NCBI GenBank assembly: GCA_964603585.1
Contig: CAZRVK010000001.1
Coordinates: forward strand, 69,327 to 133,326
DNA: 64,000 nucleotides
Source of the DNA: an uncultured Planctomycetales bacterium
GTDB taxonomy: Bacteria > Omnitrophota > Gorgyraeia > Gygaellales > Profunditerraquicolaceae
Reading direction: 5' to 3'
Shown here: in pieces, positions 1-64,000 of the stretch
How the letters are laid out: the number at the start of each line of letters is the position of its first letter
Numbering within the stretch: the first letter of the stretch is position 1
Made by a program: the position numbers and the translations under genes
Notes under the pieces: generated by a model
Databases searched by the model: none
What the model saw: the letters and a program-made list of their open reading frames with translations, nothing else
What the model was told of the DNA's origin: nothing

Positions 1-430
1 CAAGCAATACCGGAGATGCCTTTTTGATCAAGCCGATAATTTCTTTCTCATTATTACTGGAAACGATGTATTCCGCGGTTTTTGCATCCATTCCTTGGGG
101 AAAAGCCCCCTGATTTTCCTGTTTTGCGGCAGACAATTTGCTTTTTAGATCCGAGAATGATTTGATAAAATCCTTATCCATGGTTTTCACCGTTACTTCC
201 CACCCTTTTTTCTCAAACTCTTTCCGGAAAAAAGAAGCCAGGCATTCAAGACAAGTATCCGTTGACTGATACTGCAGGACTACTGAAGTACCTGAAGATT
301 TAGCAATAGAGGCCGGCAAAGAAAGATCCATCGCCCTTAAGATCTCCCGCTCCGTATCAGGGATCTCTGCATAAGCTAACCCAGAAATAAGGAAACTGAC
401 TAAAACCAGGCACAATAATCTTTTCTTCAT
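1..430 (-). CDS. hypothetical secreted protein (N-terminal part; gene continues beyond window start)
   Basis: ATG (minus) at 428-430 followed by MKKRLLCLVLVSFLISGLAYA signal-peptide-like N-terminus; reading frame open to window edge. Confidence 0.4.
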   Translation of the reverse strand, partial: MKKRLLCLVLVSFLISGLAYAEIPDTEREILRAMDLSLPASIAKSSGTSVVLQYQSTDTCLECLASFFRKEFEKKGWEVTVKTMDKDFIKSFSDLKSKLSAAKQENQGAFPQGMDAKTAEYIVSSNNEKEIIGLIKKASPVLL

Positions 431-448
431 TTTCGCTCCTTAAACTAA

Positions 449-1087
449 TTAGGTTGGATTGATACAACGAAACTTCATACGAATAGTTTCAGTACCCGTA
501 CAAATTACAAGGACTACCGGAAGTTGAATAGGTATTGCGATACATAAAGGCAAAACCCCGCTCTCACCTTGCACCGAATTCAAGAGGCCTGGCTGGGGGC
601 CTGCTGTCTCGCAATCGTGGCTTACTGGAAAAGGCGTCAGTAAAAGCGGCTTAAAAGCAGTCCAGGGCTGAACTTGCCAGGTCGGAACCCTCCATTTACC
701 GGCGGTTCCGGACTCATCAACGATACTCGCAGTAGTTATATCCTTGGCGCGCAGGACACGCATATAAGCCGTAGTATTCGAATTAAAATCCAGCCGGGGC
801 GTGGAAATATTTCCGTCGCTGCCAATACTGGTTTGCACACCGGCTCCCGGAACAGCCGGGACACTGGTTTGCGAGGAAGTAGTCTGTAATGATCCGGTCG
901 CCGATAAAACCATCGACTGATTTGCCGTCGTCTTGTTATAAACATCGATTTCGTTATAATTACCTAACGGCGAAGGATAATAAGTTGTCAGGGAAACCGA
1001 TTCAGGCGCGGCAGAAATCCCGCTTATTCCGGGAAAAATCCCGCTAAGGATAAGGCTCAAACATAAGCAGATTATTTTTCTTAACAT
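449..1087 (-). CDS. secreted protein, paralog 1 of a TYYPSP-motif family
   Basis: Sec-type signal peptide (…GISAA) then SVSLTTYYPSPLGNY; Thr/Ser/Gly-rich; shares the post-signal motif with the two downstream ORFs. Confidence 0.55.
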   Translation of the reverse strand: MLRKIICLCLSLILSGIFPGISGISAAPESVSLTTYYPSPLGNYNEIDVYNKTTANQSMVLSATGSLQTTSSQTSVPAVPGAGVQTSIGSDGNISTPRLDFNSNTTAYMRVLRAKDITTASIVDESGTAGKWRVPTWQVQPWTAFKPLLLTPFPVSHDCETAGPQPGLLNSVQGESGVLPLCIAIPIQLPVVLVICTGTETIRMKFRCINPT

Positions 1088-1089
1088 AT

Positions 1090-1899
1090 TTAGTCCTTTA
1101 TCTTATAACGAAAAGCCGCGTATTGATTAGTATAGCTTGAACCAAAGCCAACCAACACTGCTACACCCAGGCCGAAATGACTGCTGCCAAGCTGAACACC
1201 GACTCCGATCCCGGCGACGATTTCCGGATACTTTGTCGTCCTGTACAATGCCTTTGCCGCAGAACATTCTCCCGGCCCGCAAGCCCCGGATAAAGTACTC
1301 CTGAAAACCGTTAAAGGATTAAGAGCTGCCAAACAAGCATCCAGGCTGGCTGGCGGCCCTAAATAACAATTGGCGATGCTCTGCGACATCGCATGATAAT
1401 CATACCCGGAAGTAGCTCCCGGATTTGTATCGTTAAAAGGCGGAAAATATAAGTCCGGAACCTCTTTAAGAGGAACTCCGGCTATTTCTATATAAGCCGG
1501 ATTAGAAGGGTTCCCAAAATTAACCACACGAAGTTGATTACTGACATTTACGCCTCCGGTACATAAACCGGAATTACAACCATACACCGAGACCGTATCG
1601 ATATAAGCGTCTTTTTTTATCCTGATCCCAGCCGCCGGGCATAACGCAGTGCCGGAAGCCCGGTCGCAAATGGTCATGATCGTCGGGCCGCTTGCATCGC
1701 CCACACTAAAATCACCGTTTGATTTTACGGCAATATTACTGGTCGCATCTGTTCGTGTATTAATAAAGAAATCATAAACATGGACATTAGGAGAAGGATA
1801 ATATGAGGTAATAACAATTCCGCTATCCGCCGCAAATACAAGAGCGCAGGGATACGCCAGGAGAACTAAAACCAGGAATAAAACTGTTTTATGTTTCAT
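1090..1899 (-). CDS. secreted Cys/Gly-rich protein, paralog 2 of the TYYPSP-motif family
   Basis: ORF 1090-1938; likely start at internal Met (MKHKTVLFLVLVLLAYPCALVFAA signal peptide) then GIVITSYYPSPNVHVY; many Cys; Gly-rich C-terminus ending in FRYKIKD. Confidence 0.55.
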   Translation of the reverse strand: MKHKTVLFLVLVLLAYPCALVFAADSGIVITSYYPSPNVHVYDFFINTRTDATSNIAVKSNGDFSVGDASGPTIMTICDRASGTALCPAAGIRIKKDAYIDTVSVYGCNSGLCTGGVNVSNQLRVVNFGNPSNPAYIEIAGVPLKEVPDLYFPPFNDTNPGATSGYDYHAMSQSIANCYLGPPASLDACLAALNPLTVFRSTLSGACGPGECSAAKALYRTTKYPEIVAGIGVGVQLGSSHFGLGVAVLVGFGSSYTNQYAAFRYKIKD

Positions 1900-1907
1900 C
1901 CACATGT

Positions 1908-2942
1908 TTAACTCCCGCTCAAACACGCATTGTAACAAGTAGGATCACCGCTGCATATACAATTACATAACTGCTGTTTGGCCGTATTAACCGGCGGATA
2001 TAAAGGATCTCGTATTGCTTTTAAGTTCTGGTATTGGTTCCATAAAGGAGGACATTGTGCCAAAGTAGGATCATACCCGCATCCCACCGATTGGCCGTTA
2101 GTATCCGGGATCGCCTCTGTAATAATAGGCAGACTATTACAACATCCCGCGCTTCTCATCTGATCAAACTTGGCGACAATATTCAACTGCGCGTTCTTCC
2201 AGGCAGTGTTCTTTGCGTTATAGTTATCATATTGGGCCTGGCATGGTGAAGGAGTAGTACTCCCAGAAAGTGATGCATCCGTACCGGCAATTTTACAGCA
2301 ACGATAATTTACCACGGCCATCTTCACTCCCCCGCCTAATCCCAAAGCTCCACAGGCATAACCTCCGCCAACCCCTGCGCCCAGATAAAATCCGGGGGTT
2401 TCCCACACACCGGTCAAATAAGAGTTATCGGGACACGCCGCAGTATATGAAAACACAAAGAAACTTGAAAAATCAGTGCATTGGCCTGGGCCCGGCCAGG
2501 AATCGATTATATTGCCGCCAACATTCAAACTATTCAGGTCACGGATCGCATTCACGTTAAGATTATACGTATTAAAGCTCATAGTCGCAGCAGTCGAACC
2601 CGGAGGAGGAATAACCCTTATTGATTTATTCTGGTCGAATAAAGAAAAATACACCGGGGTGCTGATAAAATTCGTATATGTACTACCCGGAGGATAAGAA
2701 CCGGTAGGAGTCGCAGTATTGCCTACTCGTAACGGATAATTGCTGCCGGTAATCTCTTTTTTGAACTCACCGGTTACAATCGTAGATTGGGATAAAAGTT
2801 TATCGGTTGTCAGTTGGTCGTATTTTAGTACCGGGGCGGGGAAATATGTGCTTACCTGGACTTTCTCATCAGCCGCAGAACAGATACTCGTAAAAGCCGC
2901 GATCAGAAGAAATAACCCTATGATCTTGCATGTTTTTGCCAT
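1908..2942 (-). CDS. secreted Cys/Gly-rich protein, paralog 3 of the TYYPSP-motif family
   Basis: Signal peptide MAKTCKIIGLFLLIAAFTSICSAA then VQVSTYFPAPVLKY; Cys-rich C-terminus CNCICSGDPTCYNACLSGS; GxGxGGG stretch. Confidence 0.55.
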   Translation of the reverse strand: MAKTCKIIGLFLLIAAFTSICSAADEKVQVSTYFPAPVLKYDQLTTDKLLSQSTIVTGEFKKEITGSNYPLRVGNTATPTGSYPPGSTYTNFISTPVYFSLFDQNKSIRVIPPPGSTAATMSFNTYNLNVNAIRDLNSLNVGGNIIDSWPGPGQCTDFSSFFVFSYTAACPDNSYLTGVWETPGFYLGAGVGGGYACGALGLGGGVKMAVVNYRCCKIAGTDASLSGSTTPSPCQAQYDNYNAKNTAWKNAQLNIVAKFDQMRSAGCCNSLPIITEAIPDTNGQSVGCGYDPTLAQCPPLWNQYQNLKAIRDPLYPPVNTAKQQLCNCICSGDPTCYNACLSGS

Positions 2943-3121
2943 GTTCTGAAATTTAGGTATTACTTTCTTATTAAGCTCTTACTTATATATATGTACTTAA
3001 ATAATAACACGAAGCAAAAACAAGTCAAGCAAAATTAATATACAAAACGAAAACGGTTACAATCCCTTTACAAAAAAAGATTTTTTGCTATAATAAGCTG
3101 TATAGATAAACGAGGTATCCT

Positions 3122-3943
3122 ATGTATTGTAGTTTCTATGGCTTAAAAGAACGCCCGTTCAATGTCACAAGCGACCCCTCCTTCTTTTTCTCCAGTATAA
3201 AACACAAAGAAGCGTTCTCACACCTTTATTATGGCGTAACCCAAAGGAAAGGAATCATTGTCCTTACCGGAGAGATCGGAACCGGTAAAACCACTCTTTG
3301 CCGGTTCTTCATAAGCCAGCTGGCTAAAAATGTCAAAACCGCACTGATCCTAAACCCGCATTTTTCAGAGATACAGCTCTTGGAGGCGATCATCAAGGAT
3401 TTTGGCATAACCACAACGGATAAAACCCGCCTCTCGTTTATCTCCGAACTAAACCGTTTTTTGATCAACGAATCCAGCTCCGGCAATAATGTAGTTTTGA
3501 TCATTGATGAAGCCCAGAACTTAAAACCAAACCAGCTTGAACAGATCCGCCTGCTCTCAAATCTCGAAACTGAAAAGGAAAAATTGATCCAGGTTATTTT
3601 AGCCGGACAGCCCGAGTTGAACCGCAGGCTTAACCTTTATGACCTGCGCCAGCTGCAGCAAAGGATAATGGTCCGCTACCATATCACACCGTTAAACAAA
3701 GAAGAGGTAAAAGATTATATCTTCCACCGGCTCAATATTGCCGGCTCGTTAAATCGTATTATTTTTACTGATGAAGCCATTCAGTCGATCACGGATTTTT
3801 CCGGAGGGATCCCGCGCCTGATCAATATTACCTGTGACCGGGCGCTTCTGGCAGGGTTCGTTGCAGAAACCTATACTATCGATAGAGAGATCATAAAAAA
3901 ATGTATCGAAGAACTTGACAGTTACTTTGCGAGGCAGGTATAA
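3122..3943 (+). CDS. exeA: ExeA/GspA/MshM-family AAA ATPase (type II secretion / type IV pilus-associated)
   Basis: YGLKERPF N-terminus, Walker A LTGEIGTGKTTL, Walker B VVLIIDEAQNL, LLSNLETEKEKLIQVILAGQPEL; closely parallels the MshM/ExeA sequence pattern. Confidence 0.8.
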   Translation: MYCSFYGLKERPFNVTSDPSFFFSSIKHKEAFSHLYYGVTQRKGIIVLTGEIGTGKTTLCRFFISQLAKNVKTALILNPHFSEIQLLEAIIKDFGITTTDKTRLSFISELNRFLINESSSGNNVVLIIDEAQNLKPNQLEQIRLLSNLETEKEKLIQVILAGQPELNRRLNLYDLRQLQQRIMVRYHITPLNKEEVKDYIFHRLNIAGSLNRIIFTDEAIQSITDFSGGIPRLINITCDRALLAGFVAETYTIDREIIKKCIEELDSYFARQV

Positions 3944-3945
3944 AA

Positions 3946-4515
3946 ATGAGCATAATCTATGAAGCACTAAAAAAAGTAGAAAAATCGCAAAATCCGCCGC
4001 AGGCTCCACAAACAGAAACTCCCCCTGCACCCCCCAAAAAAAGCCTCGCCCAGCAGGTCAAAACCGGTTTAATCCTTATACTGGTGCTGGCTTCAGGGAT
4101 ATTCGTGGCCAATCTCCTCTTTAACTTATTGCACCAGCTTGCCCTAAGATCCCACGACACAAAAGTTACTGTCCAACCGCAAAAAACACCGCCGCCGGTC
4201 ATTCCTCATCCCGCAAAGACCGAGGAAGTAAAAAAACTTCCGGAAGAAATAACTTCTTCTGCTCCGGAACCCGCTCCTTTAGAAAATGTTCAAGGATCAA
4301 TACTCGCAACCAGGAAAAATGAGCAAAAAAGCGAATCCGCACCGAAATTAGTATTGAACGGGATATTCTCTTCTAACGGGCAGAGTTATGCCTTGATCAA
4401 CAACCATATTTTAAAGGAAGGCGACAGTATAAACGGAGCAATTATAAAAAGGATTTCCCCGGCTGGCGTCGATATCGAATCGGCGGACGGTAACAGGCAT
4501 CTCTCCCACAATTAG
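3946..4515 (+). CDS. membrane-anchored Pro-rich protein, putative ExeB/GspB-like partner of ExeA
   Basis: 3-nt gap from exeA; one TM helix (GLILILVLASGIFVANLLF), Pro-rich linker, C-terminal LVLNGIFSSNGQSYALINNHILKEGDSINGAIIKRI motif resembling the GspB C-terminal domain. Confidence 0.45.
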   Translation: MSIIYEALKKVEKSQNPPQAPQTETPPAPPKKSLAQQVKTGLILILVLASGIFVANLLFNLLHQLALRSHDTKVTVQPQKTPPPVIPHPAKTEEVKKLPEEITSSAPEPAPLENVQGSILATRKNEQKSESAPKLVLNGIFSSNGQSYALINNHILKEGDSINGAIIKRISPAGVDIESADGNRHLSHN

Positions 4516-4523
4516 GCCAGGTG

Positions 4524-5609
4524 TTAGAATTGTTCTCGGAGGACTTTGGTAACAAGATCAAGCGGAATGCCTTCTATTATTTTCGCAGCCCCTATCCCCT
4601 GCAGGATGACAAACCGGTTCTTCAACCCGGTGAACTTCTTATCGTGATAATGCGCTTTGATAATATCTTTAAGTAAGAGCCCTTTTATCATTACCGGTAA
4701 ACCGGCATTCCTGATCAAACCTTTTATTCTTATCGCGCAAGTTGTATCGATAAACCCTAACTGCCGGCTTAATGCGCTGGCAAAAACCATTCCAATCGCT
4801 ACTGCCTCTCCGTGGTTGTATTTTTTATATCCTCCTGCGGATTCAACCGCGTGTCCTATGGTATGCCCAAAGTTCAAGGCCGTGCGCACGCCATTAATTT
4901 CCCTTTCATCGCAAGAAACAATACCGGCTTTTATCGCACTACAGCGGGAAACCAGGTACTCCAATACCATAGGCTCGCAGGCAAAAACCTTTTGATAATT
5001 ATCTTCCAGGAACCCGAACATTTTCCGGTCGGATATCAAAGCGTATTTGATCACTTCCGCAAGCCCGCTTCTTAACTGACGCAAAGGCAGTGACCTTAAA
5101 AATGCGGTATCTGTCAGCACAAGCCTTGGCTGATAAAATGCCCCGACTAAATTCTTGCCTTCTGCCAGGTCCAGGCCGGTCTTTCCCCCGATACTGGAAT
5201 CCACCTGCGCTAAAAGAGTCGTCGGCACCTGGATATACGGCGTCCCGCGCTTGTAAATAGAAGCGGTAAACCCGGACAGGTCCCCGACCACTCCTCCGCC
5301 AAAAGCGATAATAAAAACCTTGCGGCGCGAACCATATTTTGCCAGGTCTCTTAGTACTTCATTCAAACAGGCAATGGATTTACTTGATTCTGAATCGGCA
5401 ATAACCTTAAACTTTGCACCTATGCCAGCTTTAGTTAATATCCCATGTAAAAGTGCGCCGTATTTACTCTTTACAAGAGAATTGGTAATAACATAAGCAT
5501 CCGAGCCCAGACCTAATGCAGAAACCAGTTTCCCCAGCCGGCCGATAATATGGCTGCCGATAACAATATTATAACTGCGCTCTTTTAAGCTGACTTTTAT
5601 GATCTTCAT
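4524..5609 (-). CDS. aroB: 3-dehydroquinate synthase
   Basis: GGGVVGDLSGFTASIYKRGTPYIQVPTTLLAQVDSSIGGKTG and HGEAVAIGM motifs typical of AroB. Confidence 0.85.
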   Translation of the reverse strand: MKIIKVSLKERSYNIVIGSHIIGRLGKLVSALGLGSDAYVITNSLVKSKYGALLHGILTKAGIGAKFKVIADSESSKSIACLNEVLRDLAKYGSRRKVFIIAFGGGVVGDLSGFTASIYKRGTPYIQVPTTLLAQVDSSIGGKTGLDLAEGKNLVGAFYQPRLVLTDTAFLRSLPLRQLRSGLAEVIKYALISDRKMFGFLEDNYQKVFACEPMVLEYLVSRCSAIKAGIVSCDEREINGVRTALNFGHTIGHAVESAGGYKKYNHGEAVAIGMVFASALSRQLGFIDTTCAIRIKGLIRNAGLPVMIKGLLLKDIIKAHYHDKKFTGLKNRFVILQGIGAAKIIEGIPLDLVTKVLREQF

Positions 5610-5612
5610 ATC

Positions 5613-6230
5613 TTAATATGTTATCCCCAAAAGCCCGGTTATAAATCTTACCATCGGCCAGACAAAAATATCGGTGATGCGTAAATAAATAAGCGCCATC
5701 AGGATGATAAAACCATAAGGCTCAATCCGGGAATATTTCTCGGACAACTCATAGGGCAATATGGCAGACAATATCCGTGACCCGTCCAAAGGAGGAATGG
5801 GTAGAAGATTAAAAACCCCCAAGATAATATTGATATAAATAAGATACCCCAGCATAAAATGCAAAATAGATGATGCGGGTAAAAACCTCCAAACCATGCT
5901 GACTATAAAAGCAAAGATAAAATTCGCCAAAGGCCCGCTTAATCCAATTAACCCCATATCCCGTTTCGGATTTTTTAAGCTCCAGTAATTTATCGGGACC
6001 GGCTTTGCATAACCAAAAACAAAACGCCCCCCGGTTGAAATAAAAAGAAGCAATGGCAAAACTACCGTTCCGATAGGGTCGATATGGTGAATCGGGTTCA
6101 AACTAAGGCGGCCGGAATATTTAGCGGTGGTATCCCCAAGTTTATATGCCACCCAGCCATGGGCGAATTCATGCACCGTCATCGCGATTATCAGTAACCC
6201 GAAGGAAATCAAAAGGCCTCCTAAATTCAT
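5613..6230 (-). CDS. site-2 protease family (peptidase M50) membrane metalloprotease
   Basis: HEFAHG zinc motif in first TM helix; multiple TM segments; LDGSRIL motif. Confidence 0.8.
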   Translation of the reverse strand: MNLGGLLISFGLLIIAMTVHEFAHGWVAYKLGDTTAKYSGRLSLNPIHHIDPIGTVVLPLLLFISTGGRFVFGYAKPVPINYWSLKNPKRDMGLIGLSGPLANFIFAFIVSMVWRFLPASSILHFMLGYLIYINIILGVFNLLPIPPLDGSRILSAILPYELSEKYSRIEPYGFIILMALIYLRITDIFVWPMVRFITGLLGITY

Positions 6231-7021
6231 TCCATGACCTCCATTTTACTTACTTCTATTACTGGATATTTTGAACCGGCAGCAGTTATAAATTTACCGC
6301 TGACCCTTGCTTTATGATATGTAAGCGAATTAAGATTTTCCCTATTCCCTTTCAAAAGAAAAACCTGGTTATCCAGGGATATGATCTTATGTGTCGCCTG
6401 ACGCTTGATTACCCTGCCGTAAGGATGGACATACCCTTCGACCTTGATTTCATCTACAGGAATAACAGTTACCGTCTCCGGCAAAGGTTGAATAACCGAA
6501 AGAGGTGTGGGAAGGGTCTTAACCGCGGCATCCAAAGATGGCTCACTTGCTACAGGGTCGCATTTTACAACAAACCGTTTGTGTATCCATCCAAAACTGT
6601 TATTTACCGGAACAATTCTTGCCCACTCTCCCTGCCGCAAGATGATATTCACCACTTCACCTTTGTTCACCTGACCGACTATAGGCGCGGATTTATCAGG
6701 GGCAAGACGGATATTTACCCGGTCATTCAAAACCTTAGCCGTACGCTCATCGATATTAGAAAGCAGGTCATTTTTTATGAATGATGGAGCATTATGCGGC
6801 AGGCGTATCTTGTACCAATCATATGACTGGGCAATGACCTCAATCTGGTCAGGCTTGCTCAAATTACAGATAAGCGCGGACAAAACCGTAGAATCACTAC
6901 GTACATTAATATTATCCTCTATTACTTTCCCTTGAAACGGCTCAAAACCAAAGGCGCAAGTGACAAACCTTGCGCCCAGGAAGAATACTAAAACCGTAAC
7001 AAAAAACAGCTTTCGGACCAT
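6227..7021 (-). CDS. SH3b-domain protein (secreted/membrane-anchored)
   Basis: N-terminal hydrophobic anchor; two SH3b-like repeats (NVRSDSTV…YDWYKI and NIRLAPDKSAPIVGQVNKGEVV…GEWARI). Confidence 0.5.
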   Translation of the reverse strand: MVRKLFFVTVLVFFLGARFVTCAFGFEPFQGKVIEDNINVRSDSTVLSALICNLSKPDQIEVIAQSYDWYKIRLPHNAPSFIKNDLLSNIDERTAKVLNDRVNIRLAPDKSAPIVGQVNKGEVVNIILRQGEWARIVPVNNSFGWIHKRFVVKCDPVASEPSLDAAVKTLPTPLSVIQPLPETVTVIPVDEIKVEGYVHPYGRVIKRQATHKIISLDNQVFLLKGNRENLNSLTYHKARVSGKFITAAGSKYPVIEVSKMEVME

Positions 7022-7026
7022 ACCGA

Positions 7027-7296
7027 TTATTTCTTCTCCGCAGTTTTGCCTGCAGGAGCCTTGGCAGCTTCTTTGCCGGCAGCGGGAGCCGCACCTTCAG
7101 CCGTAGCCTCTGCCTTCTCGGCTTTTTCTTTTTTGATCTTAATGCGTAAAGTCTTTATTTTGGGCAGGCCAAAAATATCCTCCCCTTCCTTCCAATCCCC
7201 CCGCTCAAGCATAGTCTTAAGGCGTTCCGGGCGTTTCAATACCGACCTCTGTTTTTTGGTTTTATCTGCGGCTCGTAAAGACGGATGTATCGACAT
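7027..7296 (-). CDS. small basic Lys/Ala-rich hypothetical protein
   Basis: 89-aa ORF; highly basic N-terminus; KAEKAEATAEGAAPAAGKEAAKAPAGKTAEKK tail. Confidence 0.4.
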   Translation of the reverse strand: MSIHPSLRAADKTKKQRSVLKRPERLKTMLERGDWKEGEDIFGLPKIKTLRIKIKKEKAEKAEATAEGAAPAAGKEAAKAPAGKTAEKK

Positions 7297-7300
7297 GTGT

Positions 7301-7897
7301 TTATAACCTCCTTATAATGCAACCTTTGTATTTTTTCTCTAATTTTCCCATCGCCATCTGCGCTTTTTCCCGATTAGCGAAATTCCCCGCATATAACACA
7401 CTATAATTGCCCTTGACTAAAAGCTTTACCTCTAAGCCAGATTTCCGCAAAACCTCTGCTTCCCTCTGGGCATTCTTACGGTCCTTATAAGCCGCAACTT
7501 GAATTGTATAACGGCCGATATCCTTTTCCTGCAGGCGATTCCCGGTTACCGGCAGTTTTACAACCACCTTTTCCGGTGTATTAATCGAGGAAGCTTTTTG
7601 CACCGGTAACGCCGGTTTAGTCTCAACCGCAGGCGCTGATACCGCCATATCCGCAGGAACCGGATTGGCCGAAGCAGTTTCCAGATTTAAATACCCGCTG
7701 GCCCGGGCGATACGTTTACCGCGTTCCACACCAAAAGAAAAAGAAACTACCGCACAAAGCAAAAAAGCGATACTGATGATAATTACTTTCTCATACCCAA
7801 AGAAAGACGAAAAGAACGAACGATTCTTTCTTACCGGGTTAACATCACCAGTCCCCGATGCCGGAAATAGATCTGCTTGTACATTAGGCCGTTCCAT
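7301..7897 (-). CDS. SPOR-domain cell-division/peptidoglycan-binding protein
   Basis: N-terminal TM helix, C-terminal SPOR-like domain (YTIQVAAYKDRKNAQREAEVLRKSGLEVKLLVKGNYSVLYAGNFANREKA). Confidence 0.6.
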   Translation of the reverse strand: MERPNVQADLFPASGTGDVNPVRKNRSFFSSFFGYEKVIIISIAFLLCAVVSFSFGVERGKRIARASGYLNLETASANPVPADMAVSAPAVETKPALPVQKASSINTPEKVVVKLPVTGNRLQEKDIGRYTIQVAAYKDRKNAQREAEVLRKSGLEVKLLVKGNYSVLYAGNFANREKAQMAMGKLEKKYKGCIIRRL

Positions 7898-7953
7898 AGA
7901 TTAAGCGCCTCCTTTGGCCTGCCCGGGTTTGAAGCCTTAGGGGAAAATTTTAA

Positions 7954-9027
7954 TTATACCGCTTTTTCAGTATGTTGCAAATAATTTTTTGTTTTTATCT
8001 TCTTCACAACCTTTAAGAACGCCTCTACCACCTTCGGATCAAACTGCTGACCGCTTTTTTTCTTGATCTCTTTTATTGCCGAAGGTATATCCATCCTCTC
8101 CCGGTAAGGCCTTCCATAAACCATCGCTTCAAAGGCGTCAGCCACTGCCATGATCCTCGCGCCTTGCGGTATCTGCATTTTCTTAAGTCTGGAGGGATAA
8201 CCCGTACCGTCATATTTTTCATGATGGTGCATGATCATCGGAATGACCGGACGCAGTATCTGCAAAGGCCGCAATATCTGTGCCCCCTTGACCGGATGCT
8301 TCTTTATGATACTATACTCCTCCGGGGTCAACTTAGTGGTCTTAGTCAATATTTCCATCGGGATATCCACTTTTCCCGTGTCATGCAAAAGGCTGGCGTA
8401 TTTCAAGCTTTCAACCTGCTTTTGGTCCAGATGCATTTGAGTGCCAATTGCAACAACCAGCCGGCTAAAATACGGGGAATGCGTATATGCCTGCGGTACA
8501 CGTATATCCAAAAGCGTCACCAGTGATTTTATACTGCCAATTACTATTTTCTGCTGTTCTTCAAAAAGCTGAAAGTTCTTTATCCCGATGATCGCCTGTT
8601 CGGCTAAAGTGACCAAAACCTCATAATCGAACCTTTCAAACGGCCGGTCGCTTTTATTACGGCGCACGATGATCAACCCCATAATATCATCGGACACAAG
8701 CGGCATTGCCAAAAGATGCGGTTTTCTTACCGAAGACAGCGTCTTAATGATATTCTTTTCAAGCCGCCCTTCGATCTTGCATTTTTTGTCAAAACTGTAC
8801 CGTTTGGAACCTTTAGTTTCACATTTAAAAAGAGAGTATTTTTTTGAAGGATCGAGTAAAATGATCTGGCTTTGCCGAGCACTGAAGATCTGATAAAGCA
8901 GACGGGTCAGACGCAAGATCAATTCGTTGAGTTCAAATGTCGAATTGATCAGGCGGTATACGCTGTGCAATGAAGAGGTCAGCGTCTTATACTTTTTCGT
9001 AGGGGTCAAATAATTTTTTGTATTCAT
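7954..9027 (-). CDS. HD-GYP c-di-GMP phosphodiesterase with N-terminal GAF-like domain
   Basis: HD motif (LLHDTGK) and HHHEKYDGTGYP (HD-GYP signature). Confidence 0.8.
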   Translation of the reverse strand: MNTKNYLTPTKKYKTLTSSLHSVYRLINSTFELNELILRLTRLLYQIFSARQSQIILLDPSKKYSLFKCETKGSKRYSFDKKCKIEGRLEKNIIKTLSSVRKPHLLAMPLVSDDIMGLIIVRRNKSDRPFERFDYEVLVTLAEQAIIGIKNFQLFEEQQKIVIGSIKSLVTLLDIRVPQAYTHSPYFSRLVVAIGTQMHLDQKQVESLKYASLLHDTGKVDIPMEILTKTTKLTPEEYSIIKKHPVKGAQILRPLQILRPVIPMIMHHHEKYDGTGYPSRLKKMQIPQGARIMAVADAFEAMVYGRPYRERMDIPSAIKEIKKKSGQQFDPKVVEAFLKVVKKIKTKNYLQHTEKAV

Positions 9028-10141
9028 CTAAAGCATACCTGTCAGTCATCCCGGCGATATAATCACAAACTACCTTGTATTTACCGTCTTTGAAGATCCT
9101 TGCCTGTATCGGCATAGGCAATGCATCCGGCCTGGCGATATAGAACAGAAACAGCTCTTTAATAAAACGTTTCGCCTTAATACTCATGCGTACCACCCGG
9201 TAATGGTGATAAAGCTTATCCATTAAAAGCTCTCTTAAAGGCCTCCGTAACTCCATCATCCTGCGGCTAAAGGTCACAACCCGAGAAGAACGCTTTTTCA
9301 CATCCAAATGGGTATGGATACGCAAGGATTTGATCTTGCTTTCTGTTTCCTGAATTAGGTCGGTAACCTGCATATCGATCAGGGCCCGGATGATCAGGAA
9401 TTTAGAGAGATTTATCCCCATTTTCGGGTACCTCGTCAGGACTTTTTGTGACAATTCCTGCCAAAGAGCTATTTTCTCCAGATCTTTTTGCGTCAGCAAT
9501 CCGGAGGTCAAACCATCGTCTAAATCATGATTATCATAAGCAATTTCATCTGCGATATCGGCTATCTGTGCCTCTAACGTCGGAGACTCTTTAGGGCAAA
9601 GTTCCGGGATCTTCCCTGCTTTATCAAAGGCCGTCGCATGTTTTACAATACCTTCCCGCACCTCCCAGCTTAAATTCAGCCCGGAAAAACCAGGATACCT
9701 TTCTTCAAGGATATCAACCACCCTTAACCCATGGATATTATGGTTAAACCCGCCGAGTTTAGAGGTAAGGTCATTTAAGGCCTCTTCTCCGGCATGGCCG
9801 AATGGGGTATGCCCGAGGTCATGAGCCAAAGCGATCGCCTCGGTCAGATCGACATTGAGCCTTAAAGCATTGGCGATAGTTCGGGCGATTTGGGCGACTT
9901 CCAGGGTATGCGTCAGGCGAGTTCGGTAATAATCACCTTCATGATTGACAAAGACCTGTGTTTTATATTCCAGACGGCGGAAAGCCGCACTATGCACTAT
10001 CCGGTCACGGTCCCTTTGATAATGGGAGCGATACGGATGCGATTCTTCCGTATAATGCCGGCCACGGCTATTATAGCTTTTCATGGCATACGGCGCAAGT
10101 ATTTTATCTTCGAAATCCTTTATCAACCTTTGATTGAGCAT
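8987..10141 (-). CDS. dgt: dGTP triphosphohydrolase-like HD-domain protein
   Basis: RTRLTHTLEVAQIARTIA…AHDLGHTPFGHAGE (dGTPase HD motif); overlaps upstream and downstream genes. Confidence 0.75.
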   Translation of the reverse strand: MLNQRLIKDFEDKILAPYAMKSYNSRGRHYTEESHPYRSHYQRDRDRIVHSAAFRRLEYKTQVFVNHEGDYYRTRLTHTLEVAQIARTIANALRLNVDLTEAIALAHDLGHTPFGHAGEEALNDLTSKLGGFNHNIHGLRVVDILEERYPGFSGLNLSWEVREGIVKHATAFDKAGKIPELCPKESPTLEAQIADIADEIAYDNHDLDDGLTSGLLTQKDLEKIALWQELSQKVLTRYPKMGINLSKFLIIRALIDMQVTDLIQETESKIKSLRIHTHLDVKKRSSRVVTFSRRMMELRRPLRELLMDKLYHHYRVVRMSIKAKRFIKELFLFYIARPDALPMPIQARIFKDGKYKVVCDYIAGMTDRYALDEYKKLFDPYEKV

Positions 10142-10601
10142 CTCTTAATTGTTTATATAACTCCTCAAGCGATTGCGAGATCACCTTTGTTTTATTTACA
10201 ACCGGCATGAAATTCGTATCCCCGTTCCATCGCGGAACAATATGCACATGCAAATGCCCGATAATCCCTGCCCCGGAAACCCGGCCGATATTTATGCCCA
10301 GATTGTATCCCTCGGGCTTAAGGGTACGGTCCAGGATGGCCTTGGCCTTGTTTACCGCCTTGCACAGATCCAGAGCTTCTTCGTCCTTAAGACAGGAAAG
10401 ATCTTTTGCATGCCTTAAAGGCGCAACCAGCAAATGCCCATTATTGTAGGGAAAAATATTCAGCATGCACAGGCAATACCGGGTCCGGAAAACCACCTGA
10501 TCCTGCTGGTTTTTCTTATCACAGAATATACATTTATGCTTACGCCTTGCCGAAACAACGTAATTCTTGCGCCAGGGGGCCCAAAGTCTGTCCATATTCA
10601 A
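10104..10601 (-). CDS. HIT-family nucleotide hydrolase/transferase
   Basis: GHLHVHIVPR histidine-triad motif; N-terminal CxxC. Confidence 0.75.
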   Translation of the reverse strand: MNMDRLWAPWRKNYVVSARRKHKCIFCDKKNQQDQVVFRTRYCLCMLNIFPYNNGHLLVAPLRHAKDLSCLKDEEALDLCKAVNKAKAILDRTLKPEGYNLGINIGRVSGAGIIGHLHVHIVPRWNGDTNFMPVVNKTKVISQSLEELYKQLRDAQSKVDKGFRR

Positions 10602-11089
10602 ACCTTTATTATTTTCGCCGATATATTGTAACTGACTTCGATTATCCCATAGGAATTATACGGAGAGAATATATCGTCCGTCGGGCTTCCGGGATTAAAA
10701 TATAATACGCCGGACCTTTTCTCGTTCAACGGCAGATGGGAATGCCCGAAAACAATTACATCTACATTATCACTCTTGAACTTCGCGGCAACAAATTCGA
10801 TCAACCTGCTGGGATGGCCAAACCCATGGGCTACCCCGATCTTGAATTTACCCACGTTAATGATCTCTTTGTCCGGCAACTTCTCTTTTAGTTCATCGGA
10901 ATCCATATTCCCGGATACCGCATGAACATCCGGACACACCGTACGCAGCTGTTCGATAACCCTTAAATCCACAAGATCGCCGGCATGAATCACCATATCC
11001 ACTTTCTTGAACTCATCAAGGATCTTCTTTGGTATCGCCCTTGCCCGGTCGGGAATATGCGTATCTGCGATCACTCCGATTTTTATCAT
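10598..11089 (-). CDS. YfcE/MJ0936-family metallophosphoesterase
   Basis: GVIADTHIP…HAGDL…GHSHLP motifs. Confidence 0.75.
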   Translation of the reverse strand: MIKIGVIADTHIPDRARAIPKKILDEFKKVDMVIHAGDLVDLRVIEQLRTVCPDVHAVSGNMDSDELKEKLPDKEIINVGKFKIGVAHGFGHPSRLIEFVAAKFKSDNVDVIVFGHSHLPLNEKRSGVLYFNPGSPTDDIFSPYNSYGIIEVSYNISAKIIKV

Positions 11090-11100
11090 CTTATCATTTC

Positions 11101-12687
11101 TTAAACAATGACCCTGGGCTTAGAAAACAGGTCAAACATCTGATTGACATTATTTATATCCCACATCCAGATCTTCTCTTCTAATGCGCGCAAACGGGTA
11201 TTACTATCAATATCATTTAAAGTCACAATTATCTTGCGCTGGGTCTTATGACGGTAACGTTTGCATTCCTTGGAAAATTCGGCAACATCATCCTCGGTCA
11301 AATGGTTGTCTTTGAATGCCATGATCCAAAGGCTCTCAACCGAACGGCCGATCAAACCATTCTTCAAATTACCGTTATTGAATTCCAGGGGTTTTATCTC
11401 GCGAAAATGGTCAAGCCGCAGGCGTTTACGCTCAAACTGGACAGTATCATCGGCAAAAAGACGTAGTAATTCCGCGACCCTTTCTACGATCGGCTTACCT
11501 GCACTAACCAAGAACTCTGCCACCAGTCCTTCGATATATTCCCGGAAAAGGGTTTTCTGGTTTTTTGCGTCAAATGTCAGGGAATTGAATTTCCCCTGGT
11601 AAACAAACCTAAGCCAGAAACCAAAAACCCGGTCATTTATGCTCAAGAAATCACCGCTGCGGCTGATCACATCCAGTTCAAACAAAATATTGATCTGTCC
11701 GCTTAGATCCTTAACGGGTTTACGCAAAACATGGGCAATATCCTTGAGCCGGTTACGCCCGCTGGCAATTTGATACAACACCGCCAGATTCTGATGGTTA
11801 TTCCCGGAATCCATGAACTGTTTTAAGGAACTGGAGAACTTCTGGTTTAATATCCCGGAAGATTCAAAGAGCAGTTCCTGGAGGATATCGACCAGGCTGG
11901 TTTTAGACCTGGCCAGCCCAGAGCTGATCAGCGACAAATAAAACGGGAATCCTCCGGTAAAATGCACGATAAAGTTCTTCAGCCCAGACTCTAAATCAAG
12001 GCCTCCGGCATACTCATGCAGATACTCTTCACTCGAACGTATATCGAAAGGCTCGATCTCCAGCACCTCAAAATTCCCGAACAGAAGGGATAAATTCTTA
12101 GCTAATATCGCTTTAGACTTGAATTTCATCGAACTGATGATGATATACATAGTATTCTTATCCGCCATCAGCGATTTTGACCATTCGGCATATAGGTCCT
12201 TAATCCCGATCCCCTCAAGATTATGGAACTCATCGAATATAACAACTACAGACTTGCCGGTTTCCGCATGGATTATTTCACTTAAATGCAGGAGTTCAAC
12301 AAAACAATTGCTCTTTTTTCTTTTTTCCAGGGTATTTAAGATCGATCGTATCCGGGCAATTGTCTGTGGGATATACCGCTCGGATCTTTCCATCAGGAAA
12401 TTTATATCTTCTTTAAGGTCAATACCGCTGTTGGAAAGAAAATTATACAATAAAACGCCAATAAACCTTCTGGCAAATGCAGGCAGGGTTTCGGGGCGGG
12501 CTTCTAAATAGGCCAGGACGATCCGGCTGTCGTTTAAGCTATTTATCAGTTTATATACCAAAGACGTCTTACCAACCAGTTCATAGCCCAAGATCGCGAC
12601 ATTCTGCCGGTAACCATGGGTTAGATCGCTAACCCGTTTCTTTAAAAGGTCTAAATACTGCTTTCGGCCAAAGAACTTCTCATCCAT
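11101..12687 (-). CDS. ATP-binding protein, Arch_ATPase (PF01637-like) with DUF234-like C-terminal region
   Basis: Walker A GYELVGKTS; Walker B VVVIFDEFHNL; 528 aa. Confidence 0.6.
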   Translation of the reverse strand: MDEKFFGRKQYLDLLKKRVSDLTHGYRQNVAILGYELVGKTSLVYKLINSLNDSRIVLAYLEARPETLPAFARRFIGVLLYNFLSNSGIDLKEDINFLMERSERYIPQTIARIRSILNTLEKRKKSNCFVELLHLSEIIHAETGKSVVVIFDEFHNLEGIGIKDLYAEWSKSLMADKNTMYIIISSMKFKSKAILAKNLSLLFGNFEVLEIEPFDIRSSEEYLHEYAGGLDLESGLKNFIVHFTGGFPFYLSLISSGLARSKTSLVDILQELLFESSGILNQKFSSSLKQFMDSGNNHQNLAVLYQIASGRNRLKDIAHVLRKPVKDLSGQINILFELDVISRSGDFLSINDRVFGFWLRFVYQGKFNSLTFDAKNQKTLFREYIEGLVAEFLVSAGKPIVERVAELLRLFADDTVQFERKRLRLDHFREIKPLEFNNGNLKNGLIGRSVESLWIMAFKDNHLTEDDVAEFSKECKRYRHKTQRKIIVTLNDIDSNTRLRALEEKIWMWDINNVNQMFDLFSKPRVIV

Positions 12688-12760
12688 CAGCTAATGTCCT
12701 TAATCAAAATACCAGGAAACAAACGCATGCACATTATACCATTACAGGTTCATACGTTCA

Positions 12761-13480
12761 TCAATTTAAATAAAAATTCGGGTTCTGCGGAGTATGCCCT
12801 TTTCGTATTTGAAAATGCAAATAACTGTCTCTATCCCTGCTTGTTCCGTCTAACTTAGCGATCGAAGCACCCTGATGAACATCATCACCCGGTTTAACAA
12901 GAACTTCCTTATTCCGCGCATAAACAGTATAAAAACCATCCCGATGATCTATGATCAGGGTCTTTCCGTAACCACGGAACTGCGGGCTGTAAAAAACCAC
13001 TTTCCCTTTGCGAGAAGCCACTACATCGCTGTTTGAGTATACGGCAATATTAAGGCCTTTATTGACCATATTATTTACCGTCTGGCCAAAACCATTGACC
13101 ACCCTGCCGCGTACCGGCCAAATAAAATCCTCAAAACTGGCTTTTACCGCCGGGATTGCCAAAAGCGGTGCTTTCGGCTTTGGCACGAAAATAAGCTGTC
13201 CGGTATCGATATTGGTCACATCGGATATATGATTCAGTGCGATCAATTCGTCAAGATCAACATTATAGATCTTGGATATCTTCCAAAGTGTCTGGCCCTT
13301 TTCCATCCGGTGATATTTACCTTCCACCCCTTTAGGCGGCACAGGTACAGAGGGAGGCGAAACAGCCGGCGGCACAGTCGCACATCCACAAACCGATACA
13401 AAACAAAGAACAACCAATAACAACCTAATGCGTTTTATAATAAAAATCCAGGTCCCCTTCGCAAGTTTATCTATCCGCAT
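12761..13480 (-). CDS. LysM-domain M23 peptidoglycan DD-metalloendopeptidase (NlpD-like)
   Basis: Signal/TM, LysM (YHRMEKGQTLWKISKIYNVDLDELIALNHI), M23 core (GLNIAVYSNSDVVASRKGKVVF…GKTLIIDH). Confidence 0.8.
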   Translation of the reverse strand: MRIDKLAKGTWIFIIKRIRLLLVVLCFVSVCGCATVPPAVSPPSVPVPPKGVEGKYHRMEKGQTLWKISKIYNVDLDELIALNHISDVTNIDTGQLIFVPKPKAPLLAIPAVKASFEDFIWPVRGRVVNGFGQTVNNMVNKGLNIAVYSNSDVVASRKGKVVFYSPQFRGYGKTLIIDHRDGFYTVYARNKEVLVKPGDDVHQGASIAKLDGTSRDRDSYLHFQIRKGHTPQNPNFYLN

Positions 13481-13547
13481 TATCCCCTATCTAATATCAT
13501 CCTCTCGTACCTGGTTCCCCTTTGGCACATTGCTATTAACTTATTAA

Positions 13548-13618
13548 AGCGGGTGAGCGGAATCGAACCGCCATATTCAGCTTGGGAAGCTGATGTTCTA
13601 CCACTGAACTACACCCGC
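13548..13618 (-). tRNA. tRNA-Gly (anticodon CCC)
   Basis: Minus-strand GCGGGTGTAGTTCAGTGGTAGAACATCAGCTTCCCAAGCTGAATATGGCGGTTCGATTCCGCTCACCCGCT; 7-bp acceptor stem, D-arm AGTGGTA, anticodon loop TTCCCAA, T-loop GGTTCGATTCC; CCA not encoded. Confidence 0.85.
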
Positions 13619-13694
13619 ATTATCTACCACTGCCCCGCCCACTTTATCTCATCACGGGGTCCCGCCACCAACTTAATGTTACCTGGGCGGGAAA

Positions 13695-14978
13695 CTACAC
13701 CCGTATACACTTATCTATCAGTTTCATGGGGCAATACTTGCCGCACATCGTACAAACATCCAAGGAATCAGGTTGAGAAGAGAGTCTAAGCTTACGCGCC
13801 TTATCCGGATCGATCGATAATCTTATCTGTTTTTTCCAATCGCGTTTCTTGCGCGCTTCTGACATCGATTTATCCCAAAGGACAGCGGTTTTAATCCCTT
13901 TAACAATATCGGCAGCGTGCCCGGCAATCCGGGAAGCAATAACCCCTTCACGCACATCCTCTACAGATGGATGACGCAAATGTTCAGAAGGTGTCAAATA
14001 ACAAAGAAAATCCGCGCCAAAACTTGCCGCCAGAGCACCACCAATAGCCCCGGTAATATGATCATATCCTGACCCAATATCCGTCACCAGCGGCCCTAAA
14101 ACATAAAAAGGCGCTCCATGGCAAATTTGTTTTTCTAAAAGCATATTCTTCCGGATTTGATCCAACGGGACATGCCCAGGCCCTTCGATCATTACCTGCA
14201 CATTCCTCTTCCGGGCGCGTTCGGCAAGCTTACCTAAGATCTTTAATTCTGTGATCTGCGCATTATCAGTTGCATCAAGGATAGACCCCGGCCTTAACCC
14301 ATCGCCTAAACTCAAAGTAATATCATATTTAGAGGCAATATCCAGGACCTGGTCAAAATACTGGTAAAACGGGTTCTCTTTATGGTAAGTCTCGATCCAG
14401 CTGGCAATGATTGCCCCTCCGCGGGAAACCACGCCTAAAGTCCTTTTTGATCTTTTTAAAGCATCCACGCTTTGTTTGGTAACACCTGCATGTATGGTAA
14501 AAAAATCTACTCCGTCATTAGCTTGGAGCTCCAAAGTCTCTAAGATATCATCAATGCTGAACTTCAAAAGATTGCCTCTTTTCATCTGCGCGCCAACCGC
14601 TACTTCGTATATCGGCACTGTTCCTACAGGCACAGATGACTCACGGATCACGGCCTTACGTATTGCCCGTAAATCCCCACCCACGCTTAGATCCATTACC
14701 GCATCCGCGCCATATTTGATCGCGGCCTTTAACTTCGCCAGCTCATCATTAAGCCGGGATTTATCGGTAGAAGTCCCGATATTTGCATTGACCTTGGTTT
14801 TCAAGCCTTCTCCGATTGCCGAAGGCTTACGCAAGTGTCTCTTGATATTGTTGAGGATAACCACCCGGCCGGATGCAACCTGTTGTAAAATAAACCTGGC
14901 CGAAACCCCCTCTAAAGCTGCTATCCGGCGCATTAACGGAGTAATGCTATTTTTCTTTGCAAATTCCAGTTGTGTCAT
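13695..14978 (-). CDS. thiC: phosphomethylpyrimidine synthase (short anaerobe-type ThiC)
   Basis: Conserved ThiC core; C-terminal CTMCGKYCPMK Fe-S cysteine motif. Confidence 0.85.
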   Translation of the reverse strand: MTQLEFAKKNSITPLMRRIAALEGVSARFILQQVASGRVVILNNIKRHLRKPSAIGEGLKTKVNANIGTSTDKSRLNDELAKLKAAIKYGADAVMDLSVGGDLRAIRKAVIRESSVPVGTVPIYEVAVGAQMKRGNLLKFSIDDILETLELQANDGVDFFTIHAGVTKQSVDALKRSKRTLGVVSRGGAIIASWIETYHKENPFYQYFDQVLDIASKYDITLSLGDGLRPGSILDATDNAQITELKILGKLAERARKRNVQVMIEGPGHVPLDQIRKNMLLEKQICHGAPFYVLGPLVTDIGSGYDHITGAIGGALAASFGADFLCYLTPSEHLRHPSVEDVREGVIASRIAGHAADIVKGIKTAVLWDKSMSEARKKRDWKKQIRLSIDPDKARKLRLSSQPDSLDVCTMCGKYCPMKLIDKCIRV

Positions 14979-15616
14979 GAATTTTCAATTATCCTTTTCA
15001 GTTCTCTCACCTTATGGGAAATATTCTCGGCATGGCAAATATCACGGCACACCGCCGCACCCCATACGCCATACTCCAAAACTTTATGCAGATTAATTTC
15101 GTTTATTCCGCCGATCGCAAAAACCGGGATTTCAATCCTGTATTTCATCTCTTCAAGCAGGTCTAACCCGAAAGCCTTGTCAATATCCTTGGTCCGGGTA
15201 TGGAATACCGGGCCTACTCCGATATAATCCGCGCCGCGGCTTTGCGCGTCCAGGGCTTCTTTTAAATTACTGCAGGAGATGCCGATAATCTTATCCCTGC
15301 CTAAGACTTTGCGCGCCGACTCAATTGTTGCATCAGACTGCCCAAGATGGACCCCGTCACTATCCGTTATCCGGGCGGCATCCACAGAATCATTGATAAT
15401 GAACAAATTCCCGGTATCTTTGAATATCGGCCTAAGCCTTTGCGCGTCAGAAAGAAAATCTGCCGGCAGGGAATGTTTATCCCGGAACTGCACGATTAAA
15501 TCAGAAAAAACCTTTAGCTCTTCGGCTACGCGTATAATCCCGCGTTCGGAACAAACCGCTTTATCGATTATGGCATAAAGACGGTAATTTTTTAGCAATT
15601 CTTTTCTCAAGGGCAT
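14975..15616 (-). CDS. thiE: thiamine-phosphate synthase
   Basis: 213 aa; LYAIID…HLGQSD…IGISCS…IGVGPVFHTRTK…IPVFAIGGI pattern of ThiE; 4-nt overlap with thiC. Confidence 0.8.
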   Translation of the reverse strand: MPLRKELLKNYRLYAIIDKAVCSERGIIRVAEELKVFSDLIVQFRDKHSLPADFLSDAQRLRPIFKDTGNLFIINDSVDAARITDSDGVHLGQSDATIESARKVLGRDKIIGISCSNLKEALDAQSRGADYIGVGPVFHTRTKDIDKAFGLDLLEEMKYRIEIPVFAIGGINEINLHKVLEYGVWGAAVCRDICHAENISHKVRELKRIIENS

Positions 15617-16004
15617 AGGCCTTATACCTTAGTTTCTTGAATTCCAAAGCTGCCCCAAGGTTTTTGAGTTTCGAGAATTCCTCAAGCACCCTTAATGACT
15701 CCTTGACCCTCTGGATATTAGCAAAGAAAATATCGCGAAAATCAGATCTTTGAAACTCCGACCTTAGACTAACCCTGGCGCCTACATCAGTTAAGCTGTT
15801 CCGATGGTTTAAAAGTGTGCCACGGTCCGGAAGCTGTTTTACTGCGATATCGATACTATGCCGGATTTTTTTAAATTCAAGGGTCAAAGCCCGGTTTTCC
15901 AATATAAAACGGCTAACCTCTTCAGAGACCCTCAAACCTTCCTTTAGGCGGTTTATATTAGCGTCGAGGATCCTTTCAATAGCATCAGCTTTTATAGGTT
16001 TCAA
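15561..16004 (-). CDS. hypothetical protein with internal ~45-aa tandem duplication, heading the thi gene pair
   Basis: Two repeats ANINRLKEGLRVSEEVSRF…LEFKKIRH and ANIQRVKESLRVLEEFSKL…LEFKKLRY. Confidence 0.45.
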   Translation of the reverse strand: MKPIKADAIERILDANINRLKEGLRVSEEVSRFILENRALTLEFKKIRHSIDIAVKQLPDRGTLLNHRNSLTDVGARVSLRSEFQRSDFRDIFFANIQRVKESLRVLEEFSKLKNLGAALEFKKLRYKAYALEKRIAKKLPSLCHNR

Positions 16005-16494
16005 TGATTTTCCTGATTAAATTTGTAGTAGAACGCCCTTCGGCAAGCTTTATAGTCAAGACTTTACCGCCATGGCTTTTTACGATATCCGCTCCAACGA
16101 TATCCTGTTTGGCCCAATCCGCGCCTTTGATCAGAATATGCGGCTTTAAGGAAGATATAAGATCGAACGGTGTATCTTCATTAAAAATTACCACATAATC
16201 CACACAGGCTAAGGCAGCGACCACTTTTACCCGGTCGGATTGATTTACCAGTGGCCGGCTGTCCCCTTTGATCCGCTTAACCGAGGCATCGCTGTTTACC
16301 CCGACTACCAGGATATCACCTTTTGCTTTCGCACGCTCCAGATACATCACATGGCCGTAATGCACCAGGTCGAAACAGCCGTTAGTAAAAACTATCTTTC
16401 TGCCCTTTTTCTTAAGCAAAGAAATGGTCTTCTTTAACGCCGAAAGGCTCTTTACTTTTGTTCCTGACAAAGTGTTTGTTCTACCAGCTCGCAT
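15985..16494 (-). CDS. rfaE2: D-glycero-beta-D-manno-heptose 1-phosphate adenylyltransferase (HldE domain II / RfaE2)
   Basis: VFTNGCFDLVHYGHVMYLERAK cytidylyltransferase motif. Confidence 0.75.
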   Translation of the reverse strand: MRAGRTNTLSGTKVKSLSALKKTISLLKKKGRKIVFTNGCFDLVHYGHVMYLERAKAKGDILVVGVNSDASVKRIKGDSRPLVNQSDRVKVVAALACVDYVVIFNEDTPFDLISSLKPHILIKGADWAKQDIVGADIVKSHGGKVLTIKLAEGRSTTNLIRKIIETYKS

Positions 16495-17030
16495 ATAATA
16501 TGGCCCACAATGATGTGCGCTTCCTGTATCCTTGCCGTAACCGATGAATTTACGATAAAAGAAACATCGGCAAGTTTGGCGATCTCTCCGCCGTCTCCGC
16601 CGGTAAAGGCGATGGTCTTTAATCCATTTTTCTTCGCCTGCTTTATCCCTAAAGCGACATTTTTGGCCTTACCGCTGGTAGAGATGCCTATTGCTATATC
16701 ATTCTTCTGCCCTAACGCCTCTACCTGCTTGGCAAATACCACATCGTATCCGTAATCATTGGCCAAAGAAGTTAAAACCGAGGTGTTGGTAGTAAGCGAT
16801 ATTGCCGCCAGCGCCGTACGGTCTTTTTTAAATCTGCCGATAAACTCCGCCGCGATATGCTGTGCATCCGCGGCCGAGCCTCCGTTACCGAAAAGGATTA
16901 CTTTACCGCCTTTTTTCAAAGCCTCGATCACCAGTTCAGAAAGGTCTTTTATTTGTCCGACGCTTGTCCTAAGCAATTCCTCCTTAACCTGAATACTCTC
17001 GAGCAATATATCCGTTATTCGCTCTCTCAT
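16452..17030 (-). CDS. gmhA: phosphoheptose isomerase (SIS domain)
   Basis: VILFGNGGSAADAQHIAAEFIGRF…GISTSGKAKNV. Confidence 0.8.
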   Translation of the reverse strand: MRERITDILLESIQVKEELLRTSVGQIKDLSELVIEALKKGGKVILFGNGGSAADAQHIAAEFIGRFKKDRTALAAISLTTNTSVLTSLANDYGYDVVFAKQVEALGQKNDIAIGISTSGKAKNVALGIKQAKKNGLKTIAFTGGDGGEIAKLADVSFIVNSSVTARIQEAHIIVGHIICELVEQTLCQEQK

Positions 17031-17052
17031 AGAAGCTCCTTATCTCTAATGA

Positions 17053-18084
17053 TTAACCAAAGAAAACTTTGGCAATATCATAAAGCTCCATATCAACGGT
17101 TTTAAGATCTTTTACTGCTTCAGATAACGGAACATCGATTATCTTCATTCCGGCCAGCGCAACCATCCGTCCAAACTTCTTATTCTTGATAAGCTCTACT
17201 GCCTTGACACCAAACCGCGTCCCCAGGACACGGTCAAAAGCCGTAGGCGATCCTCCGCGCTGAATATGGCCAAAAACGCTCACTCTTGTCTCAAAACCCG
17301 TTCTTTTTTCGATTTCTTCCGCCAGCAGCTCGCCGATCCCTCCAAGCCTGACATGGCCAAAAGAATCCAGTTTCTGTTCTTTAAGGACCATATCCTTTTT
17401 CCTGAACTGCGCGCCTTCGGCAACTACAACAATGCTGAAAGTCTTTCCCCGCGCATGCCTCTTACGGACGATACTACAAACCTCCTCGATATCAATCGGC
17501 ATTTCAGGAATGAGGATAACATCGGCTCCCCCGGCAATACCGGCCTCGATCGCGATCCATCCGGCATGCCTACCCATCACTTCGGCGACAATGATCCGGT
17601 GATGGCTTTCGGCAGTGGTATGCAGACGGTCAATACAATCAGTAGCAATATTTACCGCTGTATCGAACCCAAAAGTATAATCGGTAGCCGAAAGATCGTT
17701 ATCTATGGTCTTTGGCACACCGACAATGCTGGGGATACCGTTTTTCACCAGTTTCGCCGCGACCCCAAGTGTATCCTCGCCTCCGACCGCCACTAACGCG
17801 GTCAACCCAAAGCTCTTGAAATTCTCTTTGACCTTTTCCAGGTCGCCTTCTTTTTTATAAGGATTGGTCCGGCTTGTGCCTAAAATAGTGCCCCCTTTAG
17901 GCAATATCCCGGAAACCGTATCTATCGTCAAAGGCATTGCATTAGCCTCGATCATCCCTTTCCATCCATTTTTGATCCCGATCAACTCATATCCTTCAAG
18001 CAAACCTTTTCTTACTACTGCGCGGATGACCGGATTTAGCCCAGGGCAATCCCCGCCTCCAGTCAAAATACCGATTTTTTCCAT
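17053..18084 (-). CDS. pfkA: 6-phosphofructokinase
   Basis: ORF 17053-18144; likely start at internal MEKIGILTGGGDCPGLNPVIRAVV; GGEDTLG, MGRHAGWIA motifs. Confidence 0.85.
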   Translation of the reverse strand: MEKIGILTGGGDCPGLNPVIRAVVRKGLLEGYELIGIKNGWKGMIEANAMPLTIDTVSGILPKGGTILGTSRTNPYKKEGDLEKVKENFKSFGLTALVAVGGEDTLGVAAKLVKNGIPSIVGVPKTIDNDLSATDYTFGFDTAVNIATDCIDRLHTTAESHHRIIVAEVMGRHAGWIAIEAGIAGGADVILIPEMPIDIEEVCSIVRKRHARGKTFSIVVVAEGAQFRKKDMVLKEQKLDSFGHVRLGGIGELLAEEIEKRTGFETRVSVFGHIQRGGSPTAFDRVLGTRFGVKAVELIKNKKFGRMVALAGMKIIDVPLSEAVKDLKTVDMELYDIAKVFFG

Positions 18085-18121
18085 GAAACTCTCCTTTCGA
18101 AATGTTAAAAGTATATTTTCA

Positions 18122-18727
18122 TCAAACCCTGCCGTAACCACCAAAGGGGATTGTCGGCTCTATCCTGTCTACATCCCGTTTTTTCCTGTCTTTATCATCA
18201 AGCGGAACGATTTTAGCGATATGGATCTTGATCGTGATCTGATCTTCGATCCCCAAAACCTCCTGGATCTTTGCCTTAGTTACTTCCTGCAGGCGGCTGG
18301 TGAGCTCCGGGATATTTGCCTCTGATTTTAAAACCACCCGCAGATCCACCATGATCCCCTTTTTGCTGGCAATGACATCCGGGCGCAGTTCTCTTATCTC
18401 CGGGACTAAAACCACCAGCCTTTTAATAAGGTCCTCTACCGCATTTAACGCCACAGTAACTTCACCGGTAGGGGTATCAAAAGCAATGGTTTTCTCCCTC
18501 TGGAACCTGCCCAAAATAAGCTGTGCAAAGGAAAAACTCACTAAGATCAAAATAAGCCCGGAAAGCCCAACTACGATCCGGGAGTTAAGATGCTGCTGAA
18601 GATAAACCATGAAATTAGCTACATCCTGGGGAAGGATAATATTAAAAGATAAAACAATAAGCCCGGCTCCGATCAAAATAAGTATAAAAGCGTAAAATAA
18701 AATACCAAGAACATTAAAAATGCGCAT
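18122..18727 (-). CDS. amaP: alkaline shock response membrane anchor protein AmaP-like
   Basis: Two N-terminal TM helices then soluble domain; sits directly upstream of the Asp23-family gene. Confidence 0.5.
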   Translation of the reverse strand: MRIFNVLGILFYAFILILIGAGLIVLSFNIILPQDVANFMVYLQQHLNSRIVVGLSGLILILVSFSFAQLILGRFQREKTIAFDTPTGEVTVALNAVEDLIKRLVVLVPEIRELRPDVIASKKGIMVDLRVVLKSEANIPELTSRLQEVTKAKIQEVLGIEDQITIKIHIAKIVPLDDKDRKKRDVDRIEPTIPFGGYGRV

Positions 18728-18750
18728 AACTACCTCCTCTTAGGCTAAAA

Positions 18751-19101
18751 TCATTTCTCAATCCCCTGCACATTTATGGTAATATCCTTAATCGATAAAT
18801 TCGTCATTTTCTCTAACGCATTGCGGACATTCTCCTGGACCTTGGCGGACACATCCGGGACATTAAAATCATACTGAATAATTACCGGGATCTCTAAATG
18901 CACATCCTCATGTTTATCGAAATCGACCCTGATCGATGAGATCGTAGGTTTTCCGATCAACTGCAGGATCCCGCTTTTCAGACTGCCTTCAACACGCTTG
19001 ACACCGTTTATTTCAGACGCGGCTATCGCAGCGATAGAAGCAATGACATTCTTATGGACTTTGATCGCACCTAAATCTGTTTGGGATTCATCAGTATGCA
19101 T
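18751..19101 (-). CDS. Asp23/Gls24-family alkaline shock protein
   Basis: 116 aa, GAIKVHKNVIASIAAIAASEINGV typical of the Asp23 (DUF322) family. Confidence 0.65.
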   Translation of the reverse strand: MHTDESQTDLGAIKVHKNVIASIAAIAASEINGVKRVEGSLKSGILQLIGKPTISSIRVDFDKHEDVHLEIPVIIQYDFNVPDVSAKVQENVRNALEKMTNLSIKDITINVQGIEK

Positions 19102-20459
19102 TATTCCTCCGCTTTTTCTTCCTTTAACATCTCTTCTACGAAATGCGTGGAGATATCGCCCTTTAAGAACATCGCATTATTCAATAAACGCTGATGGAAG
19201 GCGACCGTAGTTTTTATCGGGGCAATAATAAATTCGTTTAAAGCGCGTTTCATGGTTTTGATCGCTTCACTTCGGTTCTTTCCGTGCACGATCAGTTTTG
19301 CTACAAGTGAATCATAGTGCGGTGAAATACGATACCCGGAATAGATATGCGTATCCACACGCACCCCAAGTCCTCCGGGCAAATTCAAGGTTTCGATATT
19401 CCCCGGGCATGGCATAAAATTATTCTCGTAATCTTCAGCATTGATACGGCACTCGATCGCCGCGCCGTTTATATGTATATCATCCTGCTGCAGGCGCAGT
19501 TTCTCTCCGGCAGCCATACGAATCTGCTCTTTGATCAAATCTATACCGGTCACCATTTCCGTAACCGGATGCTCCACCTGGATACGCGTATTCATCTCCA
19601 TAAAATAGAAATTATTGTGCCCGTCAAGCAAGAATTCCATAGTGCCGACATTAGAATAATTCACCGACTTTACCGCCTTTACCGCAAGCTCGCCTAAACG
19701 CTTGCGCAATTTACTGTCCACTGCCGAAGAAGGAGATTCTTCCAGAAGCTTTTGGTGCCGCCGCTGAATACTGCAATCCCTTTCACCTAAATAAAGGCAA
19801 TGCCCGAATTTATCCGCAATAAGCTGGATCTCTATATGCCGAGGCTTCTCTAAATATTTTTCGATATAAACCTTGGAATTCCCGAAATTAGCCTCTGCCT
19901 CCTGCTGTGCAGTCATTAAGCTGGAAACCAGGCGGATATCATTATGGCAAATACGCATCCCCTTGCCGCCTCCGCCGGCGGCAGCTTTTATAATAACCGG
20001 ATACCCGATTTTTTTAGCGACCTTAAGCGCATCCTCTTTATTTAAAACTGCAGACGGGCTTCCGGGAACGATCGGCAGGCCGGCTTTTTGCATCGTAGTC
20101 CGGGCTACCATTTTATCCCCCATCAACCTGATATTCTCCGGAGTAGGGCCGATAAAGGTTATCTGGCAGGATTCGCAAACTTCCGCAAAATGCGCATTCT
20201 CCGCCAAAAAGCCGTATCCCGGATGAATGGCGTCCACATCGGTAATTTCTGCAGCGCTGATTATGGCAGGTATGCTTAAATAACTCGTAGAACTTGTTGC
20301 AGGGCCGATACAAATAGCTTCATCGGCAAAACGGACGTGCAAAGAATCACGGTCAGGCTCGGAATAAACTGCTACAGTCCTTATTCCCAGTTCATGACAG
20401 GCACGGATAATCCTTAGAGCGATCTCGCCCCGATTAGCGATCAGAATTTTAGAGAACAT
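19101..20459 (-). CDS. accC: acetyl-CoA carboxylase biotin carboxylase subunit
   Basis: [26 protein letters not shown]… ATP-grasp; 452 aa. Confidence 0.9.
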
Positions 20460-20462
20460 CTT

Positions 20463-20921
20463 TTAGAGGGGTTCTATAAGAAATAATGTCTGCCCGAATT
20501 CAACCGGCTCGGCATTATCCACTATGATTTCCAATATCTTACCTTTGACCTCTGATTTTATCTCATTCATCAGTTTCATGGCTTCGATAATACAAATGAC
20601 CTGCCCAGCCTCGATGGTTTGGCCGACTTCTACATAAGGCGGAGCCTCCGGAGCTGGCGCGCGGTAAAATGTCCCGACCATCGGTGACTTTATCTCTAAC
20701 CCCGAAGAAACATCCTTCGGCGCGGCAGGCGCCGGGGCCTCTTTTACTTTCGGTTCTTCATGTATCTTGTGCCGCTCGATGACTACCGGCATCCCAGAAT
20801 GATCAGACAACGACACATTCTTTTTGAGGCGGATGCGCGTCCCGTCCTTTTCGACTTCCAGCTCTACCAGCCCATTATCGTTCATGAGCGCCAGCATTTC
20901 CTTTATTTCCTTAATATTCAC
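20463..20921 (-). CDS. accB: acetyl-CoA carboxylase biotin carboxyl carrier protein
   Basis: C-terminal biotinyl domain with EAMKLMNEI. Confidence 0.85.
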   Translation of the reverse strand: MNIKEIKEMLALMNDNGLVELEVEKDGTRIRLKKNVSLSDHSGMPVVIERHKIHEEPKVKEAPAPAAPKDVSSGLEIKSPMVGTFYRAPAPEAPPYVEVGQTIEAGQVICIIEAMKLMNEIKSEVKGKILEIIVDNAEPVEFGQTLFLIEPL

Positions 20922-20952
20922 TTAAGCACCCTCTCCTTTTTAATAACCGGCC

Positions 20953-21516
20953 TTAAACGACCCGTTCCACATACTGGCCAGTCCGCGTATCAACTTTGAT
21001 CCTGTCACCCTCATTAATAAAAAGAGGCACCTGAACTGCTGCACCCGTTTCAATCTCCGCTGGTTTCGTGCCGCTTTTGGCGGTATCGCCTTTTATTCCC
21101 GGCTCGGTATGCTTTATCTCAAACTCGACAAAATTTGGAAGATTAATATTTAAAAAATCATTTTTAAAGAAATACGCCTGCACTTCCAGGTTGTCTTTCA
21201 GGAATTTAGCTTTATCCCCCACATTCTCCGTGGAAATCGCCACCTCTTCATAATTTTCCTGGTCCATGAAATGGAACATATCTCCGGTGCTATACTGGTA
21301 TTGCAGTTTCCTTTCTTCAACAAAAGCCTCATCGATCTTTTCATCCCCGCGAAAGGTCTTTTCCTGGATGCTGGAATTCTTAAGGTTCCTAAGCTTTGCC
21401 CGCACGAAAGCCGCGCCTTTTCCTGGTTTAACATGTTGAGTTTCGACTACAAGCCAGACTATATTATCCACCAGTATAGTTAATCCTGCTTTAACTTCAT
21501 TTATTGAGAGAGCCAC
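20953..21516 (-). CDS. efp: elongation factor P
   Basis: 187 aa; N-terminal KAGLTILVDNIVWLVVE…KPGKGAAFVRAKLRNL. Confidence 0.85.
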   Translation of the reverse strand: MALSINEVKAGLTILVDNIVWLVVETQHVKPGKGAAFVRAKLRNLKNSSIQEKTFRGDEKIDEAFVEERKLQYQYSTGDMFHFMDQENYEEVAISTENVGDKAKFLKDNLEVQAYFFKNDFLNINLPNFVEFEIKHTEPGIKGDTAKSGTKPAEIETGAAVQVPLFINEGDRIKVDTRTGQYVERVV

Positions 21517-22549
21517 TTAGAACATCCACTCCTTTCTGCGTTACCAGACACATATCTTCAATCCTTACACCAAACCTGCCCGGCAGGTAAATTGCCGGCT
21601 CAACCGTAAAAACCATCCCTGGCCTAAATTTAGCTTCGGTATTAGCGGATATGCGGGGCGCTTCATGGACCTGCAGGCCTACCCCATGTCCCAGGGCATG
21701 CCCGAAAAACCTGCCGTAACCTTTCCTGCTTATATGCTCCCTGGCGGTTGTATCTACCTGCGAAATAGGAGCATTTACCGCGATTTTTCGTATTGCCTTC
21801 TGCTGCGCCTCTAAAACAATATTATATATTCTCTTAACCAAGATGTTTATTTTACCTAAAAAGAAAACCCTTGTCAAGTCGGATTTATACCCTGCATAAT
21901 CCACCCCCATATCAACCAGCACCGGCTCGTTATTCTTGAGCTTACGCTCTGAAGTCATGTGGTGCGGCAGGCTGGAATTAGGCCCGGAGGCAACAATAAT
22001 ATCAAAACTTGATGCCTGCGCTCCATTATAACGGATAAACCGCTCTAACTCTGCGGCAATTTCGATCTCTTTCTTGCCGGCAGTAATAAAATCCTTAATG
22101 AAACGAAATGCCTCTATAGCAATTGCAACCGCCTTACTTATCTTTTCCAGTTCCCGGCTGGTTTTTATCTGCCGCAGGTCTTCAACCATTCCCGAGACTG
22201 GAATAAGGCTCATGCCGCTTCCTAAAGCCTCCCGGATCTTCTGATATGAGGAATAAGTAAAATGCTGGGCTTCAAAACCTATACGTTTCAACCGTAACCG
22301 CTGGCAGGCCTTAAGAATAGCCGCGGGGGCCGATTGTTCGATCCTGGCGACCGAACAATCCCGGAGCTTGCTTTTTGCTTCTTCAAAATAGCGGGAATCG
22401 GTAATATAGATCCTGGAATCAGGGGAAAAAACGAGATAAGAATCCCGGCTGGGGAACCCGACCAGATAGGAAATATTCTCTGGTGATGAAAGCAAAAAGC
22501 CATCCAGCCCCTGCTTTGCCAAGGCTTGATCAATCTTTGAATGATTCAT
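21497..22549 (-). CDS. pepP: Xaa-Pro aminopeptidase (M24)
   Basis: M24 motifs DMGVDYAGYKSDLTR, HGLGHGVGLQVHE. Confidence 0.8.
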   Translation of the reverse strand: MNHSKIDQALAKQGLDGFLLSSPENISYLVGFPSRDSYLVFSPDSRIYITDSRYFEEAKSKLRDCSVARIEQSAPAAILKACQRLRLKRIGFEAQHFTYSSYQKIREALGSGMSLIPVSGMVEDLRQIKTSRELEKISKAVAIAIEAFRFIKDFITAGKKEIEIAAELERFIRYNGAQASSFDIIVASGPNSSLPHHMTSERKLKNNEPVLVDMGVDYAGYKSDLTRVFFLGKINILVKRIYNIVLEAQQKAIRKIAVNAPISQVDTTAREHISRKGYGRFFGHALGHGVGLQVHEAPRISANTEAKFRPGMVFTVEPAIYLPGRFGVRIEDMCLVTQKGVDVLSGSLNK

Positions 22550-22986
22550 TCTCGGTCTAAAAGGTCAATTAATGCCTCAAGCCCTAAATAATAGCTGGCA
22601 GGGCCGAAACCTAAGATTGTGCCGATACATACCGCAGTAATGAGCGATTTATGGCGGAAATCCTCCCGGGCATAAATATTCGATAAATGCACCTCGACAG
22701 CCGGGATACCTACTGCCGCGATCGCATCACGGATTGCGATACTTGTATGGGTATAAGCGGCGGGGTTGATCAGTAATCCGTCATAACCAGACTTGCTTTT
22801 ACCGATTTGGTCAACGATCATGCCTTCGTGGTTAGACTGAAAAAAAGTCAACTTGACCTTTTTGGCCCGGGCAATTTTATTCAAGGCATTATTGATCTGT
22901 TTAAGCGTAACCTTACCATACACCTTAGGCTCACGCCGGCCTAACAAATTAAGGTTGGGGCCATGGATCACCAGGATCTTTTTCAT
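22546..22986 (-). CDS. aroQ: 3-dehydroquinate dehydratase type II
   Basis: MKKILVIHGPNLNLLGRREP…HLSNIYARE. Confidence 0.85.
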   Translation of the reverse strand: MKKILVIHGPNLNLLGRREPKVYGKVTLKQINNALNKIARAKKVKLTFFQSNHEGMIVDQIGKSKSGYDGLLINPAAYTHTSIAIRDAIAAVGIPAVEVHLSNIYAREDFRHKSLITAVCIGTILGFGPASYYLGLEALIDLLDRE

Positions 22987-22989
22987 ATT

Positions 22990-23145
22990 TTATCCTTCTG
23001 CCTCATCGATAAGCATAACCGGAATCCCGTCTTTAACCGGATACCGCTTACCGCATTTTTTACAAACGATCTTTTCGTTTTTTTCTTCCACATCGCCTTT
23101 ACAAGCAGGGCAAGCTAAGATCTCTAAAAGGTCTTTATCTATCAT
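22990..23145 (-). CDS. Trm112-like small Zn-ribbon protein (UPF0434)
   Basis: 51-aa ORF not in track: MIDKDLLEILACPACKGDVEEKNEKIVCKKCGKRYPVKDGIPVMLIDEAEG. Confidence 0.6.
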   Translation of the reverse strand: MIDKDLLEILACPACKGDVEEKNEKIVCKKCGKRYPVKDGIPVMLIDEAEG

Positions 23146-23495
23146 TTAACCTCTCCTTTGCTCTTAGAGATATAATGCATTCTCAATTCATAAAGGACAT
23201 TCTCTAAAAGAGTCTCTTCTTCCTTAGTAAGGTTACCCGAAGTTTTTGTTTTCAGCATAGCAAGGGTATCAATGATAAACTTCGCCTGGGTAAGGTCTTC
23301 TTCTTTTTTGTTTGTTGCCGGGTTCTCTACTGCCCCCATGGAGATCGAGGCCTGCAGTGCCAGAGTGGTCAGAAAAAACTTGAAATCAGGTTCCGGCGGC
23401 TGGAATTTCCCCTCTTTTTTCAAGGCTTCCTTTTCTTTCTCTGCGGTTTCTTTCCAACTTTCATCGATATCTTTTCTAATCTCGTCCATATTCAT
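23142..23495 (-). CDS. acidic hypothetical protein (DUF1844-like)
   Basis: 117 aa, Glu/Lys-rich, FFLTTLALQASISMG core. Confidence 0.45.
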   Translation of the reverse strand: MNMDEIRKDIDESWKETAEKEKEALKKEGKFQPPEPDFKFFLTTLALQASISMGAVENPATNKKEEDLTQAKFIIDTLAMLKTKTSGNLTKEEETLLENVLYELRMHYISKSKGEVK

Positions 23496-23501
23496 CGCCT
23501 T

Positions 23502-24323
23502 TCACTTGACCAGTATCCCGGCATAACCTACTACGCTGTCATTGTCACCGGTTATATCTCCGGAAGTCTGGTATTTTACCAACTCCGCACTTTTTGCCCC
23601 CAAACTTTTGACGGCGCTAAGCATTGCCACTACCGGGGCATATCCGCACATAGTTATCTTTAATTCTCTGACAGTCTTAAAAAGCCTCTGTTCATCTAAA
23701 TCTAAAATTGCCTGGATAGCGGCATTATCCTTTTTCCCCGCACTCGCCTTTGGCTCGTAATGAGTCATATCGGAACTTGCCAGGATCAACGTTGACTTCT
23801 CCAGATGCAGATCCTTAAGCACCGAGGCAATTTCTTTGCCAACTGCGGCCAAAGCCTGATAATCGTCGGACATAAAACATACCGGAACGATCTGAAAATC
23901 TTTACGAAAATACTGCAGAATCGGCAACTCCACTTCCAGGGAATGCTCGAACTTATGCGCTAAATGATCATTCTGGAGATACTTTGACCCGGCAAGCAAA
24001 GCCCCGGCTAAATCCTGGTCTATTCTTACCGGAGCCATCGGCGTCTGCCAAACGCCTGAAGCCATGATACTGAAACCCGCCCCATATCCGGTATGGTTGG
24101 GCCCTAACAAAACCACTCTTTCCGGGATATTTATCCGGGATGCCACCGCAACAGCTACCGCACCGCTATAAACATATCCGGCATGCGGCATAAGGCAGGC
24201 GGAATAATCGGATCGTTTTACCGATTTATCAAGAAACCCCTCTATCTGTTCAGTGATCTCGGAAGCAGTAGCAGGATAAAACTGCCCGGCAACCGCCGGA
24301 TTCCTCAAATTAACATTTCCCAT
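23502..24323 (-). CDS. Memo-like protein (AmmeMemoRadiSam system protein B family)
   Basis: VAGQFYP N-terminal motif; …MPHAGYVYSG…; 273 aa. Confidence 0.7.
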   Translation of the reverse strand: MGNVNLRNPAVAGQFYPATASEITEQIEGFLDKSVKRSDYSACLMPHAGYVYSGAVAVAVASRINIPERVVLLGPNHTGYGAGFSIMASGVWQTPMAPVRIDQDLAGALLAGSKYLQNDHLAHKFEHSLEVELPILQYFRKDFQIVPVCFMSDDYQALAAVGKEIASVLKDLHLEKSTLILASSDMTHYEPKASAGKKDNAAIQAILDLDEQRLFKTVRELKITMCGYAPVVAMLSAVKSLGAKSAELVKYQTSGDITGDNDSVVGYAGILVK

Positions 24324-25233
24324 GGCATATCTCTTCTAAAAAAGCCTTGCTTTTCTTTAGATCCTCGCCATTCGCCGGATGATGCGCCTCGATAACTTTT
24401 ATAGTATCTTTTCTTAAGTAAGGAGTAACACGCTTAAAATCAAAATCGCCTAAAGACGGCGCCATATGGTCATTGCATCCGGATATATCATGTAAATGCA
24501 TACCCAGCATATTTTTCGCATATCGATCCAGAAAATCATTATGCCGGGCGAGTTCCAGATTCTCCATTACCTGGGCATGGCCGGTATCATGCCAATAAAA
24601 AATATTCGAACCTTGGAATTTGCTCAAAATAATGCTGATCTCGGCAAATGATGGAATTTCCCGGTAATAAAACCTATTCTCAATACCCAAGGATATACCC
24701 AGAGACGCCGCATATTGATTAAGCTGATCCAAACTCCAGAGTGTATTGTTCAAGAAACCAGGACTTGACTTTTCCCTCTGCAGGACCATTTCATCCTTAA
24801 GCTCATCAAATTCCCGGGTATTCTTTAACCCCTGGTTATAAAGCTGGATCAGCTGCCGGGTATGGTCCGGGATCTCAACCCTGCCACAGTGCAAAACCAC
24901 GGCTTTTGCGCCAACTCTGGCTGCAGAATCAATGCTTTTTTTTGCCTGACTGACTGCCAGCTTTTGTTCCTGGTCATCAAAAGAGGATAGAGAAAAATAG
25001 TCCGGCAAGGCAATTTCCCGCTTAAGGTTATCGGGGACAGGGCAGAAATTATGTACGCTGGATACTTTAACCCGGCCGGAACCAGCCAGCCCTTCTACCG
25101 TATCTACCATCAGGCTGGTCAGATTAAAACTCAACTCGATTTCTCCAAAACCCAGAGCAGTTATTTCAAAGACCATGGCTTTGGCATCATCATGCCGAAA
25201 AGCGTTCCATGAAGTGGACAGCGAAAAACTCAT
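24310..25233 (-). CDS. sugar phosphate isomerase/epimerase (xylose isomerase-like TIM barrel)
   Basis: 307 aa; TIM-barrel pattern with conserved E/H/D residues (IELSFN…VVLHCG…WHDTGHAQ). Confidence 0.55.
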   Translation of the reverse strand: MSFSLSTSWNAFRHDDAKAMVFEITALGFGEIELSFNLTSLMVDTVEGLAGSGRVKVSSVHNFCPVPDNLKREIALPDYFSLSSFDDQEQKLAVSQAKKSIDSAARVGAKAVVLHCGRVEIPDHTRQLIQLYNQGLKNTREFDELKDEMVLQREKSSPGFLNNTLWSLDQLNQYAASLGISLGIENRFYYREIPSFAEISIILSKFQGSNIFYWHDTGHAQVMENLELARHNDFLDRYAKNMLGMHLHDISGCNDHMAPSLGDFDFKRVTPYLRKDTIKVIEAHHPANGEDLKKSKAFLEEICHGKC

Positions 25234-25236
25234 TGC

Positions 25237-25401
25237 TTATTTTCTGCCTCTGCGGGCCTTTTTTCTTTTACGCTCGCTTGGTTTTTCATAATGCTTGCGG
25301 TCGCGTACTTCACGCAGGATGCCTTCCTGCTCGATCTGCCTTTTAAAACGGCGCAATGCCGCTTCAAATGATTCATCTTTTCTGATCTCAATCTGTGTCA
25401 A
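25237..25401 (-). CDS. rpsU: 30S ribosomal protein S21
   Basis: 54-aa ORF not in track (TTG start): (M)[53 protein letters not shown]. Confidence 0.75.
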
Positions 25402-25598
25402 TCTTATCAACTCCCTTCTCTATGATTTTGTGGTGCAATCCGCTTATTTATAAAGAATAAATATAACATCATTCCTTTGGCCTGTCAATTATAAAAACCG
25501 CCCTATTCTGAAGGGGCCGCAGACATCTTTAACTTTATATATCACAACGCCAATTAATGATTGACTATCACGGCTAAATATGCTATTTTTTAAACATT

Positions 25599-26771
25599 AT
25601 GGAAGAAATTACCCGGGTTAAATTAGAACTGGAACGCACCAAAAACGAGCTGGCGATACTCTATGAGGTCTCCAATGCCATGCGTACCACCTTAAAGCTG
25701 GATGAGATCCTCTACATTATCTTAACCGGAGTAACCGCCCATACCGGGCTTGGGTTTAACCGGGCGGTACTGTTTTTGGTTAATGAAACAGACGGCCTGA
25801 TCGAAGGCACCATGGGGATCGGCCCGGAAACTGGTGAGGACGCCAACCGGGTATGGAAACGCATCGAACAGGAACAAATGGACTTAGAAGACCTGATCAG
25901 CGCCTATAAATTCTCTAAAACCGCGGTTGATTCCAGTTTTAACCAGCAGATCCGCCGGCTAAAAATCCCGATCCACGAGCCAAGTGGCGGGATCCTGGCA
26001 ATAAGCGTATTAGACGGGATGCCAATACACTTAACCAGCGAAACCATACATAATTACTCTAATGACCCTATTGTGGCAATGCTAAAGGCCACGGAACTGG
26101 TTTTGGTCCCGCTTAAAGCAAAGGACAAGGTAAACGGCATAGTACTGACCGATAACTTCATTACCAAAAAACCGATCACTAAAGATGATATCCGGATGCT
26201 GATCATGTTGTGCAACCAGGCAGGTCTGGCAATAGAAAACTCCCAGCTTTACGAAAAAACCGAAATGCGCGCGCATTCGGATTATCTGACCGACCTATGG
26301 AACCACGGGTATTTTCAATACCTCCTGCAAACTGAATTTGAAAAAGCCAAAGCCACCCAATCACCCCTTAGCCTGATCATGCTGGATATCGATGATTTTA
26401 AGATCTATAATGACCGTCTTGGTCATCAGGCAGGAGACCAGATCTTAAAGGAGATCAGCAATCTGCTTAAGAACCAATCCCGGAAAATGGATTTTGTCTG
26501 CCGCTATGGCGGGGAAGAATTTACCATCATCATGCCAAAAACCAATAAGGATGAAGCATTTGCCATTGCAGAAAAATTAAGGCAGGACCTCTACAAGCAC
26601 AACTTCGCGCATGAAGAAATCCTGCCCAATAAGAAACTTACCGTAAGCTTAGGGCTTTCCACCTTTCCTTCCGACGGATCAACCCCTTCTGACCTGATCC
26701 TTTATTCCGATAAAATGCTGTATCAGGCCAAGCGTAAAGGCAAAAACACCACCTGTTACTGTAATCCTTAA
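25599..26771 (+). CDS. GGDEF diguanylate cyclase with N-terminal GAF-like sensor domain
   Basis: RYGGEEF active-site motif; only plus-strand gene in a long minus-strand run. Confidence 0.8.
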   Translation: MEEITRVKLELERTKNELAILYEVSNAMRTTLKLDEILYIILTGVTAHTGLGFNRAVLFLVNETDGLIEGTMGIGPETGEDANRVWKRIEQEQMDLEDLISAYKFSKTAVDSSFNQQIRRLKIPIHEPSGGILAISVLDGMPIHLTSETIHNYSNDPIVAMLKATELVLVPLKAKDKVNGIVLTDNFITKKPITKDDIRMLIMLCNQAGLAIENSQLYEKTEMRAHSDYLTDLWNHGYFQYLLQTEFEKAKATQSPLSLIMLDIDDFKIYNDRLGHQAGDQILKEISNLLKNQSRKMDFVCRYGGEEFTIIMPKTNKDEAFAIAEKLRQDLYKHNFAHEEILPNKKLTVSLGLSTFPSDGSTPSDLILYSDKMLYQAKRKGKNTTCYCNP

Positions 26772-29700
26772 ACCGAATCTTCTACAATCTCTGTATCCAG
26801 GTCTTTAGCCTCGGCACGGCCTAAACTGTCATTAACCTCTGGCTTCTTATCCTGGGAGAATTTTACCGAGACTATTTTTGAAACACCGGACTGCTCCATG
26901 GTAATACCGTACATCACACTGGCGTTAGCGATGGTCTTTTTATTGTGCGTGATCACGATAAACTGCGAACCTTTGGCAAATTCCTGCAGTATCTTGCCAA
27001 ACCGGTCAACATTGGCCTCATCAAGAGCGGCATCGATCTCATCTAAAATACAGAAAGGCGCAGGTTTAACCTTGAATATGGCAAATATCAAAGCTACCGC
27101 CGCCATGGACTTTTCGCCGCCCGAAAGTAAAAGCACGTTTTGCAACTTCTTGCCCGGAGGCCGGCAGATCACTTCAATACCAGACTCCAGGGGATCGCTT
27201 TCATCGGTCAGGAACACCTGGGCATCCCCGCCATTGAACAAGAGGCGGAAATAATTCTTAAATTCCACCTTTACCTTTTCAAAAGTCTCCAAAAACATCT
27301 GTTTGGTGGTACGGTTGATCTTTAAGATCGCCTGATGCAAAGATTCCTTGGCAGACACCAGATCCGTCTGCTGTTGAGTAAGAAAATCATACCTCTGTTT
27401 TAATTCATCATACTCCTCTATCGCGATCAGGTTTACATTGCCATAGGAGTCCAGTTTATCCTTTAGCCTTTGAATATCCTGGGTCAAGGCATTCACATCT
27501 ACCTGAACCACCTCCGCAACAGCGCCATTGGGATCCTGGGCGGGAACCAGCGTAGAATCAAGATCGGTCTTGTATGCCTGAAGCAGGCGTTCTTTTATAT
27601 TCAAATATTTAAAATCCACATCCTTAATGCTCATCTGCAGTTCATACATTTGAGTTTTCATCTCATCCATGGCCTTACGGTCAGCCTCGGTCTTTTCCAC
27701 GATACCGCTTGACTCATCGGCCAGCATTTTATATTGAGACTGCGCCTGACCCAATATCCCGGACTTTTCCTGTATAGTTTGCTTTGCCTGGTTAACCCTC
27801 GTATCCAGGTCACTGATCTCTGCGGCAAGAGACTGTCCGCGCAAAAGGCTATCCTTTATCTGGGCATCAAGGGCAACCAGATTCGCCTGATCCTGTGCAT
27901 ACGCCTCATCCATCATCTTTAAATTTGCCGCATCGGTATTGATCCGGCGATTAAGATCATCAAGCTCCGTCTTTATCTGTGTGATCGCAATTAAGGAATC
28001 TTCTTTTAATTTATTACTGATCGAGATACTGTTTTCTTCGTTTATAACAGCATCCCGGGCACTTCCGTCTGCTTTTTCTAACTCCGCCAGCTCAAGCTGA
28101 TAACGGCTGACATCACCGTCAAACCCGGCCAGTTCATTATCCACATCAGTGAGTTCAAGCGTAATCAACTCTTCTTCGGCCCTTATCTTCTCGAACTGCT
28201 CAAGGATCGTATGCTGATACGCCTTTTTATTGGCTAAGGCCAGCTCTTGAGCGCGCAAAAGCTCCTGCGAGGTCAAAAGGTCCTTATCCAGGGTATCCTT
28301 ATGGCTCTCCTTGACCCGTTTAACTACTTTTAAGGAATCGATCTTCATCTGGATCTGATCAATCCTTTCACTGATCTTTTGTGTATCCAGATCGATCGGT
28401 TTGGCTTCGCCGGCAAGTTTAAACCCTCCGGATTGAGAGTGGTCAGGGTCCTCGGTATTACCGGCTTCAGGATAGGCATTTACTTTAATCACCAAACCAC
28501 TCATCTTTTCTTGAGGCAGTTTATCCAGATAAATCACCGCATTCATCGACTCCCCAATACCGTCATACTCCGTCTTAAGCTTGCCTAAAAATTCTTTTTG
28601 CGATAAAAGGCTTAAATTCTGGCGTTCCAGGTCTTCAATATCAGAATCGATATTCTTGATCGATAAATTCTCGGTTTCCAGTTCTTTTTTGATCTCGGAA
28701 AGCTTAAGGCTTAGCTGGGCAAAATCCCGTTCAAGATCCGCCACTTCCTGGTTTATGTTATTTAAGTTGCCCTCAACGGTATTCTTTTCTTCGTTGACCT
28801 TGGCCCGCTCAATATCCAGTCTTTTTTTGCGCGCCAGCATTACCTGCTGTTTGGAAAGCAGGGTATTTATAGTATTATGCGCATTAGATATCTTTGCCGC
28901 CAGATCCAGGATATTCTTTTTGGCATCAGCGATATTCTCAAGCGACAGGCGTATCGCCGCTGTAATTTTCGCAAGTTCAGCCTCATGCTCCTTTAAAACC
29001 GCGGTTTTGTCCGCGATATTCTTATCAAGAGCGTTATACTCCTGTCGTAATTTATCCAGTTTTTCCTGGCTCTGCAGGAGGCGTGAATTTATCTGCTCGA
29101 CCTGGGTCGCCAGATACGCCTTGCTTGACTCCAGCTCAATGATCCTCTCTTTATTAAATGCGATATGCTGGCTGTCGCGGCTCAACATATTCTCCAGATT
29201 GGAGATCTCAAGCTTTATCTTGCTGATATTATCCTCGGCGGATTTTAATTCATCATGATGGGATAAAACCCTGGATTCCTGTTCCTTTATTGCCGCGGAT
29301 AACTCTGTTTCTTTAACCTCCAGTTCCTTTAAGGTGTTAAAGAGCTCGTCCTTTTGCTTTTGCAAAGCGTCTTTCTGGATTAATGCCAGCTTTATCTCTT
29401 TGGCCTTCAACTCTTCAAAAACCTCTTTATACCTGCGAGCCTTGTTTGCCTGACGTTCAAGAGAACCGATCTGGCGTTTAACTTCCAGAATAATATCATT
29501 GACGCGCAAAAGATTCTGCTCGGTTTCCTCCAGCTTGCGCAACGCCTCTCTTTTTTGCGCCTTGTATTTGGTGATCCCGGAGGCTTCATCAAAAACCAGG
29601 CGCCGGTCTTCCGGGCGGGAACTCAAAACTAGATCAATCTTTCCCTGCTGGACAAGGGAATAACTTTCCGCGCCAATACCTGTGCCCATCAAGAGATCCA

Positions 29701-30073
29701 GGATATCCTTTAAGCGCACCTGGGTTTTATTCAAAAGATATTCACTCTCGCCGTTACGGAATATCCTCCGGGTGATCGCCACCTCGTCATGGTCGACCGC
29801 AAAGAATTTATTTGTGTTATCGAAAGCAAGCGTCACTTCCGCCAAACTCAAAGGCTCACGCTTGTCCGTACCGTTAAAAATAACGTCCTGCATATCCGCC
29901 CCGCGCAGAGCTTTAACTGACTGCTCACCCAAAACCCAGCGCACCGAATCAAAAACATTGGACTTACCGCACCCATTAGGCCCAACGACCGCGGTCACCC
30001 CCGGCTCGAAATTAAGGACCGTCTTATCCGCAAATGATTTAAAACCTATCAGTTCCAGCCTTTTAAAATACAT
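26768..30073 (-). CDS. smc: chromosome segregation protein SMC
   Basis: ORF 26768-30121; likely start at internal MYFKRLELIGFKSF (ATG 30071-30073); Walker A GPNGCGKSN, long coiled coils, C-terminal LSGGEKSMAAVALIFAI…ILDEIDAALD. Confidence 0.9.
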   Translation of the reverse strand: MYFKRLELIGFKSFADKTVLNFEPGVTAVVGPNGCGKSNVFDSVRWVLGEQSVKALRGADMQDVIFNGTDKREPLSLAEVTLAFDNTNKFFAVDHDEVAITRRIFRNGESEYLLNKTQVRLKDILDLLMGTGIGAESYSLVQQGKIDLVLSSRPEDRRLVFDEASGITKYKAQKREALRKLEETEQNLLRVNDIILEVKRQIGSLERQANKARRYKEVFEELKAKEIKLALIQKDALQKQKDELFNTLKELEVKETELSAAIKEQESRVLSHHDELKSAEDNISKIKLEISNLENMLSRDSQHIAFNKERIIELESSKAYLATQVEQINSRLLQSQEKLDKLRQEYNALDKNIADKTAVLKEHEAELAKITAAIRLSLENIADAKKNILDLAAKISNAHNTINTLLSKQQVMLARKKRLDIERAKVNEEKNTVEGNLNNINQEVADLERDFAQLSLKLSEIKKELETENLSIKNIDSDIEDLERQNLSLLSQKEFLGKLKTEYDGIGESMNAVIYLDKLPQEKMSGLVIKVNAYPEAGNTEDPDHSQSGGFKLAGEAKPIDLDTQKISERIDQIQMKIDSLKVVKRVKESHKDTLDKDLLTSQELLRAQELALANKKAYQHTILEQFEKIRAEEELITLELTDVDNELAGFDGDVSRYQLELAELEKADGSARDAVINEENSISISNKLKEDSLIAITQIKTELDDLNRRINTDAANLKMMDEAYAQDQANLVALDAQIKDSLLRGQSLAAEISDLDTRVNQAKQTIQEKSGILGQAQSQYKMLADESSGIVEKTEADRKAMDEMKTQMYELQMSIKDVDFKYLNIKERLLQAYKTDLDSTLVPAQDPNGAVAEVVQVDVNALTQDIQRLKDKLDSYGNVNLIAIEEYDELKQRYDFLTQQQTDLVSAKESLHQAILKINRTTKQMFLETFEKVKVEFKNYFRLLFNGGDAQVFLTDESDPLESGIEVICRPPGKKLQNVLLLSGGEKSMAAVALIFAIFKVKPAPFCILDEIDAALDEANVDRFGKILQEFAKGSQFIVITHNKKTIANASVMYGITMEQSGVSKIVSVKFSQDKKPEVNDSLGRAEAKDLDTEIVEDSV

Positions 30074-30273
30074 TATCTTCTCCTCGGCACAGCCTTTGAG
30101 GAAACCGCGCCTTCCAGCCATGCATCGATTTTGTCGCGCTTAAAGCGCCATTGCCCGACTAATTTTAAAGCAGGGATCTTATTAGTTTTTAGCCATTCAT
30201 AAATGGTGCGCCGGCTGACCTTTAGATATCCTGCCAGGTCATCGATCGTCATTAATACATTATTATTTACCAT
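30073..30273 (-). CDS. HTH_17 (excisionase-family helix-turn-helix) DNA-binding protein, translationally coupled to smc
   Basis: …MTIDDLAGYLKVSRRTIYEWLKTNKIPALKLVGQWRFKRDKIDAWL; stop overlaps smc start (TAATG); the TTG start of track ORF 30073-30309 coincides with the -35 box, so start is ATG 30271-30273 or 30250-30252. Confidence 0.7.
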   Translation of the reverse strand: MVNNNVLMTIDDLAGYLKVSRRTIYEWLKTNKIPALKLVGQWRFKRDKIDAWLEGAVSSKAVPRRR

Positions 30274-30280
30274 AGATTTT

Positions 30281-30309
30281 ATTATATGTAAAGAAATAAA
30301 ATTTGTCAA
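30281..30309 (-). promoter_or_regulatory. sigma70-type promoter TTGACA-17-TATAAT for the HTH-smc operon
   Basis: minus strand: TTGACA (30304-30309) aattttatttctttaca TATAAT (30281-30286), then AAAATCT ATG. Confidence 0.6.
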
Positions 30310-30390
30310 GGAAATTCATCACATCCACTGTCATAAATATGCAGACATTAACATAATGATGAAATTACATGCTTATAAATGCTGAAATGA

Positions 30391-30430
30391 GAAGAAAAAA
30401 AATGGCGGTTCCAAAAAATCAGAACCGCCA
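30391..30430 (-). terminator. rho-independent terminator after the PilZ gene pair
   Basis: minus strand: GGCGGTTC-tgatttttt-GGAACCGCC hairpin then ATTTTTTTTCTTC. Confidence 0.65.
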
Positions 30431-30450
30431 CTTAAATTATCCCGTATTTT

Positions 30451-30801
30451 CTAAAGGTGCTGCATAAGGTATTGCTCGATATTCTTGCGGTCATCCTTAT
30501 GGATCGACGTAAACTCTATTCCGGCATCATAAGCCTGGCTGGTCCCGATATTACCAACCGCAAATTCATCGATCCATGCCACCCGTCCCTGGGCAGTAAC
30601 GCCTTTTTCATCCCCAGGCAGGGAAAATTTAAGGCTTAAGGTATCACCGATATTGAGCTTTTCCAAAGCAACGATACAAATCCCGCCGCCGCTAAGATTC
30701 TTGCTTTTTCCAACTTTTAAAAAGTCCGGTGACGAATTCAAAAGTTTATACTCTACTTCTACACTAAAATTCAGCCTGGGGAACCGCCTGCGTTCATCCA
30801 T
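30451..30801 (-). CDS. PilZ-domain c-di-GMP-binding protein
   Basis: RRRFPRLN (RxxxR) and NLSGGGICIV (D/NxSxxG) PilZ motifs. Confidence 0.75.
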   Translation of the reverse strand: MDERRRFPRLNFSVEVEYKLLNSSPDFLKVGKSKNLSGGGICIVALEKLNIGDTLSLKFSLPGDEKGVTAQGRVAWIDEFAVGNIGTSQAYDAGIEFTSIHKDDRKNIEQYLMQHL

Positions 30802-30808
30802 GATATTT

Positions 30809-31144
30809 TTAGATCTCCTCTCGTTCTACCTCTGAAACCTCCGAAGGATCGAAGAAATACACCGTTGCGTTAGCCTTGCCTTTATCGGGAGTAACCACAA
30901 GGTAATTGTTGGCTTCAAAGATCGCGCAAACCTGTTCATGAGGGAGATTGGAAAGATTAAGATCCAGCTCATCCCCCACATTGATCTGGGAAAATACCGG
31001 CCTTTTGATTCGGCTGCTAAAGGCATGAACATTGATCTTTTTGATATGCGTGTCTTTTACCGGAGCACCTGTTGCCTGTTCGGCAAACCTCTTAAACCGC
31101 TCTCTCACCTCAGGTGGAATGGGGAATTGCTTGTTCTCATTCAT
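30809..31144 (-). CDS. hypothetical protein, possible degenerate PilZ-like domain
   Basis: 111 aa; PEVRERFKRF arginine motif; strong SD AAGGAGGTG 7 nt upstream of ATG; 7-nt gap to the PilZ gene. Confidence 0.45.
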   Translation of the reverse strand: MNENKQFPIPPEVRERFKRFAEQATGAPVKDTHIKKINVHAFSSRIKRPVFSQINVGDELDLNLSNLPHEQVCAIFEANNYLVVTPDKGKANATVYFFDPSEVSEVEREEI

Positions 31145-31160
31145 AATTACACCTCCTTAT

Positions 31161-31322
31161 CCAGAAAGGATAACACCGGCGCATTACCGATTAGCGCCGG
31201 GTGTTCCAGAAAGGATAACACCGGCGCATTACCGATTAGCGCCGGGTGTTCCAGAAAGGATAACACCGGCGCATTATACCCAGTCCAGGTACACTGGCGC
31301 AATGCCGATTAGCGCCAGGTGC
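31161..31322 (-). repeat. tandem array of a 45-nt hairpin module (two identical copies, one partial, one diverged) in the leader of the PilZ gene pair
   Basis: unit CCAGAAAGGATAACACCGGCGCATTACCGATTAGCGCCGGGTGTT at 31161-31205 and 31206-31250; each has CACCGGCGC/GCGCCGG(G)TG stem; diverged copy 31292-31321 has CACTGGCGC/GCGCCAGGTG (compensatory C>T / G>A). Confidence 0.8.
31273..31302 (-). promoter_or_regulatory. candidate promoter (TTGCGC-18-TATAAT) embedded in the hairpin-repeat array
   Basis: minus strand: TTGCGC (31297-31302), 18 nt, TATAAT (31273-31278); -35 lies in the loop/stem of the diverged hairpin copy. Confidence 0.4.
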
Positions 31323-31324
31323 CG

Positions 31325-31362
31325 AAAATAAAAAAAAGCAACCCTCATTTCCCGAGAGTTGC
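31325..31362 (-). terminator. rho-independent terminator downstream of the histidine kinase gene
   Basis: minus strand: GCAACTCTC-gggaaat-GAGGGTTGC hairpin then TTTTTTTTATTTT. Confidence 0.65.
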
Positions 31363-31501
31363 CTTTACGAAAATTCTACCGGTATTTTCATTTCACGCCT
31401 CCTCTGCTGCCACTCAAAGGACTCGTCTTTTGCTGTTACCTTATTATACTACTTTTTGATCTTTTGCAAGCTTTTTTTATAATTCTGGATCCAAAGGTTT
31501 A

Positions 31502-33664
31502 TTACTTGGCTAAGGGGAGCTCAATAGTAAAGGTAGTGCCTTGCTGGTATTGGGATTCAAAAGAGATCTTGCCTTTATGCGCTTCGGTAATGATCTTTTT
31601 GATCACATAAAGGCCCAGACCAGTGCCTTTACGATTAGTGGTTTTTGTGGTAAAAAACGGGGTAAAGATCTTGTTTAAATTGCTTTCCTTCATCCCCATA
31701 CCATTATCGATAATTGTAATCTCAAGATTTGCCCCTACGGGCTTGGCATGAAAGATGATCTTTCCGCGGTAACCTTCTTCTTTTAACATAATCCTGCGTT
31801 CAACTATGGAATCATAGGCGTTATCAATAAAATTAAAGAATACCTCCTGCAGTTGCACCAGGTTACCATTTATTTTCGGTGTATCTTGAGGGTAATCGCG
31901 CACAAGATCAATATCAGGAAGCTTGATCTTATATTGCACCATAGCGATCGTACCGTCAATCACCTGATCCAAGGCCAAGGGTTCAAAATGCTCTTCTCCG
32001 GCTTTTGTGTACTTAAGTATCCCTTTAACCACCTCTCCGCCCTGTATGACATTTACCTGTATCCGGTCAAGGGCATGCGCCACATCAGAGATCATCTTCT
32101 GGATCTCCGGCGTGCATTTAGAAACATCAATATCCTTGATCGTATCGATACTATCTCCGGCAATAAGCGACAAGGCATAAAAACGGTTATTGATCTGATG
32201 AGAAAGGCCATAAGCCATAGTCCCGACAGTCGCCATCTTTTCGGTCTCGGCAACTTGCTCGGTCATTACTTTCGCATCTTCATAGAACTGGGCATTCTCA
32301 ATTGCAAGCGCCGCCTGGCTGGCCAAAACCTGAAAGACATCCAGATCGTCCAAAGTATAAATCTGCCCGGAAAGTTTATCCCCTAAAATAACAAACCCCA
32401 AGAACTTATTTTCAAGGAATATCGGAATAACCACCGAAGCATCCAACAGGCGCATATTATCTTCTAAATACTTATAAGTCGGGTTTGTGCTATCCTCCAT
32501 CTGGTGTTTTACTTCTTCATAAAGTAACGGCTCGCGTTTCACCATAATCCAGGATACTAAGGGATTTGCCGCCGGCAACCTAAAAACCGCATTTGTGCCA
32601 TGATGGCGATACACCTGCATTACATATTCATCTTTTTCCGGGTCATACAGGTAAATTGCCGCATGAGAGATATGCACAGTTTTAGTCACAATACGCACGA
32701 TTAAATCCAAAAGCCTTTTTAGGTCACGGACTCTGGTCATACCGATGGAAGCCTGTTTGAGGGTTCTTTGATACTGCTTTTGCTCCTTCAGCAGACGGTC
32801 TTCGGCTTTACGCTGGACAAAGATATAAATAAACGGCCCGACAGTAGCTAAAACTGCCATTAGCCCTAAAGGAACACCCCACCAGTTAGCGCCGAAGAGC
32901 TCAATCAACCTATCCTTAAACCATGCAACAGCCGCAAAAGGAAGACCGAGGACTAAGGTGTAAACTAAAACAAAAACACCCGCGCGAGTAATAGCAACAT
33001 TTACGTCTAAAAGCCTATATCTTAAAATAGCATAAGTTCCTATTATTCCATAAAGAGCAACTCCAAAATTACCAATAGGATAAATATCAATTCCTATGGC
33101 TGGCAGTAAAGTTGAACCTCCTCCAATAAATCCTACGGCAAATCCACCTAAAAGATATAATCCTTGAATATGCTTAAAACCACTACTTTTTCTAATAAAT
33201 CTCACTAATTCATAATGCCCCAACAAAGAAACAAAAACCCAACTACAAGACATTAAAAGATATAATATGGTTGGACTATTATAAAAAAAGTTATAAACGA
33301 GATGCCAATGAGCAAACATTACACCTTCCGGTGTAAAAATAGTTAATAACCAAAAGGTTACTCCTTGCGCATAAATCAAAGCTAAAATCTTTTTCTTATC
33401 TATCCCGCAAAAAACATATATAGTATGATAAAACAAAACCGCCAAATACAATCCTCCAGTAGTAGCTACTTTCCAACTCAACCAAGCTTCACTTGTTGTT
33501 ATGGAACGACTAAGGAGGAAAGTTCCTATTCCCCAAATCAAAACAGATAGATTAAATAGCAACCAAATCTTATGTAATCTTGATTTACCAAATATTAATA
33601 AAATTACAATCAAGATAGAGCTCACAACTGAAATCAATATCCCGGAAATTGCGAACAAATTCAT
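31502..33664 (-). CDS. sensor histidine kinase with N-terminal 7TM-receptor domain and GAF domain
   Basis: ~280-aa polytopic N-terminus (7TM-HK type), GAF region, H-box (LSHQINNRF), HATPase_c (GTGLGLYVIKKII…GTTFTIELP); start overlaps stop of the upstream oxidoreductase gene; no response regulator adjacent. Confidence 0.75.
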   Translation of the reverse strand: MNLFAISGILISVVSSILIVILLIFGKSRLHKIWLLFNLSVLIWGIGTFLLSRSITTSEAWLSWKVATTGGLYLAVLFYHTIYVFCGIDKKKILALIYAQGVTFWLLTIFTPEGVMFAHWHLVYNFFYNSPTILYLLMSCSWVFVSLLGHYELVRFIRKSSGFKHIQGLYLLGGFAVGFIGGGSTLLPAIGIDIYPIGNFGVALYGIIGTYAILRYRLLDVNVAITRAGVFVLVYTLVLGLPFAAVAWFKDRLIELFGANWWGVPLGLMAVLATVGPFIYIFVQRKAEDRLLKEQKQYQRTLKQASIGMTRVRDLKRLLDLIVRIVTKTVHISHAAIYLYDPEKDEYVMQVYRHHGTNAVFRLPAANPLVSWIMVKREPLLYEEVKHQMEDSTNPTYKYLEDNMRLLDASVVIPIFLENKFLGFVILGDKLSGQIYTLDDLDVFQVLASQAALAIENAQFYEDAKVMTEQVAETEKMATVGTMAYGLSHQINNRFYALSLIAGDSIDTIKDIDVSKCTPEIQKMISDVAHALDRIQVNVIQGGEVVKGILKYTKAGEEHFEPLALDQVIDGTIAMVQYKIKLPDIDLVRDYPQDTPKINGNLVQLQEVFFNFIDNAYDSIVERRIMLKEEGYRGKIIFHAKPVGANLEITIIDNGMGMKESNLNKIFTPFFTTKTTNRKGTGLGLYVIKKIITEAHKGKISFESQYQQGTTFTIELPLAK

Positions 33665-35094
33665 ATTTTTTTACTCTCTTTATGCAAAATTAAATCCGCA
33701 GTATCATAACCGCAACTAGCGACAAATGGAATACCACTGCTCAAATTAGTCCAATGTCCAGTTAAATATAAATTCTCAATTTGAGTGTTTTGAGATATAC
33801 TTGGATTCATAAACTGTTCAACCGTACTAGCCCATCCATAAGCTGCGCCACATGAATTTGCAGTCCAATTTCTTAAAGTCACTGGGGAAGCCGAAATCTT
33901 AGTAGAAATACAATTCGACAAATTTGGGATAACCATCTCCGCTTGTTTTATTAATAATTTCATCAATTCATCTCTTTTATGTTGGCTCCAAAACGAATCG
34001 GAATTATATAAAGCATTCGTAGTTAAACAAATCGAAGTTTTATGCGTTTCATAATCGCTCTTAGAAGTTGGGCTAGAAATAACAAAATGGCTGTTTCTTG
34101 AATTAAGAAAATTTGAATAAATTTCCTCTAAATTCATCCCATTAATAACATAAAGATTGGCGGTTAATTCACTTTGATTAAGCGAACATTTATCTTTTAA
34201 TCCTAGATACACCATAAAGCCTGAAAAAGATGAAAGAAAGGAATCAATCTCATGAAAAACCGAAATAGGAATTACCTCCTTATCAATAAGATTAGAATAA
34301 GTCTGAACTAAATCACAAGCAGAAATTACATATTTAGAAACAACTGTTTTGTTTCCTTCAATACAAATCCCTTCAACCTTTTGACGATCATTTACAAGAA
34401 TCTTTTTCACTTGTTTAGATAAAACAATACTGCCGTTTAGGTCTTTAAAACAATCAACTAAAACATTCGAAAAAGTCTGCATCCCCCCGGAGGGATAATA
34501 TCCACCATCAAATATAAACTCCCTCCAAAGTAAACAACCGACAATACCTGATATTTTAAATGAATCCACTCCGGACAGAAGAAATGTAACGACTAACACT
34601 ATAGTTATAAGCCTATGATCACTAAAATATGAACGGACAATTTGTTCAAATGTTTTCGATCGTAAAACAAGTAAATCTTTGGTTTGACTAAGCTCGATAA
34701 ACTTAAAAAAACACTCAATTTGCTTATTCTGTTCAGGAAAACATTTCTGAAAATTATCAATATTCCGTTCGATCTCACTACCTAATGATATTCTGTATTC
34801 AGGAGTAATTACCATATCCGATGGGTTATGCTTAATAAATCTTATTTTATCGGATAATTTAAAATCATTTAATATTTTCGTTAACCGCCCAGTCTTTCTC
34901 AAACTTGAAATACCATGCGCACATGCATCAAACAAATAACCATTTCTCTTAAACGATGTACAATACCCCCCTGCCTGGGCATTTTTTTCTACAATTAACG
35001 TACGCAATCCTGCCTTCGCCAGATAACAGCCACAAACCAAACCGCTGATTCCAGCTCCGATTATAACAGCATCGTAGTCGTAATTTTCTTTCAT
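33661..35094 (-). CDS. FAD-dependent oxidoreductase, phytoene desaturase/amine oxidase (CrtI) family
   Basis: N-terminal DAVIIGAGISGLVCGCYLAKAGLRTLIVEKNAQAGGY dinucleotide-binding motif; 477 aa. Confidence 0.7.
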   Translation of the reverse strand: MKENYDYDAVIIGAGISGLVCGCYLAKAGLRTLIVEKNAQAGGYCTSFKRNGYLFDACAHGISSLRKTGRLTKILNDFKLSDKIRFIKHNPSDMVITPEYRISLGSEIERNIDNFQKCFPEQNKQIECFFKFIELSQTKDLLVLRSKTFEQIVRSYFSDHRLITIVLVVTFLLSGVDSFKISGIVGCLLWREFIFDGGYYPSGGMQTFSNVLVDCFKDLNGSIVLSKQVKKILVNDRQKVEGICIEGNKTVVSKYVISACDLVQTYSNLIDKEVIPISVFHEIDSFLSSFSGFMVYLGLKDKCSLNQSELTANLYVINGMNLEEIYSNFLNSRNSHFVISSPTSKSDYETHKTSICLTTNALYNSDSFWSQHKRDELMKLLIKQAEMVIPNLSNCISTKISASPVTLRNWTANSCGAAYGWASTVEQFMNPSISQNTQIENLYLTGHWTNLSSGIPFVASCGYDTADLILHKESKKI

Positions 35095-35096
35095 AG

Positions 35097-36398
35097 TTAG
35101 TTTGCCTTTTTAAAGATTGCAGCGGCATTAAATCCGGCAAAAGCGCTGCAGACTTTTGCTGCTGTGGTTAGATTGATCTCTTTCGTGCGGGTTATTATAT
35201 CAAGATTGAACTTAGAGTCAAGATTATTACAATTTAAAGTGGCAGGGATAATATTATTCTTTAACGCTAACAAGAGTATTGCAGTCTCAATCAAAGCACT
35301 GGCTCCTAAATTATGGCCGATATAAGGCTTGAATGCGCTGATCAAAGGCGTCTTCGGATGTTTGCCAAAAATCGCGGTGATTGCCAGTGATTCATAATAA
35401 TCGATCACCTGATACCCCACTCCATGAGGACAAATCAGATCAATATCTTCTTTAGTTACACCCGCCTGAACAAAGGCTTTTGTGATCGCTTTTTGATACG
35501 AATCACTCCCTAATTGCGGCACTGTGATCTTCCATCCCTCTAAATCAAACCCTCCGCCCAAATACTCGGCATAGATCTGGGCATTACGGTCTCTGGCATG
35601 TTCATAATCTTCCATGACAAGCCCGACTCCGCCATCGCCAAAGACAAGCCCGGTACTGTCCTTACAAAAAGGCCTGATTATTCCGTCTTTCGAATATATT
35701 CCCAGCCCCTTAAACCACACATATTTATATATATCGGGATAATCAGACGCGGCAACCACACAAACCTTTGCCTGGCGGTTCTTTAAGATCTGTGCTGCTG
35801 ACTCCAAAGCATATAAACCCGAGGCACAGGCATTATTAATAAAAAGCGAGTATTCGGATATATTGAATACCCTGGCAACATGAAAAAGATCGGCAAAGGT
35901 TTGAATATCATAACCGCTTTTTAGAAATGACCGGTAAAATTTATCGATAAAATCCTTTTTGGAGATATCGCTTCTTTTCTTGCCGATGAGCATATCATAA
36001 GCCAAATTGCTTACTTTATAGCCGAACGGCATCAATCCCAGGTTTTCATGCGCAAGGACAAGGCTAATCCCGTTATTTTCAACTTTATAATCTATCTTAC
36101 TATCATCCAAAGCCAGCTTTACAGCCGCAATGAGATAATTAAGGTCGATGATCTCCTCGCCTTCTTTCCAGGCTTTAATATCATCTAATCTGCCTTTATC
36201 TAACCCGAACTTCGAAAGGTCAAAACCTTCTACTTTATGGAAATAAAATTCATCCCAGAGTTCCTCATCAATAAAAACCTTTTCCCGGGACAAATTAACT
36301 TTTTGATCGAGTACCCCTTGCCAAAAATTTTCTTTGCCTATACCCACAGAGCTGATCGGGCCAATACCGGTTATCACAACCCTCTTTTCTTTATTCAT
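35097..36398 (-). CDS. beta-ketoacyl-ACP synthase, FabF/FabB family (Cys-His-His) with N-terminal insertion
   Basis: active-site NNACASG Cys, PHGVGY and IGHNLGASA His motifs; 433 aa. Confidence 0.75.
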   Translation of the reverse strand: MNKEKRVVITGIGPISSVGIGKENFWQGVLDQKVNLSREKVFIDEELWDEFYFHKVEGFDLSKFGLDKGRLDDIKAWKEGEEIIDLNYLIAAVKLALDDSKIDYKVENNGISLVLAHENLGLMPFGYKVSNLAYDMLIGKKRSDISKKDFIDKFYRSFLKSGYDIQTFADLFHVARVFNISEYSLFINNACASGLYALESAAQILKNRQAKVCVVAASDYPDIYKYVWFKGLGIYSKDGIIRPFCKDSTGLVFGDGGVGLVMEDYEHARDRNAQIYAEYLGGGFDLEGWKITVPQLGSDSYQKAITKAFVQAGVTKEDIDLICPHGVGYQVIDYYESLAITAIFGKHPKTPLISAFKPYIGHNLGASALIETAILLLALKNNIIPATLNCNNLDSKFNLDIITRTKEINLTTAAKVCSAFAGFNAAAIFKKAN

Positions 36399-36657
36399 TG
36401 GACCCTTTTTCTAAAGCCTGGCGCACAATCTCCACCGCATGCCTAATCGTAGATATCTTGGGGATTTGTTCATCTTTGATGCGCACCTTATACCGTTTTT
36501 CGATCGCTACCGTCATTTCGATCGCCTTGATCGAGTCTATCCCCAGATCTTGCCAGAAGTTGGCGTCAAGTTTCAACTCCTCAATATTCCTGCCGGTAAC
36601 ATCTGAAACCACCTGTGTTATCTCAACCTCTAAATTATCATTTTTATCCTTTGCCAT
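36391..36657 (-). CDS. acyl carrier protein (dedicated)
   Basis: ORF 36391-36783; likely start at internal MAKDKND (ATG 36655-36657) giving 88 aa; DLGIDSIKAIEM phosphopantetheine-attachment motif. Confidence 0.7.
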   Translation of the reverse strand: MAKDKNDNLEVEITQVVSDVTGRNIEELKLDANFWQDLGIDSIKAIEMTVAIEKRYKVRIKDEQIPKISTIRHAVEIVRQALEKGSNE

Positions 36658-36661
36658 AGAT

Positions 36662-37885
36662 CTACTCCTTTTGAAGGTTAAATTTGCCAAGCAGTAAACA
36701 CGCGTTGTTGCCTCCAAAGGCAAAACTATTGTTGAGCACAATTGCTGTGCTCTGTTTACGGGATTGGTTCGGGACACAATCAATATCGCACTCCGGATCG
36801 GGAGTCTCGTAATTTATTGTTGGAGGGATAATATCATTTTTGACACTAAGGCAGCAGGCAACCGCTTCGATCGCCGATGCCGCCCCCATGGTATGCCCCA
36901 GCATTGATTTTATAGAGCTTACCGGAACTTTGCGATGACTGAAAACCTTGTTGATCGCAGCAGACTCTGCCTTATCGTTGTTCCTGGTGCCGGTGCCGTG
37001 CGCGCTGATATAATCGACTTCATCCGGGGATACGCCAGAACGCAGGAGTGCATTCGACATACACTCGGCAATACCGTCAATATGCGGGCTGGTCATATGA
37101 AAAGCGTCGCAGCTCAAGCCATAACCGAGGATCTCCGCATAAATCGGTGCGTTTCTTTTTACGGCAGAATCCAGGGTTTCAATGATAAGGACCCCGGAAC
37201 CTTCCCCCTGAAGCATCCCTTTCCGGTTTTTGTCAAAAGGCTGGCATTTCTCCGGCGCCATCGCCCGCAGCTGGCCAAACCCGGTAAACGATAAATACGA
37301 AAAAGCATCCGCACCTCCAGCAATAATCAAATCCGCTTTATTCCTCTGCAGAAGATCATAACCATAACCGATCGCATAATTACCCGCAGCGCAGGCAGTA
37401 GTAAATATCCGATTAGGGCCTTTAGTCTTGAATTCAACCGAAACATTCGAGGAGATATTATGTACCGGATACTGGATTATTGACCAGTGGCTGATATTCT
37501 CTTTTCCATGCCTGACCCAGACCGCATCCATTTCCTCTATCTTTTGCGCCTCTCCACTGGTCGTGCCAAAGATAACCGCAGTCTTTTCGGCATTCATCTT
37601 CTTATGGCTTAATTTCGAGTCATGCAGGGCAAGACGGGTAGCCGCAATAGCAAGATGCGATGCCCTGGCCATAAGTTTTATCTTTCGCGGGCTTAGGTAT
37701 TCTTCGGGCTTAAAATCCTTTATTTCTCCGGCATTATGCACAAAGTGGTCTTTAGTATCGAAGAACTCGACTTTAGAGATCCCGGATTTTCCTTTGATCA
37801 GGTTATTCCAGAAAATATCCTTGCCTGATCCGATAGAACTGACCACCCCTAATCCGGTAATCACAACACGCTTCTTTTCCGTCAT
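36662..37885 (-). CDS. beta-ketoacyl-ACP synthase II-like (FabF family, Cys-His-His intact)
   Basis: ORF 36662-37951; likely start at internal MTEKKRVVITGLGVV; TTACAAGNYAIG (Cys), ISAHGTGT (His), SMLGHTMGAAS (His). Confidence 0.8.
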   Translation of the reverse strand: MTEKKRVVITGLGVVSSIGSGKDIFWNNLIKGKSGISKVEFFDTKDHFVHNAGEIKDFKPEEYLSPRKIKLMARASHLAIAATRLALHDSKLSHKKMNAEKTAVIFGTTSGEAQKIEEMDAVWVRHGKENISHWSIIQYPVHNISSNVSVEFKTKGPNRIFTTACAAGNYAIGYGYDLLQRNKADLIIAGGADAFSYLSFTGFGQLRAMAPEKCQPFDKNRKGMLQGEGSGVLIIETLDSAVKRNAPIYAEILGYGLSCDAFHMTSPHIDGIAECMSNALLRSGVSPDEVDYISAHGTGTRNNDKAESAAINKVFSHRKVPVSSIKSMLGHTMGAASAIEAVACCLSVKNDIIPPTINYETPDPECDIDCVPNQSRKQSTAIVLNNSFAFGGNNACLLLGKFNLQKE

Positions 37886-37889
37886 AAGC

Positions 37890-39155
37890 TTAAATCCTGG
37901 TTGCCTTGCCGATAATAAAAGAGATATTGCCTCCGGACGGGCTAAAGGCATTGATCATGATCCGCGATAACTTCTTCTTCTCGGGTTTATTAACCACATA
38001 ATTCAGGTCGCAATCCGGGTCTTTTTCTTTATAATTGGATATCCTGGGAACCAACTGGTTCTCCAAAGCGCCTAACGCCGCAACCGTAGAAAATCCCCCC
38101 GAAACGCTATAACCTTCTCCGACAATCGATTTAACTGCGGTCACGGGGATTTTTTTTGCGTATTTTCCAAAAACAGATTTGATCGCATGCGTTTCGATCA
38201 AATCCGCATCAGGCGTTGAATTGGCATTGGCAAAAATACAGTCAATATCTTCGGGCAAAAGGCCTGCATCCTGCAAAGCCATCTGCATCGCATGCCGCAT
38301 CCCTTCTCCTTTCGGGCTATAGTTATAAAACCGTGCCGGATCAAAACAAGAACCAATCCCTAATATTTCGGCGTAGATTTTTGCTTTTGTATTTAATGCC
38401 ATATTTTTATCCTGAACAACCAAGGCTGTCGCGCCTTCGGAGAAAATGATCCCATTCCTTCTTTTATCAAAAGGGCAGCTCATTATTGGTGTATCATTTT
38501 TAGATCCGGAAAGATAATTAAGCCGGTAAAATCCCAAGAATGTCTGTAAACTTAGATCCTCAACCGCGCCGCAAAGGACAGTATCCGCCCGGTCAAGCAG
38601 TAATGAATCCCGGGCATAATCAATAGCGTCTATTGCCGAACACATACCGGTAGAAAGCGTAGAATTGAACCCTTTAACCTTAAAACGGATGGCCACCCGG
38701 CTGGCAGGAGAATTACCTACTGTACTGGGGAATATCGAAGGATTTACATACGCCGGACCTTCGGTAAGGGATTCCCGGTCAAATTTAGAAATACTATGTA
38801 AACTGCCAAAAGTAGTCCCGACTGAAATCCCGGTGCGTTTTGTGTTAGATTCATCAATGTTTATCTTTGCGTCATCAATACCGAGTTTAGCCGCGCATAA
38901 AATCAATAATGTCGCCCGGTCTAAATCCGTTAAACCCGCAGGCCCTAAGATCGATTTCGGATCGAAACCGCTGATTTCTCCGGCAATATGCACCTTAAGA
39001 TCGGTTGTCTCAAATAAGGTAATCGGATTAAATCCTGTGACAGATCCAAACAAACCCTGCCAAAATTGATCTTTGCCGATTCCGATGGAAGATACTACCC
39101 CGATCCCCGTAACCACCATCCTGCGCGTTTTAAAAGATGTCTTTATCATAATCAA
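37890..39155 (-). CDS. ketosynthase-like protein retaining the active-site Cys but lacking both catalytic His (CLF-like/non-decarboxylating partner)
   Basis: STGMCSAID (Cys present); FabF AHGTSTP replaced by ANANSTP; FabF GHLLGAAG replaced by GEGYSVSG; 4-nt overlap with AAR gene. Confidence 0.7.
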   Translation of the reverse strand: MIMIKTSFKTRRMVVTGIGVVSSIGIGKDQFWQGLFGSVTGFNPITLFETTDLKVHIAGEISGFDPKSILGPAGLTDLDRATLLILCAAKLGIDDAKINIDESNTKRTGISVGTTFGSLHSISKFDRESLTEGPAYVNPSIFPSTVGNSPASRVAIRFKVKGFNSTLSTGMCSAIDAIDYARDSLLLDRADTVLCGAVEDLSLQTFLGFYRLNYLSGSKNDTPIMSCPFDKRRNGIIFSEGATALVVQDKNMALNTKAKIYAEILGIGSCFDPARFYNYSPKGEGMRHAMQMALQDAGLLPEDIDCIFANANSTPDADLIETHAIKSVFGKYAKKIPVTAVKSIVGEGYSVSGGFSTVAALGALENQLVPRISNYKEKDPDCDLNYVVNKPEKKKLSRIMINAFSPSGGNISFIIGKATRI

Positions 39156-40171
39156 AGTATCGGCGCTTCGGGGAGCCAGACTTCAAAACCGTAACGCGCC
39201 GCAATGTCAGCGATCTGGTCCATTTTATCCAGATTAATATTGTCACCTGCGGAATAACTGCAAATCTTTCCTTCCGCCGCTAAAAGAATAGTCTCTGCCA
39301 GGCCCGCTGGAATGATCCCTTTAGGCAATCCCAGATCCATGGGAAAAGGCAATAAAGATGGTGTCTTAATCAACCCGCATTTAACAAGCGTTATATCCGA
39401 GCGGCCTTGCAGGCGGGCGGAAACAGTTTTGTCAACCGTAGCATCAAAAACGATTGCCTGCGCTTTTAATTTTCCTAAATCAAGGCCAAGAGGATCAAAG
39501 GCATCGTCATCGGCAAAAATAACCATATCCGCATCCTGAATTGCCTTTTGCGGAACAGGTTCGATCTTTATATTTATGGGATTAAGTTGTAAAATGATTT
39601 CTTTGAGTTTTTCGAGTTTAACACTGTCGCTTGAAGTAATTGTAAGGCCGGAAAGATACCCGGACAATTTCCGGGAACATAATGAACCAACGGCGGTAGA
39701 AGCCCCGATAATAAGAACCTTCGACTCTTTTAAAGCCAGTCTTTTTGCCCGGGCAATGCGGTATACCGCTTCAAACGCCGACCAGGCAATATAAGTACTG
39801 CCGCTGGTTACCGGAAGGCGAAAACTGCGAAAGGCAGTGTAACCCTGGTCATATAAGATTGAAGTATATCCTCCCATTCCCAAAATCGCCGCACCGAGAT
39901 CATTGGCAAGGCGAGTAGCAGAAATGATCTTTTCCATTGCTAAAATCTTGTTCTCTTTAAGGCAGGCAGTAGTATCAGATAATGAGACAAAAAAGCCGGC
40001 AAGCTGATTATCGTTAGCGCAATAAAAAGGAGCCATTTTATAAGACCTGATACCGTAATTGTTCTTTGATGATATTCTTTGAAACCAGGAGGGAATTAAA
40101 CGGCTTAACCCTAAAGGGCATTTCATACCAGCCGCGTTTGTAGGATGTGTTAAGTATACGAATTTTCTCAT
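39152..40171 (-). CDS. acyl-ACP reductase (AAR)-like NAD(P)-dependent enzyme (COG5322-type)
   Basis: Colinear with cyanobacterial AAR as recalled from memory: GMGGYTSIL vs ALGGFTSII, VTSGSTYIAWSAFEAV vs FTTGNTHTAYVICRQV, KVLIIGASTAVGSLCSRKL Rossmann vs ATVAVVGATGDIGSAVCRWL, conserved Cys in TLVKCGLI, C-terminal AARYGFEVWLPE. Confidence 0.6.
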   Translation of the reverse strand: MRKFVYLTHPTNAAGMKCPLGLSRLIPSWFQRISSKNNYGIRSYKMAPFYCANDNQLAGFFVSLSDTTACLKENKILAMEKIISATRLANDLGAAILGMGGYTSILYDQGYTAFRSFRLPVTSGSTYIAWSAFEAVYRIARAKRLALKESKVLIIGASTAVGSLCSRKLSGYLSGLTITSSDSVKLEKLKEIILQLNPINIKIEPVPQKAIQDADMVIFADDDAFDPLGLDLGKLKAQAIVFDATVDKTVSARLQGRSDITLVKCGLIKTPSLLPFPMDLGLPKGIIPAGLAETILLAAEGKICSYSAGDNINLDKMDQIADIAARYGFEVWLPEAPIL

Positions 40172-40201
40172 TTATTGGGTTTACAGAAGCACAAGCTTAG
40201 T

Positions 40202-40432
40202 CTATTCGGTTTTCAGTATAGATCTGCTGTTTTCCTGGCCCTCTATATTGTATTCGTGTTTTTCCTTAATCCATTTTTCAATGTATTTTTTATGAAATCT
40301 CCAATCAGTCCCGATCTTAAAAGCCGGGATCTTGCCTTGACGGGCATATTTGTGCACAGTAAGAAGATGCAAATTAAGGTACTCTGCTACTTCTTTTGCT
40401 GTTAGTATGTCTTTACTTTTGTTTTCAGTCAT
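40202..40432 (-). CDS. HTH_17 (excisionase-family helix-turn-helix) DNA-binding protein, first gene of the KS/AAR operon
   Basis: LTAKEVAEYLNLHLLTVHKYARQGKIPAFKIGTDWRFHKKYIEKWI; paralog of the HTH upstream of smc. Confidence 0.7.
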   Translation of the reverse strand: MTENKSKDILTAKEVAEYLNLHLLTVHKYARQGKIPAFKIGTDWRFHKKYIEKWIKEKHEYNIEGQENSRSILKTE

Positions 40433-40479
40433 CGCCTAAACAAGTTTAAGCATGTTTTAGCTAATCACAAGTAATTTAA

Positions 40480-40508
40480 AATATACATTGCAAAGTATGT
40501 ATTGTCAA
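40480..40508 (-). promoter_or_regulatory. sigma70-type promoter TTGACA-17-TATATT for the HTH/AAR/KS operon
   Basis: minus strand: TTGACA (40503-40508) atacatactttgcaatg TATATT (40480-40485), ~48 nt upstream of the HTH ATG. Confidence 0.6.
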
Positions 40509-40513
40509 GGGTA

Positions 40514-40550
40514 TTTTAAAAAAGAAGGGGGACGGTCTCGACCGCCCCCC
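40514..40550 (-). terminator. rho-independent terminator after the lipoyl-domain gene (mdh-lpdA operon)
   Basis: minus strand: GGGGGCGGTCGAGACCGTCCCCC hairpin followed by TTCTTTTTTAAAAT. Confidence 0.65.
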
Positions 40551-40628
40551 TACAATTATGATCTTCTATTCCAGGCTATTCCTGGGATACGATTATGATC
40601 TCGGCATAACAAGCTACCGGAAAGATTC

Positions 40629-40862
40629 TTATTCGAGTACTCCCAGCGTCTGGCCTACCATCACCGTATCCCCTTCACTGAAGAAAACTTTAGTCAGCGT
40701 ACCAGAACATGGCGCAGGAAGATTAAAGGTGGATTTATCCGTGGCTAATTCGACTAAATCGTCTTTTTCATTAACCTTATCTCCGGCCTTGAAATACCAG
40801 TAAGAAACCGTAGCTTTCTCTATACGCTCTCCTAATTCAGGCAATATAACATTAGCCATCAT
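40629..40862 (-). CDS. stand-alone lipoyl-attachment domain protein (E2-type lipoyl domain)
   Basis: 77 aa; PELGE…ATVSYWYFKAGDKV…LVELATDKSTFNLPAP…G lipoyl-lysine motif (TDKS), not biotin AMKM. Confidence 0.65.
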   Translation of the reverse strand: MMANVILPELGERIEKATVSYWYFKAGDKVNEKDDLVELATDKSTFNLPAPCSGTLTKVFFSEGDTVMVGQTLGVLE

Positions 40863-40887
40863 AAACCTCCTTTTTTAGGGATTTCCC

Positions 40888-42180
40888 CTATTTTAACGCA
40901 TCGCGGATAGATTCTGATAAGGTCGGATGAGCAAATATCGTATCCTTAACTTGAGAAACTTTCAGCCCACAGGTAACGGCTAAAGTCAAAACTGCGATTA
41001 GTTCCGTAGCACGCGGCCCGATTATCGAAGCACCCAGTATCGTATCGGTCCCATTATCAGAAACGATTTTTATAAAACCTTCGGTTTCCCCGGAAATACG
41101 CGCCATCCCGGAACCAAGAAAATCGAATTTATTGACCTTTACCGCTATACCCGCAGATTGAGCTGCTTCTTCTTTTATCCCAATACTTGCGATTTCCGGG
41201 TCAGCAAAAATACAACTGGGGACATTAGTGTTATCCGCCTTCTTTAATCCGCCAGGATTCGCTATATTCTCTGCCGCGATCTGCCCCTGATATGCGGCAT
41301 AATGCGCCAGCATTATTTTAGCAGTGCAATCTCCTGCGGCATAAATATTCGGAATAGACGTGCGCAGATATTCATCCACTGCGATCCTGCCTCCGGTAAT
41401 CTTTATTCCGGATTCCTCAAGGCCTAAACCTTCGGTCATCGGTATACGCCCTGCACAAACCAGTGTCCGTTCAAACATGTCCACCGCACATGCCGAAGCA
41501 TCGGCATTAACAATAACCTTTATCCCTTTTTTCCGGAAAACCCCCTCAAGTTTACGGGATATGTCCGGATCCTCTCCCGGCAAAAGCCGGCTGAATTTCT
41601 CGGCAATCGTAACCTGACTGCCAAGATTAGAAAAAAGGCAGGCGAATTCACAGCCGATCACTCCCCCGCCAATAATTAAAAGAGAATCCGGGATCTGTTT
41701 TAAATCAAGGATATCATCACTGGATAGAATCTTCTTGCCATCGAACTTAAAACCCGGCAGTTGAAATACCTTTGAGCCGGTGGCAATAAGTATAGAATCA
41801 GCGGTAAGCACTTCTGTATTTACCCGGATCTCATTTGCTGATATAAGGCGTGCCGCAGCCGGAATAAGATCGATACCTTTAAGGGAAAAATTCAGGCCCT
41901 GTAAAAGCTGGCTGACAATCTTATCCTTTCGCGAGCACACTTCATTGAAATCTATTTTTATAGAATCACTACGCACACCAAAATCATTGGCTTTTTTCGC
42001 TAAGGAGAATGTTTTTGCGGATTGGATAAACGCTTTGGTAGGAATACAACCACGGTTAAGGCAGGTGCCTCCGGTTTTTTCCTGTTCGATCAATGCCACC
42101 TTTAATCCTAACTCCCGCGCGCGGTGCGCGGCATTGATCCCTGCCCAACCTGCGCCAATTATCGCCAGATCATAACGCAT
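40888..42180 (-). CDS. lpdA: dihydrolipoyl dehydrogenase
   Basis: YDLAIIGAGWAGINAA FAD motif, GGTCLNRGCIPTK redox disulfide, C-terminal HAHPTLSE. Confidence 0.85.
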   Translation of the reverse strand: MRYDLAIIGAGWAGINAAHRARELGLKVALIEQEKTGGTCLNRGCIPTKAFIQSAKTFSLAKKANDFGVRSDSIKIDFNEVCSRKDKIVSQLLQGLNFSLKGIDLIPAAARLISANEIRVNTEVLTADSILIATGSKVFQLPGFKFDGKKILSSDDILDLKQIPDSLLIIGGGVIGCEFACLFSNLGSQVTIAEKFSRLLPGEDPDISRKLEGVFRKKGIKVIVNADASACAVDMFERTLVCAGRIPMTEGLGLEESGIKITGGRIAVDEYLRTSIPNIYAAGDCTAKIMLAHYAAYQGQIAAENIANPGGLKKADNTNVPSCIFADPEIASIGIKEEAAQSAGIAVKVNKFDFLGSGMARISGETEGFIKIVSDNGTDTILGASIIGPRATELIAVLTLAVTCGLKVSQVKDTIFAHPTLSESIRDALK

Positions 42181-42182
42181 GG

Positions 42183-43103
42183 CTATAAACTTATGTTTTG
42201 ATACTGCTTTTTAAGGTCGTCTGCGACTTTTAATAACTGTTCTTTTTCCTGTTCAAGCAAACTCAATTCGATGATCTCTTCAATGCCATTCTTCCCTAAA
42301 CGGCAAGGCAGGCCAAGGCAAACGCCGCTGATACCGTATTGCCCATTCAAATATGCCGATACCGCAACCGTACGTTTTTCGTCTTTGGCGATAACCTTGA
42401 CCAGGCTTGCGATCGCCGCCGAAGGGGCAAAATAAGCACTGCCACTGCCTAAAAGAGAAACAATCTCTGCCCCCCGGGCTACGGTTTTTTTGGTCAACTC
42501 AATAACCTTCTGGGGATTTAAAAACTCATCTAAAGCAACCCCTTTAATACTGGTAAAACGCGCCATCGGAAGCATCCCCTCGCCATGCACCCCGATAACA
42601 CAGGCATCCACATCTGTCGGAGAAACCTTTAGTTCTTTCGCGATCAGATTGGCAAACCGCGAGGCATCCAGCGTAACCCCCATGCCAAAGACTTTTTGGG
42701 GAGAAAATCCGGTTTTCTTAAGTATAAAACAAGTCATCAGGTCTAAAGGATTTGTCACGACAATCACTACCGCATTTGGCGCAAGCTGTTTTATATTCCC
42801 GGCTATCCCGCTTAAGATAGCGGCATTCTTGTTAACCAGGTCTTCCCTCGTCATTCCGGGTTTACGCGCCAGGCCTGCGGTAATTACTATAATATCAGAA
42901 TCTTGAACGTCATTAATTTGGCTGGAGCCTGTAACATTATAATTGTATTTTAAGATCGCGCGGGCATCCTCAAGATCAAATGCCTTGCCTTGGGCCAAGC
43001 CTGCGGCAATATCGATAAGGTAAATATCGCCTGCGCCTTCCTGCGCCAGGCGCATCGCCGCCAGCCCACCGACATTTCCACCGCCAATAATTGTAATTTT
43101 CAT
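42183..43103 (-). CDS. mdh: malate dehydrogenase (LDH-like MDH family)
   Basis: MKITIIGGGNVGGLAA…ITAGLARKPGMTREDL…VIVVTNPLD. Confidence 0.8.
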   Translation of the reverse strand: MKITIIGGGNVGGLAAMRLAQEGAGDIYLIDIAAGLAQGKAFDLEDARAILKYNYNVTGSSQINDVQDSDIIVITAGLARKPGMTREDLVNKNAAILSGIAGNIKQLAPNAVVIVVTNPLDLMTCFILKKTGFSPQKVFGMGVTLDASRFANLIAKELKVSPTDVDACVIGVHGEGMLPMARFTSIKGVALDEFLNPQKVIELTKKTVARGAEIVSLLGSGSAYFAPSAAIASLVKVIAKDEKRTVAVSAYLNGQYGISGVCLGLPCRLGKNGIEEIIELSLLEQEKEQLLKVADDLKKQYQNISL

Positions 43104-43131
43104 AATTTTCGGTTATAAGGTCATCTTGTTA

Positions 43132-43152
43132 GGGGCGGTCACGACCGCCCCC
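43132..43152. repeat. GC-rich palindromic element GGGGCGGTC-ac-GACCGCCCC(C)TACA, second copy of the hairpin used in the 40527-40550 terminator
   Basis: near-identical to 40527-40554 (GGGGGACGGTC-tc-GACCGCCCCCCTACA); lies between IMDH stop and mdh start with no T-tract. Confidence 0.55.
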
Positions 43153-43165
43153 TACATTTCTTACC

Positions 43166-44251
43166 CTACTCTTTTAGCCTCTTTATAATCGCATCCGCCA
43201 TTTCTTTTGTCCCGGCACTTGTCGGATCATCGCGATTAGGCTTGAGGTCATAAGTAACATTCTTGCCTTCAGCCAAAACATACTGTAATGCCTCCTCCAG
43301 ACGCACAGCCGCCTTATCCTCTTTAAGGTATCGCAGCATCAGCATCCCCGAAAGGATCATCGCTGTAGGATTCACTTTATTTAAACCGGCGTATTTCGGA
43401 GCAGAACCGTGAACAGCTTCAAAAACCGCCAGGTCCATGCCAATATTGGCGCCCGGGGCAATCCCTAATCCCCCGATCAGACCGGCACAAAGATCCGATA
43501 AAATATCGCCATAAAGGTTCGGCAAAACAAGAAGATCATAAAAATGCGGACGCTGAACAAGCTGCATCGACATATTGTCCACCAGCGCCTCTTCAAAAAG
43601 CACCTTACCCTCATACTCCTTGGCCACTTCCCGCGCAACCTTTAAGAAAAGTCCGTCCGTAAATTTCATAATATTTGCTTTCTGTACAGCCGTGACTTTC
43701 TTACGGTTGAATTTTAAAGCGTATTCGAAGGCATACCGGACAATACGTTCCGAGGCAAACTTAGAGATAGGCTTAATGGAGATCCCGGAATCCGGGCGGA
43801 TAGTTTTTTTAGTGAACTTCTCGATATCTTCGATCAAAGTCTTGGTTTGTGACTTGCCTTCTTCGAATTCAATCCCGGCATAAAGATCCTCGCTGTTCTC
43901 TCTGATAATTACCAGGTCGATATTCTTATACAGGCTTTTTACCCCGATATAGGACTTTGCCGGGCGCACGCAGGCATACAGATCCAAGGCATGACGGATC
44001 GCCACATTTACTGAACGAAACCCTCCACCGATAGGAGTGCTGATAGGGCCTTTTAAGGCAACTTTGTTGCGGCGGACAGAATCTAAAACAGCCGAAGGCA
44101 GAAGCTCACCGTATTTATCAAGCGCCGCCTGGCCGGCTAAAACCTCGTCCCACTCGATCTTAACCCCTGTAGCTTCAATACAACGCCTTGCCGCCTCTGC
44201 CACTTCCGGGCCGATACCATCGCCTGGAATAAGGGTAACTTTATGCATCAT
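43166..44251 (-). CDS. isocitrate/3-isopropylmalate/homoisocitrate dehydrogenase family enzyme
   Basis: [13 protein letters not shown]…IRENSEDLY…[14 protein letters not shown] beta-decarboxylating dehydrogenase motifs; 361 aa. Confidence 0.75.
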
Positions 44252-44754
44252 CTTACCTCTGGCAATTTGGCGTATTTCTTATAAAAATTGATCACTCCGC
44301 CTTCCTGCAATAATTTCTGCATGAAATCAGGAAGCGGAGAAACCTTAAAATCGATATTCTTGGTCAAATCACGGACTACGCCATGATCCAGATCAACAGA
44401 TAAAATATCCGTTTCCGCGACCTGGTCCGTATCCATCTCGATCAAAGGCAGGCCGATATTAAAGGCGTTGCGGTAAAAGATCCGGGCAAAGGATTTTGCC
44501 ACAACCGCCAATATCCCGGACTCCTTTATCACAAGCGGCGCCTGCTCACGCGATGAACCCATGCCAAAATTCTTCCCGGCAACGATCATGCAGGAACCTG
44601 GTGAGATCTTGGAAGGGAATTCCGGGTCGATATCCTCCATGATATGTTTTGCCAGTTCCTTTATATCGGTAATAGAGAATTTATACCGTCCGGAAATAAT
44701 AAAATCGGTATTTATATTATCACCTAACTTTATTGCTTTTCCTTCGAGCTTCAT
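44248..44754 (-). CDS. leuD: 3-isopropylmalate/homoaconitate dehydratase small subunit (archaeal-type LeuD)
   Basis: 168 aa; [14 protein letters not shown]…[14 protein letters not shown]. Confidence 0.75.
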
Positions 44755-44817
44755 TTATCGATACTCCTTAAATTAAGCACTATTATGGATCTTGCTAACT
44801 TTCATTGCAGATACTAA

Positions 44818-45870
44818 TTACAGCTGTTTAAACTCGTCGAGGTTTTTAACCTTAGACATGGCCATATCCAGAGTGATCAGCCCCTGCTGGAAGAATTCCT
44901 TAAGGCATTTATCCATAGTCTTCATGCCATACTGACTGCCGGTTTGCAGTAACGTCGGGATCTGCTCAACTTCCTGTTCGCGGATAAGGTTCCGGATACC
45001 GGGAGTAGCGATCATTACTTCGGTGGCAAGGATCCTGCCTTTACCGGAAGCACGCGGAAGCAATAACTGGGAAACTACACCTTGTAAACAGTCTGCCAGC
45101 TGTAACTTTACCTGCTGCTGCTGATGCGGAGGGAACACATCGATGATCCTTTGAATAGTCTGCGGCGCATCAGGCGTATGTAAAGTGGCTAAAACCAAAT
45201 GCCCAGTTTCTGCCGCAGTCAGGGTCGTTGAAATAGTTTCCAAGTCGCGCATTTCTCCTACAACGATGACGTTGGGATCCTGCCGCAAAGTATGCTTTAA
45301 TGCCTCGGCAAAAGAATGCGTATCGGCATAAACTTCCCGCTGTTTAATAATACTTTTCTTATTGGTATGGATAAATTCTATCGGGTCCTCGATGCACATG
45401 ATCAGAGACTCACGCTCGTTGTTGATAAGGTCGACGATCGCAGCCAATGTCGTAGTCTTGCCGACTCCGGTAGGCCCGGTAACCAGCAATAATCCGTTCG
45501 GGCGGCGGGCTAAATCCAGTACAATCGGAGGCAAACCCAGATCCTGGATCCCAGGGATGGTCAAAGGTATACGGCGGAATGCCGCCTCTACCGTGCCTTT
45601 TTGCATATGCACATTGACCCTGAACCGGTCAAGGCTCGGAAGCGCAAGGGAAAAATCCAATTCCAGGTTCTGCTCGAACATCTCTTTCTGCGAATTGGTC
45701 AAAACGCCATAGATCATTCTTTTTAGTTCATCGGCCTTCATGGGAGGGGCACTGGTACGGTTCAACTTTCCGTCTACGCGTAAGATGGGAGGTTCATTTT
45801 CCGTGAGATGCAGATCCGAAGCCTTTTTCTCGACACAGGCTAGCAGTAATTCGCGTATTTCCATAGTCAT
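44818..45870 (-). CDS. pilT: type IV pilus retraction ATPase PilT family
   Basis: LLVTGPTGVGKTTTLAAIV (Walker A), IEDPIEF…VIVVGEMRDLETIS, 350 aa. Confidence 0.85.
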   Translation of the reverse strand: MTMEIRELLLACVEKKASDLHLTENEPPILRVDGKLNRTSAPPMKADELKRMIYGVLTNSQKEMFEQNLELDFSLALPSLDRFRVNVHMQKGTVEAAFRRIPLTIPGIQDLGLPPIVLDLARRPNGLLLVTGPTGVGKTTTLAAIVDLINNERESLIMCIEDPIEFIHTNKKSIIKQREVYADTHSFAEALKHTLRQDPNVIVVGEMRDLETISTTLTAAETGHLVLATLHTPDAPQTIQRIIDVFPPHQQQQVKLQLADCLQGVVSQLLLPRASGKGRILATEVMIATPGIRNLIREQEVEQIPTLLQTGSQYGMKTMDKCLKEFFQQGLITLDMAMSKVKNLDEFKQL

Positions 45871-45879
45871 CTCCCTTTC

Positions 45880-47133
45880 TTATAAATATTTCTCTGGGCT
45901 GGTAATCCGGCCGGCAATCGCCGAAGCCGCCACAGTCGCCGGTGAAGCTAAATAAATAAAAGCGTTGGGGTTACCCATCCTGCCTTTAAAATTCCGGTTT
46001 GCCGTAGAGATCACGTTTTCGCCATCCGCCGGAATGCCATTATGCGTACCGACACACGGCCCGCACCCGCAAGCAACAATGACCGCGCCGGCCTTAATAA
46101 AGATATCTACTAACCCAAGCTGTATTGCCTGCTGGAATATTATACGCGAACTTGGTGCAATAATCAAGCGTACACCTTTAGAAACTTTCCTGGACTTTAA
46201 AACCTTTGCGGCAATCTTTAGATCCTGAAGCCTTCCGTTAGTGCAAGTACCGATAAAAGCCTCATTGATCATAACCTTATTCAGTTTGGCCACGGCGACA
46301 GCATTATCTACACTGTGCGGAGAAGAAACCTGCGGTTTTAATTTTGAAATATCATACTCTATGACCCGCTCATACTTTGCGTCTAAATCGGCCGCGACCG
46401 GTTTGATCTTTCTTTTATTCTTAACACGGGATTTGAGCCAATCCAAAGTAGTTTTATCCTGCGGCATGAACCCGGCTTTTGCTCCCATTTCCACAACCAT
46501 ATTCGAGAATGTAAACCTTCCGTCCATATCCATCTTATCGATTACCGGGCCGGCGAATTCTATGGCTTTATAGGTAGCGCCAGCGGATCCGATATCAGTA
46601 ATAATATGCAGGATCATGTCTTTGGGGAATACCCCTTTAGGCACTTTACCTTTTACGATGATCTTAAATGTCTCCGGGACCTTAAGCCAGTTTTTCCCTG
46701 TAGCTAAGGCGATCGCCAGGTCCGTCGAGCCAACCCCTGTCGAGAACGCTCCTAAGGCGCCGTAGGTGCAGGTATGGCTATCGGCGCCAAAAACCAGGTC
46801 CCCCGGCAAGACCTCTCCGGATTCTGGGATAACTTGATGGCAAACCCCGCAGCCGATATCGTAAAGGCGGGATTTATAATCCTGGGCAAATATGCGCATT
46901 TTTTTATGTACCCGGGAAACCCCTTCGGTAGGAGAAGGAGCGCTATGGTCGATCACCATGCAAAAGCGCGTTTTTAATTCTTTTGTCCCCATCTCCCGGA
47001 TCCGGTCAATAATAATCGAGGATGTCCCATCCTGGCCAAAAGTAAAATCAATATCGCAAATCGCAAAATCCCCTGCCTTAAGGCTACGGCCGGAATGATT
47101 GCTAAGTATTTTTTCTGCAATAGTTTTTCCCAT
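45880..47133 (-). CDS. leuC: 3-isopropylmalate/homoaconitate dehydratase large subunit (archaeal-type LeuC, aconitase family)
   Basis: 417 aa; GVCHQV, GADSHTCTYGALGAF, ACGCGPCVG Fe-S cluster cysteines. Confidence 0.8.
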   Translation of the reverse strand: MGKTIAEKILSNHSGRSLKAGDFAICDIDFTFGQDGTSSIIIDRIREMGTKELKTRFCMVIDHSAPSPTEGVSRVHKKMRIFAQDYKSRLYDIGCGVCHQVIPESGEVLPGDLVFGADSHTCTYGALGAFSTGVGSTDLAIALATGKNWLKVPETFKIIVKGKVPKGVFPKDMILHIITDIGSAGATYKAIEFAGPVIDKMDMDGRFTFSNMVVEMGAKAGFMPQDKTTLDWLKSRVKNKRKIKPVAADLDAKYERVIEYDISKLKPQVSSPHSVDNAVAVAKLNKVMINEAFIGTCTNGRLQDLKIAAKVLKSRKVSKGVRLIIAPSSRIIFQQAIQLGLVDIFIKAGAVIVACGCGPCVGTHNGIPADGENVISTANRNFKGRMGNPNAFIYLASPATVAASAIAGRITSPEKYL

Positions 47134-47197
47134 ACTTCATATTATCCTTTCACCCATGCCACTTCATTCCTGCCTGTCAAACAGGCAGGGTTAACAT

Positions 47198-48379
47198 TTA
47201 CTTTGTTTGCCTTGCCACCCAGGATTCAAGGCGGTCCATAGCAATCTTTAATTGTTCAACACTCGTCGCAAAACTAATGCGGGCACAACTGTCACTGCCA
47301 AAGCTGTCTCCCGGAATTACCGCAACGCGCTCCTCGTCAAGCAGGCGGTTCGCAAAAGTAACAGAATCCATTTTAAGTTTTGAAATATCAAAAAAGACGT
47401 AAAATGCGCCTTCCGGCCGGACAGCGGATACCTTTTTTATCACAGAAAACCTCTGCATCACATAATCCCTGCGGGCTTGAAACTCACGGCAGATCGTTTT
47501 TGAGAATGTATCCGGGGCATTCAAAGCTTCAACCGCAGACTTTTGGCTGATAGACACAGGATTAGAGGTTGAATGGTCCTGAAACTTCGAAACCGCATCG
47601 ATCACATCCTGCGGCCCGGCCATATACCCTATCCTCCATCCAGTCATAGAATGGCTTTTAGATAGCCCATTCACGGTGATCGTAAGATCGAATATCTCCG
47701 GGTTTAAAGAAGCGATCGATACATGCTTAAGCCCGTCAAAGATTATCTTTTCATAGATCTCATCAGAGATCACAAATACTTTCTTGGCAACACATACCCG
47801 CGCGATCTCTTCTAACTCGGCCTGGTTATATACACAGCCGGTAGGATTAGACGGTGAATTCAGGATCAACACCTTGGTCTTTGCGGTAATCGATTTTTCC
47901 AGTTCATCCACGGTAATCTTATAATTATTTTCGGCTTTTGTCGGGATAAAACGCGGGACCCCTTCACATAAACGCACCATCTCGGGATAACTTACCCAGT
48001 AAGGGGAAGGAATAAGCGCCTCTTCTGACTTGTTAAGCAGGACAAAAAGCGCATTGAAAATACTGTGCTTTGCGCCATTTGAGACGACGACCTGGCTGGT
48101 ATTATAATTTAACGCGTTGTCTTTTTTGAATTTAGTGACGATGGCATCCTTCAATTCGATAATGCCGGTGGTAGGAGTATATTTGGTAAAACCAGACTTT
48201 ATCGCCTGGACTGCAGCATCCTTGATAAAATCCGGGGTATCGAAATCTGGCTCGCCTGCGGCAAGGCTTACAACATCCAATCCCTCCGCCTTCAATTTCT
48301 TCGCCTTTGAGGTGATCGCCAGTGTCGAAGAAGGCTTTATCTTCTTTAGACGTTCCGCCAACCGGGTATCTATGCGCAT
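47198..48379 (-). CDS. aspC: class I/II (aspartate) aminotransferase
   Basis: PLP-lysine motif NGLSKSHSMTGWRIGY; SPSNPTG. Confidence 0.8.
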   Translation of the reverse strand: MRIDTRLAERLKKIKPSSTLAITSKAKKLKAEGLDVVSLAAGEPDFDTPDFIKDAAVQAIKSGFTKYTPTTGIIELKDAIVTKFKKDNALNYNTSQVVVSNGAKHSIFNALFVLLNKSEEALIPSPYWVSYPEMVRLCEGVPRFIPTKAENNYKITVDELEKSITAKTKVLILNSPSNPTGCVYNQAELEEIARVCVAKKVFVISDEIYEKIIFDGLKHVSIASLNPEIFDLTITVNGLSKSHSMTGWRIGYMAGPQDVIDAVSKFQDHSTSNPVSISQKSAVEALNAPDTFSKTICREFQARRDYVMQRFSVIKKVSAVRPEGAFYVFFDISKLKMDSVTFANRLLDEERVAVIPGDSFGSDSCARISFATSVEQLKIAMDRLESWVARQTK

Positions 48380-48487
48380 ATCCGATTAATCCTGGTAAGA
48401 AACCATTTTACCAACAGCCGAATGCCAGCGGCCATTGATAAAATGGTTTATTTTTATCTATGATCCTTGCAAAAGAATTGGTGGTCT

Positions 48488-49063
48488 TTAAAGCGAATCG
48501 CGTTCTTTCTTGAATATCTTTCTTATTCCGCCGAGGAATTTCTTGGGTTCCTTGCTGGATCCCGGATGAGTATCTTCTTTCACTGCGTCTGAAGTCTTAT
48601 GTTCGCTTGCGGCATCCGGTTTTGCTTCCTCAACAGTCGTATCTGCGTGCTTATGCGGCTTAGACTCAACAGCGGCGGCCTTCTTTACTGCCTTGGGTTC
48701 TTTTTTCTTGATCTCTGTAAGCTCTAAGATAACTACATCCGCATTATCACCACGCCTTTTGCCGAGGTTAATCAAACGGGTATACCCGCCTGATCTTTTG
48801 GCAAACCGCGGGGCGATCTCATTAAAAAGCAGGCTGACCAGGTTATGATCGCATAACACCTCGAATGCAGATCGTTTAGCGGCAAGGGTGTTCTTCTTGC
48901 CTAAACTGATCAACTTCTCAACCTCGGGCCTAACTACCTTGGCCTTTATGCGCGTGGTCTTTATACTTTGATAGATCAGCACACTGCGAATAATGCTTTT
49001 AACCGTAGATTTACGCCAGCTGGAAAACCGGTTTAATTGCCCCCTCTTTTTACTATGTCTCAT
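48488..49063 (-). CDS. rplQ: 50S ribosomal protein L17 with ~70-aa Lys/Ala/Glu-rich C-terminal extension
   Basis: MRHSKKRGQLNRFSSWRKS… L17 core; position after rpoA. Confidence 0.9.
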   Translation of the reverse strand: MRHSKKRGQLNRFSSWRKSTVKSIIRSVLIYQSIKTTRIKAKVVRPEVEKLISLGKKNTLAAKRSAFEVLCDHNLVSLLFNEIAPRFAKRSGGYTRLINLGKRRGDNADVVILELTEIKKKEPKAVKKAAAVESKPHKHADTTVEEAKPDAASEHKTSDAVKEDTHPGSSKEPKKFLGGIRKIFKKERDSL

Positions 49064-49097
49064 TTTTAAATATCCTTTGAATTATTTGACCCGCTTA

Positions 49098-50090
49098 TTA
49101 AGATTTCTTGAGTTTCTTCAGATCGATCTGCATTCCAAGCGTAAGCCCCATTCCTGCTAAGAGCTCTTTTATCTCGGTTAAGGATTTCTTTCCGAAATTC
49201 TTAAAACCGAGCATCTCATCCTCACCCCGTTTAACCAGGTCAGCGATCAACTTTATATTGGCTTCCCTTAAACAATTAGAACTGCGTACCGAAAGCTCAA
49301 GCTCGGATATCGGCAGGCGCAATTTTTCATAAAGGGCGATCTCTTCCTTAGTCATCTCCATCTCCGGCTCCTCATCCTCTTCAGGAAGCTGGCCGAAGTT
49401 CACAAAGATATCCAGATGGCGCTGAAGGATATTGGAAGCATACAAAAGAGCATCTTTGGGAGTGATCGCGCCGTTTGTAAAGATCTCCAGAGTAAGCTTG
49501 TCATAATCCGTCTTTTGACCGACACGCGTATTTTCCGTAAAAAAATTCACCTTTTTAACCGGGCTGAAAATCGAGTCGATCGGGATCACCCCGACAGCCT
49601 GATCTTCTTTTTTGTTAGCCTCGGCAGGAACATATCCTCTGCCTTTTGCCACTTCCAGCTCGGCAACAAATTTCATATCCTTGGTCAAAGTTGCGATATG
49701 CAGGTCTGAATTAATTATCTCGACTGTTTCATCAGAAGCAATATCACTGGCTTTTACTTCTCCCTTGGAATCTTTTTTAATATAGATAGTCTTGGGTATC
49801 TTAGAATGGGAGTTCAATACCAGATTCTTAATATTCAAGATTATCTCCGTTGAATCCTCAAGCACACCGGGGATGGTAGAAAACTCATGCGGTGCACCCT
49901 GGATCTTTACGGAAGTGACAGCGCTTCCTTCGATCGAAGAAAGTAATACCCTGCGCAAAGCATTTCCTAAAGTCACCCCATAACCTTTTTCGAAAGGGGC
50001 GGCATGAAATCTACCATAGGTATTGGTATAGGTCGCCTCGTCACATTCAAGCCTGTTTGGTAACTGAAAATCTCTCCATTTTATACCCAT
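49098..50090 (-). CDS. rpoA: DNA-directed RNA polymerase alpha subunit
   Basis: 330 aa; N-terminal assembly domain and C-terminal domain (ELSVRSSNCLREANIKLIADLV). Confidence 0.92.
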   Translation of the reverse strand: MGIKWRDFQLPNRLECDEATYTNTYGRFHAAPFEKGYGVTLGNALRRVLLSSIEGSAVTSVKIQGAPHEFSTIPGVLEDSTEIILNIKNLVLNSHSKIPKTIYIKKDSKGEVKASDIASDETVEIINSDLHIATLTKDMKFVAELEVAKGRGYVPAEANKKEDQAVGVIPIDSIFSPVKKVNFFTENTRVGQKTDYDKLTLEIFTNGAITPKDALLYASNILQRHLDIFVNFGQLPEEDEEPEMEMTKEEIALYEKLRLPISELELSVRSSNCLREANIKLIADLVKRGEDEMLGFKNFGKKSLTEIKELLAGMGLTLGMQIDLKKLKKS

Positions 50091-50123
50091 ATCTTTTTAC
50101 TCCTTCTTAAATGTGCAGATGAA

Positions 50124-50753
50124 TTATTTGGAATATAATTCGACGATCAACTGTTCCTGGATGGTACTTGCGATATCTGCCTTTTCCGGCAATCTTACTA
50201 CTTTTGCCTTAAAAGCCTTTGCATCAAAATCAAGCCATGAAGGAACTGTCCGGTCCTTGCTAAGCTCCATATTATCTTTGATCTTAGCCAAAGCCTTGTC
50301 TTTTGCCCGCACTTCGATCAAGTCGTCAGCGGAAACCAAAAATGACGGGATATTCACGCGGCGATTATTAACATAGATAAAATTATGCCTGACAATCTGC
50401 CGGCCTTGAGCCCGGGAGATCGCGCATCCCATACGGAAAACGACATTATCCAGCCGTCTTTCCAGGAGCTGTAACAGGACCTTTCCGGTAACTCCCTTGG
50501 ATTTAGATGCGGTCTTGAAATAAAGGCGGAACTGCTTTTCCATAACGCCATACATCCATTTGACCTTTTGCTTCTCCCTTAACTGGATCCCGTAATTGGA
50601 AAGCTTCTGCCTTCTGCCTTCGCCATGCTGGCCGGGAGCAAATGCACGCTTGGTCATCGCGCATTTATCGGTATAACATTTTGTCCCTTTTAAAAATAAT
50701 TTCTCCAGATTACGCCGGCACAATCTGCACACAGCGTCAGTGTATCGAGCCAT
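50124..50753 (-). CDS. rpsD: 30S ribosomal protein S4
   Basis: MARYTDAVCRLCRR…; Zn-ribbon S4. Confidence 0.92.
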   Translation of the reverse strand: MARYTDAVCRLCRRNLEKLFLKGTKCYTDKCAMTKRAFAPGQHGEGRRQKLSNYGIQLREKQKVKWMYGVMEKQFRLYFKTASKSKGVTGKVLLQLLERRLDNVVFRMGCAISRAQGRQIVRHNFIYVNNRRVNIPSFLVSADDLIEVRAKDKALAKIKDNMELSKDRTVPSWLDFDAKAFKAKVVRLPEKADIASTIQEQLIVELYSK

Positions 50754-50756
50754 AAA

Positions 50757-51146
50757 CTAAACTCTCCTTTTCTTTTTAGGACGGCAGCCATTGTGAGGGA
50801 TCGGAGTTACATCCTTTATTGACGTTATCACAAGTCCTGCTGCCTGCAAAGCCCTGATTGCTGATTCACGGCCAAACCCTGGCCCCTTAACCCGGACCTC
50901 TATCTCTTTTAAACCAATTTCCTTTGCCTTGCGCGCCGCATCTGTTGCCGCCACCTGCGCCGCAAATGGGGTCGATTTCTTCGATCCGCCGTAACCGACA
51001 ATCCCGGGAGCAGACCAGACAAGCGCGTTTCCCTGTTTATCAGTTATAGTGATGATGGTATTATTAAAACTTGCCTGAATATGCGCTATACCTGTAGTTA
51101 TCCCTTTAGCGATCTTTTTTTTCTTCTGTTTTTCTTTTGTAGCCAT
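50757..51146 (-). CDS. rpsK: 30S ribosomal protein S11
   Basis: [18 protein letters not shown]…. Confidence 0.92.
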
Positions 51147-51177
51147 TAAGCTTTTTCCTCCTAAACTTTATGGTGCT

Positions 51178-51600
51178 TTATTTGCCAGCTGGCTTTGCCG
51201 GTGCTGCTTTTTTCCCACCCGCATCAGGTTTCTTCACCACAGCCAGGCCTCCTCTTTTCGGGCCTTTTCTTGTGCGGGAATTTGTCCTGGTACGCTGGCC
51301 TCTTGCAGGAAGCCCTTTTTTATGGCGCATCCCACGCCATGCACCGATATCCATCAAGCGTTTGATATTCTGTGAAATATCCCGGCGAAGATCGCCTTCA
51401 ACCTTATAAGTCCCTTTTTGCAGGATATTAGTGATCTGGGCGATCTCCGTATCCGTCAGGTCTTTTGCGCGTTTTTCAGGCGCAATCCCTGCTTCTTTAA
51501 GTATCAGACCGGATAAATGCCTTCCGACACCATATAAATAGGTAATCGCAATATCAATCCTTTTTTCTTTTGGAATATCTACACCCAAAATCCTTGGCAT
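51178..51600 (-). CDS. rpsM: 30S ribosomal protein S13 with Lys/Ala-rich C-terminal tail
   Basis: [26 protein letters not shown]…; SD GAAGGAGA upstream. Confidence 0.92.
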
Positions 51601-51652
51601 TTAAAATCTCCTTCTACAGCTGTTAACTGTTAACTGTGATCTGTTAACTAAT

Positions 51653-51766
51653 TTACCCCTGTCTCTGTTTATGTTTTGAATTAGAACAAATAACCCTGAT
51701 AACCCCTCTTCTTTTGATTATCTTGCACTTATCACAAATCTTTCGAATTGACGATTTCACTTTCAT
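51653..51766 (-). CDS. rpmJ: 50S ribosomal protein L36
   Basis: 37-aa ORF not in track: [37 protein letters not shown]. Confidence 0.9.
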
Positions 51767-51792
51767 TTTATTTATCCTTTATAGCTGTAATC

Positions 51793-52014
51793 CTACCCTT
51801 TACCTCTAAATGTTATTCTTCCTCTGGATAGATCATACGGAGTAAGCTCAAGCTTAACCTTATCCCCGGGAAGGATCCTGATAAAGTTCATGCGCATCTT
51901 ACCGGACACATGAGCTAAAACCACATGCCCATTCTCCAACTGAACCCTGAACATAGCATTCGGCAATGCCTCTAAAACCACGCCTTCCGTTTCAATCAGA
52001 TCTTCTTTAGCCAT
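51793..52014 (-). CDS. infA: translation initiation factor IF-1
   Basis: [41 protein letters not shown]. Confidence 0.92.
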
Positions 52015-52015
52015 A

Positions 52016-52759
52016 TTATTGGGTTATTACCTCTGCAGCGCCGTCAGTAATTATCACTGTATGCTCAAAATGAGCAGAAGCCAATCCATCCATAGTTACC
52101 GCTGTCCAGCCATTATCAAGGATCTTCGATTCCCAGGTCCCTAAATTTATCATCGGCTCAATTGCCAGGACCATTCCGCTTTCCAGGCGTTCACCGCAAT
52201 TAGGCATGCCGTAATTGGGGATCTCTGGCTCCTCATGCAGGTTTTTACCAATACCATGCCCGACAAACTGCCGCACAACTGAAAAACCATGGCCTTCGGC
52301 ATAACTTTGGACCGCATGCGATATATCCGACAGCCGGTTCCCGGAACGTGCCCGTTTGATCCCTTCGGTCAAAGCGGTGCGGGTTACATCAATAAGCTTT
52401 TTATAGCGTTTATCGACCCGGCCGGCGCCTACGGTAAATGCCGTATCGCTAAAATACCCCTGATACTTCACGCCGCAATCAATGCTTACCAGGTCACCGT
52501 CAAGTATCAAGCGCGGGCCCGGAATACCATGCACAATTTCTTCATTTATCGATATGCATATCGTAGCCGGATACCCTTTATATCCTTTAAAAGCCGGCTC
52601 GGCATTTTCTTTTCTTATCAGCGTTTCTGCCAAATTGTCAATTGCCTCGGTTGTCACACCGACAGCTACGGCGGATTTCAATGCCTGCATAACACCTGCA
52701 AGTATCTTTCCGGATTTACGCAATAAAACCAGTTCGGCTTCAGACTTTTTTTGGATCAT
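52016..52759 (-). CDS. map: methionine aminopeptidase type I
   Basis: ORF 52016-52780; probable start at internal MIQKKSEAE; D/D/H/E/E metal ligands. Confidence 0.88.
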
Positions 52760-53405
52760 CCTGTTGTTTAACAAGCCCAACGATAGCGTCTAAAACATCT
52801 TTTGCATTTCCATCCGCAGTAATACGCGCCAATTTATTCTTATCCTCGTAAAATTTGATTACGGGAGACGATTCCTTTTTATATACCGCCAGGCGGTTCT
52901 TAATGGTCTCTTCATTATCATCGCTTCGCTGATAAAGCTGGCCTCCGCAATGATCGCAAACACCGGCATTCTTAGGCGGCATATTGGTCTTATGGAAATT
53001 AGAACCGCATTTACGGCAAACCAGACGCCCAGAAAGCCTTTGGATCACGACCGCATCGCTGGTATCCAGGTAAACCGCCAGGTCAATATAAAGACTGCGG
53101 CGATTTAGGATTTCCTCTAAGTCCGCGGCCTGATTCCTGGTTCTCGGATACCCGTCCAGAATAAAGCCTTTTTTTACATCGTCTTCATCAAAACGCGCCG
53201 TTAGCATTTTGGTAACCAATTCATCGGGAACCAAGGCACCTTTATTCATATAGTCCTTGGCCTCTTTGCCTAAAGCCGTATTATTAGAAACATTCTGCCG
53301 CAAAAGATCCCCGGTAGAAATATGCGCAATCTGCAGTTCCGCGGCCATTACTTTTGCCTGCGTACCTTTTCCTGCTCCAGGAGGCCCAAACAATATGATC
53401 TTCAT
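52740..53405 (-). CDS. adk: adenylate kinase (Zn-finger lid type)
   Basis: ILFGPPGAGKGTQA P-loop; CRKCGSNFH…CDHCGGQL. Confidence 0.92.
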   Translation of the reverse strand: MKIILFGPPGAGKGTQAKVMAAELQIAHISTGDLLRQNVSNNTALGKEAKDYMNKGALVPDELVTKMLTARFDEDDVKKGFILDGYPRTRNQAADLEEILNRRSLYIDLAVYLDTSDAVVIQRLSGRLVCRKCGSNFHKTNMPPKNAGVCDHCGGQLYQRSDDNEETIKNRLAVYKKESSPVIKFYEDKNKLARITADGNAKDVLDAIVGLVKQQDDPKKV

Positions 53406-53408
53406 GGA

Positions 53409-54779
53409 TTATCTTCTTCCTTTGATCCTGCTGCCTTTAATAAACCCTTCATAATGATGGGTTAAAAGATGCGATTCGATCTGTTTGACGGTATCTAACA
53501 TTACCCCGACGATGATCAGGATCCCGGTCCCGCCAAAAAACGATGCGACGAGGTACGGAACCTTAAGCCAAGCCATGATCGCATCCGGAAATATGGCAAT
53601 AAAACAAATAAACAACGCCCCGGCCAAAGTAATACGCGTCATGACAAAATCCAAAAATTCTTCAGTTGCCGCTCCCGGCCTGACCCCGGGGATAAAACCG
53701 CCGTATTTCTTCATGTTCTCGGCTAAATCGTGCGGGTTAAAAACTATCGCCGTATAAAAATAACAGAAAAATACAATCAATAACGCATATACCGCTGTAT
53801 AAAGCCAATGCCCTCTAACCATCGCCTGCGCCAGATTCTGAAACGCGGGATTCGGGATAAAAGACGCTAAGGTTGCCGGGAACAAAATGATCGACTGGGC
53901 AAAGATAATCGCAATAACCCCGGAAGTATCAACCTTAAGCGGGATATACGTGCTTTGCCCCCCAAAGATCTTACGGCCAACAATCCTTCGGGCATACTGG
54001 ACTGGGATCTTACGCTGGCCCTGGGTGATCATAATGACCGAGAATACCACAGCAACCAAAAAGACTGCCATAAGGATCAATGTAAAGGGCTGGATCTGGC
54101 GATTTGCCGCATTCATCGGAGAAACCAGCACGAATAATTGATGCAGTGCCGAAGGGATCCTGGAAACTATACCTGCCGTGATCACCAGTGATATGCCGTT
54201 ACCGATCCCTCTTTCCTGAATTTGCTCGCCTAACCACATAATGAAGATCGTCCCTGTAGTCAAGGTGAGCACAGTCAAAATACGAAAACCCCATCCCGGG
54301 AATAGAACTATCTTTAATCCCTCGAAACGTGCGGGATCTTCAAGCCATAACGCGATGAAAAATGATTGCACCAGAGAAAGAACAACCGTTCCGTAACGGG
54401 TATATTGATTTATCTTTTGATAACCGGCCTTGCCCTCCTTGGCGATTTTCTCCAAGGCCGGCACAACAGCGGTTAAAAGCTGCATAATGATCGAAGACGA
54501 TATATACGGCATGATCCCCAGGGCAAAAATGGTAAGCCGCTCCATCGCGCCTCCGGAGAACATATTGATTATGCCAAATAACGCACCACCCTGTGTTTTA
54601 GCGATGCGCGCAATGAATTCAGCGAGTGCCGCGCCATCGATCCCTGGGGTCGGGACATAACATCCGATCCGGTAGATCGTAATAAGCGCCGCAGTGATCA
54701 AGAGGCGCTTTTTTAAATCCGGGATCTTAAAGCAATTAATTAGAGGTGTAAGGCTAAACGCGCTACTTACTGAGTTCAT
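53409..54779 (-). CDS. secY: preprotein translocase subunit SecY
   Basis: 456 aa, 10 TM; canonical position between rplO and adk. Confidence 0.92.
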   Translation of the reverse strand: MNSVSSAFSLTPLINCFKIPDLKKRLLITAALITIYRIGCYVPTPGIDGAALAEFIARIAKTQGGALFGIINMFSGGAMERLTIFALGIMPYISSSIIMQLLTAVVPALEKIAKEGKAGYQKINQYTRYGTVVLSLVQSFFIALWLEDPARFEGLKIVLFPGWGFRILTVLTLTTGTIFIMWLGEQIQERGIGNGISLVITAGIVSRIPSALHQLFVLVSPMNAANRQIQPFTLILMAVFLVAVVFSVIMITQGQRKIPVQYARRIVGRKIFGGQSTYIPLKVDTSGVIAIIFAQSIILFPATLASFIPNPAFQNLAQAMVRGHWLYTAVYALLIVFFCYFYTAIVFNPHDLAENMKKYGGFIPGVRPGAATEEFLDFVMTRITLAGALFICFIAIFPDAIMAWLKVPYLVASFFGGTGILIIVGVMLDTVKQIESHLLTHHYEGFIKGSRIKGRR

Positions 54780-55353
54780 TTATAATCTCATGCTTGCCGC
54801 CGGCAGACTGTATTTTCTCAACAGCGGACTTGGAAAATGCGTTAGCTTGTATAGTCACCGGATTCTTGAGATCACCGCCGCCCAAAATCTTCACCGGCTT
54901 TAATTTATCCTTGATCAGGCCTTTTTGTTCCAAGAGTGCCGGAGTGATCAAAACATCTTTTAGCTTCATCAAGGCACCAAGATTTACGATCTGCCCGTCT
55001 TGCGGTGCACGGCTGGTAAAACCGCGTTTAGGCATCCTGCGGATAATCGATGTCTGCCCTCCTTCAAAACCAGCATAAAAATCACGGCCCGCACGCGAAG
55101 TCTGCCCCTTGCTGCCGCGGGTAGAAGTCTTGCCATGTCCTGAACCAGCGCCTCGCCCTAAATATTTACGCTTTTTATGCGCACCATGAGGGGCTTTTAA
55201 GTTATTTAAACCAAATCTTGCAGCAACCTGCTTAGTCTGTGTGCTTTTTACCAAGCCTGCCACTGCCTTAGCTTTGGCCTTTGCCCGCGCCGGTTTAACT
55301 GCTTTACTCTTTACTGCCGCAACATTCTTCTTTAAGATTGGTTTCTTTTCCAT
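54763..55353 (-). CDS. rplO: 50S ribosomal protein L15 with ~45-aa Lys/Ala-rich N-terminal extension
   Basis: core begins LNNLKAPHGAHKKRKYLGRGAGSGHGKTSTRG; directly follows rpsE with no rpmD. Confidence 0.88.
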   Translation of the reverse strand: MEKKPILKKNVAAVKSKAVKPARAKAKAKAVAGLVKSTQTKQVAARFGLNNLKAPHGAHKKRKYLGRGAGSGHGKTSTRGSKGQTSRAGRDFYAGFEGGQTSIIRRMPKRGFTSRAPQDGQIVNLGALMKLKDVLITPALLEQKGLIKDKLKPVKILGGGDLKNPVTIQANAFSKSAVEKIQSAGGKHEIINELSK

Positions 55354-55356
55354 TGA

Positions 55357-55857
55357 TTATTCCGCTTTAGGTTTTTCCTGAACATCTTCAGGGACAACAG
55401 TCTCTAATACCTTGAGGCTCTTTAACCCCTGGACCGTCGCCTTAATTACATTTATGGGATTTTTTGACCTTAACGATTTAGTTAGAATATTCTTTATACC
55501 GGCAGCCTCGCAGATTGCGCGCACCGGACCAGAGGCAATAACCCCGGTTCCTTCTGAAGCCGGCTTTAAAAGCACCTTTGCCGCGCCATATTCACCAAGC
55601 ACCTCATGCGGGATAGTGCCGTCTTCGACTGCGACTTTAAAAATCTCCTTTTTAGCCTTGGTCAGGCTTTTACGGATAGCATCCGCAACTTCATTGGCTT
55701 TATCCAAAGCAAAACCTACCCGCCCTTTTGTATCACCAACTACCACCAAAGCGCTGAAATGAAGCTTCTTACCGCCCTTGGTTACTTTAGTGACACGGTT
55801 GATGCTGATAACCTTCTCTATAAACTCTGTTTGCTGATCGATCTTCAATTCTCGCAT
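55357..55857 (-). CDS. rpsE: 30S ribosomal protein S5
   Basis: VISINRVTKVTKGGKKLHFSALVVVGD. Confidence 0.92.
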   Translation of the reverse strand: MRELKIDQQTEFIEKVISINRVTKVTKGGKKLHFSALVVVGDTKGRVGFALDKANEVADAIRKSLTKAKKEIFKVAVEDGTIPHEVLGEYGAAKVLLKPASEGTGVIASGPVRAICEAAGIKNILTKSLRSKNPINVIKATVQGLKSLKVLETVVPEDVQEKPKAE

Positions 55858-55859
55858 TT

Positions 55860-56222
55860 TTAAAACTCCAATCCGCCTTTTCTTAAACCCTCTGCAAATG
55901 CCTTTACCCTGCCGTGGTATAAATAACCTGCACGATCAAAAGCAATCCTGGCTATACCTTTATCCTTCAACCGTTTCGAAAAAACCTCTCCTAATACAGA
56001 CGCCGCCTTGATATTCCCGCCACTCGGGCATTTTTGTTTCACCTCTTTATCCAGTGTAGAAATAGAAAATAAAGTCTTATCCTGCATATCATCGACTACC
56101 TGTGCTGAAAGGTTCAACAAACTGCGCTTTATGACCAGACGGGGCCTTTCGGAAGTGCCATGCATCTTAACCCGTATACGGCGATGCCGTTTCATTCTTA
56201 AGACTTCTTTTTTATTATCCAT
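55860..56222 (-). CDS. rplR: 50S ribosomal protein L18
   Basis: RHRRIRVKMHGTSERPRLVIKRSLLNLSAQVVDD. Confidence 0.9.
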   Translation of the reverse strand: MDNKKEVLRMKRHRRIRVKMHGTSERPRLVIKRSLLNLSAQVVDDMQDKTLFSISTLDKEVKQKCPSGGNIKAASVLGEVFSKRLKDKGIARIAFDRAGYLYHGRVKAFAEGLRKGGLEF

Positions 56223-56225
56223 AGT

Positions 56226-56771
56226 TTATTTCCCTGTAGCCTGCGCCTTGCCGACTTTCTTTTTCACGATCTCACCCAGAAACCGCACCCCTTTGCCTTT
56301 ATAAGGCTCGGGAGGGTATATCCTCCGGATCTCCGTGGCAAATTGCCCGACCTTTTCCTTATCGATACCTCTAATGATCACCTGTGTATTCTTAGGAGCT
56401 TCAACCTTTATCCCTTGCGGGATAGGTACGTTTACCGGATGGGAAAAACCCAGAGCCATATTCAATTTGTCCCCAGCGACCGCAGCCTTAAAACCGACAC
56501 CAATGATTTCCAGCTCCTTGACATACCCCTCGGTGACACCTTTGATCATTCCCAGGATCAATGACCGGTAAAGCCCATGCAGAGACTTATCGGTCTTTAT
56601 CTCTGAAAACCTGGTAAGCAGAAGACGTCCATCCTTTAACTCCGCCTTGATACGGGGGGAAATCGAACGGACCAGTTTCCCTTTCGGCCCTTCCACGCTT
56701 ATCGAACAGCCATTAATCTCGACTTTTACTTCCTTTGGTATAACTACCGGTTTTTTCCCAATCCTTGACAT
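56226..56771 (-). CDS. rplF: 50S ribosomal protein L6
   Basis: MSRIGKKPVVIPKEVKVEINGCSISVEGPKGKL. Confidence 0.92.
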   Translation of the reverse strand: MSRIGKKPVVIPKEVKVEINGCSISVEGPKGKLVRSISPRIKAELKDGRLLLTRFSEIKTDKSLHGLYRSLILGMIKGVTEGYVKELEIIGVGFKAAVAGDKLNMALGFSHPVNVPIPQGIKVEAPKNTQVIIRGIDKEKVGQFATEIRRIYPPEPYKGKGVRFLGEIVKKKVGKAQATGK

Positions 56772-56782
56772 TTTATAATCCT

Positions 56783-57178
56783 TTACCAGATATAGGCAAT
56801 AACTTCACCGCCGACACCAAGCTCTCTTGCCTGCTTGTCCGTAACTACGCCTTTAGAAGTAGAAATTACCGCAAGCCCCCTGCCTCTTAATACTGAAGGC
56901 ACTTTACCGGCCTTGGCATACACTCTAAGGCTTGATTTAGAAACACGCTTAATGTTGCGGATAGCGGATTTACCATAAACATATTTCAAATACACCCTGA
57001 ATATACCCTGTTTCTTGTCCTCGATCAATTTAAAAGCCTCGATATACTGCTCCTTCTGCATAATCTCTAAAACCGCTTTTATCACCCCAGAAGCAGGAAC
57101 ATCTACATTTTCTTTCTTTGCCATTACAGCATTGCGTATCATTGTAAATGTATCCGCGATCAGATCTGTCCTTGACAT
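56783..57178 (-). CDS. rpsH: 30S ribosomal protein S8
   Basis: DLIADTFTMIRNAVMAKKENVDVP. Confidence 0.92.
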   Translation of the reverse strand: MSRTDLIADTFTMIRNAVMAKKENVDVPASGVIKAVLEIMQKEQYIEAFKLIEDKKQGIFRVYLKYVYGKSAIRNIKRVSKSSLRVYAKAGKVPSVLRGRGLAVISTSKGVVTDKQARELGVGGEVIAYIW

Positions 57179-57224
57179 CTTTTATATTCTCCGTAATTAA
57201 AATTACTTAAAACCGCTTGCTAAT

Positions 57225-57410
57225 TTACCAGCTCGCCTTTTTAACACCCGGGATCAACCCCTGCCAGGCAAGTTCCCTGAAACAAATACGGCATAATTTA
57301 AACCGCCTTAAATATCCACCTGACCGGCCGCAGAGTGTACAGCGATTATATTTGCGTGAAGCAAACTTTGCCGGCCTTTTCCATCTTTGGACCTGTGATG
57401 TTTTAGCCAT
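57225..57410 (-). CDS. rpsZ: 30S ribosomal protein S14 type Z (zinc-binding, 61 aa)
   Basis: [29 protein letters not shown]. Confidence 0.9.
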
Positions 57411-57411
57411 A

Positions 57412-57966
57412 TTACTCCTTCGACTCCTTAAAAGGCATCCCGAATAATTTCAACAGTTCACGTGCCTGTTCAGTAGATTTTGCATTTTTGATCACAAAAG
57501 TTATATCCATACCCTGCGAGCGGGTAATCCTGTCATAATCAATTTCCGGAAAGATATTCTGTTCAGTAAGCCCTAAAGTATAGTTGCCGGCCGCATCAAA
57601 GGAATCATAAGAAACACCGCGAAAATCACGTATACGCGGCATAGCGGCGTTGATCAGGCGGTCCATGAACTCATACATCATCGCCTTGCGTAAAGTTACT
57701 TTACAACCTACCGGCAGGCCCTGCCGGATCTTAAAATTCGCAATGGCTTTCTTTGCCCGCCGCATCACCGGCTTCTGCCCGGTGATCAAGGCAAGTTCTT
57801 CCATCGCCCGGTCTAATATCTTTATATCGGTGATCGCTTCCCCCACGCCCATATTGACAACGATCTTATCGATCCTGGGCACGGCAAACCTGTTCTTAAT
57901 GGAGAATGTCTTCATCATCTCCGGGATAATCTCTAACCTGTATTTTTCTAATAACCTTGGGACCAT
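57412..57966 (-). CDS. rplE: 50S ribosomal protein L5
   Basis: 184 aa; L5 family sequence, position between rplX and rpsZ. Confidence 0.92.
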
Positions 57967-57998
57967 TGTATATCACTCCGAATTTTTATGCTCTTTAA

Positions 57999-58313
57999 TT
58001 AAACTACTTCCTTACATACCTTACAAACCCTGGATTTTGTCTTGCCATCTTTTAGGATAATAAACCCAACCCTTACCGGCTTATCACAATGCTTGCATAC
58101 CAGCATAAGATTGGCAATACTCATCGGTCTTTCAACCGAGATGATCCCGCCCTGCTGATCAGCCTGGGTTTTGCGCTTATGCTTTTTGACCTGATTCAAT
58201 CCTTCGACTAAAGCACGCCTTGAACCGGCCATAACGCTCAAGATCTTGCCTTTTTTGCCTTTATCTTTTCCCTTTATCGCTTGAACTATGTCACCACGCC
58301 TTATTTTAAGCAT
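57999..58313 (-). CDS. rplX: 50S ribosomal protein L24
   Basis: MLKIRRGDIVQAIKGKDKGKKGKI (KOW). Confidence 0.9.
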   Translation of the reverse strand: MLKIRRGDIVQAIKGKDKGKKGKILSVMAGSRRALVEGLNQVKKHKRKTQADQQGGIISVERPMSIANLMLVCKHCDKPVRVGFIILKDGKTKSRVCKVCKEVV

Positions 58314-58369
58314 TATTACTCTTCCTTATTAGACTGGTTAACCAATCCCTATCCAAAAATCAAAAGTTG

Positions 58370-58738
58370 TTAAATAACCTCTGGAGCTAAAGATATAATC
58401 TTAGTAAAATTCTTCTCCCTTAATTCTCTTGCTACCGGGCCAAAAACACGCGTACCCTTAGGATTTAACTGCGGGTCAATAAATACTATCGCATTGCGGT
58501 CAAACCTTAAAGACGAACCATCCGCTCTTCTAATCGCCATTTTGGTACGTACAATCACTGCCTGTCCGACTTCGCCTTTTTTAACCGAAGCCCCTGGAGA
58601 TGACTCCTTAACATTAACCTTTATGATATCGCCTATTTTGGCATGTAAACAATTTTTCTTGCCCAAAACACCGATGAAACTGGCTTTTTTAGCCCCCGTA
58701 TTATCAGCCACATCAAATATCGTTCTTATCTGTATCAT
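58370..58738 (-). CDS. rplN: 50S ribosomal protein L14
   Basis: [26 protein letters not shown]. Confidence 0.92.
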
Positions 58739-58739
58739 T

Positions 58740-59021
58740 TTATATTGCCTCTTCCTTAATCTCTACCTGATGAACCGGAGCGGCTTTTACTACTTTAACA
58801 AGGCGAAAATGCTTATCCTTGGAAAGCGGCCGGGTTTCTTCGATACTAACCAAATCCCCTGGTTTTGCAATACCTTTTTCATCATGTACCTTGAACTTAT
58901 TATACACTTTAACAACCTTGCCGTATTTAGAGTGCTTAGCTAAATGCGTGACTTTAATGATAAAAGTCTTCTGCATCTTGGCGCTCACGACTGTGCCGAT
59001 AAAAGTTTTTCTTCTACCCAT
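58740..59021 (-). CDS. rpsQ: 30S ribosomal protein S17
   Basis: ORF 58740-59042; probable start [22 protein letters not shown] by comparison to S17 N-termini. Confidence 0.88.
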
Positions 59022-59214
59022 TTGCATTCTCTTTCTTTTCATTTAATAATGTCTTGACCCTGGCAATATCTTTCTTGATCAGGGAAAACATATGCGGTTT
59101 ATCTACACGCCCGCTAAACCTCTGCGCATTAAGCTTAAATAATTCCTCATGCAAAGCCTTTGCCTTGTCTTTTAATTCATCAGCCGATAAATTACGTAAA
59201 TCCTTGATCTTCAT
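59014..59214 (-). CDS. rpmC: 50S ribosomal protein L29
   Basis: [31 protein letters not shown]. Confidence 0.9.
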
Positions 59215-59627
59215 TTATGGACCCTCGTCACAAATTTTGCCCTAAGCGGTAATTTATACGCTGCCAACCTGAAACAATGCCTGGCATATTCCTCCGGGAC
59301 ACCACCTAACTCAAATAAGATCCTGCCTCTTTTTACTACCGCAACCCAGTGGTCAAGATCACCTTTACCTTTACCCATACGCACTTCAGCCGGTTTCTTG
59401 GTGATAGACTTATCGGGAAATATCCTTATCCACAACTTCCCGCCCTTATGCAACTGCCGGGCCAAAATAACACGTATTGCTTCGATCTGGGTATTCTTGA
59501 TCCATCCATTTTCCAAAACTTTGATCCCATACTCGCCAAACGCCAGCTCTGCGCCGGATGTCGCGATCCCTCTACGGGTACCTTTTTGGAGTTTACGATA
59601 TTTAACTCTTTTTGGCATCAAAACCAT
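59211..59627 (-). CDS. rplP: 50S ribosomal protein L16
   Basis: [22 protein letters not shown]. Confidence 0.92.
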
Positions 59628-59645
59628 AATATAACCTCTAAATCC

Positions 59646-60344
59646 TTATGCAACGGGTTTATCTTCTTCCTGTTGTTCCTCTATATTGGCAATCCCTACC
59701 TTTGCCGGGATTTTATCCACCAGAATATCACCTTTATAAATCCATACCTTAACCCCGATCAAACCGTAAGTAGTAAGGCTTTCGTAAAAACCATAATCTA
59801 TATCTGCGCGCAAAGTATGCAAAGGTATCTTTCCCTGACGGTATGTTTCGGTACGCGACATTTCCGCGCCATTTAACCTGCCGGAACAACTTACCTTTAT
59901 CCCTTTGGCACCGGCATTTGTTGACTGTTCCATCGCACGTTTTACCGCACGGCGAAAAGCAACACGCTTTTCCATCTGCATCGCCACATTTTGGGCAACC
60001 AGGTTAGCATCCAGCCCGGGATTTTTGATTTCCTCAATATCAACTGAAACCTCGGATTTTACAAGCGCCGTCAGGTCAGCACGCAATTGCTCGATATCAG
60101 AACCGTGACGGCCGATAATAATACCCGGACGTGCACTGCAAATCCTGATTTTCACCCGGTCCGCCAGTCTTTCAATAACAATATTTGAAACCGCGGCATG
60201 CTTGAATTTGGCACGGATATGCTTGCGGATACCAAAATCCTGCGCGATAAACTTGGCAAAATCTTTTGTATTGGCAAACCAGCGACTGTGCCATGTCCTG
60301 ATATACCCTATTCTCATTGCAAACGGATTAACCTTATGTCCCAT
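59646..60344 (-). CDS. rpsC: 30S ribosomal protein S3
   Basis: MGHKVNPFAMRIGYIRTWHSRWFA. Confidence 0.92.
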   Translation of the reverse strand: MGHKVNPFAMRIGYIRTWHSRWFANTKDFAKFIAQDFGIRKHIRAKFKHAAVSNIVIERLADRVKIRICSARPGIIIGRHGSDIEQLRADLTALVKSEVSVDIEEIKNPGLDANLVAQNVAMQMEKRVAFRRAVKRAMEQSTNAGAKGIKVSCSGRLNGAEMSRTETYRQGKIPLHTLRADIDYGFYESLTTYGLIGVKVWIYKGDILVDKIPAKVGIANIEEQQEEDKPVA

Positions 60345-60377
60345 CGTATTCCTTCTTTTTAAACAACGGTTTTTCGT

Positions 60378-60713
60378 TTATCTATTCTTTACGTCTAACT
60401 CGATTTTAATATGCGAAGTCCGCTTCTTAATCGAAGTCGCCCTTCCAAAAGCCGCGGCCTTGAACCTCTTCCAAGTCGGGCCAACGTCACAAATTATTTT
60501 CGATACATATAACTGGTCCAGGTTAATGCCCTTGACCTTGGCGTTAGCGACCGCAGAATTAAGGATCTTGATCAGCGGTTCTTTTGGCCTCTTATTCAAG
60601 GCCGCCAGGATCGCTTGAGCCTCGGTAGCATCCTTGCCGCGGATCAAATCCATGACCTGACGCACCTTTGTGGGTGAATACCTTAAGAATTTTCCTTCAG
60701 CCTTTACTATCAT
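60378..60713 (-). CDS. rplV: 50S ribosomal protein L22
   Basis: KFLRYSPTKVRQVMDLIRGKDATEAQAIL. Confidence 0.9.
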   Translation of the reverse strand: MIVKAEGKFLRYSPTKVRQVMDLIRGKDATEAQAILAALNKRPKEPLIKILNSAVANAKVKGINLDQLYVSKIICDVGPTWKRFKAAAFGRATSIKKRTSHIKIELDVKNR

Positions 60714-60762
60714 TTTTTATCCCAACCTTAGTTCTTATATTTCAGCTATGGATTCTGCTTTA

Positions 60763-61050
60763 TTATGTTTTCTCTGCTGCCTTCTTAGCCTTAACACCGC
60801 CGTGTTTACGGAATATCCGCGAAGGGGCGAACTCGCCTAATTTATGACCAACCATATTCTCGGTAACGAATACCGGAATATGCTTATGCCCGTCATGCAC
60901 TGCAAAAGTAAACCCTACAAACTCCGGGATGATCGTCGAGCGCCGTGACCAGGTTTTGATTGCCTGGCGCAATCCACCCCGCCTTGCCCTATCTACCTTT
61001 TTAATCAGTTTTTCTTCTACAAACGGACCTTTTTTTAATGAACGCGGCAT
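60763..61050 (-). CDS. rpsS: 30S ribosomal protein S19
   Basis: [19 protein letters not shown]. Confidence 0.92.
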
Positions 61051-61079
61051 TTACAACCTCACTTTATTTCAGCGCAATC

Positions 61080-61916
61080 TTATGGTTTTCTTCTCTTTAC
61101 AATGAATTTATTTGAATATTTCTTGGGGTTTCTCGTACGATACCCCTTAGTCGGCATACCCCATTTGCTCACCGGATGAGGATTACCCTGCCCGGATTTT
61201 CCTTCACCGCCTCCGTGAGGATGATCTACCGGGTTCATGGCCAAACCTCGTACTGTCGGGCGTATCCCTAACCAACGGGAACGGCCAGCCTTACCGATCG
61301 AGATTGCTTCATGATCCACATTTCCTACCTGCCCGATAGTCGCATGGCAATCAAGATTGATCAGCCGAACTTCTCCGGAAGGAAGCTTAATATGTCCAAA
61401 ATCCCCTTCTTTAGCCATGATCTGCGCGCTGGAACCTGCGCCGCGCACAATCTGCCCGCCGCGCCCTTTAGCCAGTTCAATATTATGTATCAGCGTGCCC
61501 GAGGGTATATATCTTAAAAGCGTGCAATTACCAGCCTTGATCTCTACATCCTTTTGATCAGAAGCAATAACTTCTTCCCCGACCTTGATCCCCTGCGGTG
61601 CCAGGATATAACGTTTTCTTTTATCCGGGTATTCTAAAAGCGCGATTCTTGCGGAACGATTAGGATCATATTCTATGGCAATGATCTTTGCTGGCATATC
61701 CATTAACTCTCGTTTAAAATCTATAAGCCTAAGCATCTTTTTATGGCCGCCGCCCTGATGCCTGGTAGTAACACGGCCGTAAGAATTCCGTCCGCCTGTC
61801 CTTTTAAGATGCACGATCAAGGACTTTTCCGGTTCGGATTTTGTGATCTCTAAAAAATCCGGGCCGCTCATCCAGCGTCTTGAAGGTGTTGTCGGTTTGA
61901 ATTTTTTTATCCCCAT
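61080..61916 (-). CDS. rplB: 50S ribosomal protein L2
   Basis: 278 aa; [19 protein letters not shown]. Confidence 0.93.
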
Positions 61917-61978
61917 TTTCTTCTCTCTTATCTATTAACTTCTTATTAGTTCTTAGATCTTAGCTCTTAATTCTGCCC

Positions 61979-62260
61979 TTATACCGATGTATCTATTTTC
62001 TGCCCGGCTTTTAAGGTCACCACGGCCTTTTTAAAATCCGGGGTTTTCCCTACCTGCGACCTGACCCTTTTGGCTTTACCAGGTGAGATCACGGTATTAA
62101 CATTATCTACTTTTACTTTATAAGCCGCTTCTACTGCCTGTTTGATCTGGATCTTATTCGCAGTCTTATCTACTAAAAAAAGATACTTCCCAACAGGCTC
62201 ACCAAAGGTAGATGATTTTTCAGTTCTAAGCAGTGTCTTGATTATAGTGGTCGCGTTCAT
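61979..62260 (-). CDS. rplW: 50S ribosomal protein L23
   Basis: IIKTLLRTEKSSTFGEPVGKYLFLVDKTANKIQIKQAVE. Confidence 0.9.
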   Translation of the reverse strand: MNATTIIKTLLRTEKSSTFGEPVGKYLFLVDKTANKIQIKQAVEAAYKVKVDNVNTVISPGKAKRVRSQVGKTPDFKKAVVTLKAGQKIDTSV

Positions 62261-62907
62261 TTCTTTAAGCGCTTGACCAATTGAGCCAAGCTATCCTTTG
62301 TAATAATTAGTTTATCAGAAGATAAAACATCATATGCATGTGCTTCATTTGCGAGGTTAAAAACCAGCCGGCTGATGTTACGCAGTGCCAATTTCTGATT
62401 TTGCCTGACAGCATCTAAAAGCAGTAATAATTTAGGCTGTTTGCCTTTTCCGGAAATCAATTTCAGATTTGAAAATGCTTTTATCGAATCTTTGGTCTTT
62501 GCCGAATCTATCGCAAATGTATCCAGAATAACCAGATTATTAGATCTTACTTTATCATTTAATGCGGATTTCAAAGCCAGATTCCTGATTTTAGGCGAGA
62601 GGTTATAAGAAAAATCCCTGGGGTGAGGTCCGAATGTAACACCGCCATGGCGCCACAAAGGAGAACGGCTCGAGCCATGCCGCGCGCGGCCGGTGCCTTT
62701 TTGTTTCCAAGGCTTTTTCCCGCCGCCAGAAACTTCACCGCGGGTTTTAGTTGAAGCCAGGCCTGTGCGCTGATTGGCGCGATAAGCATTGACTACCTGA
62801 TACAAAACAGCCTCATTAACCGTACCGTCAAAGACATGCGCATCAAGCGCCACATCGCCGACTTCCTTACCCTCTATATTGAATATTGATAATTTAATAG
62901 CGTCCAT
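62257..62907 (-). CDS. rplD: 50S ribosomal protein L4
   Basis: 216 aa; L4 family; position between rplC and rplW. Confidence 0.9.
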   Translation of the reverse strand: MDAIKLSIFNIEGKEVGDVALDAHVFDGTVNEAVLYQVVNAYRANQRTGLASTKTRGEVSGGGKKPWKQKGTGRARHGSSRSPLWRHGGVTFGPHPRDFSYNLSPKIRNLALKSALNDKVRSNNLVILDTFAIDSAKTKDSIKAFSNLKLISGKGKQPKLLLLLDAVRQNQKLALRNISRLVFNLANEAHAYDVLSSDKLIITKDSLAQLVKRLKK

Positions 62908-62908
62908 T

Positions 62909-63520
62909 TTATTTTTTCTTGATAGCCTTTTTTATGACTAAATACCCGTTGTCGTGGCCGGGAACCCCCCCGCCGATCAATAAAAGATTCTTTTCTAAAT
63001 CCACTTTCTCAACTCGTAAATTCTGCACCGTAACCTGTTCGGCTCCCATATGCCCGGGCATATGATGCCCCTTCCAGACACGCCCAGGAGTGGTAGTAGA
63101 ACCTATCGAGCCTACGCGGCGATGGGATGTATGCCCATGGGTTGACGGGCCGCCTGCCCAATGCCATCTTTTCATCCCTCCCTGGAACCCTTTTCCAAGG
63201 GAGATCCCGGTAACATCCACAAAATCTCCTACTTTAAAAAGATCGGCCTTCAATTCTTCGCCGATTTTATATTCTCTGGATGCATCTTTGGGGATCTCCT
63301 TAACGAACTTACGGGGAGTGATGTTTATTTTCTTAAATATCCCAAGTGCGGGTTTTTTCATCCGCTTTTCCACAGCCAGATCAAAACCCAGCTTAACGTT
63401 CTTTGCGTTTACCGCTAAAACCGCACAGGGCCCGGCTTCAATGGCGGTAACCCCGACTAACTTGCCATCGTCGCGAAAAACCTGTGTCATCCCGATCTTC
63501 TTGCCTAATATACCTGTCAT
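62909..63520 (-). CDS. rplC: 50S ribosomal protein L3
   Basis: GILGKKIGMTQVF…GKGFQGGMKRW. Confidence 0.92.
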   Translation of the reverse strand: MTGILGKKIGMTQVFRDDGKLVGVTAIEAGPCAVLAVNAKNVKLGFDLAVEKRMKKPALGIFKKINITPRKFVKEIPKDASREYKIGEELKADLFKVGDFVDVTGISLGKGFQGGMKRWHWAGGPSTHGHTSHRRVGSIGSTTTPGRVWKGHHMPGHMGAEQVTVQNLRVEKVDLEKNLLLIGGGVPGHDNGYLVIKKAIKKK

Positions 63521-63605
63521 TTTTCTTTGTCTCGTTATCTGGCATCCAGGTATTTATCCCTCATGCAGGCTTTACCTGCCAGGCACCTGAATACCGCAAA
63601 TACCG

Positions 63606-63905
63606 TTATTTGATTTCGACATCCACCCCAGCCGGCAAATTAAGCTTTCTAAGCGAATCGATGGTCTTCGATGTCGGCTCATAAATATCGATCAGCCTTT
63701 TGTGGGTAGATAGATCAAACTGTTCCCGTGACTTCTTGTCAATAACTGGAGAGCGTAACACTGTATAGATCTCGCGTTTTGTCGGAAGAGGTACCGGCCC
63801 GGAAATCACAGCGCCTGTCCGTCTTACGGTATCCACGATCTCGCCTACCGCCTGATCTAACAGCCGGTGGTCGTATGCTCTTAGTTTTATTCTTATCTTT
63901 TGCAT
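63606..63905 (-). CDS. rpsJ: 30S ribosomal protein S10
   Basis: [32 protein letters not shown]. Confidence 0.93.
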
Positions 63906-63926
63906 GTTTCTCTTTTCGTTTACGAT

Positions 63927-64000
63927 TTAAGCAATGATCTCGGTTACAACCCCTGCGCCGACGGTATGTCCCCCTTCACGGATAGCAAAACGGGATTCTT
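63927..64000 (-). CDS. tuf: elongation factor Tu (C-terminal end; gene continues beyond window)
   Basis: minus-strand frame ends …RFAIREGGHTVGAGVVTEIIA* (stop 63927-63929), canonical EF-Tu C-terminus upstream of rpsJ. Confidence 0.8.
   Translation of the reverse strand, partial: ESRFAIREGGHTVGAGVVTEIIA

Follow-up and report, generated by a model that had tools for sequence, protein, structure and literature searches.

A triad-less ketosynthase homologue in an Omnitrophota operon resembles the chain-length-factor-like subunit of the anammox FabF heterodimer

Known pairs of active and dead ketosynthase subunits

Ladderane-producing anammox planctomycetes carry a gene cluster, Cluster I, with the composition ACP-FabZ-FabF2-FabFmut-PDH-B12 radical SAM. 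Its two ketosynthase homologues (Broful02170/02171 in Brocadia fulgida, KustE3606/3605 in Kuenenia) form an obligate ketosynthase/chain-length-factor-like heterodimer, amxFabFhet (10.64898/2026.05.19.726425; PDB 9S5H, 9S5I). FabF2 and FabFmut are inactive singly, co-purify, and jointly decarboxylate malonyl-ACP; K. stuttgartiensis amxFabFmut alone has neither decarboxylation nor condensation activity, and B. fulgida amxFabFmut alone does not react with acyl-ACP crosslinking probes (10.64898/2026.05.19.726425). In the heterodimer, F135, T138 and V139 of FabFmut line the substrate tunnel, and F135 and V139 influence chain-length preference (10.64898/2026.05.19.726425). The Scalindua protein crystallises as a homodimer in which the dimerisation motif is disordered, and an electrostatic asymmetry of the dimer interface is described, with a positive dead subunit and a negative active one (10.64898/2026.05.19.726425). 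Kuenenia also encodes Kuste2805, a 'non-canonical FabB' with the signature Phe163/Asn298/Asn300/Lys328/Glu333 (Rattray et al. 2009, PMC2649909, Table 2). Among type II polyketide synthases (PKS), KS-alpha subunits are paired with chain-length factors (CLF, or KS-beta), as in the actinorhodin (PDB 1TQY) and ishigamide (Iga11/Iga12, PDB 6KXD) systems; the CLF subunit gives the acyl tunnel its shape where the two subunits meet, as described for the amxFabFmut type.

We analysed a 64-kb stretch of DNA (the window) from a member of the Omnitrophota, which encodes a ketosynthase homologue, here called mut, next to an intact ketosynthase, KS2. The type of dead ketosynthase to which mut belongs is already known: attention was drawn to it in 2009 and structures followed in 2025-26. 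The mut protein is a further example, in a host that is an omnitrophote and not a ladderane-producing anammox planctomycete.

Loss of the catalytic triad in mut and its orthologues

The reading frame of mut is intact over 37890..39155. The ORF lister begins this frame at a TTG (39155), and translation from the ATG at 39149 gives a product identical to database protein P0001. Both Pfam ketoacyl-synthase domains, PF00109 and PF02801, were matched. An AlphaFold2 model (mean pLDDT 81, pTM 0.86) was of low confidence only in a helix-loop-helix at 116-143 and in residues 215-226; the first of these roughly coincides with residues 110-130 of amxFabFmut, which are disordered in the crystal of its homodimer. 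The best Foldseek match of the model in the PDB was B. subtilis FabF (TM 0.88), in a PDB set that ended in April 2026 and did not contain 9S5H, so that the match informs on the FabF fold only; B. subtilis FabF is also the best match reported for amxFabFmut (10.64898/2026.05.19.726425). The fold is therefore retained, as the preliminary description of the locus had proposed.

That description also held that mut had lost both catalytic His residues but kept the nucleophilic Cys. We confirmed the first point, with Asn308 and Glu345 standing in for the two His, and found the second to be a register error. Gap-free phmmer alignments to three solved structures (amxFabFmut, Listeria FabF and Bacillus FabF) and a MAFFT alignment all paired T-G-M-C-S of mut with T-A-C-A-T, which places Met169 in the column of the catalytic Cys and Cys170 one residue later, at the +1 position, where canonical FabFs show A, S or T. 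Since the Cys column holds Met169 and both His are replaced, the whole Cys-His-His triad is gone. The mistaken premise of a retained Cys had understated the likeness; its correction makes mut more CLF-like, not less.

We examined these columns in 120 orthologues with 57-69% identity to mut. The active-site Lys was kept in all of them, and the Asn and Glu that replace the two His were equally fixed (120/120 each). The catalytic-Cys column was occupied by M (91), F (12), I (10), Y (4), L, V and S (1 each), and in none of the 120 by Cys. Classical CLFs have Gln at this position, and Gln never occurred there either; unlike the classical CLFs, the mut family has a hydrophobic Met, Phe or Ile in the column. 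At +1 we found C (100), S (16), G (3) and T (1), and Gly168, the residue before Met169, was invariant. A further alignment (A1) of 14 diverse orthologues contained 77 invariant columns, among them F140, T143 and V144. Because the Asn, Glu and Lys columns are each unvaried across the orthologues, we conclude from the alignments that the triad-less state is fixed and has evidently been selected, and is the outcome of neither chance nor decay.

The closest solved structure to mut was B. fulgida amxFabFmut (9S5H_C, PDB 9S5H chain C; E 8.5e-104), ahead of the best canonical FabF (E 1.2e-67) and of 9S5H_B (E 7e-67). Similarity to the classical CLF systems was much lower (6KXD_A, E 1.6e-55; 1TQY_B, E 8.6e-38), and a neighbour-joining tree, a rough method, nested the anammox clade within the same triad-less clade as mut. 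The proteins mut and amxFabFmut share the FabF fold, the lost triad, the replacement of the second His by Glu and the retained Lys; at the first His, Asn is common to mut and the Brocadia/Kuenenia group, whereas Scalindua has Cys. The tunnel residues F, T and V are also shared (FPSTV in mut, FPNTV in B. fulgida). Differences lie in the Cys column (Met in mut, Val or Thr in anammox), at +1 (Cys against T, A or N), in the first His signature (NANST against NAYSG or CANSS), at '342' (Ser against Gln) and at the position of the gating Phe (Pro against Arg or Asp). A crude net-charge proxy computed from sequence gave 0 versus -1 for the window pair; it failed to recover the published interface asymmetry in the B. 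fulgida pair, which served as positive control, and so says nothing about the window pair.

The signature of Kuste2805 resembles the Met/Asn/Asn/Lys/Glu of mut in a comparison of published signatures, not of sequences, and Phe is the residue found in the Cys column of 12 of the 120 orthologues. The Kuste2805 gene belongs to a separate cluster, where its neighbour is a radical SAM gene, and no protein with the Phe/Asn signature was present among the representatives more similar to mut than amxFabFmut is. Like a KS-beta, mut lacks the catalytic Cys and is encoded beside a homologous active ketosynthase, and representatives of the Gln type (GQx) with the same Lys/Glu signature occur among the 150 that score best against mut. 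Its context, however, is FAS-like, with FabG and FabZ in relatives and without the cyclase or aromatase genes of type II PKS.

The operon and its relatives

The genes around mut are closely packed on the reverse strand (Table 1), with spacings of 2, 4, 4, -8, 2 and -4 nt from the AAR-like gene to the sensor kinase. The operon likely starts at the promoter-like site in the region 40480..40551. Its first gene has Gly at the column of the AAR catalytic Cys. The preliminary description placed the stop of the neighbouring ketosynthase 4 nt downstream of mut, but what follows the mut stop at that distance is the start codon of KS2. An AGGA about 10 nt upstream of this ATG, together with the short spacer, suggests that mut and KS2 are translationally coupled.

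Table 1. Features of the operon and of the mut gene (window coordinates)
Feature	Position	Strand	Details
Terminator-like hairpin of upstream lpdA-like gene	40551..40526	-	Consensus scan; 11-bp stem, 8 GC pairs
Promoter-like site TTGACA-17-TATATT	40508..40480	-	Consensus scan only; 11 of 12 hexamer matches
AAR-like gene, first of operon	39152..40171	-	NAD(P)-binding; related to acyl-ACP reductase (AAR) and PigE N-terminal domain
mut, amxFabFmut-type triad-less ketosynthase homologue	37890..39149	-	419 aa from ATG
F140-P-S-T143-V144 tunnel segment of mut	38718..38732	-	Matches F135/T138/V139 of B. fulgida amxFabFmut
Met169 (FabF catalytic-Cys column) and Cys170 (+1) codons	38640..38645	-	Placed by alignments
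Asn308, replacing first catalytic His	38226..38228	-	Codon 38228..38226; motif ANANSTP
Lys340 (active-site Lys kept) to Glu345 (replacing second His)	38115..38132	-	Codons 38132..38130 (Lys340) and 38117..38115 (Glu345); motif GEGYSVSG
Spacer GCTT	37886..37889	-	4 nt, from mut stop (TAA 37892..37890) to KS2 ATG (37885)
KS2, amxFabF2-type active ketosynthase	36662..37885	-	407 aa; proposed heterodimer partner
Dedicated acyl carrier protein (ACP)	36391..36657	-	88 aa, DS motif; best solved relatives are anammox amxACPs
KS3, third ketosynthase	35097..36398	-	Cys-His-His triad intact; N-terminal half divergent
Phytoene-desaturase-family (PDH-like) flavoprotein	33661..35094	-	Far nearer anammox Cluster I PDH than true carotenoid desaturases
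7TM-GAF-HATPase sensor kinase, last operon gene	31502..33664	-	4-nt overlap with PDH stop
Terminator-like hairpin past sensor kinase	31366..31334	-	

KS2 retains the Cys, both His, the Lys and the gating Phe, and its closest solved structure was amxFabF2 (9S5H_B, E 8e-148), to which KS3 was related at only 1.6e-43. The match list of the ACP was headed by anammox amxACPs, 9S5I_E together with 7QV0 and 7AUF, and the PDH-like flavoprotein scored 225-230 bits against anammox PDH, compared with 68 bits for CrtD/CrtI structures. The window operon thus holds four Cluster I components together (ACP, FabF2, FabFmut and PDH-like), and the triad-less protein has in both settings an adjoining triad-intact FabF2-type ketosynthase, an amxACP-like ACP and a PDH-like flavoprotein. 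Identities to the anammox proteins were about 45% for mut, about 55% for KS2, 30-32% for the PDH-like protein and about 35% for the ACP. The gene order differs (mut then KS2 here, FabF2 then mut in anammox), and the window operon adds the AAR-like gene, KS3 and the sensor kinase. We found no FabZ in the window and no match to the B12-binding radical SAM gene in its 64 kb.

The nearest proteins and loci to mut came from Candidatus Omnitrophota MAGs. A search of a genome collection for relatives confirmed 225 candidate stretches, of which we kept 80 loci, from Omnitrophota, Nitrospirota/Thermodesulfovibrionia and some Desulfobacterota-type MAGs. In all 16 loci with at least 55% identity and enough flank, mut was followed by KS2 and the ACP, and this order was found in 24 of 43 more distant loci, Nitrospirota among them. 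KS3 is confined to the closest Omnitrophota loci: it was present in 11 of the 16 and missing from 5, was found in 0 of the 43 informative distant loci, including the 24 that keep mut-KS2, and is absent from anammox Cluster I as well. Adjacency of dead and active ketosynthase genes is not universal in the family. In 19 of 59 related loci, which belong mostly to a separate Omnitrophota subclade with about 50% identity, the 4 kb or so that follow the dead ketosynthase gene contained no active one; in the only one of these annotated in detail, L032, the order is mut-FabG-FabZ and a FabF-like gene is absent within 10 kb on either side.

FabZ, with 48-52% identity to amxFabZ, occurred in 61 of the 80 loci. 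Locus L003, a relative with a complete cluster, has AAR-like, FabG, mut, FabZ, KS2, ACP, KS3 and two PDH genes. Matches to the B12-radical SAM protein were found in 5 of the 80, all weak (about 23% identity) and outside the clusters; the anammox Cluster I loci L081 and L082 do have the gene (12711..14171 in L081). Hence each of ACP, FabZ, FabF2, FabFmut and the PDH-like protein of Cluster I is matched in loci of Omnitrophota and Nitrospirota, and only the B12-radical SAM protein is not.

About 40 of 150 representatives (50% identity clusters) were fused proteins of roughly 740-880 aa, single polypeptides with about 27-36% identity to mut. Each joins an N-terminal Cys-His-His ketosynthase to a C-terminal triad-less one, most with the same Lys/Glu signature, often in the form Gly-x/Lys/Glu; by the Rosetta-stone argument such fusions point to a physical pair. 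Separately, one among ten 50%-identity representatives was assigned to Poribacteria.

The probable role of mut and its wider meaning

Among solved structures, mut, KS2 and the ACP each find their best relatives in the three chains of the amxFabFhet-amxACP complex of B. fulgida, which supports the same role here. A partner role is supported further because the tunnel residues are kept, 4 nt separate the two genes, their synteny holds throughout the closest loci and fused forms exist. We therefore agree with the earlier suggestion of a chain-length-factor-like partner for the adjoining ketosynthase, on grounds of homology and context, and consider that mut is probably a catalytically dead, amxFabFmut-type, CLF-like partner of KS2. 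By analogy with the B. fulgida homologues, mut would form a heterodimer, depend on its partner for activity and take part in the substrate tunnel. Co-translated with KS2, it may assemble with it into an obligate heterodimer, in which KS2 would be the sole active site, decarboxylating malonyl-ACP and catalysing the Claisen condensation, with the ACP encoded in the operon as carrier. As the second half of the dimer, mut would contribute the helix-loop-helix whose Phe140, Thr143 and Val144 flank the acyl-binding tunnel and set its limits, and would also provide part of the ACP docking surface. Our best guess for the product is an acyl chain that is unsaturated or unusual in some other way and that the PDH-like flavoprotein modifies further, since relatives add FabG and FabZ and no enoyl reductase was seen.

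We weighed several other readings of these data. It is improbable that KS3, alone or in alternation with KS2, is the functional partner of mut. KS3 has an intact triad, sits in the same tightly packed operon and accompanies mut in most of the closest loci; however, those loci can do without it, as all the informative distant ones and Cluster I do, and it is KS2 that closely resembles the crystallised partner and appears to be translationally coupled to mut. It is likewise improbable that mut is not dead and uses Cys170 with Asn308, Lys340 and Glu345 for non-decarboxylative acyl transfer or coupling. The prevalence of Cys170 in the orthologues, its recurrence in related representatives as GFC, GMC, GIC or GEC, and the constraint on the former active site implied by invariant N308, K340 and E345 would fit such a role, and an alternative substrate and function were proposed for Kuste3606 (Rattray et al. 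2009, PMC2649909). But Cys170 gives way to S, G or T in 20 of the 120 orthologues and to T, A or N in anammox, and so is dispensable in the family, and the anammox proteins tested alone showed no crosslinking (B. fulgida) and no decarboxylation or condensation (K. stuttgartiensis) (10.64898/2026.05.19.726425). Moreover, invariant Gly168 falls where a small residue precedes the nucleophile elbow, so that Met169 and not Cys170 would be at the elbow. With the alignments free of gaps, Gly168 at -1 and the Cys replaced in these orthologues and in all anammox proteins, we regard a shifted nucleophile as unlikely.

A role for mut without any ketosynthase partner, as a homodimer with an acyl-ACP-binding, scaffolding or regulatory function, seems similarly improbable to us. 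The Scalindua homodimer and the sister Omnitrophota subclade, with its mut-FabG-FabZ locus free of a nearby ketosynthase, are compatible with it; yet the dimerisation motif of that homodimer is disordered, the K. stuttgartiensis and B. fulgida proteins are inactive when expressed separately, KS2 adjoins mut in all 16 loci of the window's own clade, and fused ketosynthase/dead-ketosynthase proteins exist. The loss of all three catalytic residues could also mean that mut is a duplicated fabF decaying as a pseudogene, but we give this almost no credence: the reading frames are intact, N, K and E do not vary among orthologues of 57-69% identity, the fold is predicted with confidence and the family spans several phyla. 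The conservation data (the 120 orthologues and the 77 invariant columns) refute it. The amxFabFmut-type partner of KS2 thus remains the reading that we favour.

Taken by itself, the mut gene adds little that is new, being one more well-conserved dead ketosynthase subunit. With four of the five components of Cluster I other than the radical SAM enzyme in the operon, and FabZ in most relatives, the ladderane-specific chemistry would be narrowed to the B12-radical SAM protein. A more far-reaching proposal, which we put forward as speculative and rather doubtful, is that the Omnitrophota and Nitrospirota clusters are a non-cyclising counterpart of ladderane Cluster I that lacks only this enzyme. 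If true, these clusters would make a linear (probably unsaturated) acyl intermediate or related lipid, and only the step of the radical SAM enzyme would be specific to ladderanes. Such an outcome would run counter to the claim that Cluster I belongs uniquely to ladderane producers and would offer a comparative route to reconstituting ladderane synthesis, by addition of the anammox radical SAM enzyme to a non-anammox cluster. The dead-ketosynthase family is far wider than the anammox bacteria. Since relatives are spread over Omnitrophota, Nitrospirota and Desulfobacterota-type genomes, chain-length-factor-like partners would occur generally in the FAS-like systems of several anaerobic phyla, and these relatives provide many natural variants for testing how a dead subunit sets chain length.

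Catalytic residues of the triad-less ketosynthase homologue

We aligned mut, the ketosynthase homologue under study, with solved structures by phmmer and with two FabF references by MAFFT. In both alignments the AHGTSTP motif of FabF reads ANANSTP, placing Asn308 at the first catalytic His, and GH(T/L)LGA(S/A)G reads GEGYSVSG, placing Glu345 at the second; the active-site Lys is kept. The preliminary description had proposed both losses, and the same substitutions recur in 120 database orthologues (57–69% identity, mostly named Candidatus Omnitrophota), with Asn, Glu and Lys each found in 120/120, which rules out a decaying pseudogene. It had also held that the nucleophilic Cys is retained, but the gap-free match of T-G-M-C-S with T-A-C-A-T puts Met169 in the catalytic column and the Cys at +1. 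Among the orthologues, the catalytic column holds M 91, F 12, I 10, Y 4, L 1, V 1 and S 1, and the +1 column C 100, S 16, G 3 and T 1. Loss of the triad is thus strictly conserved. The overall fold is maintained, as first described: the AF2 model (mean pLDDT 81, pTM 0.86) has B. subtilis FabF as its top structural match (TM 0.88).

Such proteins are already known from anammox bacteria, and the Omnitrophota protein is a further member of their kind. Val-Thr occupies the catalytic and +1 columns in B. fulgida amxFabFmut, the inactive member of the anammox ketosynthase pair, in agreement with the Cys-to-Val replacement reported in a preprint (10.64898/2026.05.19.726425). The deviant Val/Asn/Lys/Glu active site of Kuste3606 was listed as early as 2009 (Rattray et al., PMC2649909).

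The operon and its surroundings

mut belongs to a compact seven-gene operon on the minus strand, with gene-to-gene spacings, in transcription order, of 2, 4, 4, −8, 2 and −4 nt. What lies 4 nt downstream of mut is the start of KS2, the adjacent triad-intact ketosynthase, rather than its stop as previously described, and the arrangement suggests that the two are translationally coupled. Consensus matches place a terminator-like hairpin and a promoter-like site (11/12) 5′ of the first gene and a terminator-like hairpin 3′ of the last.

Features of the window
Feature	Position	Strand	Basis
Aconitase-family large-subunit gene	45880-47133	-	
T2SSE/PilT-like ATPase gene	44818-45870	-	
Aconitase-family small-subunit gene	44248-44754	-	
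Isocitrate/isopropylmalate dehydrogenase gene	43166-44251		
Dihydrolipoamide-dehydrogenase-like gene	40888-42180	-	
Operon: NAD(P)-binding protein, 339 aa, related to acyl-ACP reductase and PigE N-domain	39152-40171	-	Pfam, NCBIfam
Operon: mut, ketosynthase homologue	37890-39149	-	Pfam, NCBIfam
Operon: KS2, FabF-like ketosynthase, triad intact	36662-37885	-	Pfam, NCBIfam
Operon: acyl carrier protein (ACP)	36391-36657	-	Pfam, NCBIfam
Operon: KS3, third ketosynthase, triad intact	35097-36398	-	Pfam, NCBIfam
Operon: PDH, phytoene-desaturase-family flavoprotein	33661-35094	-	Pfam, NCBIfam
Operon: 7TM-GAF-HATPase sensor kinase	31502-33664	-	Pfam, NCBIfam
Perfect 45-bp tandem repeat, 2.6 copies, 100% identity, intergenic	31160-31276		

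The acyl-ACP reductase (AAR) to which the first operon gene is related is the cyanobacterial one; the gene has Gly at the column of the AAR catalytic Cys294, where close relatives (L003, L009 and L011) have Pro or Asp and more distant ones (L010 and L076) keep Cys; it may be a second nucleophile-less protein of the operon. The N-terminal half of KS3 is divergent and carries an insertion. The sensor kinase gene has a 4-nt overlap with the stop of PDH and, in many Omnitrophota loci, still follows the lipid cluster; it encodes a membrane sensor co-transcribed with the acyl-chain synthesis operon. GC content is 0.37–0.39 across KS3, PDH and the kinase (32001-36000), compared with about 0.45 in the rest of the window. 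Each copy of the repeat downstream of the operon holds a short GC-rich hairpin. Farther upstream, the ATPase gene separates the two aconitase-family genes (44248-47133, minus strand), and this group precedes the dehydrogenase gene.

Relationship to the anammox heterodimer and Cluster I

Among solved structures, mut matches PDB 9S5H chain C best (E 8.5e-104 vs 1.2e-67 for the best canonical FabF), KS2 matches 9S5H chain B best (E 8e-148), and the top matches of the operon ACP are the anammox amxACPs 7QV0, 7AUF and 9S5I_E. The 9S5H and 9S5I chains are described in a bioRxiv preprint, according to which amxFabF2 and amxFabFmut of Cluster I, the anammox ladderane cluster, are each inactive when expressed singly, co-purify as a heterodimer, and as a pair decarboxylate malonyl-ACP and form acetoacetyl-ACP. 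A single substrate tunnel runs through the amxFabF2 active site and is lined by F135, T138 and V139 of amxFabFmut, mutants of which show altered chain-length preference in crosslinking assays (10.64898/2026.05.19.726425). At this segment mut has FPSTV where the B. fulgida protein has FPNTV, and F140, T143 and V144 of mut are invariant in a 14-sequence alignment. At the level of sequence, mut and KS2 are homologous to the crystallised pair, with conserved tunnel residues.

Two anammox loci taken for comparison (L081 and L082) have the one-strand order ACP-FabZ-FabF2-FabFmut-PDH-B12 radical SAM, so that FabF2 is upstream of FabFmut, unlike the preprint, which places amxFabFmut just upstream of amxFabF2 (10.64898/2026.05.19.726425). 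Identities of the window proteins to these loci are 45% for mut, 55% for KS2, about 35% for ACP and 30–32% for PDH; the window PDH reaches 225–230 bits with Cluster I PDH, compared with 68 bits for solved CrtD/CrtI structures. Neither the 64-kb window nor the related clusters have a counterpart of the B12-radical SAM gene. In a rough NJ tree, the anammox FabFmut clade is nested inside a wider triad-less clade. Earlier work noted ‘ladderane’ clusters called by antiSMASH in Omnitrophota and in further phyla outside the anammox group, and left them unexplained (10.1101/2022.12.20.521206). Rattray et al. suggested a shared route to polyunsaturated chains, with cyclisation following in anammox bacteria (PMC2649909). 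It is improbable, though conceivable, that the widespread mut-type clusters are radical SAM-less counterparts of Cluster I. In the window, as in L003, L009 and L057, a dihydrolipoamide-dehydrogenase-like gene is the immediate neighbour of the cluster; one with 32% identity adjoins Cluster I in the Brocadia-family locus L081 (14407-15840), and none does so in the Scalindua locus. Its presence beside both cluster types may be coincidence.

Pairing in related loci and the probable product

In a scan of the genome collection, 225 candidate stretches proved to be relatives, and the best 80 of them were kept as loci; these come from Omnitrophota, Nitrospirota/Thermodesulfovibrionia, a Syntrophales MAG, a ‘Deltaproteobacteria’ MAG and some MAGs labelled Planctomycetales. 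Among these 80, mut is followed by KS2 and ACP in all 16 loci with at least 55% identity and sufficient flank (PDH in 13/16), and mut-KS2 is kept in 24/43 more distant loci. FabZ occurs in 61/80 and FabG in 59/80, as in L003, where mut is separated from KS2 by FabZ and immediately preceded by FabG; neither FabZ nor FabG was found anywhere in the 64-kb window. Tandem PDH paralogues are common among the relatives (for example, L003 16851-19692). In an exhaustive family search against 50%-identity representatives, many single-domain proteins share the signature of Gly, a non-Cys residue, a variable first-His position, Lys and Glu. About 40 of the best-scoring 150 representatives are fusions of ~740–880 residues (among P0124–P0267) joining an N-terminal Cys-His-His ketosynthase to a C-terminal triad-less one, an independent line of evidence for physical pairing between these subunit types.

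Homology and context support the earlier proposal that mut is a chain-length-factor-like, inactive partner of the adjacent active ketosynthase, KS2. Partnership with KS3 is unlikely because many loci with mut-KS2 have no KS3, which is confined to the closest Omnitrophota loci (11/16 of those with at least 55% identity) and missing from Nitrospirota and anammox clusters. Cys170, the residue at +1, is 83% conserved among orthologues, but is unlikely to keep a part in catalysis, since it is replaced in 20/120 of them and in all anammox proteins, and amxFabFmut proteins alone show neither activity nor probe reactivity (10.64898/2026.05.19.726425). That the dead subunit acts independently, as a homodimer, is suggested by a single pointer, an Omnitrophota sister subclade with about 50% identity to mut (including L025, L029, L031, L032, L040, L043, L049, L053, L058 and L079). 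In these loci the dead ketosynthase gene, at ~10001-11230, has no active ketosynthase gene in the ~4 kb downstream. L032, the one examined in detail, has the dead gene followed by FabG and FabZ (both above NCBIfam cut-offs) beside riboflavin biosynthesis genes, and no active ketosynthase within 10 kb, which could place the dead subunit in the housekeeping fatty-acid synthesis of the phylum.

By inference from the anammox work, mut and KS2 would form an obligate heterodimer with its sole active site on KS2; the dead subunit would complete the tunnel, contribute to the surface on which the ACP docks, and in this way affect chain length. In the clusters of relatives that we examined we recognised no enoyl reductase, and a PDH-like flavoprotein is almost always present. 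On this basis we consider an unsaturated acyl chain, or one unusual in some other respect, the probable product of the operon.
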